A stretch of 64,000 nt of DNA from Selaginella moellendorffii. Taxonomy: Eukaryota; Plantae; Lycopodiophyta. The translations under genes were made by a program, and so were the position numbers. The notes beneath the pieces were generated by a model, which did not search any database, was not told the DNA's origin, and saw only the letters and a list, made by a program, of their open reading frames with translations. The DNA is taken from the NCBI RefSeq assembly GCF_000143415.4, contig NW_003314276.1:893630-957629 (forward strand), in the 5' to 3' direction. The first letter of the stretch is position 1. Each line of letters begins with the position of its first letter. Shown in pieces: positions 1 through 64,000 of the stretch.

Positions 1-58
1 TGGTGTTATCCTATGGTAAATCACCATAGGATAAAGGGTCAAAACCACGTGCGCTACA
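1..58 (+). mobile_element. 3' end of a B'-family LTR nested in the pol gene of element A
   Basis: Ends ...GTGCGCTACA like family B LTRs. Matches the reverse complement of 22401-22456. The pol frame resumes right after it. Confidence 0.7.
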
Positions 59-59
59 G

Positions 60-3000
60 GTGAAGAGTGACAAAAAGACAAGAACGGAAGAAGTGCCTTT
101 AGTGATCCAGCGGGTGTTGGACCAATTCCAGGATACCATGCCGGAGGAGCTACCGGCGGGGCTGCCCCCAGCACGACCAATAGAACATAAGATTGAGCTA
201 GTCGAGGGTGCTGAGGCAGTGGTTCGTCCCCCTTATCGTTTGAACGAAAAAGAACTCAAGGAGCTCAAGTGCCAACTAGAGGAGTTGGTGGACAAAGGGT
301 ATGTTAGGTTGAGCAAGTCGCCGTATGGGGCGCCGGTGTTATTTGTGAAAAAGAAAGATGGATCTATGCGCATGTGCATAGACTACCGCTTGCTCAACAA
401 GTATACAAAGAAGAACAAGTACCCTTTGCCAAGGATTGAGGACCTGTTCGATAGGTTGGGAAAGGCAAAATACTTCTCGAGGATTGACCTAAGGTCAGGA
501 TACTACCAGATCAGGGTAGCCGAGGAAGATGTCGAGAAGACAACCTGTCGAATGAGGTATGGGAGCTTTGAGTTTCTGGTGATGCCCTTCGGGCTATGTA
601 ATGCGCCGGCAACGTTTTCGGCGCTAATGAACCACGTCTTTGTACCCTATCTGGATCACTTCGTGGTCGTCTATATCGACGACATCCTGATCTATAGCGA
701 GACGCTAGAAGAGCATGCCGAACACTTGGCGAAGGTGTTTGAGAAACTAAGGGAACACAAGCTGTATGCTAAAGAGAGCAAATGTGACTTTGCTCAACAA
801 GAGGTAAAGTTTCTCGGGCATGTGGTGGGCCAGGATGGGCTCAAGGTGGACCCGGAGAAGGTCCAAGCGATCCAGGAATGGGAGCGACCATCGAATGTAC
901 ATGAGTTGAGGGCGTTCCTGGGGCTATGCAACTACTATCGAAAGTTTATCAGACACTATTCGAGAGTAGCCCTGCCCTTAACGGACCAAACAGGAAAAGG
1001 GAAGATGGTATGGACAGCAGAATGCGAGGCGGCATTCGTCCACCTCAAAGGGAAGTTGAGGAAGGCTCCCGTATTGGCATTGCCAGACTTTGGTAAGGAC
1101 TTTGAGGTAGAAACGGATGCTTCGGACTTTGCGTTGGGCGCAGTTCTGAAGCAAGACAACCATCCGGTAGCGTTCTTCTCGAAGAAGCTGGACAAGGCTC
1201 AACGGAAGTGGCCTGCGCATGAGAAGGAATTGTTTGCGGTGGTCAAGGCACTCAAGGAGTGGCGACACTACCTTGGGAGACACTTCAAGGTTTACACGGA
1301 CAATGTGGCAACGAAACACTTCTTGTCACAGCCCGACCTAAGAGGGAAACAAGGTCGGTGGGCCAATGCCTTGGCCGAGTTTGATTGCGAAATTCTGTAC
1401 AAGCCTGGGAAGAGCAACATCGTGGCGGATGCGCTAAGTCGAAAAGCGAGCTTGAAGTTGGCAATATCCAGCGCAACAGCAACCTTCTGGGACGATGTGC
1501 GGACAGCATATGAGAACGATGGTCTAGCACAGGAAGTGTTGCTGAGGAATCTAGAGGCGCGGGAAGCTCACCAGAGAGGTGAGCTGCCAACGGAAGAGAA
1601 AACGGGCTATGCGGAACGCAACGGACTCATTTATTACAAGCAAACGAGGGTGTATGTTCCAGAAGGGGAACTAAGGAAGGTGGCCTTAGAAGAGTGTCAT
1701 GACGGACCTCTTGCGGGACACGGCGGAGTGCCCAAGACGATGGGCTTACTCAAGAGGAAGTACCATTGGCCAGATATGGCTAAGGACGTCCAAGACTATG
1801 TAAAGACATGTCCAACATGTCAGCAGGTCAAAGCCGTGACTAAGGCTAGTGGGGGCTTGTTGCAAAGCATCCCAATTCCAGATCGCCCATGGAAATGTCT
1901 TACGATGGACTTCATCACGGGGCTACCCCCAAGCGAGGGGTTCGATGCGATATTCGTGGTGGTGGACCGATTTTCAAAGATGGCACATTTCATACCCACC
2001 ACAACGGACGTGGATGCGGAAGGTGTGGCAAAGCTGTTCTTCGAACAAGTGGTTCGAGTGCGGGGAAGGCCGGAAAAGATTATCTCAGATCGAGATAAGA
2101 TCTTCACTAGTAGGTTCTGGAGGACACTCCTAGAACAGTATCGCACCAAATTGAAATTCAGCACAGCCTATCACCCACAGACAGGTAATGGGTATTAAGT
2201 CAAGATTGATGGCACTAACACTTCTTGACAGACGGACAAACGGAAAGGGTGAATAGGCAGCTGGAGGATTATTTGCGATGCTATGTCTCGGGAGACCAGA
2301 CCGACTGGGTAAATCATTTGGGACTTGCGGAAATGTGTTATAACAACTCACCACACTCAAGCATCGGGGTGAGTCCATGGGAAGTCATCAATGGGCGAGC
2401 TATTGAAGGTCCTGTGGAACTCGGCGTGGCCGAGTATCATGGAGAGTTACCCGCAGTGGAGGCATTCACGGCGGAAAGACTCAACATTTGGAATCTAGTG
2501 AGGGATTCCTTGGAACGGGCTCAACAAAGGCAAACTAAGTACGCGAACCAAAAGCGTCGGGATGTGGAGTTCCAAGCTGGGGAGAAGGTGTGGCTGAACA
2601 CCAAGAACCTCAGACTACCAAGCTGGATCAGCCGAAAGTTGACCCAAAGGTAAAGATGCATGTATTCCTGTAAATGAATTGATCTTGAGTTCCTTAAGCA
2701 GGTTCGCGGGGCCTTATGAAATTGAGGCACGAATCAGTAAAGTGGCTTACCGACTCCGACTTCCTCAAGAGATGGGGAAGATGCACCCAGTGTTCCACGT
2801 GAACTTACTCAAGCCGTACTTTGAGGATCCGCTTCGCAAGGACCAAGTGAGACCTTTACCTGAGGTTATCCAAGAGGAAGAGGAATACGAAGTCGAGGCC
2901 ATCCTCAATGCGCGCAAGAGCAAGCGACAAGGACGCGAGGTGAGAGAGTTCCATGTGAAGTGGAAAGGATTTCCACACTGCGAAGCAACATGGGAACCGG

Positions 3001-3083
3001 AGGAGAACCTAGCGAACGCACGAGATCTAGTGGAGGAATTTCTGCAAGGCAGAACTTTATGTACTTATGCAAAATTCAATTAA
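60..3083 (+). CDS. pol: Pol (RT-RH-INT-chromodomain), spliced: join(60..2184,2232..2649,2702..3083), 5'-partial
   Basis: Removing GT-AG segments 2185-2231 and 2650-2701 gives one stop-free frame with [14 protein letters not shown] and KLTQR-FAGPY restored. Confidence 0.85.
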
Positions 3084-3486
3084 AAATATCAATTTGCAAA
3101 GTTGAGCAAGTGGCATATGTTGGGACCCAAAGGCGCGCCAAAGGTAAGCTAATTAGCATGGGTTGGATAGGTCGACCAGGCGTAGGGCACTACGCCCGAC
3201 TCCCTGCGGGGATGTCGAATCCGTAGACGTATTCTACGGAGGTTGGGTTCGAGTCCCAACCCCCTAGTAAAGCAAGGCTGGGTTCAAGTCCCGACCCTAT
3301 ACTAGGGCGTGGTGAGGTGAGGAGTATAGGGACACCTATATTCCGTTGTCATGGGCTCTTGGCCGGGGAGGCTAACTTAGGCACACCGCTAAGTGGGGGG
3401 ATGCCCCCGGAGACATGGACAACAAGTCGTAGGATAAAACGAGACGTTCGATGTGGGCATCGAACTTCTTCTATGGGTGGTGGAGT

Positions 3487-4635
3487 TGTAAGGAACCGAC
3501 TCCCCGAGATGTCGTAGGCTAAAGGATCCCCAAAAGCTTGACCGAAGTGACAAAGAGTTCATCGGATGGGACCAAGTCGAGGATCGAGTCCAAGACCGAC
3601 TCTAGGACCGAGTTCGAGATAGAGTCCGGAATCGAGTCCGAGACCGACTCGGGGACCGAGTTCGAGTCCGAGTTCGAGTCCGAGTTCGAGACGGAGTCCG
3701 AGATCCGAAATCGGGTCCAAGACCGAGTCCGAGGTCGAGTCCAAGGTCAGGTCCGAGATCGGGTCCGAGATCGAGTCCGTGATCGAGTCCGAACCCGAAT
3801 CCGAAGTCGGATCCGAAATCGGGTCCGAGATCGAGCCAGAGACTAAGTCCAAATACTAATACGGGTCAAGGGGTGAAAGCCCAAAGCGTGCGTCTCCCAG
3901 GGGGGGGGGGGCTGCAGGGGGTTCCAAAAGTATAGTAGGGATAGTGAGGTCCAGGAACCAGTTTTGAAGGGACTCTCCAGTTGGGCTTCCAAACCGACTT
4001 GAGGTTGGGACTGGGACCGAGGGGCCTTGGGTGGGAGTGAGCAGGGACTTGGCTGGTGCCGGAGGGGCCATCCAAGGAAGTGCTCAAGAGCAGCTCCCAC
4101 TCCCGAAAGGGAAACCGATTGCGGTGCTCCCGGCTCATATGGAGTGGTGCCCCACTTGAGTACCATGCGGCTCATTGGTCCTCGCCCTTCCTAGGGGCTT
4201 GGGCCTTCCTTCGGGATGGAAGTGGGGGGCGAGAGGTACCCATACCGGGCCGCTAGGCCACGGTGTTTCGCCCCGGCGTCCCGAAGCAAGTGTTGCACTC
4301 AAGACTTGGGATTTAGAGGGTCCCATGATCAAGTCTTGTGGTACCAAGGGATGTTAGGAACCTGGAAGCTTGGTGTGCTTGGCTGCTTGTGCTTGCGGGG
4401 AGTGTAGCCGAACCTTAAGTCTAGTCTAACCCGGGGAGGGGGATTGGGAGTGATTTGGGAATCCATGGAAGGATGGCTAACACTCCGTTGCTCGTGCAGT
4501 GAGTAGCTGAAACCAAGTAGGAGCTGGTACCATAGGCGAGAACCTTGGCGAGGGAACTTAGCAAAAGCCAAGGCAGTGTTGGACGGATAGGCGAGGTAAG
4601 CTGGCAAAGTGGAAAGGAAAAATTTGTGGCTTACA
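3487..4635 (+). repeat. 3' LTR of family A
   Basis: TGTAAG...CTTACA inverted termini. Near-identical to solo LTR 42250-43399. Confidence 0.92.
3570..3850. repeat. Degenerate GAGTCC/GAGACC/GAGATC hexamer array inside LTR A
   Basis: Visible 6/12-nt periodicity that generates spurious ESE/RVRD ORFs. Confidence 0.85.
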
Positions 4636-7028
4636 AAATTCTAACCAATGGTAGCTCTACTTCCAATGCTCCTTAAAATGCCCTGATGCTACATCATCAT
4701 CTAGTTCCTCAATATCATTCTCAATCTTTATTTGCACGGTAGCCTTCCAAAAATTTAGAGTTGATTGCCTCCCAGAAGCAAGATCAATAGCTAAGGGACA
4801 CTTCTTTTTACCTGGAGGTAGTGTCGGCATTCTACCACGTTTACCTAAGCAGCATACAGCGTCTCACCGAGTGGGCTCTTGCTCTTGAAATGACCTACCT
4901 ACTCCGCTGACAGGTGGTATGTAGTATATTCTACTAGCATCTTTAACACTAATTTAAATGTACTTATATTTCAATTAATTAATGTGGGTTAACAAAAAAA
5001 TCCTTTTCTTATTAAAATACCCAAGATAAAATCCTCTTGATATCAAATAACCAAGGTTAAATCCTTGTACATGATTTTTTTCCCGGGCCGTAGATCCTTC
5101 ATGGTTTGATTTGCCCGAGAGTTTTTAAAAAGTTCCAAGTTTTTATATGGGAGAAGGAGGCATTTTTCGACCACTGATTGGGACATCTGTCTTCTTATAA
5201 CCATGAAACATAAGGGTTTGAATCTCAAAAACTAAGGTGGCAAGAAAATTCAGTGAAATCAAGTTTTCATTGAAAATTCACTGAAAATTCGGAAAATGAT
5301 TAAATATATTTCTTTTGTAATGTAGCTTGTAAGAGTTGGAGCACTGAAAACCTTCTATTAATAATGCTAAAATTAATAACACAATTAGAGTGTAAGGAGA
5401 ATTATAGCCAAAACTGAGCATATTGTGCACTATATGGAGCAATAACTATCTTATAGTGAAACTGAACTTGTAGTATATAAGTGGTATTGGTGACTTTGAT
5501 TATGCTAACTTAGGTCCTTTTTATATTATTTACAAAAAAATTTATTCTCATGAGTTTCCATAGTATTTTCTTTGTAATAACAAAAAATAAAGACTAGCTA
5601 AGCTTGGATAAATATGTAGCAATCTTATCATAAACTGACATAACACATTTATTAAGATGAGAGTTTTCTTGACATAAATTTTATGTATGTGGCAATATAT
5701 GATCTGATCACTTTTTTTATGTTTGTAGTGTTCAAATTCAACTCTCTGTTGTTAATTACTTAATTAAATTTTAATAATATTAAAATAAATGCTACAATGC
5801 CTATAGTATATTATAGTTTTTCTATTTAGAGGCTGCAATAAAAATTAAAATTTCAATTAATTAAAAATTCAATTGATAACATACTACAGCTACAAAATTT
5901 TGTTACATTATTGTGCTTGAAGTGCAATAATAAAGAGGGCCCACCTGTGATAAACCCTAACTTGCTAGTAAACCCTAAACCTTATATGTAAATAAACAAG
6001 CTATAGACTTTATAAAGATCATGCAAGATAAGGATTTGCTTAACTTGGGTGAAGTTTAATTCAAAGTGTCAGTTGACAAGTGTTATTCCAAGAACATCAC
6101 GATGGTATGGGGTGATCCGCTGGAACTTATTCTTGAGCATCTGAATTGGAGGGTTGGGATTTTTGTTTTGGACAACAGCTGGGCAACTGCAAAGGGAGAG
6201 CTTGAAGCCATGTACATATCCATGCTTGGTAGTGGACATTGCGTTTGTCACATTGTCACTATGTTGTTAAATGCTTATTAAATTTATGCTTTGCTCTGAT
6301 AACACTCAGTGGATCAGCCAGATTACGACCTTTTCCAATATCATCATGTCATGTTCATGGTGTAAGGGCAAATCAGGGATGACTATTTTTCACTTTGTGG
6401 GGCCATTTATGAAAACATAAATCAAGAGGTCCACTCATCGGGCATCTGCAACAAGCGGGTCCTTGTTGAGCTGCGGGTGGCACTTAGTTGCCGTGGCAGC
6501 ATCCTGATCCCTTTGTCTGTGAGTGGTGAATATAGCTCCACATGTAGCATCCATCTAGAACATCTTGCATATTTTGTGATCTGTACATTTTTTTTATAGA
6601 ATATTAAACAAGCAGTTACGTTGTTTGATTTCCGATTCAAGTAAGTGCTGCTGCTTCTCTCGTGATACGACTGCATGATTGTTTTGTGGGATATATGAGT
6701 AGTAATGTTCATAAGCTGTAGGTATCCAACTTACTGTATCACCTATGAAAATTCAAGTCTAGATAAAATCAAGTCATAGACACTATTTATTTATGATTTT
6801 CATTTCTGTTCAGCTCATTACCATAAAGGATGTGAATAGGAACAGGCTGCGATGTAAGAGAACACAGCTAATGATTGACATTGTTTGACTATCGTGTATC
6901 TTCATCTTCACATGATAATACGAACAAGTGGATAATGGTTCTGAATTATCTACCGCTTACAAGGAACACCATGCTTGTGGTTAGTGCTAGTCAAGTCAGC
7001 AGCGTTGACTATAGATAACTATTAGCTT

Positions 7029-7031
<3 letters not shown>

Positions 7032-7107
<76 letters not shown>
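7032..7107. repeat. (TA)n microsatellite
   Basis: About 38 uninterrupted TA units. Confidence 0.98.
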
Positions 7108-7109
<2 letters not shown>

Positions 7110-7710
7110 AGTCTTTAATATAGGGCATTTGCTTCAGTCAACAAAATTGGGGCAACTGTCAATTTGCAATTCTCCAGCAACAATTCATGGTCCATGTTTT
7201 TGTGCGGCAATAGGCATTAGTTAAGGAACTGCATAAAAGCTTAAAGCCGTGTATCCATTATCAATAGAGCATATTGCTCTTTAGGCATTCGTGACCATAA
7301 TGTAAATTTAAGTTTTTTTAGCCAACCAGCAGGGATCATCCAGATTGAGGAACCGTCTTCACAATATTCAACAAAATTCGTGCAAGACTTTTTTCTTTCA
7401 CATGTTTCATGATGTGAAAGCATACCACGCTTTAAGTTAGCTTAGGTTTCGGAACAATCTGGCCCTTATCAGTAAGTGGTCCACTCATCGGGCATCTGCA
7501 GCGAGCGGGTTATTTGGTGAGTGGATGGGATGTTGTCTAGAGGGATGTTGTGATTATGTGGTCAGGAGTGATTTTAGTTGCATCTGATAGTCACAGTGAG
7601 CATTTCCATGACGACTCTGCACCACGTCTTCTATCAGATGTGAATTCATAGTTAGAGATCCAAATTTCCAAAAGCAAGAACATTTTCAGGCAGCTAAACT
7701 CAATAGATTT

Positions 7711-8024
7711 TCAGTCATGGATTCCACACTCGTAATTGAACAAGGGCCAGCACGTAATTGAGCAAGGTGTTATTGTTATTGAGCCTGGCAAGCTCAAGGT
7801 CGACTGGCACATTCCAATCTTGGCGCAGATCTCGTCGTCATCGAGCACAGCTTCCAGATTTGCCAACACCTGTGGCCCATACTCCAGCACCAGCAGCTTG
7901 CACTGCACAGAAACCAACCATGTCACACTCGCCTCCTTTAAAAACCAGCTCGAACTGCCATTACTTCATCCTCATGGTTGTGCAATTTCTGGCAGTTGGC
8001 CAGCAGGAATTCAATCAGCTTCTC
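7711..8024 (-). pseudogene. 3' fragment of a saposin B-domain gene (two exons)
   Basis: Exons 8024-7965 (EKLIEFLLANCQKLHNHEDE) and 7902-7711 (CKLLVLEYGPQVLANLEAVLDDDEICAKIGMC), GT-AG intron 7964-7903. No upstream exons found. Confidence 0.6.
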
Positions 8025-9181
8025 CTGGTTGGTGATCGATCAAAGCACAAAAGCATTTAAGACGATAGCCTGGAAACGGTTTTCTTCTCGTCTCATAGAC
8101 AGTGTTTTTGGATGTTCCAAGGTGGAGAAAGGTGGCTTCAAGGAGTATGTGCTCGAAATATGTGAGGTACAAGTGAATGATTAGTTGCCATCTTTAAAGG
8201 GTGATGATGGAATTAAATTTAAATATACTATCACTATGCATACTCAGGTGGCAATTGTGCAGGCGACTATCAATTCATCAACAGCATAAGTTGCACCAAC
8301 CTGTTTTCTGGTTTTCAGGATGGGTTTCATGTGGAATATGATGGAAGAAATCTGGCTAGGTTTTACAACTCCGTGAATTGCCAAGGGTCTGCAGTTACGA
8401 CCATCGCAAGAGACGTATCTATAGTTGGCTAGCTAAACATTGTGATGCGTTATCGTGAATCTCATCAATAAAACATCCAATGCAGTTTGTACTTTTATGA
8501 ATTGGCCTTTGTATAACTAGCAATTGCACTTCGAGATGTGGTAACTTATAAGTGGTCTTCCCTACCCCTTTCACTCCTGAAATAAGGTTTTCGTGCAGAG
8601 TGTTGCAGGTCATCTAGTTCTTATGTGTAAGCAAATGTCGGATGGAAAACTCCCACTGTCGCAAACATGGATCACGATCAAACGCTCGAATTTCGTTGAA
8701 GTCTCGTTGAGCCTCTTCTGAAAGAAGGAAAATCCGAAAATCCAGAAAAGTCAACAATTAGATATAATTTGACTTCACTGACTGAAATAAAAACAGGATA
8801 AGGATGGTGTGGGGTTTGGCGAAGGTCCGGATTCCGGAACAATCCACTTGCGAAGAAATCTTGTTCCAATTCTGTGCAACAAGAGGACGTTAAAACAGCG
8901 TAAGAACTGACGTTCAGGGGCGTCTGAAAAAATCAGTAAGTGTGAACTCGATCACAAAGAAACTCTTGAGTGTTGATGCAAAACTGAAGATCATCGCCAC
9001 CACCTAGCCAAAAGTAAGCACGCCGCAGCCGACATCAACTTAGTCAAGCTTGGAAAGTCGCTTCCAAACCAAGTCCGCGTACTTGGAGAGCTACAAGATT
9101 ATTTACACTCGTTTACCTTTGCTCGAAACTAATAACTAAGAAGCAACTAAGAAGCACTGTTTCAATTGAAGCAATTGGTAA

Positions 9182-10756
9182 TCAAGTTGGCACAGCCTTT
9201 TCCGCAACAAGAATGCTTCCCAAAACTGCGCAGTCTGACGAGCTCAAACCATGCCGACTCCTTTGCGAGCCGAGAAATCCCCGGCGAGCAGCGCCATCCG
9301 GGACGTAAGGCATGGTTTCCAGGAGCTCTCTCGCCTGGCTCAATCTCCCAGTCCGTCCTAAAAGATCCAGCATCGAGCAGTAGTGTCTGGGCTGAGGCTT
9401 GACTCCACAGTCGCCGCTCATTGAAACGAAGATCTCGCAGCCCTCGCGAAGCCGCCCTGCGTGGCTGCAAGCAACCAAGGCACTCAAATACGCAACTTGG
9501 TCAGGGAGAAGCCCGTGCTGGATCATCTCACGAAAGAGATCAATCGCTTGCGCTCCATCGCCGGACTGGCTACACGCGGAGATCACCGACGTCCACGACA
9601 CAACGTTCCATTCGGGCATTCTCTGGAAGATCTTCTTGGATTCCTGGAGATTCCCGCGGTGGGAGAATGCCGCCAGGATGGAGTTCCAGGAGACGATGTC
9701 TCTCTCGGGCATGAGAGCAAGGATTGCTTGCGCGAGGCCCAGATGGCCTTGTTGGGTATATCCCGCAAGGAGCGAGTTCCAGGTCCACAGCTCCCACTCG
9801 GGCATACTCTCCAGCATCCATCTTGCTTCCTCGAGGTGCCCTCTTGACGCCATCGCCGCGATCATCGTGTTCCAAGTCACAAGATCGCGCTGCTGGAGCT
9901 GGGAGAAGATCTCGCGAGCTTTATCCAGCTTCTGGCGCGCGACAAGGAGGCCCAAGATTGCATTGGAGGAGACGACGCTGGGCTCGGGCATGGACTCGTA
10001 AATCTGGATTGAATCCGCGACATCGCCCCTCTGTGCGAGCGCCTGGATCATGATCGTCCATGCCACGGCATTGCGTTCGGGCATCTTGTCAAAGAGATCC
10101 ATGGCGGCGGCGAGATCTCCTGCCGCAAGACAAGCCTGGAGCATCGTCGCCCACGACACGAGATTGCGCTCTGGCATTTGGACGAAGATCAAGCGAGCGC
10201 CACGAGCGTGATGATCTCCTTTCTGGGCATATGCTGCAAGCATAGTGTTCCAGGAGATTAGATCGCGCTCCGGCATACGATCAAACACCTCAATCGCCCC
10301 ATCAAGATCGCCAGTTTGCGCAAAGACTTCCAGGAATGTGTTCCAGGAGACCACATCGCGTCTGACCATGGCGGCAAACAGCTTCTTTGCATCGAAAAAA
10401 TGCCCATTTTGGGCATACGCCGCGAGCATCGTGTTCCAGGTGAAGAGGTTCCACTCTGGTGCCGCATCAAAGACATTCTTGGCCTGCTCGATCTTGCCGC
10501 TTGCGCCAAACCCAAAGATCATGATCGTCCAGGAGAAGACATTGCGATTGCTGATCCCAGCGAAGATCCCCCACGCAGCCTCCAGATCCCCGCACTTTCC
10601 AAACATCTCCACTGCCAGATTCGCAAGGAAGGTATCCCGGGAGAGATCGATCGCGGCAGACGCAAGGACCTCTCGGCCCCGTGCCAGATCTCTTCCATCG
10701 CCACATGATTTTAGGGCAGAGGCAATGCTTTCCCGGGAAAGAAAAGCATCTCGCAT
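9182..10756 (-). CDS. PLS-class pentatricopeptide repeat protein, E domain degenerate, no DYW
   Basis: Intronless 524 aa with repeated ~31-aa S-type motifs (FDRMPERDLISWNTML), then HYCSMLDLLGRTG and an E1-like motif. Confidence 0.9.
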   Translation of the reverse strand: MRDAFLSRESIASALKSCGDGRDLARGREVLASAAIDLSRDTFLANLAVEMFGKCGDLEAAWGIFAGISNRNVFSWTIMIFGFGASGKIEQAKNVFDAAPEWNLFTWNTMLAAYAQNGHFFDAKKLFAAMVRRDVVSWNTFLEVFAQTGDLDGAIEVFDRMPERDLISWNTMLAAYAQKGDHHARGARLIFVQMPERNLVSWATMLQACLAAGDLAAAMDLFDKMPERNAVAWTIMIQALAQRGDVADSIQIYESMPEPSVVSSNAILGLLVARQKLDKAREIFSQLQQRDLVTWNTMIAAMASRGHLEEARWMLESMPEWELWTWNSLLAGYTQQGHLGLAQAILALMPERDIVSWNSILAAFSHRGNLQESKKIFQRMPEWNVVSWTSVISACSQSGDGAQAIDLFREMIQHGLLPDQVAYLSALVACSHAGRLREGCEIFVSMSGDCGVKPQPRHYCSMLDLLGRTGRLSQARELLETMPYVPDGAARRGFLGSQRSRHGLSSSDCAVLGSILVAEKAVPT

Positions 10757-10956
10757 ATTCCCAATACTTAAATTTTGCTCCTCTGTTTCCCTCTTTCTCT
10801 GTTCCTTGATTAGAAGTTACAGCGAAGAAAGCAAGATCCTTTCCTTGGGCGCGATTGTACGCCTTCGCGGAGCACGATATAATCACTCAGTCGCGATGGA
10901 TCAATCAATTCGAGCCAATTCCTCCTCTTTCTCACCGCACTCTGTCCGGATCAGCG

Positions 10957-11807
10957 ATGGCAAGGAGGAGAATGAGCAATATGGCTATGGCTGCCTTCAG
11001 TGGTATCACGCTCCTCTGTGGGATCGTGGTGCTGGGAACCGGGATCTGGCTCTCCACCAAGCACAGCACCGATTGCGTCCGCTTCCTCGAGTGGCCGATC
11101 ATCGTCCTGGGCGTCGCCATCACTCTAATCTCTCTGGCGGGGATTGCCGGCGCGCTGACGATGAACGGTGCGCTGCTCGCATTCTACACAATCTTCATGC
11201 TCATGGCGATCCTCACGCTCATGGCATTCGTCCTCTTCGCGTTCGTGGTGACCTCGGGCCAGAACGGGCATGGATTGGTGGGCAAAGTCTACAAGGAATT
11301 CGAGTTCAATGACTACTCCGACTGGCTCCGGAATCGCGTCGAGGATCGCAGGAGCTGGAGCCTCATCACCCTCTGCCTCCGCGACGCCAAGACCTGCGAC
11401 GACATGGCGGAGAGTTACAACACCCTGGACAAGTTCAACATGGCGGACCTCTCAGCGGTCGAGGTAAGCTCATCCAGCAATCTAAGGTTTCTTTCTTCCA
11501 AGAGCGATCGATGGATTACTCGTGTTGTGATCAGTCTGGATGCTGCAAGCCTCCCTTCGCTTGCAATTACCAGTGGAGGAACGCCACCAACTGGTTCCAC
11601 CCCCTCACCCCGGATGCCAATCCCGATTGCCGGCGCTGGAACAACGACGATCTCTGCTTCAACTGCGATTCGTGCAAGGCGGGGCTGCTCCAGCAAGTGA
11701 AGAGCCGCTGGAGGACCGTGGCGATCATCGACGTGGTGGTGCTGGCGATCCTGATCCTCGCGTACGCCCTCGCGCTGAGCGCGTTCCGGGGCGCCAAAGC
11801 AAGGTAG
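10957..11807 (+). CDS. Plant tetraspanin, join(10957..11463,11535..11807)
   Basis: Four TM segments. The GT-AG intron 11464-11534 restores the plant signature SGCCKPP. CFNCDSCKAG motif present. Confidence 0.92.
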
Positions 11808-12594
11808 TGACGATCGTCTCCCTCGTTTTGCATTGTTTGTGCGGTGTGGATATTTGTTTTCCAAGTGTGCAAGGAAGAATATTCTAAGGGATAAGTTCGA
11901 AATTTGAAAGTTTGCGCGCGTTTCCAGGTTTTAGGGCAAGAGCGTGGTTTTAAGAGCACATGCCGCTCAGTGTGCGCAGTTATGTTGCGCAAACAAACCG
12001 AGAGCTCCCAAATCTGGGACTCCCTGCCAAGAGCAGGCGCTGCGGTAACTCGCGCGCGACAGAATCAGATGCTACTGCCGCGCCCACGCCAAGAGTTACA
12101 ATCAAAACAAAAGACCACCAGAAAATTCGGTCAAAAATCTTGCGCACAAGACCCATCAATCAATCCGGTCTCTCGCACTGAACCCAATTGAATGAAATGA
12201 ATCGAGGCCCCCTCCCAAATGTTTGTGCCCGGCCCCAAGAACCCTAACCGCCCGCCGGGGGGGCTTAACGAGAAACCGTTCAAATCCACAATCCAACGGC
12301 TCAGCATTAACTCCGGCCACGTGTCGCCAATGCCGGGGCTCACACTGCCCCCGCCACGCATCCGACGGCTCTGGGCTGGACAGGTGCCTCGACCGCGCAA
12401 TGCCAATCCGACGGTGCACACTGTCCACGTGACACCGTCAGATGGCCATCCGACGGTTGCGACCGGAAAAGGAGAAACGTTTATTTTTTGTATTTGGCCT
12501 AAAAATATGAAATTTCTTTTGTGGTGTTGGGCAAGGAGGGAAAGAGAGGAGGAGAAGAAAAGAGAGGGTGTAATCGTCTCCTTTGAGTCAAGGT

Positions 12595-14238
12595 ATGTGT
12601 ATTCTTGATTATCAAGTGGAAGAAGAACAACAGCGCCAAACGATGATCGCCGTGAATTCCAAACAGCAGCAACAGCCAGCAGCCGCAGGGGTAATGGACA
12701 GGGAGCACGATCACGATCAGCGTGATCGCGACCAAATGGAGGATGACAACGTCATGGGATCCGTGAATTCATCGTCGGTGGAGGACCAGAGCTCTGTCAA
12801 GTCGGAATCCCTGTCGCCGCCCTGCCCAAACTCCAAGATCAAGATCATGTGTAGCTATGGCGGGAGGATTTTGCCGCGGCCGCACGACGGGCAGCTCCGC
12901 TACGTGGGCGGCGAGACGAGGATCTTGCTGTGGCAGCGGAGCATTTCCTTTGGGGAGATGATGGCCAAGCTCGTGGCGATGGTGGGGAGGAGCGTGGCGG
13001 TTAAGTACCAGCTCCCAAACGAGGATTTGGACGCGCTCATCTCGGTGGTCTGCGAGGAGGATTTTGGGAGTATGATCGACGAGTATCTCCGGATGGAGGG
13101 CCGAGATAGCAGCGCTCGTCTCAGGCTCTTCTTGTTCTTCATTCCGGCACCGACTCCACCGTCATCGTCCTCTCCCAGACTGAGCGAATCGAGATCTCTG
13201 GACCAGCAGTTCATCGAAGCGCTGAATGGAATGCCGGTGGCGAGCGGTGGAAACTCTGGTGCTGCTCCTCGGCCATCCAGAGCTCTCGACGAGGATCTCG
13301 AGTGTGGTCGTCCTGTGAAGCCGATCAAGATGCACAGGCAGCTCTCGGCCACGGACAGGATCGCGGAGACGGCTTCCGGCTCGCCTAGCAGCAGGAGAGT
13401 ATCACCGCGGACGTCTCCAAGAGCTCCCGACGAGTGCCCTTCGGTGAGGAGCGCTAGATCATCACTCCTCCAGCAGCAGCTGCAGGACTCTCTCCACGAG
13501 CCGTGCAAGCAGCTAGCAGTAGCGACGAGGGAGAATTCGGCTGGAAGGATCCCGCAGGAGATGATCGAGGCGGTGATGATACACCACTACTATCCAGGCA
13601 CCGATCCTTGTTCGAGACAGGTCTTCAGCAACGAGCCACCGACACCTCCGGACATGTCCAAAGTCGCCCACCACGAAGGAGAATCGCCCAAGAAGGCGGA
13701 CCAGCACAGCCAAGATCTCCAGGCCGCCAATGGATTTATCTGCGTTTCGACCACCTGGTGCCCAGGAAGCGAAGTTCTTGTCAACCGACAGTATAGTCCT
13801 GCTGCCGTCCACCATCGCCACGGCCACCCGATAGCTCCAGCGATATGTGATCAGCAGCTCTACCCGGTGATGGCGTCCGCCACCGCCTGCTGCTCCTGCC
13901 GGGAGACGAGAACTTCCAAGCCTGGCCCTTCTCCATCTCGGTTCCGTGACGGACTCCAGCAGCAGCAGCCACAGCAGCAGATTTTTCACGAGCAAGTTGA
14001 CGACAACACCAGGATGTTGTTGAGGCCGGTTTTAGTTCCACAGCAGCAGCACCAACAGCAGCAGCCATTTTATGAGCCTGTCCACCACCATCACCGTCTT
14101 GTAGCTGAAAAGAATGGCTCGAGACTGAGCGATATGGACAGGCGTCATCACTTGAATCACCACCACCACCATCACCCACAGCAGCAGCAGCAACATCAGC
14201 CTCCACCACCACAGCAGCAGCAGCAGCAAACAAGCTAG
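12595..14238 (+). CDS. PB1 (octicosapeptide/Phox/Bem1p) domain protein with Q/H-rich tail
   Basis: KIKIMCSYGGRILPRPHDGQLRYVGGETR and KYQLPNEDLDALISV motifs. Start codon uncertain (12595 or 12643). Confidence 0.88.
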   Translation: MCILDYQVEEEQQRQTMIAVNSKQQQQPAAAGVMDREHDHDQRDRDQMEDDNVMGSVNSSSVEDQSSVKSESLSPPCPNSKIKIMCSYGGRILPRPHDGQLRYVGGETRILLWQRSISFGEMMAKLVAMVGRSVAVKYQLPNEDLDALISVVCEEDFGSMIDEYLRMEGRDSSARLRLFLFFIPAPTPPSSSSPRLSESRSLDQQFIEALNGMPVASGGNSGAAPRPSRALDEDLECGRPVKPIKMHRQLSATDRIAETASGSPSSRRVSPRTSPRAPDECPSVRSARSSLLQQQLQDSLHEPCKQLAVATRENSAGRIPQEMIEAVMIHHYYPGTDPCSRQVFSNEPPTPPDMSKVAHHEGESPKKADQHSQDLQAANGFICVSTTWCPGSEVLVNRQYSPAAVHHRHGHPIAPAICDQQLYPVMASATACCSCRETRTSKPGPSPSRFRDGLQQQQPQQQIFHEQVDDNTRMLLRPVLVPQQQHQQQQPFYEPVHHHHRLVAEKNGSRLSDMDRRHHLNHHHHHHPQQQQQHQPPPPQQQQQQTS

Positions 14239-14483
14239 CCCACTCTGCTAGTTTTGATTGATCGTTTAGCTGCTTGCTTTACTCGTCTAAAACTTTCCGT
14301 GTCAGATCTAAGTATAAGCGATGAAATAGTTTGTTTCTTGTCCTTCGTCCTCCTGTGGCTGAAAGAGAAGGATCATATTTCCCGGACAAAGCAATTTGGC
14401 AGTACACACCTGGCGAGCTGTTGCATCCGCTTTTGCAGAGTTTGTCTGCAGCCATGTTGCTTGAGGAGCTTCACTTGCTTTTC

Positions 14484-15773
14484 TCAGCTTGAATCTTCAA
14501 CCACGTCGATCCCGGCCTCCTCGTAAGTTAAGATATCTGCATCCTTGTCGAAGAGGTCCCAATCCGGCTCTCCCCAGTTCATGAACGCTTTGGCTCGATC
14601 CAGTCTCGCATTCACGATGTCCCAGTTTACTAGATGCTCCAGGAATGTAGACACGTAGTCTGGCCTGTTGTTCTGCGGGATGTGAGTTAACATTATTAGC
14701 TCGAGAGATGGGAGAAACTCTAATCTATACTCACTTGGAAATCGAGATAGTAAGCGTGCTGCAAAAACCAAAGAAGCGAGCGAGTTAGATCCAAACAAAG
14801 AGAGTAAAAAAGTCTTTATACCTCCCAAACATCGAGCACAAGCAATGGCTGCAATCGAGAGATAGCGGTGACATGTTATTCAAAGGAAAAAAGAGAGAAG
14901 AAAAGAATTTCAAAGGCTTACAATGTGATCCCAAATGAGAGGATTAATAGCGTTTGGAGTTTTCTCAACGACCAGCTTCGCTTCCTTCACTGCAGGTATT
15001 CTCAAGTCACAATACACAACAAAAAGGATAAAACGAAAGAGATGAAAGAAAAATTAGGAACTCACGAGCAAGCCATGCCCAACCAGCACCAAATTGAGAA
15101 GCTGCCGCGAGCTTGAACTCCTTGACAAAATTATCGTAAGAGCCAAGCTGCTTGTCAATAAGCTCGGCAATCTCGCCAGTCGGAGATTTGCCACCTCCAG
15201 GCTTGAGAGAAGTGAAGAAGAAATCGTGATTCCAAGCCTGACAAACAACAACGACAGGTTATCATCGGCTCAAAGAAAAAAAAAGTTCTTAGTCCGAGAG
15301 AAAGAGAAACAAGGAAGACAAAAGAGCTCGGTTCTACTTAGTCTGAGAGGATAAAAAAGAAGGAAGAAAAACGGAGTACCTGCGCTGCATTGTTGAATGC
15401 CGGTTGGGGGCTTCCTCTATTGTAACTTATTTTGACAATGTCTTCCAAGAGATAGCCCTCGAACGGAGTATTTGCGATTTGCCTGTTTAGATTCTCAATG
15501 TATCCTCGCTGGTGCTTTCCCCAGTGGACCTCCAGCGTCTTCTTGCTCATGTAAGGCTCCAGCGCACTCTAGAGGAATGGATCCAGTAAGGAAGCTAAAA
15601 CCCTAGACAAAACCCACCGATTCGTAGGGAAGCGCCGGCAATGCAAACTTCGCCCTCGCGATTCCGCCGCGGTTGCATTGCGATCTCTTCGACCCGCCGC
15701 GATTCGAAGAAATCCGTGGAGGAGCGATGGAGGCGATCGCCGCCGCCGCCGTCGCGCAGCACCCGGGCGGCAT
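14484..15773 (-). CDS. FSD: Plastid iron superoxide dismutase, FSD2/FSD3-like, multi-exon
   Basis: Transit-peptide-like N-terminus, then LPALPYES|[51 protein letters not shown] across short GT-AG introns. Confidence 0.88.
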
Positions 15774-15856
15774 AGCTTTGAAAATATTTCCCACTAAAAC
15801 GCAAATTAGAGCAAGGTAGAAGAAAGAACCCTAGGTCCATTTTAGCCCTAATTTGA

Positions 15857-15865
15857 AACCCTAAT
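15857..15865 (+). promoter_or_regulatory. Telo-box (AAACCCTAA) in the FSD/PRLI-like bidirectional promoter
   Basis: Exact AAACCCTAA in the 144-bp gap between divergent start codons. Confidence 0.5.
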
Positions 15866-15917
15866 TTGGGGAAGCGAGAGCGAGGGCGAGAGAGAGGATA
15901 GAGCTCGCGGAATCGCA

Positions 15918-16691
15918 ATGTCTGGCGCGATCGACAATTGGGGCGGCGACAAGGGCAATGCGGCGGAGGCGCGGCGCAAGCAGCCCAAGCATCTGTGGCG
16001 GATGAAGAACAACCAGGTCGGTAGCAGGCTCCAGGGGAGATTGGCGTACGAGCCGCCGCGGCTGAGCGATCTCCAACACCAGAATCGCGTCAAGGCGCGG
16101 AAATACTTCCCAAAGAAGAAATCCGCGCAGTCCCAGGCACAGGAGCACCCTCACGCCCCAAGAAACACGACCTCTTTCATCATGCGCGCCAAATGCTCCG
16201 GAGGGATCGCTCCCCCGACTCCGTCTACGCCGGCTGTGATCTCCACCCCGGATCTCTCCGGCGTGGCGTCGTATCGCGAGGGGATCACCGAGGAAGTGAA
16301 CAAGGAATGGGGTGTCAATGGCTATGGCTCGATGAATGGTCTCATCCGGCTCAAGGAGGACAGGATCGACGACTCGGACAGCGAGAGCGACGTGGATCAA
16401 GGCGTGCAATCCGTCCAGCAGCTAGAGCAGCGCCTCGATCAGGACCTCAACCGGTTTGAGATCCTCTACACGCCAGGAGCTGGCGATCAGGATAACTTCT
16501 CGCTGGCTGGGATGCAACTCCACGATCAAGAGAACCATATTGCGCATCTGGAAGAGGAGAACTTGACGCTCAAGGAGCGGATCTACATCCTGGAGCAGCA
16601 GCTGGACGAGCTCAAGCAAAAGTTGGCGCAGCAGCAGAATAGCGAGAGCGTGGACGAGATGGAAGTTTGCTCCAGCGATGGAGCGACGTGA
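15918..16691 (+). CDS. PRLI-interacting factor A-like coiled-coil protein
   Basis: 257-aa intronless ORF with APRNTTSFIMRAK, EWGVNGYGSMNGLIRL and a C-terminal coiled coil. Family assignment is from memory. Confidence 0.75.
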   Translation: MSGAIDNWGGDKGNAAEARRKQPKHLWRMKNNQVGSRLQGRLAYEPPRLSDLQHQNRVKARKYFPKKKSAQSQAQEHPHAPRNTTSFIMRAKCSGGIAPPTPSTPAVISTPDLSGVASYREGITEEVNKEWGVNGYGSMNGLIRLKEDRIDDSDSESDVDQGVQSVQQLEQRLDQDLNRFEILYTPGAGDQDNFSLAGMQLHDQENHIAHLEEENLTLKERIYILEQQLDELKQKLAQQQNSESVDEMEVCSSDGAT

Positions 16692-18121
16692 AGAGGCCTC
16701 TTTCCTTTCGGGATTTCGACTCCTCGGTGGGAAGCGATCGAGAATCGAGAATCGAGAAGGGTGGTGACGATCCGGCAGGGAACGAACGAACGTTACGCAG
16801 CTTTTGATGGTACTTAACCTTGTAAGCTTTTTAAGTATGTGTCTACTAAGTTACTCTCTGTACAGCTCTGATCCATCCATCCGAGGTAAAAAAAGTTCTC
16901 TTGTTTTTTTTTTCTTTCCTCTCTCTTTTCGTCTCGTGGTACTTTTGTGATTAAAGTTTCTGGGATCTCTTTTCGTTCAGCAGCAGTGATTCTGGATCTT
17001 CTCTTCTTTTTTCAGCAGTGTTTGCACTCTCTCACTCACTCAGTAGTGTGTTTCTCTCAGTCACGATTGACACTACTCAGATTAATTGCTTGCAGGTGGT
17101 TCGATTATGTCTCCAAAATATCTTATTGCTTGATCTCTCGCAAGCTCTATCGAAGCAGACAAAACTCCGACTTTGCTCTCTCCTGGACTATAAAGACGAA
17201 TCGCATTAAGACGATACGTATCAGTCATGAATCGAGAGACCACGAGAAAGGTCTTGCGTATATTTCTTGTTGATTTTCCTTGTTTAAACTTCTCTTTCGA
17301 CGTCGTGCTGGTGCTGGTGGGATAGTGTCTCGATCGAGATTGTTGTTTGGTTGGCTTGTTTGATGGATTAAATGGATTGCCTCCTTGTTTGTTTGCTGGA
17401 TGTTCTCACAAAAACTGATCTCCCTTTCCAAGATCTGATCCGATCTGTATTCATCTGAATTTCTGAGAGATGTTCAAAGAGAAAAGAGGCTAAAATTCCT
17501 ATGAGAAATTCCAGAAATCAATCCGTACTGAATGTGCTATAACTTGTCAAAACTCGGAACAATGCTCCAAACACTTAAGAGAATTTCGAGAATTTCTTTC
17601 GCTCTCTCAAAATATAAAGTTGCACTCTTAAGAATGGAACTTCTTCTCCCAAGACCGAGAAATCTGTGAACCAGTATCAGAGCCTGAAACCAGCTCGATG
17701 GGATGATTTAAACAATCGAAAGTATCACATTTCGTCGCTGGACGATGCAGACCCTAGAACAAAAGTCTTCCATGGTTGTCATGTCCCTCCCAAAGCTATA
17801 CTTTTTAGATCTTCTGTTGCCTTAAACACGTTGTGATCTAGCTTCGTATGTTATAAGTCTTTCATTGAATTATAAGCCTTGGGAAAAAGAAGACTGAGAA
17901 ATTAGAAAAAGAAAAGTTATTTTATTGTAAGTATAAAAGGTGGGATAAGCGTGGAAGTTGGGGAAGTTAGATAACTTCCTCTTGTCCATTTCAGCTGAAT
18001 CCCGTGGCCATGCCGGCTGAACGGTAGTTAGGGCACACAGCATCCAAGTTCGCTTGGAAACCTCTCTTTCATTCAACGCGACAACACCCAAGTCCTCTCC
18101 CCAGCACACAACCCTGCAGAG

Positions 18122-19595
<1,474 letters not shown>

Positions 19596-19750
19596 GCGGC
19601 GTGTGATCATGTCCAAGCACCATGGGACAATTTTCCTGTTCTTTGTTACCGAGCTAGTACCACAGTTTCAAAGATAGAGCAAGAGATTAGCAAGAGTTAT
19701 GCTTTGAAACGAACTTGTTTCCTGAAAACAAAGCTTATTCCAGGCGACTT

Positions 19751-21108
19751 TTACATTCCGAGCACCATTTTCATTTGATTCTCCCAGTGCTCCTTAACTT
19801 GCTGGACGCGTTCCACGCGTTCTTTCTTCAGTCTTTCGTCCCAATAATCCATGCATCTGTTGACACAATCGAGAAAGACTTTTTCACTTGCCCGAAATAA
19901 AAGAAACTGAAAACCAACCTGTTTCTGATCATCAAGTTCAGCTCCGTCAGGAAAACCGCGCTCAGGTACACCCCGGGCTTCACGATGGAAGTCAAAGAAA
20001 AGAAAGGAAAAGCTCACATGCTAACTGTGCATTGATAGAGTTTTTTTACCTGTCGACAAAGCGGACACTTAGCCTCCTTGGTGGCAGACTTGACGCCTTG
20101 AATAGTTGGAATGGAGGCCGCAGAACATGCACAGGTATTGCAAAAGAGATGCCCGCAGCCCAGAGCCACTGGATCAAACAGTGTTTCCTAAAAGACAAAC
20201 AAAGCTGAACCGGTGTAAAAATCGATATCATCTTACCAGACAGATCGAGCATGTAAGATCCGCTTCAAACGCTTGCGAATCGACGAGCGTACTCTGGAGA
20301 GTAGCCTTGGAATCGCCACATTCACAAGAGCAGTGTGCCAGTCCCTCGGGAGAGGATAAGTTCTCACCACTGCACGCGCTACTCTCGCCATTTTTCCCAT
20401 CCTTCTTAACCTTGAGGCCATTTTCACCTTTCTCACCATCCTTTTCATCCTTGAGGTTGATGTAGAGAGCAGTTAGCTCGATCAGCCATGGGGACTGGAG
20501 GAGCTCCGCGTGCATGGATTGCAGTCGTGTTTTAAAAGCTTGCCCTGCTATTGAGCAATGCACCTGGCCATCCAAGTAGCGAAAAAGAAGCAAGTGAGGC
20601 TCCGCGCTAGCAAAGAAATACCTTGTCATACTTCTTTAGTATCTTGCGAATGGCCATGGCGTTCATCGAGGCATAGTTTACCAAGTTTCTTCCCTGATGG
20701 ATCATCGTGTCATGATCTCCGCCAAAGTTGTGCCTCATGCGCAGTAGCATCCTCTGGAACTTGGGAGAGAGGTGGAATTCCAGGAGCTGCTGTGCGCAAG
20801 ATTTGAAACAGCCCACCACGGCCGAAATCTCCTTGAGCAAATTGGGGAAAAAATTCCCATCGCAGACTGGTGATAAAGAAAACAAAAGAAAACACAATCG
20901 CGATGAGAATGTGAGCTTTACCTGGACACGCGATGGGGCCATTGCACGCGACAGACGATGGATCGCCGGCCGGTGGCGCCTTGAGGAGCTCTTGGCGGAC
21001 GCAATGCTTGAGAGTCTTTTTGTGGCGCTTGAATTCCACGCACGAGCACCCCTTGAGAAGGTGTCCTTCCTTCTCCACATACTCAGTGTATCTCTTCCCA
21101 AACTTCAT
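19751..21108 (-). CDS. SPX-RING E3 ligase, NLA/BAH1-like, multi-exon
   Basis: MKFGK start, [16 protein letters not shown]|[17 protein letters not shown]...CPLCR RING, C-terminal [14 protein letters not shown]. Confidence 0.9.
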
Positions 21109-22400
21109 AATCCAGATCCACAGGCGGCGAATTATCGAGAAAAGAAGTTGCACCGGAGAGGAGGAGAGGATCTGAGACTGCTCTACCAATGGCTCACGCA
21201 AAGAAAACCTCTAAACCGCGAAGGCGCTGACCACGGCGCCAATACAAGCGGTCACGTCACTTTAATTTTATATTTCACTCATTAGTTTTTACGTGATTTC
21301 TTAGTTCCTATCTTCCACCACCATCACTAAACGTTAAGTTAGACCCTTTCGTTGGAAATATTTTGTCAGGGCTATAGTTTTCTAGAATCATTTTACTTGT
21401 TCTTATGTTAGAAGAGGCCTGTCATATGGATCTTTCACTTGGGATAGTAGCGACTCTTTCTCCTTAAGGAGCTGACTGAAACCTTTTGTTCTTGCTTGGC
21501 ATTGACAAGGAGCCGATCGCAAAAAAAGGAAAGCTTAGCTTCTAGCATGATGATCTTACTCTTCCAGAGACTTCTTCCACTCGGTTGCTTGTGCTGTTCT
21601 TGCTTCCAAAGCTCCCTCCACATGATCAGGACATGGATTTGTGCCCTTGCAATGGATCCATCGAGTGATTTTCCCTGTGTCTTCCCACTAGACGGTAGAA
21701 GATTTTAACACTTAATAAAATTACACCATGTCAGATCTTCTATTATCCTAAATAATTGCCTCCATCTATTCACGTGTGGGTAAGTGGCAGGCAGCCAATT
21801 TTCTTGTAACCAAATAAGAATTTGTCACATGGCTTAGCAGTCACTATGTCAAAATACTAGTGATCCATTGTCCTCTCCAATCTTTCTGATGTTTCATAAG
21901 TTGTCTATACATCTAATGCACCAAAAAAAGGGATATAACAAGATGCTTTATGAATCAAACTGAATTCAGTCTTAAATATTGCAAACTCAAATTGCTTGGC
22001 AGGTTAAAGCTACTAATTAGATATCACAATTTAAAGTAGTGGTGAAACTTAGTATACTTTAGAAGGTACTTTAGCTAAACAAACTTAGTCTAATAGAATA
22101 TAGACCTGGATGGAATCTTCCACCTAAAAACTACTAACTAGTGGAAAGAGGGAAAGAGGGCCTAAGTGAAGTGGCAGCTCTAATCCTTCTAGTAGTGAAG
22201 TATTGATTTTTTTTTTACTAACATTTTGGGTTAGTGCAACATTAGTGATTGCTCCATGAGCAGGAGCATTAAAAAGTTTTTGTAAACAATTAAATAAAAC
22301 AACTTGAAAAATTATTTATAATAAAGGTTTAAATATAGAAGGAAAGAGTTTATGAATATGAGTGTACCATATAAACTCTATATAAAACCCTCATAATATT

Positions 22401-22945
22401 TGGAGCGCATGTGGTTTTTACCCTTTATTCTATGGTGATTTACCATAGGATAACCATAAAGTGGAACCTAAACCCTTCATGTGCCATGTGTCACATGCCA
22501 CATGCCATGTGTCCAAAGGATAGTGAAGTGGAACCTGAGTTTCAAGGCTTTGGGCCATTGAACAAAGTAATGGAGCCAAACTCCCAAGCATGGAGCTAAG
22601 GAGTGAAGGAATTAGAGCACCGAATGACTCCCGAGTGATTACCCCAAGGAGTAAAGGGACAAGAATACAAAGCAACTTAGGATAGTCTTAAAGTATTTAG
22701 TATCCCAATGTTAAGACCATCACACAAAATGGAACCAAACAGAGTCTGGCGCTATTTTAGTATACTGATGGTCTAACATGAGGATATAGATACTCCATCA
22801 ACTAGCATGGTATGGAACTTAAGCTTAGACCCAAGCCAAACACAGAACAAGGATAGGCACGCAAATAGGAGCTAGACTATGCCTCAAGTTAGTCAATCAT
22901 ACCCAACCTACCCACTATCCCTACTATACATTTGGAACCCCTTAT
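22401..22945 (-). mobile_element. Partial, degraded B'-family LTR
   Basis: Reverse complement matches 1-58, the 3' half of family B LTRs and 55720-55757. Confidence 0.7.
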
Positions 22946-23637
22946 ATCAATATATCATTTGAGGCTGTTAATGCTACTATGTTGGATTGAATTTTTGGTG
23001 CTGTGGGGTGTGATTATGTTGGTGTTATGCCCATCCTTGATATGTTGCCATCTCCAACTTTTGTAAGACATGATTACACAACTTATCCTATTCTCAATAT
23101 TCTACCATCTTCCGTTAATGTGAAGTGTGATTGTGATATTGATTGGCAAGCTATGGATGATGCAATCTAGTTTTTAGAAGATGTTCGAGGATCAAGTTTA
23201 TGGGAAGACAATGTGTACGAGCTCAAGTGGATTCCAAAGTATGATGATGAGCTTGATTATTATGAAGATATTTTTGGAGATGAAGTGAAGAGTTCATGAG
23301 GTAGGTGTCAATCTTTCAATTTGTTATCTAATCTTTTTTCTTTTCCTTCTACCCTTTTCCAACCTTTTTTTATTTCTCGGCCACCTTCTTATGTTCCTAA
23401 TATTTCTTCCTCATTTGCAGTGTTTTCTTCTTTTGACACGTCGATCATTTGTGACTCTCATGATTCTCATTCTCAGTCTAGTGTTGAGTTAAATGTTTTT
23501 TGTCCTCCTCATATTAATCTAGATGTTGAGTGTGTCCATGAAGTTGAAAATCTTGCTTTTGTTTCATTAGTAGAGTATTTGATCAGTTCTGGTGTTAAGT
23601 ATTCCTCTATTCCAAGGGTTGAGTCACTTTGGCCAAA

Positions 23638-23975
23638 TGTCACGAATGTGACTTTGGGTATCGAAAGTTACTTGTCAGCTAGTCCTTTTAGATACTCTTT
23701 CCTTACTGCCATGATGGCAAGAAGTCGGTATTGCTAGTTCCCTTTATCAGCCCCTCTTGTTCAAGTGTTAGTAAATTGGACTTTGCATCTGTACTTGGCC
23801 GGATGACCATAAGGAAGGAATTCCTAAGTGTCTATTTAGCTGAGCATACTTGGCCCGGCTTGTTAGTTCTCTTTTGCTCTGTCTTGCATTAGCTTGATAA
23901 GAACCCTCGCGTATTGAGACGTATTGTTTCTGGGTATTAGCAAGTATCAATAGCCTAGGAAGATATTCCTAAGAC
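23638..23975 (+). mobile_element. 5' fragment of a B'-family LTR
   Basis: Starts TGTCACGAATGTGACTTTGGG like LTR B. Similar to 55107 onward. Confidence 0.7.
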
Positions 23976-24615
23976 TGCTTTTCGAACACCATTTGGTTTG
24001 TATAAATTCTTGGTGATGCCGTTTGGTTTGAACAATGCTCTAACAACATTCCAGTGAATGATGCACGAGGTTCTTTATAATATGCTAGTAGTGATTATTG
24101 GCTTCCTTAATAATATTTTAATCTACTCAAAGGGGACATGAGAGGAACACATCCATGATGTTCATAAAGTGTTGGATCAGTTATGAGAAGTTGATTTAAA
24201 ATTTGAAATGGTCGAAGTGTGTGTTTGGGTCCAAGGACACAACTTATCTTGGGTACTATATTTCCCTTGAGGGCTTGCAAGTTAAATCCTAACAAACTTG
24301 TGGCTGTTCTAAAATTCTCTACTCTAAAGTGTATAAGTGATGTGCAATGCTTCATGGGCAAAGTGCAATATCTTGGTTGTTTTGATGATCATTTTTTTCA
24401 TCGCACTGCACTATTGCGAACATTGTTGAAATCATCAATGTCATCTTTAATCTGGTCTATGGACTATGAGCGAACGTTTATGGATCTCAAAGAGCTATTA
24501 ACAACTCTTTTAGTTTTAGTGTATCTTGACTACACTTGACTTTTCATTTTGCGTGTGAATATTTTTGATATCAGTTTTAGGGATGTGCTGATGCAAAGGA
24601 GCCTGAGTGTGCCTG

Positions 24616-27600
24616 TGTGAGACACAAAATCCCTAAGCCCCAAAGTGGAGCTGGAAGGGCGCCATGTAGTAGTGGCCGAAACGAAAGCCAAATGAGCGTA
24701 ACACATTTGCACTAAAAGCTTCAACTGGAAAGGTCGAGAGTGGGAGTGGAACTCCTAACAAAGTGCTCGAGGAACAAGCATGAAGCGAGCAATAAGCGAG
24801 GCTCCAAAAAGGGGACCCAAAAGGACCAACACATGACACGTGGAAGTGTCCGAGATGGAGTCCGAGATGGACCCGAGATGAACCCGAGATGAACCCGAGT
24901 TGGAGTCCGAGGTGGACCCGAGATGGAGTCTGAGATGGAGTCCGAGATGGACCTGAGATGGAGTCCGAGATGGAGTCCTAGATGGAGTCCGAGATGGAGT
25001 CCTAGATGGAGTCCGAGATGGACCCGAGATGGAGTCCGAGGTGGAGTTCGAGATGGACCCAAGACTGGGAACGTGACCAGGACCGAGACTAGGAACGAGA
25101 CCGGGACCGAGACCGAGATCGGAACCGAGACCGAGACCGAGGCCAAGGCCGAGACCGAGCCCGAGCCCAAGTCTGAGTCCGAGTCCGAGTCCGAGTCCAA
25201 GTTCCTTTCTTCATCAGCTGGATGGATGGCCTAGTCTTTGAGAGACGGGATTGTGAGGTAGGTGGTGTTAGACCACTAGTGTGACTAAAGTGAATAGGCA
25301 GGGCCTTAGCGTAATGGGCTGATATATTGGTGGTACCTTGGGGTGTTAGTCATGGGATTGGACACGTGGAGCACTTGGACCAAGTGCAAAGGTTGAGTCG
25401 CATGGATGCCATCCTTGGGGTTAGCAAGCCTAAGTCCTGAATTGGACTTATAGAGGTTGTGAATGAAACTCCTCCAAGTGGTCGGAGGTGCGGTTAAGTG
25501 ACTAAAGTAAAATGGAAAATTTAGTCTCTTACAATTTGGTATCGGAGCTGTTCCTTAGTCCAACTCTTATTGGTGGCCAAGTATATCACCACTTGTATTG
25601 GAATTGGAAAGTCCTAAGTATGGACCTATCCTCGAGGAGTAGCATGTCAAGAGGACATGGCTCTCCACTCGAGTTCATGCGTGAACTTGTGCACGATGTA
25701 GTGCATGGAAAAGGGCCAGTAAAGGAATGACTTTGGGATCTTGGGAATAATATGAGGGTTTCCTCAGAGAGTTGAGGATGTGATCCAGATGAGCGTTTGA
25801 CGCAGCAAACGGGCTAATATAGTTGTGGTAAACAACTATAGTTGGGATCACGGGGAAGATGTAGACTCCAAAACGATAAAGGAGTCACAAGATTACCCTC
25901 ATATAGTGGAGGCTGGTGCTCATAAACTTGAGACCGGAATTGATGACCGAGGGAGGTCAAATACAGAAAAGGACACAAATCCTTGAAATGGTAGCCGGGG
26001 TTACCTCTAATAAATACTGGAACAACCTAAGGAATTGGGGGGTGTACTTAGAGGATGAGTTGGTATTCTCATCACATGGACAAGTGGTCATAAGGGGCAA
26101 AAGGTTGCCCCTAGAGAACAAATCAAGTGTCGGAGTAACACTTGCAAAGATGGTCCTTGTGAGTAGGATATGAATACAAGGAATTGTATTCCAGTGAGCT
26201 AGCACCTCAAAAGTAAGACCTCATGGGTTGTCGAATTAACAATGTCCAAAAAGTTGAATGACTCCAAGAGAGTCAAGGAATAATTTTAAGGGCTTTAGGA
26301 AAGCATTTGTACTGAGGTGTGTGGTGCCCCACAAAGGATGGGGAGGATCTTGAGATCCAAGCATGAGAGCAGTGTGTATCTCATTGATGGCAGAAGGTGC
26401 CATGCTAAAGTCGTGGGAAAGAATTTCCCAGAAGAAAACAACTTTGACACAAAGTTGTGCATGAACTCTATAGTGCAGTGTTAATAGATAATTGGCATAA
26501 GAGACAACCATATTGGTTTTGGCAAAAATACTTGGACACAAGTAAGAAGTGTCATAAAGGTAGGCTCGTGGAGCTGATGGTGTGAAGACACCGAAGGTGC
26601 CAAGGTGTGCTGCCTTGAGGTTAAGCTGGCGGGTTCATGAGAACCCCTTCCAAAGGAATCCCAATGGAAATGGAAATAGCATAGCCTAAGCTGGAAGGCA
26701 TGCGATTAGAGTGTGGTGACCGAGATAATGATGGAGGTGTGGAAGCACCAGCAATGAGTTGTAGGACTTGACAACTGTGAGGCAACTAAGCAAAAGGTGC
26801 AAAATAATTCATAAACTAGTAGAAGGTAACTAGACTTTTTATTGGAATAAGGAAGTTCGATATACCCTTATGGGGGATAAATTGCTTATGTTGCAACATA
26901 GTAAGTCAATGTCGAAAAGGGAATGTTCATTGTCAGAGAGGCCATCATTGGGACACCCAAACACTCTAGAACACCAGAAGGGGGTATTTGGTGTCATGAG
27001 GGCAATGGATAATGCCCAAGGGACAAAGTCCCTAGTGAATGAAGGATAGGAGGTGTTATCCAAATGTCCAAGGTTGTGGAGATGGGAAAAGTCTGTTTAC
27101 CCAAATTGGACAAAGCCAAAGAGGGATTTTGGCAAGGCTAGTGATGAGCATATAAAGGCCCATAAGTAGCAACGGTGATCCTAGTGTGTAGGATTATAAG
27201 GTGAGTCAAACCCGGATTGAGGAACCACTCCCTAGGCTGTCGGGTAGGTTCATCCTTATGAATACTTGCCAAGGCATGGTAGAAAGTGCAAAGCGATCTT
27301 CCTAGTCTTGAGGAGAATAACCGAAGGAAATGTATGAGGCCAAAAGGCAAGTAGTATAGGGATAGAATCGAACCATAGGAATTGACAGGCATGACCAAGG
27401 GTGGTTATGCAAGTTGGGAATAGAGAATCAAGTGGGTGCTCAAGCATGTTGTTACTAGCAACCGAGATGCCATGGAAAGTCTAAAGCATGGGATTGCCTA
27501 TGTTAGACTATATGGTAATTGGAAAGCTAGCGAAAGGAGAGACCTTAGCAAGCTAAGGAACAGAGTTCCTTGAACATTCCCCTAGGTAAATAAGTATCTA

Positions 27601-30600
27601 GTCAGCCAAGTGTAAATGGTTCATAAAACGCGCGAAATCAGAGTGGTGCAACAGAAGCGTGGTCTTGAAGCTTGCCATGAGGCGAGGCTATCAAGATTGG
27701 GGAAGTAGTTCCCGAGTGTTCAAAAAGAGGGCTTTGAATGAAAGTCGATGGTTAAGGACTTTCATGCTTATGCATGAACCATGTTATGGTGGCTAAATGA
27801 CTTGCTAAGTGAGATTGGCAAGTTGAGGGGAACAAATACCCTAGTTGAAGGAGCCAACTTCAAAGGGGTGGCCCAAGGGGACAAGCATGGAGGAGTCCAT
27901 GCATGATCACAGACATGTCAAGTGAGAGGACTTGGCAGTGCGGAGGAACTAGGTTCCTAAGTTGTGATCTGTAGCGCGCTTTAAGTATAAGTTGGTGCAC
28001 TAGCGTGGGGAGTCACGCCAGGCATCCTGCGTGATGCCACTCGTAGATGCATATACGGAGGTTAGGTTTGAGTCCCGACCCTCTAATGCTTGAGTTCGAG
28101 TCCCAAATCACTAAGGCGTGGTGATGGTTTGGAATATGAGGACACTCATTTTTCGATGGTCATGGACTCTCAGTGAGGAGACTGGTTTGGGCACACTGCC
28201 AAGCGAGGATGCCTCGGAGTCGTGATGCACAGTTAGATTGCTTAGTGTGGCTCAGCAAATCTAACTTGAACACTTTGGTGCAAAGGGCACCAAGGACATG
28301 GTGAATGAGATGGGGACACCCAGTCTTGGTTGCTATGGACCCTTGGTTGGATGGGCTGGCTTGGGTGCACCACCAAGTGTGGGGGATGCCTCTGGGGTCA
28401 TGGTCAACAATTTAAAGGTCTAAAAGACCTAATACCTATTGGCAAACTTGTTAAGGTGCCAAAGTTAGATCACTAGGTGATTTTATGGCCAAAACAAAAC
28501 AAGGTCCTTGTGAAGTTATTTCCTAGTTCAAAGTGTTGGTTTGAACTATTGATGATGGTGTGGCTTGGTCAAAGTGACCAAGTGGGAAAAACACCTAATG
28601 GAAATGATCTGTGGCAATGCGATGGCATAGTGAGTCCAAAGAAGTAATCTCTATAAGAGACCCATGAGAGGGTCACAATGTTGGGCTAGAGATAGAGCCC
28701 ACAACAGAAAATGCTAAAGAGACTTACTAGTGGTGAATACCCTCTAAACTTAGCAAAGTAAAGTCTTTGCTGTGGAACCGAAAGGATATCTCGAGAATGG
28801 AGGTAGCGATCTGATGTTGCTAGGTGCAACAATCCAGGATAGGAACAAAAGACTAATGGCTAAGAAAAGAGCGATGGGAATCATGGGAAAGAATCCAAAA
28901 GGCAAAGTTAGGCTAGGAACACTAATGTGTTGGGTGCTAACGAATTGTGGGAAAGACAATGTGTTTTCAAAGATGGATTCCTAATTGCTCCGATTTGGCG
29001 AAAGTGGAAGCTCCAAGGGAGGAGCGGTAAAGTAGCCAAATGATAGGGCCATGGACAACCCTAGCACAAAGTATGATAATTGGAACTTAATGCCCAAGGT
29101 GGCATGAAATAGAAGAGAGGATGATAGTGCCCTCAAGTAAAGAACTTCATAGGATGGGGAAGTGGAGTTGAACAATATGTGCAATGCCAGGTGTCGGAGA
29201 CACCTAGGAAATTGACTTTGAGAAGTCAGAATTAAAAATTCTAAAGTGCAAGGGTTATATCGATAGAAAGTGAGACCATTCGAAAATGAGTAGTGGGATT
29301 GAGTTAGAGAAGGTGTCTCTAATAGGTTTAGTGAGAATTAAACTAATAAAAGGAGAGAACCACCATAAGTGGTCGAATGAGCCTCTAAATTGGAGAAGCT
29401 GTGCTCCTTAGAGGATGGACAAGGCATGGTGAGCCTTTGGTGTCAAACCATAGACAAATATTGGCTGGGTGCCAAGGATGGAAATGGTAATACGTGTGGG
29501 TTTTACTTTACAAAAGGGTTTACCGTTCGATGAGGACATTGAACTTCATCTATGAGTGGTGGAGTTGTGAGACACAAAATCCCTAAGCCCTAAAGTGGAG
29601 CTGGAAGGGCGCCATGTGGTAGTGGCTGAAGCGAAAGCCAAACGAGCGTAACACGTTTGGACTAAAAGCTCCGACTGGAAAGGTTGAGAGCGGGAGTGGA
29701 ACTCCCAACAAAGTGCTCGAGGAACGAGCACGAAGCGAGCAATAAGCGAGGCTCCAAAAAAGGGACCCAAAAGGACTAACACATGACACGTGGAAGTGTC
29801 CGAGATGGAGTCCGATATGGAGTCCGAGATGGACCCGAGATGGAGTCCGAGATGGACCCGAGATGGACCCGAGTTGGAGTCCGAGGTGGACCCGAGATGG
29901 AGTCTGAGATGGAGTCCGAGATGGACCCAAGATGGAGTCCGAGATGGAGTTCGAGATGGACCCGAGATGGAGTCCGAGATGGAGTCCAAGATGGACCCGA
30001 GATGGAGTCCGAGATGGAGTCCAAGATGGACCCGAGATGGAGTCCGAGATGGAGTCCAAGATGGACCCGAGATGGAGTCCGAGATGGAGTCTGAGATGGA
30101 CCCGAGATGGAGTCTGAGATGGACCCGAGATGGAGTCTGAGATGGACCCGAGATGGAGTCTGAGATGGACTCGAGATGGACCCGAGATGGAGTCCGAGAT
30201 GGACCCGAGATGGAGTTTGAGATGGAGTCTGAGATGGACCCGAGATGGAGTCCGAGATGGACCCGAGATGGAGTCCGAAGTCGAGACCGAGATTGGGAAC
30301 GAGACCGGGACCGAGACCGAGACCAAGATTGGGACCGAGACCGAGGCTGAGGCCGAGACTGAGCCCGAGCCTGAGTCCAAGTCCAAGTCCGAGTCTGAGT
30401 CTGAGTCCAAGTCCGAGTTCAAGTCTGAGAGGGTGAAAGCCCAAAGCGTTCGTCTCCCAGACCCTGGGGGGTTTGGTAAGCTCCAAAAGTATAGTAAGGG
30501 GGAGGACTGCAGTGGAGCCAGTTTGGCCAGGAAAGGCCAGTTTGGCCCAGGAAGGCTATACCCAGTGTTGGGAGATGAGCTGCCCATTGGGAAGTCCAAG

Positions 30601-31402
30601 ACTAGAGTGAACACGGACCAACAAGCGGGGTAGTTTGGTGAAGTGTTCAAGAGCCAGCTTTAGTTCCCCCGGGAGATTGACTGGCCAATTCTCCCAGTCC
30701 AAGTGTGGGTGGCACTACCTACTTGGATACCTAGTGTGGCTCAACAGAACCTCGCTCTAAGCCCATGGCTAGAGCACTCAAAGGCAGAAGGCAAGGAGAG
30801 TACCCACGAGGCTCGCGTAGGGCCACGGTGTTCCGAAATGTTGCCCCAAAGTCCTAGACTGTGGAAAGGAAGAGGAGTAACCCTCTGGTGTGGTGACCAA
30901 AGACACAGTCACCCAGTGAGGAAGTCCCAGAGGACAGTTGGACTTAGTGGTCGAGCCTATGGGCTTTGATCTAGTGGCAATGTTGATGAACACAGCCATG
31001 GACAGAAAGGGACTTGGTGGGGACTGGAAGAGAGATATTGGGGAAGGCTATTCCCCATGTCTATGGGCATCCTAAAGATGCTAAGGAGTGGATCTAGGAT
31101 GATCACTCATGGACGGATGGCCTAGCCTTTGAGAGACGGGATTGTGATGCAGGTGGTGTTAGTCCACCGGTGTGACCAAGGTGAATGGGCATGGCCTTAG
31201 TGTAACAGGCCGATATGTCGGTGGTTCAGACACGTGGAGCACTTGGACTAAGTGCAAAGGTTGAGTGGCATGGATGCCATTCTCGAGGCTAGCAAGCCCC
31301 AAGTCCTAACTGGGATTTATGGAGGTTGTGAATGAGACTCCTCCAAGTGGTCGGAGGTGCGGTTAAGTGACCAAAGTAAAATGGAAAATTTAGTCTATTA
31401 CA
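24616..31402 (+). mobile_element. Family C LTR retrotransposon with decayed internal region (non-autonomous)
   Basis: LTRs 24616-25533 and 29566-31402, PBS TGGTATCGGAGC at 25537, PPT before 29566, TSD GCCTG/GCTTG. Confidence 0.88.
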
Positions 31403-31562
31403 GCTTGGTTAGTGCCATCCCATTATATATATTAGCTGTACATTATAACCAATGGAGGTGAACTACTCCATGATAGAAAAAGAGTGTTTAGCAACAGTTT
31501 GGGGTTTCAAGAAATTTCATGTATATCTATATAGTTCTTGGACATTATTAAAAAATGATCAT

Positions 31563-34500
31563 TGTAGCGCACCTGAATTTGGAGCCGAACTCCAAGCCCG
31601 TTGCGCTACAAAACGAGGGTCCGATACAATCCCACGAGCACCAGCTCCCCGTATCTAGCACCTACACGCAAAATAGTGTCAGACGGAGTCTGGCACAATT
31701 TTGGCATATCGGTGGCCTAATGCGAGGAGGAGGGTACTCCACCAACTAGAGCAGCGTGGAGCTTGGGCTTAAGCCCAAGCCAGACGCAGAACAAGGAGCG
31801 ACACAGCCCAGCGGAAGCCAAACTAATGTCTCAGGTGGTCGGACATGCATTCCAACCACTATCCTTACTATACATTTGGAACCCCCCCCTTGAGGAACAC
31901 ACGCTTTGGGCTTTCACCCCAAGCCTCCCTTAGTACCAAAAGTTAGTCTCTGGGACAAGCTTGAAACTTACTAAATATGGAATGGCGCTAGATTGCGAAT
32001 TTGGACACGGGACGAACACCATTGTGTTTGGGCCGATCCCTACATTCCGTAGATATGCCAAATGAGCTGATCTAGACACTTTCCATAAATAGCATTTGGG
32101 ATCGAAATGAGACTAACACAAAGGGCGTGATAGCGAGGGTGTTTGGCAAACACGGTAAGCTATCATCCGGCAATATTGAGGGACTAATCTCAATACGCGA
32201 GGGTTCTTGTCACTAGCTAGTGCAAGACACTACGAGACAGGAATTCCTTACTGGGCTAAGTATGCTTAGCTAATAGCACATAGGAATTCCGTCCTTATGC
32301 TCATCCGGTCTAAGTACACTCGAAATGCCCAGTTAACTCCACTAGCACAAGAGAGGCTACTAAAGGGATCCAACTGTACCGATCTCCTGCCGTCATGGCA
32401 GTAAGGAAAGAGTGTCCGTAAGGACTGGTCGACAAGTATCTTTCGATACCCGAAGTCACATTCACGACACTCTCCCCCCCTTGGGGAAGATCGACGTCCT
32501 CGTCGATGCATACTCGAGTCTAGCAAACTGTCAAGGAAACAACTCCGAAAGTTAACGGAAAGCACACTATGTGGGAAACACACTGACTTAAATGAGTTAT
32601 GGAACGACCTCTCCTCTACGTCCAAAGACGTTAAGACTCAGACACCCTCCGGCCATCACCGACAAGGAAATGACTAACAGAGTTAACCACCCTTGCTGTT
32701 CCGAGTACCACTCGGCTTACAAAGGAATGATACATCCCTGCCCGCAGGGACATAGGGAGAAGGCCAAAGGCCCAACTTCCCCTGGGCAAGAAATCAATCC
32801 CGTCGGGAAGATTTAGATAACTACTATAAACTGGCAGATTAAGTTGTTTACACGACCACGCCCCTTTTCGAAAATGAGTCATCGAGAGAGAGGCAGGGAC
32901 TTGTGATCAGTCTATAATAGTTATCCCCATGGTTATGGATTGGACCCATGCACCGAAGTGCCGAAGTTAGTCTGCCAAAATTGACCCAAGTACGAACAAA
33001 TGAGAGGAACGACACTTTGATTTATAGAAATATATTACTTTATTAGTTTGCAAGATTTATTACAAGGTTTTTACAAAAACTAGTGTTGATTACTATTCTC
33101 ATACTCCGTGATAAGCTCACGGGCATGTGCAAGATTACTAAGAGGCTCCCAAGTTGATTCACAAGTTGGGTAACCTTTCCATTTAACTAGATATTCCTTC
33201 ACACGAGCCCGTCTCCGGAACCGGGAATCCAAGATAGTTTCTACTTCGTATTCAGGTTTACCGTCCACAACATTTGGTGGCGGACGAATCTCCCCTTGAC
33301 GTGCAACATCCATAGTGTAAGGAGTCAATAGGTTGGCATAAAATACATTATGAACATTGGACATCTCCGCAGGCAGATCCAACCGATAGGATACATCACC
33401 AATGCGTTTAAGCACTCAATAGGGTCCAACATATCTTGGCAAAAGCTTCCGAGACAAAGAACCCTTAATGTTCAAGTTTCGGGAAGATAGCCACACCTGA
33501 TCTCCCACTTGATAGGATACATCCCGACGATGGTGATCCTTATCACGTCGATACCTATCCTGAGCTTTGCCCATTGCCTCAGTTGCTCTAGACCAACCTT
33601 GACGTAGCTGCTCCGCATAAGTCTCAACGGCCGGGACCAACACCTCGGACATTGGTTTTGGTACAACAATCTGTTGGGGAACCCCACGAGCATTCCCTTG
33701 CAGCATCTCCCATGGAGAACAGCCTATAGCGCTATGAAATGTGTTGTTGTAACATATTTCTGCTGTATCCAAATGCTCAACCCAGTCGCGTTGGTCCGCT
33801 GCGACATAGTACCGCAGATAATCCTCAACTTGAGCATTCACACGTTCGGTCTGCCCATCAGTCTGAGGATGATAAGCCGTACTAAACTTTAACTTGGTAC
33901 CAAACAACTGGAACAGTCTGCCCCAAAACTTCCCCGTAAACCTCGAATCCCTATCTGAGATCATCTCTTTGGGAAGACCACGAACTCGCACTACTTCATG
34001 GAAAAAGAGCTTTGCTGCTTGTTTCGCATTCACTGTTCCCACAGTTGGAATGAAGTGTGCAATCTTCGACAACCGATCCACAACAACCATCAAAGTATCA
34101 TAACCCTTAGACTTTAGCAAGCAAGTGACGAAATCAAGTGTCACACTTTGAAATGGCCATGTTGGTGCTGGAATGCACTGCAACTTTCCAGCCTGCTTCT
34201 CAGCTTTGCGCTTACATTGCTGGCATATAGGGCAGGAACAGACATAGTCTGCTACATCACCTTCCATACCAGACCAGAAAAATCCCTTTTTCAACGAAGC
34301 TAGCGTCTTTCGCTGTCCATCATGTCCCGCTGTTGGAACATCATGATGTTCCCGCAAAAATAACTGCTGCAGGTCCTTAGAGGGAAGATACAATCTTTCT
34401 TGCTTATAGAATATAAGCCCATCCCGAACTGAGAAGTGAAGCTTCGCATTAGTGCGACTAGCAACTTTTGCTGCTTCGCTACTAGGGTTCTGCTTCAACA

Positions 34501-35826
34501 ACCCCGCACGGCATAAGATTGCCTTCGCCAATGGATTACTTCCATATGAAGCCTGAACGTCCTCCAACCAATCCGAACTGATAGCCGATATTGCCCAGAA
34601 TTGAGCTTGACGACTTAACATATCCGGAACAATATTGTCTTTACCAAGTTTATATATAATTTCAATATCATATCTAGCTAGCTTCTCTTGCCAACGAGCT
34701 TGCTTCGGCATAAGCTTAGGCTGCATAGCAAAGTAGCTCAGTGTGTTACTATCTGTATAAACCTTAGTGTGTCCACCCAAGTAGTGTCTCCAGTGTTCTA
34801 GGGCCGACACTATAGCAAACATCTCTTTCTCATGCATTGGCCATCTTCGTTGGGTTTCATCCAATTTCTTGGAATAGAATGCAACGGGACAACCATGTCG
34901 CCTTAGCGTAACACCAACTGCTTTGTCACAATCTTGCTGCAACACGGCACCAATAGCATATCCAGACGCATCACAATGCACTTCGAAGGGTTTATCAAGA
35001 TCTGGGATCCTAAGAACAGGAACCGTAGTCAAGATCTCCTTCAACCGTACAAAAGCACGTTGACAAGCTGGTGTCCAATGAAATGGAATACTACTCTTCG
35101 TCAACTTAGTTAACGGAAGAGCAATCCTTGCAAAATTGCGGACAAACTTGCGATAGTATCCCGCCAAACCGAGAAAGGAATGAACATCTGATACAGTGGT
35201 CGGGATTTCCCAAGACTTCACCGCTTCCACTTTCTTTGGATCGACTTCAAGCATGCCACCACTAACTATATGTCCGAGAAATTTTACGCACAATTGACCA
35301 AAGCACATTTACTTTCCTTAGCATACAGTTTGTGTTTGCGCAACTTCTGAAACACCAGCTCCAAGTGTTTCAAATGATCCTCCAACGTTTCGCTGAAGAC
35401 TAGAACATCGTCGATGTATAGGACAACAAATGCGTCCAAATAATCTCCGAATATTCTATCCATCATAATGTTGAACGTTGCCGGAGCATTGCATAACCCG
35501 AACGGCATGACAAGGAACTCATAAGATCCGTACCGAGTCTTAAAGGCTGTCTTCTCCACATCCTGATCCGCCACCCGTATCTGATGATACCCAGACTGCA
35601 AATCAAGTCGCGTAAAATACTTAGCCTTTAAGAGTTGGTCAAATGCGAGGCAAAGGATAACTGTTCTTGACCGTGATCTTATTGAGTGCCCGATAATCAA
35701 TACACATCCTCATGGTTCCATCCTTTTTCATAACAAAAAGGATTGGTGCTCCATAAGGTGACTTGCTGGGTCGGATATGACCTTTATCAAGAAGCTCCGT
35801 GAGTTGCTTCTTGAGTTCAGCCATCT
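31563..35826 (-). mobile_element. Family B chromovirus, 3' half (RT-RH-INT-chromodomain, 3' UTR, 3' LTR 31563-32469)
   Basis: Minus-strand pol ORFs with frameshifts and one in-frame stop. PPT complement at 32470-32482. Near-identical to the 45006-53763 element. Confidence 0.92.
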
Positions 35827-36697
35827 TGTAGCACACCTTATCTCTCTCCCCTTAAGCCAACTGGAAAAGAGGCAATTGCTTGATGAGAGAGCCCTTAGTG
35901 GCTATTTTATCCCCATTTATCCCCCAAGGTTCCAAGGATCCACGGTGACAGTATATCCAAATCTCATCCCATGATCACATGTGCTACACTCACCCTCCCT
36001 TCAGAGATGTCAATGTTCTCATTGACTATTGACTAACAACCCCTACTGAGCCAAGGGGAACTAACACCTCCATTTCCGCACTCAATCTACCAATCCCCCC
36101 TTCAGAGATGTCAATGTCCTCATTGACTATTGACTAACAACCCCTACTAAGCCAAGGGGAACTAACACCTCCATTTCCGCACTCAATCTACCAATCCTTC
36201 CATTGTGTAGACTAGTTATTCCATGCGAGGCAACTAGTCATCCACCCGTACCGCAGTCCCATGGTGGATACCTTCGTCCGTGGATACTCCACACAAGAGA
36301 AAGGATATACGCTATTCCATGCGAGGCAACTAGTCATCCACCCGTACCGCAGTCCCATGGTGGATACCTTCGTCCGTGGATACTCCACACAAGAGAAAGG
36401 ATATACGCATGGATGCCCAATATGTACGATTTTCTAATTTAGGGGTAGGAATATACCTTGCTCAAGGGTATATTATATTTTAGGTAGCCACTAATCAATG
36501 GGAATCGAACCCGTGCCATTTGCTCCGATACTAACTGTAACGCACCTTATTTCTCTCCCCTTAAGCCAACTGGAAAAGGGGCAATTGCTTGATGAGAGAG
36601 CCCTTAGTGGCTATTTTATCCCCATTTATCCCCCAAGGTTCCAAGGATCCACGGTGACAGTATATCCAAATCTCATCCCATGATCACATGTGCTACA
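35827..36697 (-). mobile_element. TRIM (miniature non-coding LTR retrotransposon)
   Basis: 162-bp LTRs 35827-35988 and 36536-36697 (TGTA..TACA). Met-type PBS variant next to 36535, PPT complement CTCACCCTCCC at 35989. Internal tandem duplications of 101 and 96 bp. Confidence 0.9.
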
Positions 36698-39600
36698 ATC
36701 ATGCTGCAATTACTTCATTATTAAAGTGGAAGAACTTGGTTGGTTGTACTGCTTAGTGGGATTTGAAACTTCAGATATATAATTTTGATGTTGTTCATTG
36801 CCCGAGGAGTTCTATGGTTGATATTGATGCTTTTTCTTAAGCTTCTTTTCCTTCTTCACTCTTTTTTATATTTCTGATGATTCTGTTGTTCTAATATCTG
36901 TGGATTTTTTAAATAAGGATTTTGTGCCATTAACAGTTGTTGTACTTGATGTTCAGTGTCCTTAAGGTGCAAAGCAAGATTTACCTACTCTTGATGAGGT
37001 TCGTGAGGCTTAAAAGATTGAGTTGTGGATTTGAAGGTTTCACAATAGATTTAAGAATTTTGCATCATTTGCTAATGACTTGCCATTTCGGCATTTATAT
37101 TCTCAATATCGCCTTGAGGATGGCCTTCTTTATTTTGTGGGAACAGATCTTGATGATTATTTATAACTAATGGTACCTTTGATCTTTATTCCACGTTTTC
37201 TCCATGCCTATCATGATTCTTCTATTTTAAGCGGGTATATGGGATATCGTCGTGTGATCGAGAAGATGCATAGATCTTTTTATTGATTGAAGATGTGATG
37301 TGATGGTATCTAGTATATGCGTAATTGTGTTTGATGCCAAGCTTGTAATACTCCCCCTTGTGCTGCATAAGGATGGTTAGAGTCAATTGCAATTTCCCGT
37401 TTGTTTGAGTTGGTGGTGTTTGATTTGATGGGGCCCTTTCCACGACTACTGGCAATGAACATGTCATTATTGCTTTTGACTACTTGACTCACTAGGTGGA
37501 AATCAGTGCTTTTGCTAGTGCATTTGCAATTACTATTAGATACTTCCTCCTCAATCAAGCGGTGTTTCAACATTCCTGGTTGGAGCAGATTCTTTCAGAT
37601 AATGGTCTCACATTTATTGTTGAGGCATTTCACGTTTTGACGTCTCGGTTGAGGATACACCACATTTTCACAAATTCTTATTATCCATAGTCAGACAGTT
37701 TGGTGGAAAGGCTCATTTTGACCTTTAAAGGGATGATCGTAAAGTATGTGAATTTCAACATTTAGATTGGGATGGTTATTTACCGTCTCTTCAATATACA
37801 TATGTTATAATGGTGCAAAGTTTTGTTGGTGCTTCACTATATAAACTCCTATATAGTCATGATCCAATATTATCAATGGAATAGGATTGCCACGTGCTAT
37901 TAATGTTAGGTCATGGGATCAATATTTGACGAGTATTCTTCCACTTGTTCAAGCAGAATCTACCAAACACTTGGGCCATATACAAGTGGAACAACTATCT
38001 CAACAGTGCTACAGCTCCCATCATTATCCACCTACGGAGTACAAAGTGGATGACTTGGTGTTAATTTGTTTTCCCAATCTTATGGTATATGATTTATTTA
38101 AGAGGCTCGTTGCTTAGTGGAAAAAACTGTATTGGATGTTGTAGCAAATTGGACCACAAGTTTATGAGGTTTGGCATGACATTCAACAGTTCAATCCTCT
38201 AGAAATTATGTATGTGCAGTAGTTGAAACACTTTATGCAAAGGGATAAAAAACAATTGACACCACTTACAGATCCACTAATGCCTTCTCTTGATGTTCGT
38301 CTACATCCTAGCCCATCCATAAGAGAACCCTAATGGTCTTTTATCATTTCGATAAAAGGGGATAATATGAGGTCCAAGTGTACAGCTATAATACCGTATA
38401 CTAATATTAGCATAGTGAGACTTTGGTAGTTGTTGGATTGGTTTTAATTCAAACCACTCACTCTTGTATATAAGCTAAGGCTTTTGGAATAATTGATATG
38501 CATATTTTTATATTCCTTCCACATTCTATGCATTCACAATTCTTATTTATCCTCTGAGGGTTTTTAGATTTAAAATCATAATACACTAAATTAGTGTGGG
38601 ATATGTTATAAAGAAAGAAAATATTCTAGAGAAATATTCTATCAAGGAATATTAGAGAAATCTGAATATTTTGAGCATCTTTGTGGCTCATCCTTCCAGC
38701 TCCAAAATGCCAGTGCAATAGGCAACTACTGGTAAAAAGTGATTATTTTAAAGGAGTTATAGACAAGTAACTTTTGATATCTATAATCACACTCATGATA
38801 ATAATAATAATGGTCTAAGAGTCAAGTTTTGGAATAGTAAATAACACTTTCACTTCTAGGGTTTTTACCAATCAAAAGTTTGTATAAGTGGTTGTTATAA
38901 GCAACCAAAGATACTTAAAAAAATGATATATTGAGGCATTTAAAGTCAAGTGTCCTTGAATTTGAATAATATTGGGCTGGATGACTTCTTAAGAAGTCCA
39001 AATTTATAAACTTATATTTGTATATATAAAGTAATTTTGCCTTCTCAATTGGAGCAGCCTTAAGAAAAATGTCATTTGTAATCATCTCTTTTTTTGTTTT
39101 CTAAAACTTTATATATATTGCAATTTAGGTTTTGTTGAATTGATTTTATAAGATTGAATGTTGAGATAGAGCTCTAGAGCCATGAAGATTCTTAGTGGGT
39201 ATCTATAGTAGATATCTTTTCCTTTCTTCATCAGCTAGATAAAGATTCTCATGTGTTAAAGGCTGCGTGATCCTCTTCATTAGAAATAGATCATGTATTA
39301 TTAGACCCTTTATGTATTTCTACTTAAGCTAGTTGAGAAATTAGTCATTATATGTGCACTTAAACTAGAAAGGACTAAAGAAGGAAATTTTAAGTTAACA
39401 TTTAGTTAAACATATTTTATCTGGTGAAAATAAAATTATATTAACTTGCATTTGGTAGTGTTGAAAACCCCTATTAAATTTAGTCCTTCAAATAATAGTT
39501 TATTATGTCTTCCTAGCACTCTCGTTATAATACTTCATGAATTGGTCCTATTGACTATTTATGGAAGGTGTCAAGAATTATCAATTATGTATATCTATAA

Positions 39601-41339
39601 AATGTAAAGAATGTTTTGAACACGATGGTGTTATTTCTGAATCTAAATTCATAATCTAACATTAGTTTATATTTAATAAAAATTATAACCTTGTTGAAAA
39701 GACTATCTTTAAAAGATAAAGAATTGGGATGAATGCACAAAGTGAACTTGGCTAAAGACATAATTTGTTAATTTTTATATTGTTTTGCTCCTTGTTGGAA
39801 GTGTCACTTTTTGTTTTGCATTTAGCTTGGAGTTAAACCCATGTTCTATACAATGATACCTATATTCTTGCATTAGACCATTACTATGTTGAATTTTGAG
39901 CCAAAATTTATTTTGGATTTATTTTAAGATAAAATTTGACAAATTCAATTCCTATTAAGTACTGTTACTTACAATATAATATAATTTATCTTCTTACCAC
40001 ATTGAACACATTTTATATTTTTCCTCTTAGATAGCTAGTAAAAGGGTAATTTATTCATGAGAGGAATTTAATGGCTATTTACCCTTGAGCACCTTTAAAA
40101 TTGAAATAATATTTATTTGCATCCATGAGTACATCCTTTATCTTGTAAGGGATTTATTAATGAAAGAGTCTATTAAAGGATTATACTACAGGTGGATGAC
40201 TTATTCCCTTATATGAAGTATTTAGTTTATACAATAAAAATATTAAGACATCTAAATACGAGAGGGTTAATTTAATTAATAGTAGTGCTATTAAGTAGAA
40301 ATAACACTACTATTAAGCAAACCAAGCATTGCTACATGCAAAGTGTAGCAAAGTTTTCTATAAATTTGATAGCATAATCAATGGATAACATTGGTTTAAT
40401 AATATTTATAATCCTACTTATCAAAAGCCAAAGTAGCTTGATCTTCATATTCATTTCACGATGGAGAATTGAAATAAATTAGGATTAGCTCTGAAGAACT
40501 ATAATTAAATAAGATTCAGCTCTAGTCTTTGGCATTGGGTGGGCTGTGGCAAGTAATTATCCTTGCAAACTTAGTTGAGAGGAACATTTGGTTGATGGCA
40601 TGCTCGGCCTTGTGGATGAGCCTATCATTCAAGCATTAGATTATCATTATGTGCTTATGTAGAAGGGGAGCTATCTTTTATACACACATATGGCGTGCAA
40701 TTTGTAAAAGGGTGGAAATTACAATTCAGTGTCAATGTGGTAGTTTTCTATTGGTTCGGCATTAAATGTCAATCCCATTGCAATGGATGTGCCATAGATG
40801 CTGGCCCGATGGGTTAATGATGTCCCCATAATATGAACATTGTGCTATATATAGATGCCACATATCATCAAGTTTGACCCCATGACCTAGGGATTCATCA
40901 GATCTTAGGGTTTAGGAGATGCTTCCTTGCATTAGCACCCTGCCTTAGCGCTCTGCTATTTGACATGTTTCTTGGCACCAGATGTGGAAGGTAACTTGGT
41001 TTGCTAGTGATTGCTTTCAAATGTTTTTGTGGGCAATGTTGGAAGTGGCTTTGATTTTCTACTAAATTGCTCTCTATAGACTTTGAAGTTCCTACCATGA
41101 GTATAGTTCCCTCCCAGGTTTACTTTAAATTTGTGTCATTGAAACTTTTTCTTCTAAGTTTACTGGAAGATGTGGAGGAAGAGGAGGTGGATGGCCTTCC
41201 ATCCAATTTTAGTGATTCAGATTGTGGTTCAAGTGTGGATAGTGACAACGATGCTTTCTTAGAGGTTTGGTTAATTTTCAGCCTCCTAGATTCAATTGAT
41301 TTGCACGTTTCTAGGCCTTCTATAATTTTTTGTGATTGA

Positions 41340-43480
41340 GGTGATTTGGTAGTTTAGCCGCATTTGACATCTGAAAGGCACCTGAAGATCCTCGAGACTA
41401 AGACTATTGTTTACCTTGCATGCTATCTTAGAATTTCCAAGCCAACACTATACAAATACATGTGGCTTGTCGATCCAAATTGGAGAGGCATATACTATAA
41501 GGTACCATTTGAAGAAGTACTTCATCATGTCTGGACTAATAATGCGATGAATCAAGATGGCACAAACTGGGGGATTATCAATTCCCAATCTAGCTATCAA
41601 ATTGGAGGATACTAGTTTAGCAAACACCAAATTTGTGAAGCCTTAGCCACTCATAACCCAACTAGGCTAAAACAGAGGCACTTGACAAGGATTTTACAAT
41701 AGATTTATAGGAATGAGAAGGCTTATACACTTTGCCATATGGAATGTGAGTATTCTTTTATTTCTGCCTTTTGTGAGCATATGTGGTAACATGTTTATTG
41801 TAGCATATTGCAAGCTTGTAAGCTATGGTTTCTATGTATATGCCATTATTTGCGGGGCAACTCATTATATTGTAGCTTGCAAGTTGGCTACCTCCAAAGA
41901 ATCCCATGCAATATTCAACACATATGCATAGGTTGTTCATCGATTTGGAAGGCCCAAGTGCATTCGGAGTAATAATACTCTAGAGCACAGTGAGGTCAAG
42001 AGGGATATAGTCCATTATTGGGGTCCTGCAGCTAAGAGCTTTATATGTAGAATATCAACATGTAACCAAGTACTCACAACATTAAAATTTGTCCAAATAA
42101 GGACTAAATCCATTTTATTTTATAGTATATAGAGCATTTGTGGAAAGAGTTTTTTGAGTGCGTGATGTGGTTTTATAAGCACCTTTTTGAGTCTATAAAA
42201 AATATAAAAATTCTCGATGTATCTAATCCATGGCACAACCAAAGTCTACTGTAAGGAACCAACTCGCCGAGGTGTCGTAGGCTAAAGGATCCCCGAAAGC
42301 ATGACCAAAATGACAAAGAGTTCATCGAATGGGACTGAGTCGAAGATCGAGTCCAAGACTGACTCTGAGACCGAGTTCGAAATAGAGTCCGAGATCGAGT
42401 CCGAGGCCGAATCGGAGACCGAGTTCAAGACCGATTTCGAGACAGAGTCCGAGATCCAAATCGGGTCCGAGACTGAGTCCGAGGTTGAGTCCAAAGTCGA
42501 GTCTGAAATCGGGTCCGAGACCGAGTCCAAGATCGAGTCTGAGACCGAGTCTGAAGTCGGGTTCGAGATCGAGTCCGAGATTGAGTCCGAGACTGAGTCC
42601 GAATACTAATACGGGTCAAAGGGTGAAAGCCCAAAGCGTGCGTCTCCCGGGGGGGGGGGGGAGGAACTGCAGGGGGTTCCAAAAGTATAGTAGGGATAGT
42701 GAGGTCTAGGAACCAATTTTGAAGGAACTCTCCAGTGGGGTTTCCAAACAGACTTGAGGTTGGGACTGGGACCGAGGGGCCTTGGGTGGGAGTGAGCATG
42801 GACTTGGTTGGTGCCGGAGGGGCCATCCAAGGAAGTGCTCAAGAGCAGCTCCCACTCCCGAAAGGGAAACTGACTGCGGTGCTCCCGGCTAATGTGGAGT
42901 GGTGCCCCACTTAAGTACCATGCGGCTCATTGGTCCTCACCCTTCCTAGGGGCTTGGACCTTCCCTTCGGGATGGAATTGGGGGGGTAGAGGTACCCATA
43001 CCGGGCCGTTAGGCCACGGTGTTTTGCCCCGGCGTCCCGAAGTAAGTGTTGCACCCAAGACTTGGGATTTAGAGGGTCCCATGATCAAGTCTTGTGGTAC
43101 CAAGGGATGTTAGGAATCTGGAAGCTTGGTGTGCTTGGTTGCTTGTGCTTGCGGGGAGTGTAGCCGAACCTTAAGTCCAGTCTAACCCGGGGAGGGGGAT
43201 TGGGAGAGATTTAGGAATTCGTGGATGGATGGGTAACACTCTGTTGCTGGTGCAGTGAGTAGATGAAACCAAGTAGAACCAAGTAGGAGTTGGTACTATA
43301 GGCGGGAACCTTGGCGAGGGAATAGCAAAAGCTAAGGTAGTGTTGGACGGATAGACGAGGTAAGCTGGCAAATTGGAAAGGAAAAATTTATGGCTTACAT
43401 CTACATTGTGTCTTTGCTCTATACCTCAAGAAGGATATTTTGCACTAGGTTGCAACCTGGAACCTCCATGAGGTCTGTCT
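41340..43480 (+). pseudogene. Intron-containing DDE transposase relic of the eukaryotic IS3EU-like integrase-core type, interrupted by a solo LTR
   Basis: Spliced translation LCHMES-YCKLVSYGFYVYAIICG...FGRPKCIRSNNTLEH...SFICRISTCNQ-YIEHLWKEF...ILDVSNPWHNQSLHCVF...TWNLH, introns 41746-41803 and 42070-42125. Confidence 0.72.
42250..43399 (+). mobile_element. Solo LTR, family A
   Basis: TGTAAG...CTTACA termini with perfect TSD TCTAC. Confidence 0.95.
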
Positions 43481-46117
43481 GTATCGATGTGGTGATTACT
43501 TTAAGCCATCTCATATTCCTACAAACTTATTTCAACCAATGGAACAAGAGCTTAGGTAAGAAATTTAGTAATGTTATAAAATTCTTTATAAATTGTGCTT
43601 TTGTAGGATTATGCTGGCTGTTGGTGGAAAAAATATTGAAGTTATACTTAAACCATTTCTCTCCAATGTCGAAGGTGCAACTTTGTCAGAGGTAATCTTT
43701 AGAGCAAAAATAGAACAATTTCTTTTAATCTATTTTGTTATGCTTAATTACTTTACAGGCTCTCGGTACTATTTGAAGCTAGGCTTTTTTTATGCATCGG
43801 GAGGGACTCAACTTGGATGAATAATATCTACTTCATTTGGATCTAACAATAGAGTGTGCAATTGCTCATATCACAAATGTAGATCTACCACTTTACATCG
43901 AGAGTGCCTTGATTATAGCAACATTAGTGAAGCAACAAGCTTTGGAAAAATTGCACTTGGCTATAGTCAAAGAAAACTGAATGTTCTTTAGTGTAAATTT
44001 AAAAGTCAATTCTTGATATTCTCAATTTTAGGGTTGCCACATTCAAGATTAGGGTTTACACCAAGTCCCACCCATATTGAATGTGCCTTGGATACAGGGC
44101 AATTTCATTTTATGACAACGTTTTATATGATTTTGTCAATGGTTCATTCATTCTTCCAATCGATTTGTATGATCTAAGCAGAGGTAAGGCTTCTAGTGCA
44201 CACTCCCCTAATCGCAAGACCACCGCCTAAGCAAGAGTGCCACAACTAAGATGGTGGGTAGCTTCTCCTCGATCAAATTTGCATAATCATTCCCTTGTGG
44301 TTTTCAAGCTCAAAGCAAGAACACTACATGCCTTAACAGTAGTAGACACTATGCAAGAAATATCTTGCGAGCATGCACCCAAGCACTTGATGTTCCATAG
44401 TTGGTACAACCAACAATCCCACAAGACACATGCCAACCACTTGATTTTCCAGGCTCTACAGTAGGGACATCAACTCCAACAGCATCCCACCCATAGCTCC
44501 CAACTGCATTTGAGCAAATAGAGTGTCACCTAACATTGCATACATTGGAACATATTCAGAACCTCTAGCATGTTTCATTCTCCTCACCTTCCCTAGAAAA
44601 CAGTAGCCCTAGTGTCTGAAGAGTAAAGTCTGAATGCCTCATACCCACGGTGTTGTCTAATATAGAATGCTGCCACCAACACCAACTATGGGATGTGCTA
44701 GCCCATATAGTGCTATTGCTACCAACCGCTACAACTCTCGCAACTCAATCTACTGGTACAAGTGCCAATACCTGGCCATCTACCTCTCGAAACAACAAGC
44801 GGTCTAGCTCGGTAAGTTTTTCATTTGTCCCCATCTTTTGTCCATGTGTTTTTTTGTGTAGGGTGAGTTGACAATGCCACCACACCACCAAGCTCATACT
44901 TCCCCATCAACATTCCAAAACTACTCCTAAGGATCGACATCATCATTTAGTGGAGCTTTAAAATTTAGATATATTCAAGCTGACCCTCAAGGTGGGCTGC
45001 CATGTTGTCACGAATGTGACTTTGGGTATCGAAAGATACTTGTCGACTGGTCCTTATGGACACTCTTTCCTTACTACCATGACGGCAGGAGATCAGTACA
45101 GTTGGATCCCTTTAGTAGCCCCTCTTGTGCTAGTGGAGTTAACTAGGCATTTTGAGTGTACTTAAACCGGACGAGCATAAGGACAGAATTCCTACGTGCT
45201 ATTAGCTAAGCATACTTAGCCCGGTAAGGAGTTCCTGTCTCGTTATGTCTTGCACTGGCTAGTGACAAGAACTCTCGCGTATTGAGATTAGTCCCTTAAT
45301 ATCGCCGGATGATAGCTTACCGTGTCTACCAAACACCTTCGCTATCATGCCCTTTGTGTTAGTCTCATTTCGGTCCCAAATGCTATTTATGGAAAGTGTC
45401 TAGATTTGCTCATTTGGCATATCTACGGAATGTAGAGGTCAGCTTGAACACAATGGTGTTCATCCCGTGTCCAAATTCGCAATCTAGCGCCATTCCATAT
45501 TTAGTAAGTTTCGAGCTTGTCCCAGAGACTAACTCCTGGTACTAAGGGAGGCTTGGGGTGAAAGCCCAAAGCGTGTGTTCCTCAAGGGGGGGGGGGGCTG
45601 TGGGGGGTTCCAAATGTATAGTAGGGATAGTAGTTGGAATGCATGTCCGACCACCTAAGACATTAGTTTGGCTCCCGCTAGGTTATGTTGCTCCTTGTTC
45701 TGCATCCGGCTTGGGTCTAAGCCCAAGCTCCACGCTGCTGTAGTCAGTGGAGTACCCTCCTCCTCGCGTTAGGCCACCGGTATGCCAAAATTGTGCTAGA
45801 CTCCGTCTGACACCATTTTGCGTGCAGGTGCTGTATATGGGGAGCTGGTGCTCGTGGGATTGTACCGGACCCTCGTTTCGTAGTGCAACGGGCTTGGAGT
45901 TCGGCTCCAAATTCAGGTGCGCTACATTTGGTATCAGAGGAATTGTCTCAGTGATTCCTATCCAATTTTTGTCGGATTTTCTAACTCAAGTTGCATACGC
46001 AGAGACTTTTCTAGTAGATCCGAAGCGACCTGTGTAGGATTAGTTGGATTGCACCATTCGGTGAGAACGTTGTATGCATGTTCAGTTACTGATAGAGGCA
46101 TGCATGTAGCTAGCAGG

Positions 46118-49100
46118 ATGGTGAAAAGGAACCATGCTGATGACGCTGAAACCTCTAGATGGTCTAATCGAGAGGAGGAAACTCCTGCTAGAGATGCTGC
46201 GGAAGAGGCAGAGGCTGAGTCGGAAGAGGAAGAGCCAAATGCTGCGGCGTTGCAGCATACGGCTCAGGAAGTCGAGATCGAGAATTTGCGAAAGGAGATT
46301 TGCAAATTGAAGAAGGAGAACAAGAAGAGGAAGAAAGAAGCTGAGGCAGCTAAACCAGCAAAGCCTAAGCAACCGAACTCCTCTTCAAGTTCTGAGGACG
46401 ATGAAATTCTGTAACCGCCCCCGGTTGCACGAGTTTCAAAGTTCAAGCCTCCAAAACCACCCAACTTCAAAGGCATGCAGGACTATCAGGTTTTGGAAGA
46501 CTGGGTTTACAATATGGAGAACTACTTCATAGCGGCAGACGTAGATGATCGTACGAAAGTTGCGTGTGTGCAACCCTTTCTTACCGATCATGCCAAAACT
46601 TGGTGGCGCCAAAGTGTGTGCTGAAAAAGGGCAGACTAGAAGTTGGACCAAGATGCGGTCTCGTATCCGTAAGGAATACTTGCCGGATGATCTTGGTCTG
46701 AGACTTCGCGCGGAGCTGCGGCAGTTAAAGCAGCGAGGGGATCTCATGCATTACGTTAATGCGTTTGCTCAAAAGCGCATTATGATTGCAAATATGAGTG
46801 ACGAAGATCCTCGGAGTTATTTTCTGGAGGGTTTAAGTTCACTTTCTCGCAATGAGATTTTGAAGTTTAAGCCAAAGACGTATCTGGAGTGTAAGGAGGC
46901 AGCATAGCAAGTTGCCTTTAGTCACTCACTCATGGAACAATATCAGCAACCGTATGCTGGTAACTCAAATAAGAATAGGAATTCTGGGAATAAACAAGGT
47001 GATTGAAAGCAAAGGGTGGAAAGCAGGTTTTGCCCTGGGGGCTCACAAGCAACAGTTAACAAAGGTGGTGGTGGTTGGAGACCACCAGCAGCTTCTTCTG
47101 GTCCTAGGCCCTCTGTTCCTCCTCCTAGTGAGTACAAGCAGCAGCAACCTGCAAAACTTGCTCCTAGCGGAACAGGTAGTGTGGGTCATTGCTTCCATTG
47201 TGGAGAGTCGGGACATAGGTCCTCGGAATGTCCCAACAAGTATAAGATAAGGTCTTGGGTTAATGTCATGAGGGAAGACGGTGGTGGTGAAGCTGAAGGG
47301 GTTGACGAGTTGGTCAATGCAAACTATGAGGAAGAAGAGGTGAGTAACTTTCGTTGCTTTCCTCAAACTTTTCTTGCAGTCAATGCAAACACTGATCCGT
47401 TGATGTATCTGGTAGGCTTTGTCCGTGGACACCGAATCCGAGTGATGATTGACACAGGAGCTACGCACAGCGTGATATCCGAAGACTTAGTTAAGTTGTT
47501 AGGATTGAATGTTGAGCAAATGTTGCCTATGCACTTCCGGTTTGCGGAAGGTGGGCAAGTAGCCAGAAAGTTTGTGAATGATGTTCCAATAAAGATATCC
47601 AAGTGGAAAGAAAGAGTGGACTTGGTAGTGTTGAAGATACCAGATTTTCAAATGGTGTTTGGTATGGACTTCTTCAACAAATTTATAAAAGGGATTTATG
47701 GTGCTGGACAAAGTCGTATCACATTGAAGTCAAAAGGACGTCCCGATGTGTCCTTCTAGTTGCAAAAGCGTTCCTTAAAGGATTGGGATGGAAAGTTCCT
47801 GATTGCGAGGGCCGCTCAAAAAGCAGCTAAGAGGGGATGTCGGACCTTTTGGGTTCAAGTGATGGAAGCTGAGAGTGTGGGTGACTCAGTTCGAATTGGC
47901 GACGGGGTTGATCCTATACCAAAGAAGATATTGGAGTTGTTGGCACAGAATCAGGATATCTTCCCGAAGGATTTGCCACCAGGGGTACCCCCTAGCCATG
48001 AGGTTGATCATCGGATTGAGGTTACTCCGGGTTCTAAACCACCTATGAAAGCTCTGTATCGATTGAACATTAAGGAGATGGCTGAACTCAAGAAGCAACT
48101 CACAGAGCTTCTTGACAAAGGTCATATCCGACCAAGCAAGTCACCTTATGGAGCACCAATCCTTTTTGTTATGAAAAAGGATGGAACCATGAGGATGTGT
48201 ATTGACTATCGGGCACTCAACAAGATCACGGTCAAGAACAGTTATCCTTTGCCTCGCATTAATGACTTGTTTGACCAACTCTTAAAGGCTAAGTATTTTA
48301 TGCGACTTGATTTGCGGTCCGGGTATCATCAAATACAGGTGGCGAATCAGGATGTGGAGAAGACAGCCTTTAAGACTCGGTATGGATCTTATGAGTTCCT
48401 TGTCATGCCGTTCGGGTTATGCAATGCTCTGGCAACGTTCAACACTATGATGGATAGAATATTCAGAGATTATTTGGATGCATTTGTCATCCTGTATATT
48501 GACGATGTTCTAATCTTTAGTGAAACGTTGGAGGATCATTTGAAACACTTGGAGCTGGTGTTTCAAAAGTTGCGCGAACACAAACTGTATGCCAAGGAAA
48601 GTAAATGTGCTTTTGGTCAATTGCGCGTAAACTTTCTCGGACATATAGTTGGTGGTGGTGTGATTGAGGTCGATCCAAAGAAAGTGGAAGCGGTGAAGTC
48701 TTGGGAAGTCCCGACCACTGTATCAGATGTTCGTTCCTTTCTCGGTTTGGCGGGATACTATCGTAAGTTTGTCCACAATTTTGCAAGGATTGCTCTTCCA
48801 TTAACTGAGTTGATGAAGAGTAGTATTCCGTTTCATTGGACACTAGCTTGTCAGCGTGCTTTTGTACGGTTGAAGGAGATCTTGACTACGGTTCCTGTTC
48901 TTAGGATCCCAGATCTTGATAAACCCTTCGAAGTGCATTGTGATGCATCTGGATATGCTATTGGTGCCGTGTTGCAGCAAGATTGTGACAAAGCGGTTGG
49001 TGTTACGCTAAGGCGACATGGTTGTCCCGTTGCGTTCTACTCTAAGAAATTGGATGAAACTCAACAAAAATGGCCAACGCATGAGAAAGAGATGTTTGCT

Positions 49101-50313
49101 ATAGTGTCGGCCCTGGAACACTGGAGACACTACTTGGGTGGACACACTAAGGTTTATACAGATAGTAACACACTGAGCTACTTTGCTACGCAGCCTAAGC
49201 TTACGCCGAAGCAAGCTTGTTGGCAAGAGAAGCTAGCTAGATATGATATTGAAATCATATATAAACTTGGTAAAGACAATATTGTTCCGGATGCATTAAG
49301 TCGTCAAGCTCAATTCTGGGCAATATCGGCTATCAGTTCGGATTGGTTGGAGGACGTTCGGGCTTCATATGGAAGTAATCCATTGGCGAAGGCAATCTTA
49401 TGCCATGCGGGGTTGTTGAAGCAGAACCCTAGTAGCGAAGCAGCAAAAGTTGCTAGTCGCACTAATGCGAAGCTTCACTTCTCAGTTCGGGATGGGCTTA
49501 TATTCTATAAGCAAGAAAGATTGTATCTTCCCTCTAAGGATCTTCAGCAATTATTTTTGCGGGAACATCATGATGTTCCGGCAGTGGGACATGGTGGGAA
49601 GCGCAAGACTCTAGCTTCATTGAAAAAGTGATTTTTCTGGTCTGGTATGGAAGGTGATGTAGCGGATTATATCCGTTCCTACCCTATATGCCAGCAGTGT
49701 AAGCGTAGAACTGAGAAGCAAGCTGGGAAGTTGCAGTGCATTCCAGCACCGGCATGGCCATTTCAGAGTGTGACACTTGATTTCATCACTTGCTTGCCGA
49801 AGTCTAAGGGTTATGATACTTTGATGGTGGTTGTGGATTGGTTGTCGAAGATTGCACACTTCATTCCAACTGTGGGAACAGTGAATGCGAAACAAGCAGC
49901 AAAGCTCTTTTTCCATGAAGTAGTGCGAGTTCGTGGTCTTCCTGAAAAGATGATCTCGGATAGAGATTCGAGGTTTACGGGGAAGTTTTGGGGCACACTG
50001 TTCTAGCTGTTTGGTACCAAGTTGAAGTTTAGTACGGCTTATCATCCTCAGACTGATGGGCAGACCGAACGCGTGAATGCTCAAGTTGAGGATTATCTGC
50101 GGTACTATGTCGCGGCGGACCAACGTGACTGGGTTGAGCATTTGGATATAGCAGAAATCTGTTATAACAACACATTTCACAGCGCTATAGGCTGTTCTCC
50201 ATGGGAGATGCTGCAAGGGAATACCCAACTTGTGAATCAACTTGGGAGCCTCTTAGTAATCTTACCTATGCTCGTTAGCTTGTCACGGAGTATGAGAATA
50301 GTAATAAAACTTA
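46118..50313 (+). pseudogene. gag-pol of element B (CCHC knuckle, DTGA protease, RT, RH, INT) with stops, frameshifts and a deletion
   Basis: CFHCGESGHRSSEC, IDTGATHS, YIDD. A junction at ~50222 removes the late integrase and most of the chromodomain. Confidence 0.9.
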
Positions 50314-50749
50314 GCTTTTGTAAATCTTGTAATAAATCTTGCAAATCAATAAGTAATCTATTTTTATAAATCAACGTATCGTTTCTCTCATTCATTAGTA
50401 CTTGGGTCAGTTTTGGCAGGCTGACTTCAGCACTTCGGTGCATGGGTCCAATCCATAACCATGGGGATAACTATTATAGACTGATCACAAGTCCCCGCCT
50501 CTCTCTCGATGCCTCATTTTTTAAAAGGGGCGTGGTCGTGTAAACAACTTAATCTGCCAGTTTATAGTAGTTGTCTAAATCTTCCCGACGGGGTTGATTT
50601 CTTGCTCAGGGGCAGTTGGGCCTCTGGCCTGCTCCCTATGTCCCTGCGGGCAGGGATGTATCATTCCTTTGTAAGCCGAGTGGTACTCGGAGTAGCAAGG
50701 GTGGCTAACTCTGTTAGTTATTTCCTTGTTGGTGACGGCCGGAGGGTGT

Positions 50750-52651
50750 TGTGAGACACAAAATCCCTAGGCCCCAAAGTGGAGCCGGAAAGGGTGCCAC
50801 GTGGTAGTGGCCGAAGCGAAAGCCAAACGAGTGTAACACGTTTGGACTAAAAGCTCTGACTTGGAAGGTCGAGAGCGGGAGTGGAACTCCCAACAAAGTG
50901 CTCAAGGAGCGAGCAATAAGCAAGGCTCCAAAAGGGGACCCGAAAAGGACCAACACATGACACATGGAAGTGTCCGAGATGGAGTCCGAGGCAGACCCGA
51001 GTTGGAGTCCGAGATGGAGTCCGAGATGGAGTCCAATATGGAGTCCGAGATGGACCCGAAGTGGAGTCCGATATGGAGTCCGAGATGGAGTCCGAGATGG
51101 ACCCGAAGTGGAGTCCGATATGGAGTCCGAGATGGAGTCCAAGATGGAGTCCGATATGGAGTCTAAGATGGACCCGAAGTGGAGTCCGATATGGAGTCCG
51201 AGATGGAGTCCGAGATGGAGTCCGATATGGAGTCCGATATGGAGTCTAAGATGGACCCGAAGTGGAGTCCGATATGGAGTCCGAGATGGAGTCCGATATG
51301 GAGTCCGAGATGGACCCGAAGTGGAGTCCGAGATGGAGTCCGAGATGGAGTCCGATATGGAGTCCGAGATGGACCGAGATGGAGTCCGAGATGGAGTCCG
51401 AGAAGGACCCGAGATGGAGTCCGAGATGGACCCGAGATGGAGTCCGAGATGGACCCGAGGTGGAGTCCGAGATGGAGTCCGAGATGGACCCAAGGTGGAG
51501 TCCAAGATGGAGTCCGAGATGGAACCGAGACCGGGACCGAGACCGAGACCGAGACCGAGTCCGAATCCGGGACCAAGACCGAGTCGGGGTCCGAGTCCGA
51601 GTCCGAGTCCGAGTCCAAATACTAATACAGGCAGTTGGGTGAAAGCCCAAAGCGATCGTCCCTCAGGGGGGACGGGGGGGGGGGGGCTGCGGGGGGTTCC
51701 AAAAGTATAGTAGGGAGAGTGTGGGGGTTAGAGCCCAGTGGAGCCAGTTTGGCCAGGAAAGGCTAGTTTGGACTAGGAAGGCCAGACCTAGTGTTGGGTG
51801 ATGAGCTGACCACTGGGAAGTCCAAGACTAGAGTGAACACGGACCGACAAGCGGGGTAGCTTGGTGAGGTGTTCAAGAGCCGGCTCTAGTTCCCCCGGGA
51901 GATCGACTGGCCGATGCTCCCAGTCCAAGTGTGGGTGGCACTACCTACTTGGATACCCGGTGTGGCTCAACGGAACCTCGCTCTAAGCCCATAGCTAGAG
52001 CACCCAAGGGCGGAAGGCGGGGAGAGTACCCAGGTGGCTCGCGTAAGACCACGGTGTTCCGAAATGTTGTCCGAAAGGCCCAGACTGTGGAAAGGAAGAG
52101 GAGCAGTCCTCTGGGGCAGTGACCAAGGACGCAGTCGTGTGGTGAGGAAGTCCCAGAGGGCCGTGGGACTTAGGGATCGGGCCTGTGCGCCTCGATCCAG
52201 TGGCAGTGTTGGCAAACATGGCCAAGGGCAGAAAGGGACTTAGTGGGGACTGACAGAGGGATATTGGGGAAGGCTATTCCCCTTGTCAGTGGGCATCCTA
52301 AGGATGCTAAGGAGTGGATCTGAGATGACCACTCACTGATGGTTTGCCTAGTCTTGGAGAGCCAAGACTGTGATGCAAGTGGTATTGGACTACCAGTGTG
52401 GCAAAGGTGATTGGGCATGGCCTTAGCGTAACAAGCTGCCATGTCGGTGGTACCTTTGAGTGTCGGTCATGGGATCGGACACGTGGAGCACTTGGACCAA
52501 GTGCAAATGTTGAGTGGCATGGATGCCATTCTCGGGGCTAGCAAGTCCCAAGTCCTGAATTGGACTTATGGAGGTTGTGAATGAGACTCCTCCAAGTGGT
52601 CGAAGGTGTGGTTAAGTGACTAAAGTAGAATGGAAAATTTAGTCGCTTACA
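50750..52651 (+). mobile_element. Solo LTR, family C, nested in the 3' UTR of element B
   Basis: TGTGAG...CTTACA termini with perfect TSD GGTGT. Contains a ~650-bp GGAGTCCGAGAT array. Confidence 0.95.
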
Positions 52652-55106
52652 GGTGTCTGAGTCTTAACATCTTTAGACGTAGAGGAGAGGTCATTCCATA
52701 ACTCATTTAAGTCGGTGTGTTTCCCATATAGTGTGCTTTCCGTTAACTTTCGGAGTTGTTTCCTTGACGGTTTGTTAGACTAGGGTATGCATCAACGAGG
52801 ACGTCGATCTTCCCCAAGGGGGGGAGAGTGTCGCGAATGTGACTTTGGGTATCGAAAGATACTTGTCAACCGGTCCTTATGGACACTCTTTCCTTACTGC
52901 CATGACGGCAGGAGATCGGTACAGTTGGATCCCTTTAGTAGCCCCTCTTGTGCTAGTGGAGTTAACTGGGCATTTCGAGTGTACTTAGACCGGACGAGCA
53001 TAAGGATGGAATTCCTACGTGCTATTAGTTAAGCATACTTAGCCCGGTAAGGAGTTCCCGTCTCGTTATGTCTTGCACTGGCTAGTGACAAGAACCCTCG
53101 CATATTGAGATTAGTCCCTCAATATCGTCAAATGATAGCTTACCGTGTCTGCCAAACACCCTCGCTATCATTGCCTTTGTGTTAGTCTCATTTCGGTCCC
53201 AAATGCTATTTATGGAAAGTGTCTAGATTTACTCATTTGGCATATCTACGGAATGTAGAGGTCGGCCTGAACACAATGGTGTTCATCCCGTGTCCAAATT
53301 CGCAATCTAGCGCCATTCCATATTTAGTAAGTTTCGAGCTTGTCCCAGAGACTAACTCCTGGTACTAAGGGAGGCTTGGGGTGAAAGCCCAAAGTGTGTG
53401 TTCCTCAAGAGGGGGGGGGGGGGGGGGGGGTGCTGTGGGGGGTTCCAAATGTATAGTAGGGATAGTGGTTGGAATGCATGTCTAACCACCTAAGATATTA
53501 GTTTGGCTCCCACTAGGCTGTGTTGCTCCTTGTTCTGCGTCCGGCTTGGGTCTAAGCCCAAGCTCCACGCTGCTGTGTAGTCAGTGGAGTACCCTCCTCC
53601 TCGCGTTAGGCCACCGGTATGCCAAAATTGTGCTAGACTCCATCTGACACCATTTTGCGTGCAGGTGCTGGATACAAGGAGCTGGTGCTCGTGGGATTGT
53701 ACCAGACCCTCATTTCGTAGCGCAAAGGGCTTGGAGTTCGGCTCCAAATTCAGGTGCGCTACACATGTGAGCCACAAGTATAACATAACCCCATGCACTC
53801 TTCATTTTTTTCCTTGGATTCCTTTGACTCATTTTTGTTTCACTGTGCTAGATTCTCTCACCGCTTGTGGCTGCAATGCACATCTATGCCGATAACAATT
53901 GGCAATCTTTATCTTGTCGTAGTGGATGCTGTGGCAGTTGGTCCAAAGTCATTGGTGGCATATCGTCTACGACACCCTTGGTCCCCCAACCATTCACCAC
54001 AACCCTTGTTACCAAGTGGATTGCAATCCCAAAGACCTAACATTTACACTTGTATGGCTGGAAAAGAGAGCCATTAGTGAAGGTGACGAAACTTGATGGC
54101 AATAGACCTCAGAATGTCTCATATGGGGTGGCTTATACTCTAGCATTTCTTTCGAACCCGGTACAACCCAACATGTGATTCTACTACTCCAAACCTCAGG
54201 AATCCATCCATGACCAACCCAGGAGCATTTGTGTGGCATGCAAGGCAATCCAATGGTGATGAGGCCCATGTCAAGTTTGCAAAATTTGGCCTCAACTTTA
54301 TTTGGCTTTGCTACTGGCCTCCTCAAGCATCATGGGGAGCTATAGCAAACAAGGCCAATGGCAACCAGGCAACTATAATCTGCCTATATAATGTTATAGA
54401 GCATCTTACTAACAAACATTGGCTAAGTTATCAAAAGCAAGCCCAAGCACTCGAGGAAAAGGATGTTTGCAAATATAAGTCATTATCTTCTTTAAGTCCA
54501 CTCCTCACAAATATATGTTGTGGTCCTTGCAATTGTAGCTACTATAAATGCCTTGACTGCAGATGGTGATCCCTTGAGGATAGCCATTTCTCCCAAGGCC
54601 AACTGTGCAAGAACCAAACCAAGATAAGAATAATGAAGAAAAAGACTCTGCAGATGAAGAAGACATTCTTTCATTGCCAAAAGAAACTCTCCCCACACAG
54701 GACAATACACACATTACAAAAATGAAGAACAAGGTGATGGTGGGGATGAACTATGCCAAGGTCTCTAGAGACATCCTTGTCACCAGAGGTAGTGGCTCTA
54801 GGTTATACAGTTGGTAAGAAGTATCAACACAAATGAATATTGCTTTCATTGCCTCCACCCCCCTTTCTAGAGGGAAGTAACTCCATTCTTTTTACTCTTA
54901 TAGAGTTGCTTGACAACTTTACTATAGTAGAGTAAGATAATTGAAAATTGTGCCATTTGAAATTGAACTAATGTTTACATGTAGATTGCTAGAGTGTCAA
55001 CAACAATGGATTGATGCCACTAATGCATTTAATTAAGCTATTCAGCTAACCACTCAAGATAATGCCAACTTTATCATGCTGTAATATAAAGAGGTTTCTG
55101 CCTTAG

Positions 55107-55757
55107 TGTTGTGAATGTAACTTTGGGTATTGAAAGTTACCTGTCAGTTAGTCCTTTCGGATATTCGTTCCTTACTACCACAACAGTAGGAAGTTGGTAT
55201 TGTTAGACCCTTTATCAGTCCCTCTTGTTCAAATATTAGTAAATTGGACTTTGCATCTATACTTGGCTAGACAAGCATAAGGAAGGAATTCCTAAGTGTC
55301 TATTAAGCCAAGCATACTTGGCCCGGCTTGTTAGTTCTCTTTTGTTTTGTCTTGCACTGGCTTGACAAGAACCGTCACGTATTGAGACTAGTCCCTCAAT
55401 ATTGCTGGATGATAGATTACCGTATCTGGCAAACACCTTCACTATCATGCCCTTTGTGTTAGTCTCATTCCGATCCTAAATGCTATTTATGGAAAGTGTC
55501 TAGATTTGCTCATTTAGTATATCTATAGAATGTAGATATTGTCCTGAACACAATGGTGTTCATCCCGTGTCCAAATTCACAATCTAAGGACATTCAATTT
55601 AATATTTAATAAGTTTCAAGCTGGTCCCAAAGACTAACTCTCGATACTAATGGTGGCTAAGGGTGAAAGCCCAAAGTGTGTGTTCCTCGGGGGGGGAGGG
55701 GAGGGGGGGGGATATAGGGATAGTCCAAATGTATAGTAAGGATAGTGGGTAGGTTGG
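55107..55757 (+). mobile_element. 5' portion of a B'-family LTR
   Basis: Collinear with LTR B up to the GTATAGTA module, then truncated. Confidence 0.75.
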
Positions 55758-55759
55758 AG

Positions 55760-56892
55760 GAGCTTTGGTGTGGGAAGAAGCCATAATAGATGTAGGCAGG
55801 CCACATGCAAAAGCCATTAAGGAGGATATTCACCAGATTCCAAGATAGAGAAGGAGCTACATATTAGCATCCTAGGATGCTAGTGCATTCTAAGACATTG
55901 CAACAAGAAAAGTGGGACTTGGTAAATTAAGTTTAAAGCATAAGTTTTATATGCTCTTCATTTCTATATGCACAGGCTGTCTTTGTGGGTTGGTTACTAT
56001 TCCAAGCGTTTGAATGTAATGCATAAGTATCTTGCAGATGTACAATTGCAACATTGGTAATGCAGCCGGAGAGGTTTTGGACAAGAATGACTTATGATTT
56101 GCCTAAAGAGGACTATATAAGATGGACCTCAATGCATGTACACCACATATCTAGAATGCATTCAACCAATTGTGAGATGTATCAGGCCTAAAGGAGGAGG
56201 GCAATTGGTGCAAGTCTGTGGATTCTATCCTAGAAAAACCAACAATTATTGACTACAATGCAATGCTTGAGTTTAGACTCACCAAACTTGGTGAAGGTTA
56301 TGAGCAAGTTGTGGAGGCATGCATGGTTATAGTGGTCTAGCATTACCTATTCATTAAACCAAATATAGTGGGAGACTTACTCCGAGATAGCTTCCAACAC
56401 TCAATGCATATGGAAGCTCATTAAAGGCTTTATAAGAGTCCAGCATTGCTAAGTGGGCTTTCACTCATTAGGACAGATGCTTTGTTACAAGTCTTCTGAG
56501 TAAGGACAATCATTCCTTTTATAGTATTCATCAATTACCTGGTCTTTGATTAGGATTTTGGAGAGAACTTCCACAGCTAGATTGTGGACATCATCTGAGG
56601 TAATTATTTACTTTCATAAACAACTAAAAATCTTGTATGTTTAAGCATTTTATAGATATAAGCCCAAGAGAGTTATCCAAGTTCCATCACTTCATAGTTG
56701 ATTCACTAGAGTTCCAACTAAGAAAGCTTATTTGGAAAGGGAAGGAAACTTCTCGTATGCATGGGAGAACCTGGGAAATTGAGCATACAATGTACCTTGT
56801 CTCTCAACTTAATGTACCTATCAATGGAGTGGACTAAACACAAGATCCATTAAGCACTTCAGAATCCAAAAAGATTGTATGGATTGGGTTGA
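55760..56892 (+). pseudogene. Degenerate HECT-like E3 ligase domain
   Basis: EEAIIDVGRP near the start, AVFVGWLLFQA, and terminal SIQCTLSLNL..S.EWTKHKIH*ALQNPKRLYGLG* resemble HECT landmarks. Many stops. Confidence 0.42.
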
Positions 56893-57466
56893 TGTTGTGA
56901 AAGTACTGTAATCTAGACACTTTCATAATAAAAATAGATAATTGTTTTGAAAATATATATTTCTTTGACACTTTGAAAGATTCAACTTAATTCATTAACA
57001 AAGCTAAAAGTGAGGATATTTAAAATATTCCACAATTGCCCATTATAGGCACTTGTGGCCCTTGGTACCCTTCTAGCTTATGCTTGCCTGCCAAACATGT
57101 AGTGTGAGTGAAATATGCCATTGTAATTTACACCATTTTAAATTGCACACCATAACACACTACCTCAAATGAATGTAATGGTTGGCCAGACCTTGCAAAA
57201 GAAGATGATGGGCACGGTATGGAAGCTTGACAAGCACCAAGTTGCTTACAAGTGGATCTCTGATGCAAAAAGAAGAAAAAAAACAAAGAAAATTTGTAAG
57301 TTACCACATGGTAAACCATAATTGGCTAAGCAATATATTACTTATTTCTGTTTTTGTTTTTTTTCAGAGTAGTCCATTATGGTATGAATTACAAAGCAAT
57401 GTAATAGAACCCAGAGCGCAGGGGTGCCACTAATCCAAAGATTGATAGCTTTGGTGATTCGGACAC

Positions 57467-59190
57467 TCAGGTCCTCTGCCATGAGAATTTGGATTTGCCC
57501 CAGAGCATCACGTAGACCAGCGCCAGCAAAATGGGAACTTCCAGGAGAGGTCCCATGGTCGCAGCCAGTGCCTCGGATGAGTCTATGCCAAAGACTCCCA
57601 CAGCCACTGCGATGGCGAGCTCGAAATTGTTGCTCGACGCCGTGAACGCCTGCGTGACCGACTGCTCATACGACACCTTCATCAGCAGGCACAGCCCCAC
57701 GGTCGCGGCAAACACGATTCCAAAGTAAATCGCCAGCGGCACCGCCACCCTCGCCACCTTGTCCAGATTCCCCACAATGTGGTGCGCCTGGAGAGAGAAC
57801 ATGACGAAGATGGTGTAGAGCAAACCCAGCAGCGCGAAGGGCCCGATGATTGGCAGGAACTTAGTCTCATACCACCGCTTCCCCAGGCTGGAGCACAAAA
57901 CTGCTCGCGTGATCATCCCTGCCGCCAGTGGAGCTCCCAGGAACAGAAGCACACTCTTGGCGACTTCCCACATCCCAACGTGAATCCCAGTGTCCCGCGA
58001 GAGGACCTCGAGGAAGAAGAGCGAGAGTGGTCCATAGAGGATGATCTGGAGCAGCGAGTTGAAAGCTACGAGGATGGCACAGAGCTCCGGATCACCCTTT
58101 GCGAGATCGTTCCACACCAGAACCATGGCTATGCAGCGAGCGATCCCGACGAGTATGACACCTCTCCTGTATCCTGGCAAGTCTGGAAGCGTCGCCCAGG
58201 CGAGGCCTGTCATGAGCGCCGGGCATAGCAGCCAGTTGAGGAGGAAACTCAGCGCCAGGCTCTTGACCAGAGCGCCCCCGGCAAGCATCTTTCCCAGGAG
58301 CTCGTAGCGGACCTTGCACAGGACTGGATACATCATCACCCACAGGCCAACCGCGATTGGGAGCGAGACGGAGGCGATGGTTGCGACTTGGAACGCATCT
58401 CTGACGCTCTTGACGTAGTATCCGACCAGAACAGCCGAGACCATCACGGCCAGGATCCAAACGAAGAGGTAGCGGTCCAGGAAAGAAAGCTTTGCATAGA
58501 CCGCTTCTTCTTTCTCTGTGAGGAAACACAGGAAAGACGTCAAACTTCTATCAAGCAACACCGAGAGACGAAGACCCACAACTCAGTTCTTCGCCCAAAT
58601 AATCATTCGCTTACCGGGTTTCTTCGAGATCTCACAGGAGACTTTGTCTCCATTAGCGAGCACGATCCAAGTTTCTGGGCTCTCGGTCAGCACCTGAGCA
58701 CGTGAAAGGAAAAGAATCAAAACAGTTGAGAATCGCACTTAGAAAAGAAAAGAAAACCTGTGGGTCGCATTTGCAATAGGCAGTGACGAGCCCTTTGGTC
58801 TCTTTCACGCCATGAGCAGGAACATCGCCAGTGGATTCCTCGTCAGCGCTAGCAAATCGACATCGTAGGCCGGACGTTGCCAGTAGCGCGACAGCGGACC
58901 TGCAAATAACCTCTACCTCCATTTCAAACGACCTAATCTGTGAGGAAGAAAATATCTCGAGCTTACATTGTGGTTTGGTCAACCAATCCTTCCGGATTTT
59001 CCTCCAAATCGTGCCAGGATTCGGGGCTTGCCAGGTACTCGTTCTCGTCGATCATCCCGGGGCGGCGAGGATGCACAAAAACACATTCTCGTTGGGTTTC
59101 TCTCCCATCTCCCGGACAAACAAAACAACGCGGCCCACATCGCTCCGATCCACCAGGCCGTGAGTGACGAAAGCGATAATCGTATTCCAT
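57467..59190 (-). CDS. ACR3: ACR3 arsenite efflux transporter with ~150-aa N-terminal extension; exons 59190-58967, 58899-58758, 58693-58615, 58515-57467
   Basis: LSFLDRYL, MMYPVLCKV, GIARCIAMVLVW, ASSNNFELAIAVA, GPLLEVP motifs. Three GT-AG introns join the upstream exons in frame. Upstream exons are less certain than the core. Confidence 0.88.
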
Positions 59191-59259
59191 TTCTGTCACA
59201 AATCCATTTTAATCGCTACAACAGCAACATGGATGTTGTGTGTGACAATGCGACTGACT

Positions 59260-59418
59260 TTTCTTTTTCTTGCTTGCAGTCAGCGACTTGAACCACCTGA
59301 TTTCGGCGACCATGAGCGGCGTCAAATGCTCTCTTTGATTCCCTTTTGGACTTCACGGTCCAGGGGTCAGCAGTATAGCACGCTGACCGCGCCAGAGCTC
59401 ACTCAGCAGATGTAGGAC
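59260..59418 (+). pseudogene. Beta-tubulin exon-3 fragment with its acceptor site
   Basis: TTGCTTGCAG|TCAGCGACTTGAACCACCTGATTTCGGCGACCATGAGCGG matches 18918-18968, and GAGCTCACTCAGCAGATG matches ~19125-19142. Internal deletion and stop. Confidence 0.85.
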
Positions 59419-60899
59419 AGTGCCCCCTGCAATGTTCTAATAATGAAAAACACGAATGAACGTATATAACGTTTATCATAATTTTTATTGATTATAATTA
59501 TTAGTTCATTAATACTAATTATTATTATTATTGAGCTAGTTCATTGTTTCTTTCAGTCCTTCCTTGATTTGCAGTTCTTGCCTCAAATTGATTCAGCAGC
59601 TCTTAAGATTTTTATTATCAGCTGGTTCATTGTTTATTTTGGTTCTTCCTAGGTTGGATCTCTCTAGCAAAGGCATTTTCAAACCCTACCACAATTCAGA
59701 GGACCTAGGTCTGGTATTGTTAATGTTAATGTTATTTGATTGTTATTATCCATGGAATATGCCCTCTAACATTAAATTTGATGCACAAATGTTCTCAACC
59801 TTTATTTTGTTTCACACATAGTTAAGTTAACAAGTAATGATTAAAAACCTCTTCCTCCAAATGGAATAGTTTTTTATAATTTTCTTCATCATCCTCATAT
59901 CGCAAATTTTGCAACTTCTTGGTATTCTACTTATTATTATTGACTATTCTTCTTGCTCACCACAATGATGATTCAATATATGATGTTTATTCCCATCCTA
60001 TCCACAATGATCATTATGATAATTCTTGACTAAAAGACTCTTCAAATGCTTGTGAAACTTGTGTTTATCATATCAAGTTAATGAGATGAGCTACACCATA
60101 AAGCTCCTCTAAACTCTTGTAAGTTGGGAATGATACAACTGTTGCCTCATACTCTCACTATGAAGACTATTAATGAAACAAGACTTTTTTCAATCTAGAT
60201 ATTTCATTGAAACACAACTAATTAAGTGAGTAACCTTCTCAAAATAATTTTCAAATGTCATTTTCCCTTATTGAAAATGTCGAAGTTCCATACAAGCATT
60301 CTCCACATCATAATAAGGGGTAAAAATGTAAACAAAAAGTAGTCTCAAACTCATCCATGATATATATTGATGGGTTTAAATCTGACACACTAGACTCCTT
60401 AAATTAATTCTACCATAAAAAACCTATATCACACAAAATCATTAAAATTGCCACTAAAGCCTCTATGTTTTGAATTCTATTATAGTGGATTAACTTAGCA
60501 TTTCAACCTTTTTAGGTGATGGTAGCATAAATGAGTATTTGGCTTAGCTAGCCAATATAAAAAAATTCTTGGCTACAAAAAGTTTTACTTAAAGCACCAC
60601 TAGCCTTGAGTGCCTTAATATGCCCATACATTAAAGCTCTCCTCTTACTTCTTTTGCTAATTTTTGTTGAGTGCTTACATCTCATGAATAACATCATGGT
60701 TAATCCAAACCTTTGCAACTCCATTGACACTACCATCAGCCCACCTTCAACATTAGGATTTTAGCATTCATCTTAGACAAAAAGAATGAGTGTTCTTTAG
60801 AATTTGAATTCAAGACACTCTTGAGCTACTTGTTATTTATTCATAATTTAGGGGACAAAAAACATGTGAGGAAGAAGCAACAATATAAAATATACTTGA

Positions 60900-62787
60900 G
60901 GAATTTACTAATATCTTTCTATTTAAATTTCCTCATAGATTGCCTCTATTATAAAGTGTAGAGTATGAGATTACACTAAAGCCAAAAATTAGGCCAATCT
61001 ATCAATGTCCATTTTGACTAAGGTATATAGAGGAGTAAGAGGTTCAACAAGAAGTTAAAACATTACTTGATTTTAGATTTATTTAGCTAAGTATATCATC
61101 GTTTAACACACTGATCTCACCCATTGAAGAAGAAGGATAACTCAATACAAATATATATTGATTACCATGTGTTAAACAAAAAGATAGTGAAGGATAAAAT
61201 ACCAATATTGCATATAGATGATATCTTAGACAAGTTTAGTGAAGCTTTAGTGTTTACCAAGATTGATTTAAAAAGTGGATATTATTAAATTGCAATAAAT
61301 GATGTGTCTATCTTCAAAACAACATTCAATATAAGTTTTAGCATTTTGAGTTTATAGTATGCTATTTTGTTTGACAGATGCATTAGCCACATTTACTCAA
61401 GTGATAATGAAGATGTTTGAGTATTATCTACATAAGTTTGTAGAGGATGATATTTTTATTTTTAGCAAGAATATAAAGGAGCATAATATGCATTTATGCA
61501 AAGTTTTTTTATTATTACATAATAATAGAAGAAGAGCAAATATAAATTTACAAAGTTGGAAGTGGAGCATCTAGGCTGTATTATGACATTTATGGAACTG
61601 GGAAAAAGGTGGTTGTGGTGGAAAATTGTCAATATTAACTTTAGTGGCTAAGTTAAAGAGTTTTCTTGGTATAACTAGTTATTATTAACATTTATAGTAT
61701 AAATTTATAGAGGTGGTTATTCCTTTGCCATAGTTGTTGCATAAGAATATACTATTTAAATGGAAGAAGTTATAAGAGGATAATTTTGTGGCATTGAAAC
61801 GTTTGTTGTGTAAAGCTCTAATGTTTTGGATTGCTGATTCATCAAAACCACAAAATTTAAAGTTTGACATTTATATACAATATATTGTCCTAAGATCATG
61901 AGAACTCCCCTCTAATTACTCACATCATAAGTAAAACAACAATATTCTAAGTATAAGTACTTTCAATTGTTCATATTTTATGAACATGTACCCTTTATGA
62001 GTAATGGCTCTATTTAGTGGAGGCAATATCTTTATGGCACAATGTTAATGGTGTTGATGGTGTTGTATATCTATTCCCATAAAAGGAATTGAACATTAGG
62101 CAAGCTTATTAGATGGCCACACTCATAGAGTTTGGGGAATTTTTTATCAAACATCATTTAGGGAAATTTAATATAATGGTGGATGTTTTATTTTATATTC
62201 ATCATATGACAAAGTTAGGAATATAGTTTTGTAATTATTTGAGTAAGGTTATCAATGAGTTTGAGTAATATGTTGAGCATGCTCAAAATTAAGATTCTAA
62301 GATGGTCTCTTTACAAGCCTAAATGGAAGGACTTCTTTATTGGTGGATGGGATTCTCTACTACAACAGCTGTGTATTTCCCACAAATGGATGTGTTGATT
62401 GATCAAATTTTATCCACTATCATGATCGTTAAAAGGCTAGTCTATTTGGGTTTATAAGTTGATTAAGTGTAATTTTTAATAGAGGAATATGAAAGATGAT
62501 ATCCTTAAATATTGTAAATCATGTGAGATCTATCAGCATGTAATAGTGCTATGAGAAAAGTTGAGAGGAGTTTTGCAACTTTTACTTATTCCTTAGAAAC
62601 ATTGGCATAGTATTTCTATAGACTTCATCATTTATTTATTGTAAATATAGAGGCAAAAAAAGGAAATGTAGGTTTTAATGAAATATATATGGTTATTAGC
62701 TCTTTAGAAGACTAACACTACCTCAAACTTGGCTTTAGTTTACTTGGAAAAAGTTTTTCCTAATTTTAGTTTGGCAAAAGACATTTA
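60900..62787 (+). mobile_element. Heavily decayed AT-rich Ty3/gypsy RT-RH-INT relic
   Basis: FTKIDLKSGYY, VEDDIFIFS, DFII remnants with dense stops. Confidence 0.7.
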
Positions 62788-64000
62788 TATGAGACATAAA
62801 TCCCAAAGCCCCAAAAGTGGAGCTGAAAAAGTACTATGTAGTAGTGGTCAAAGCAAAAGCTAAATAAGTGTAACACATTCAGACTAAAAACTCCGACTTG
62901 AAAAATCGAGAGCAGGAATGGAACTCTCAATAAAGTGCTCAAAGAACAAGCACAAAGCAACTAATAAATGATTCTCTAGAAAAGAGACACAAGAAGACCA
63001 ACACATAACATGTGGATGGACCCGAGATGGACCCGAGACGGAATCCGAGATGGAATTTAAGATGGACCCGAGACAGAATCCAATATGGAGTCCGAGATAG
63101 ACCTGAGATGAAGTCCGAGATAGACCTGAGATGGAGTTCGAGATAGACCTGATATGAAGTCCGAGATGGACTCAAGATGGAGTCCGAGATGGAATGAACA
63201 CCAAGACCGAATCTGATTCTGAAATCAAGTCCAAGTCTGAATACTAATATAGGTAGTTGGGTGAAAGCCCAAAGCAATCGTTCCTCTAAAAGGGGTTCCA
63301 AAAGTATAATAGGGAGAGTATAAGGGTTGAACTCCAGTAGAACCAATTTTGCTAGAAAAAGCCAGTGTGGCCTAGGAAGGTTATACCCATATATTAGGTG
63401 ATGATATAACCACTGGGAAGTCCAAAGCTAGAGTGAATATAGACAGACAAATGGGGTAATTTAGTGAAGTGTTCAAGAGCCGGCTCTAGTTCCCCCGGGA
63501 GATCGACTGGCCAATGCTCCCAGTCTAAGTGTGGGTGGCATTACCTACTTGGACACCAAGTGTGGCTCAACGGAACCTCACTCTAAGCCCATGGCTAGAG
63601 CACCCAAAGGCGGAAGGCGGGGAAAGTACCCACGAGACTTGCATAAGGCCATGGTATTCCGAAATATTATCCTGAATGCCCAAACTGTGGAAAGGAAGAG
63701 GAGTAGTCCTCTGGTGTAGTGACCAAGGATACAGTCGTGTGGTGAGGAAGTCCCAGAGGACTGTGGGACTTAGTGGTCGGGCCTGTGGGCCTTGATCCAG
63801 TGGCAGTGTTGGTGAACACGGCCATGGGCAAAAAGGGACTTGGTGGGGACCGGAAAGGGGATATTGGGGAAGGCTATTCCCCATGTCTATGGGCATCCTA
63901 AGGATGATAAGGAGTGGATCTGGGATGATCACTTGTGGATGGATGGCCTAGTCTTTGAGAGACGGGACTGTGGTGTAGGTAGTGTCAGACCACCAATATG
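62788..64000 (+). mobile_element. Family C LTR running off the window end
   Basis: Collinear with 50750-52651, including the repeat array and the GGGTGAAAGCCC module. Confidence 0.88.

Follow-up and report, generated by a model that had tools for sequence, protein, structure and literature searches.

Two spliceosomal introns inside the integrase of a Selaginella moellendorffii chromovirus family

Two short inserts that break the pol gene of a chromovirus of Selaginella moellendorffii are real spliceosomal introns, and they are a feature of a whole family of elements (family A) and not of one copy. The evidence makes it quite probable that this family keeps its transcripts in two states, messenger and genome: a whole integrase is made only from the doubly spliced mRNA, and the RNA that is reverse transcribed is likely left unspliced. 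The copy from which the analysis started lies at the very beginning of the 64,000 nucleotides of DNA that were analysed (the window), and its introns had been proposed in a first-pass annotation of that DNA.

Family A shows the domain order of a Ty3/gypsy chromovirus in its Pfam matches, namely reverse transcriptase (RT), RNase H and integrase followed by a C-terminal SH3 domain and a chromodomain. Its pol comes in three pieces, the first of which encodes RT, RNase H, the integrase zinc finger and part of the integrase core, the second the remaining core, and the third the SH3 domain and the chromodomain (Table 1). The window contains the 3' LTR and the purine tract of this copy, and in addition a solo LTR with a 5-bp target duplication; the 5' half of the copy lies beyond it. 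The first 58 bases come from the terminus of a different repeat, and pol of the window copy is therefore cut off ahead of RT; with a foreign repeat end adjoining pol at this point, the copy is nested or truncated. Hence, its initial description as otherwise intact has to be given up, all the more since five of its eight private differences are amino-acid changes. The 708 open codons that had been ascribed to pol are right when counted from position 60.

Table 1. Features of the family-A copy, and of a related solo LTR, in the window
Feature	Positions	Strand	Basis and details
End of another repeat (LTR-like), outside the element, cutting off family-A pol before RT	1..58	+	92.6% to 22401-22454; ending resembles the family-B LTR
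Exon 1, visible part: RT, RNase H, integrase zinc finger, core up to HPQT	59..2184	+	Pfam RVT_1, RT_RNaseH, Integrase_H2C2, rve
Intron 1, 47 nt, phase 1	2185..2231	+	donor CAG/GTAATG; CTAAC at 2215-2219; in-frame stop at 2196-2198
Exon 2: catalytic Glu (2243), remaining integrase core, linker, first third of SH3	2232..2649	+	Ty3 1269-1388; P0030 922-1060
Intron 2, 52 nt, phase 2	2650..2701	+	donor AAG/GTAAAG; stop at 2651-2653
Exon 3: remaining SH3 (GPY motif) and group I chromodomain; stop at 3081-3083	2702..3083	+	Pfam SH3_Tf2-1 (profile 24-63), Chromo
Purine-rich tract preceding the 3' LTR	3473..3486	+	sequence
3' LTR, 1149 bp, TG..CA, 12-nt G run at 3900-3911	3487..4635	+	
Solo LTR of the same family as family A, with 5-bp target duplication	42250..43399	+	1041 identities in 1134 aligned columns

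The coordinates, lengths and GT-AG ends first assigned to the two inserts were confirmed. Both are AT-rich (GC 0.38 for insert 1 and 0.35 for insert 2, against 0.50-0.51 in the adjacent coding DNA), the first contains the CTAAC motif that had been pointed out, and each has an in-frame stop near its 5' end. A 5-nt repeat is present at both ends of insert 1 and a 4-nt repeat flanks insert 2; GT..AG ends fit exactly one of the equivalent registers in either case (one of six for insert 1, one of five for insert 2). When the inserts are removed by these ends, collinearity with related elements is restored. Exon 1 matches residues 1156-1267 of the Ty3 Gag-Pol protein and exon 2 residues 1269-1388, a single residue lying between the two matches. 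The first two catalytic Asp residues of the integrase are encoded in exon 1 (1908 and 2088), and exactly 35 residues, if the break is counted as a single unknown one, lead from the second of them into exon 2 and to the Glu, which bears out its earlier assignment as the third residue of the D,D35E triad. The inserts had also been likened in size to host introns; this is correct in so far as six host introns read by eye measure 49, 55, 58, 61, 71, and 81 nt, a range at whose low end the inserts fall. Scored against the donor consensus, the window copy matches at seven (intron 1) and six (intron 2) of nine positions, with no G at +5, and two host tubulin donors match at six and seven of nine. The donors of the element are no worse than these, and weak donors alone therefore fail to explain intron retention. 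Intron 2 ends in a tandem acceptor whose two AGs (2697-2698 and 2700-2701) are 3 nt apart. As read by eye, the first intron of the beta-tubulin gene (18516-18596) is of the GC-AG type.

Eight of 24 listed sequencing runs (X1, X2, X4, X5, X6, X7, X18, and X20) were examined as assembled contigs, a type of data that carries neither splicing rates nor strand nor single-molecule phasing and from which rare variants drop out. The types of the runs are guesses by the search tool, and none of the five labelled as RNA (X4, X5, X6, X18, X20) is on record as such. Expressed copies are spliced at exactly the junctions that had been predicted: intron 1 is skipped in three of these five probable RNA runs (X4 and X5 from one study, X18 from a second), and intron 2 in four of them (X4, X5, X18, X20; three studies). 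The joints of X5 (both introns) and X20 (intron 2) are listed as 47 and 52 nt with GT..AG ends, and the skips of both introns in X4 and X18 were read off contiguous record coordinates. Intron 1 is kept in the RNA-labelled runs X6 and X20, in X7 and in DNA, and contigs of X6 enter intron 2 from either side. Because X18 and X20, with 16-18 differences in exon 2, represent further members of the family, splicing is no peculiarity of a single locus. The spliced X18 transcript has two stop codons in exon 2; dead copies are hence spliced as well, and splicing alone is no proof of function.

The doubly spliced transcript of X4 and X5, which covers window positions 1400-3030, differs from the window copy at 11 of about 1,530 aligned bases; judged by the many rare synonymous alleles that the two have in common, it probably stems from another locus of the window copy's minor sub-lineage. 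The X20 transcript contig, in which intron 1 is kept and intron 2 is absent, begins at 2151 with 543 unlike bases upstream, and the majority allele has an AG directly before this position. The joint could reflect subgenomic splicing out of the 5' region of the element itself, a chimera with host sequence, or a copy that has suffered a deletion; a 30-nt loose end of the contig has no match within the window.

Among the DNA runs, X2, for which the joint table is complete, has no intron-less joint at either intron among its 9,771 contigs, and there is none among the best 15 of the 28 joints of run X1. Variants located within the introns (2188, 2205, 2655) are carried by 80-91 X2 contigs, and many distinct copies therefore hold introns. 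A single piece of X7, a run without an assigned type, extends across both introns. Introns are thus family-wide, with X7, X18, X20 and many X2 contigs representing copies other than that of the window, and a single-copy accident, considered as a candidate, was rejected on finding them across diverged copies and runs. None of the three outcomes that the first-pass annotation had named as refuting its proposal came about. Conservation of the splice signals, which had been anticipated for both introns, is seen for intron 1, whose GT, CTAAC, and AG are unchanged in X7 and X20; likewise, the best 40 of 130 variant rows of X2 contain no change at either donor GT, the CTAAC or the intron-1 AG. The intron-2 acceptor is less constant: at every one of the last three bases of that intron, 14-16% of the depth summed over X2 shows a change. 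Two of these three changes, C>T and G>A, are of the type that dominates everywhere in these copies, and the AG located 3 nt upstream could, from its position, rescue an altered acceptor in frame. X7 and X20 have another intron-1 donor in common (2188-2189), in which a match at +4 is traded for one at +5, and in X20 the intron-1 stop is altered (2197) into another stop codon.

The variant counts that bear on selection rest on the best 40 of 207 and 40 of 130 rows, ranked by support, and on few sites. Among the rows listed, 17 of the 25 distinct differences that X7, X18, and X20 show in exons 2 and 3 prove synonymous when read in the spliced frames, where a fraction of 0.34 is expected (p=5e-4); the other two frames yield 4 and 6. 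We then split the differences of the window copy from the X1 majority into those common to X4 (lineage-level) and private ones. Behind intron 1, 8 of 9 lineage-level differences are synonymous vs none of 4 private ones (Fisher p=0.007), and in exon 3 alone, i.e., behind intron 2, the corresponding counts are 4 of 4 and 0 of 3, each among the rows listed. The 8 synonymous changes out of 9 argue that the spliced frame has been under selection, and the copies, all of which carry the introns, diverged with these in place. In keeping with faster drift, intron 1 of X7 differs at 6 of 47 bases vs 12 of 529 in exons (p=0.002); the excess in X20 is not significant (4 of 47 vs 14 of 450; p=0.08), and intron 2 drifts no faster than exons (1 of 52 in X7), all counted in the rows listed.

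Relatives outside the family are uninterrupted. Site 1 is free of gaps in all 115 spanning proteins (of 120) and has no insert in any of the 75 scorable loci from a set of 81 metagenome or viral loci at 45-57% identity. Of the 100 proteins that span site 2, 84 have no gap and the others differ by a few residues; 50 scorable loci contain no credible intron (34 exact, 15 within 10 nt, and one at +34 from a poorly aligned end). The protein searches returned no member of family A, the best identity being 57% over a short stretch and about 55% over long ones, and two short ORFs of the family-A element had no match in the protein collection looked up. Family B, which had been described as uninterrupted, indeed has no insert at site 1 in both of its copies and none at site 2 in the one copy that covers it. 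In a quick tree of 41 rows it forms the sister branch of family A (SH-aLRT 93), and the two families together group with angiosperm polyproteins (SH-aLRT 96) in this tree, which is without a labelled Galadriel reference. With the sister family and the relatives intron-less, sequence comparison places the gain of both introns on the family-A lineage, after its split from family B.

A tandem duplication was tried as the origin of intron 1 and not retained. The 19 matches in 47 positions to the preceding 47 nt, with both ends in register, hint at such an origin but do not rise above chance: out of 708 offsets, 3 have a higher score, 9 tie, and 8% do as well when the last three bases are left out. 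There is no such signal for intron 2, and within the window neither a second copy of either intron nor a sign of an introner family was found.

That the whole integrase depends on splicing, as the first-pass annotation had held, follows from the stops that the retained introns place before the catalytic Glu and inside SH3; in intron 1, retention, unlike splicing, yields a stop ahead of this residue. Unspliced RNA, translated up to this stop, would provide Gag, protease, RT, and RNase H together with a dead integrase stub, and spliced RNA would supply the targeting integrase to the same particles; the two RNAs would have to meet in one cell. Because new copies keep both introns, we infer that the reverse-transcribed RNA is unspliced. 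By analogy with barley BARE, spliced RNA would most likely be kept from reverse transcription by a separate packaged pool that escapes splicing, and short introns with imperfect donors may help in this escape.

Spliced RNA might not truly be excluded from copying, intron-less copies being rare or missed and the active lineages having carried introns by chance. Such an account can draw on the single DNA run with a complete joint table, on X1 being represented by its best 15 joints and on the tendency of contigs to drop rare variants. Yet X2 resolves single-copy deletions, with six other joints at depths of 7.75-12.2, and still has no intron-less joint; a 13% divergence of intron 1 between copies has left both introns where they were; and the intron-less sister family shows that an intron-less element works (PMC3350952). 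We therefore regard this account as improbable.

Very improbable, in our estimate, is a switch with three states, as first proposed for this element, in which RNA freed of intron 1 only would encode an integrase that is active but lacks targeting, RNA freed of both introns would encode one directed by its chromodomain, and regulation would decide between them. The intron order permits it, the frame of exon 2 closes in a clean stop at 2651, partial splicing exists (X20), and a Tf1 integrase without its chromodomain was more active and less specific (cited in PMC3350952). However, intron 2 splits the SH3 domain and not the link between SH3 and chromodomain: it falls between positions equivalent to 1060 and 1064 of the relative P0030, whose SH3 domain spans 1040-1101. 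With the break about one third into SH3 (GPY/F), most of the C-terminal domain would be lost along with the chromodomain, and the working untargeted integrase claimed for the intron-1-only form is thus unlikely. That form occurs in none of the five RNA-labelled runs, although contigs cannot prove absence, and the sole partial form, that of X20, is the reverse one, with intron 1 kept and intron 2 cut, which is incapable of producing an active core.

We give hardly any credence to the proposal that the inserts destroyed the integrase, so that a non-autonomous family borrows the enzyme of its sister family and splicing is incidental. Dead copies are spliced, an apparently non-coding element with the purine tract of family A is present in the window, and the 2012 survey found no intact copy (PMC3350952). 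Set against this are the synonymous excess behind both introns and the fact that unrecognised introns would themselves yield the verdict "not intact". The LTR element in question (about 24616-31403) has a primer site that we take to be of the tRNA-Met type, and its internal DNA of about 4 kb contains neither pol nor a plus-strand frame of 90 codons; its purine tract agrees with that of family A at 87.5% over 48 nt, and from these sequence features it is likely a non-autonomous partner. A solo LTR related to it is found at about 50750-52651. Library artefacts, in which reverse transcriptase jumps between the short direct repeats that border the inserts, have practically no chance of explaining the skips, despite the 5-nt and 4-nt repeats, given that the identical two junctions, both GT..AG, recur in different copies and two to three studies, that folding is weak (-8.4 and -4.1 kcal/mol), that the splice signals are conserved and that the selected downstream frames require removal before translation.

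Family A is probably SM1-Galahad of S. moellendorffii, an identification based on five matching structural features, with structure and not sequence compared. In the original description, SM1-Galahad has hundreds of copies that are about 95% alike, with no intact copy found, and its reconstruction comprises a main ORF that lacks the chromodomain and, behind it, two ORFs of 316 and 309 bp, the last of which has a group I chromodomain; the LTR is 1076/1146 bp with a run of 11-25 G (Novikov et al. 2012, PMC3350952). Family A has the same host, downstream ORFs of 318 and 309 bp, an LTR of 1149-1150 bp with 12 G and a group I chromodomain. As to the host, one protein encoded in the window, the only one of five looked up that the collection contained, falls at 90% into a cluster with a protein named S. 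moellendorffii. The published reconstruction thus very likely holds both breaks already, read there as separate ORFs, in contrast to our reading as exons of one spliced gene; "intron" and "splic-" occur zero times in the main text of PMC3350952. Two decayed copies of family B are located at 45006-53763 and about 31563-35830 (minus strand), with LTRs of 921-935 bp. By its length of about 7.37 kb, obtained after the nested insert is removed and the deleted piece is added, family B is probably SM2-Galahad.

Among known introns of LTR elements, that of the plant element Ogre (Ty3/gypsy, Tat) is the closest in logic: some of the transcripts lose it, which allows the pol sequence behind it to be translated (PMC6317226, PMC12786077). 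However, Ogre has a single intron, placed in the gap of 274 bp on average that separates Gag-protease from RT-RH-INT, and this intron gates all of RT-RH-INT (the same sources), whereas family A, whose protease-RT region lies beyond the window, has two introns of about 50 nt inside integrase domains that gate integrase alone. The short-Gag splicing of Ty1/copia elements (EVD, BARE1) resembles family A in that spliced and unspliced RNAs of one element differ in fate (PMC5580714, PMC3735527), the packaged RNA of BARE being a separate, uncapped pool (PMC3735527). The logic is reversed, for there splicing truncates the polyprotein and the unspliced RNA encodes all of Pol; PMC5580714 also reports no conserved splicing in Arabidopsis Ty3/gypsy elements. 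Foamy viruses likewise obtain their integration enzymes from a spliced RNA distinct from the genomic one, but gag is spliced out to give all of Pol as a separate protein and, in the passages available, no intron lies inside an enzyme domain (PMC7828637). Penelope-like elements keep introns through retrotransposition but are of a non-LTR type with another mechanism; this retention has been called highly unusual among retroelements and its significance unknown (PMC8557442). Hence, on the accessible parts of these sources, none of Ogre, copia short-Gag and foamy-virus pol has introns inside an enzyme domain or gates integrase alone. A 2025 review describes plant LTR elements as generally without introns and names Ogre and EVADE as exceptions (PMC12786077), and the consulted portions of PMC2864245, PMC2911113, PMC5718144, and PMC12477816 contain nothing on integrase introns. 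Our search of the literature outside Repbase, subscription journals and REXdb supplements 1 and 3 returned no report of introns in the integrase of an LTR element, and SM1-Galahad is named in only one paper of the literature searched.

In S. moellendorffii, two ordinary short introns, one in the catalytic core and the other in the SH3 domain of an integrase, have survived a large amplification. Intron loss on passage through RNA is what classically proves retrotransposition, and the survival of these introns therefore means that the element must bar spliced RNA from copying very strictly. We give an even chance to the further idea that splicing itself is the mark by which the RNAs are sorted, with the spliced form making integrase and being barred from particles and the unspliced form serving as genome without making integrase; introns gained de novo would then have been amplified to hundreds of copies without loss, come under selection and set the dose of integrase apart from that of RT. 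The two junctions are a built-in tag with which the choice of an LTR element between mRNA and genome can be measured, and the intron-less sister family in the same genome makes for a datable intron gain in a sequence that is expected to purge introns. Where a family is on record without an intact copy, splicing may be the whole explanation, and annotation based on ORFs may miss further families of this kind in genomes with small introns.
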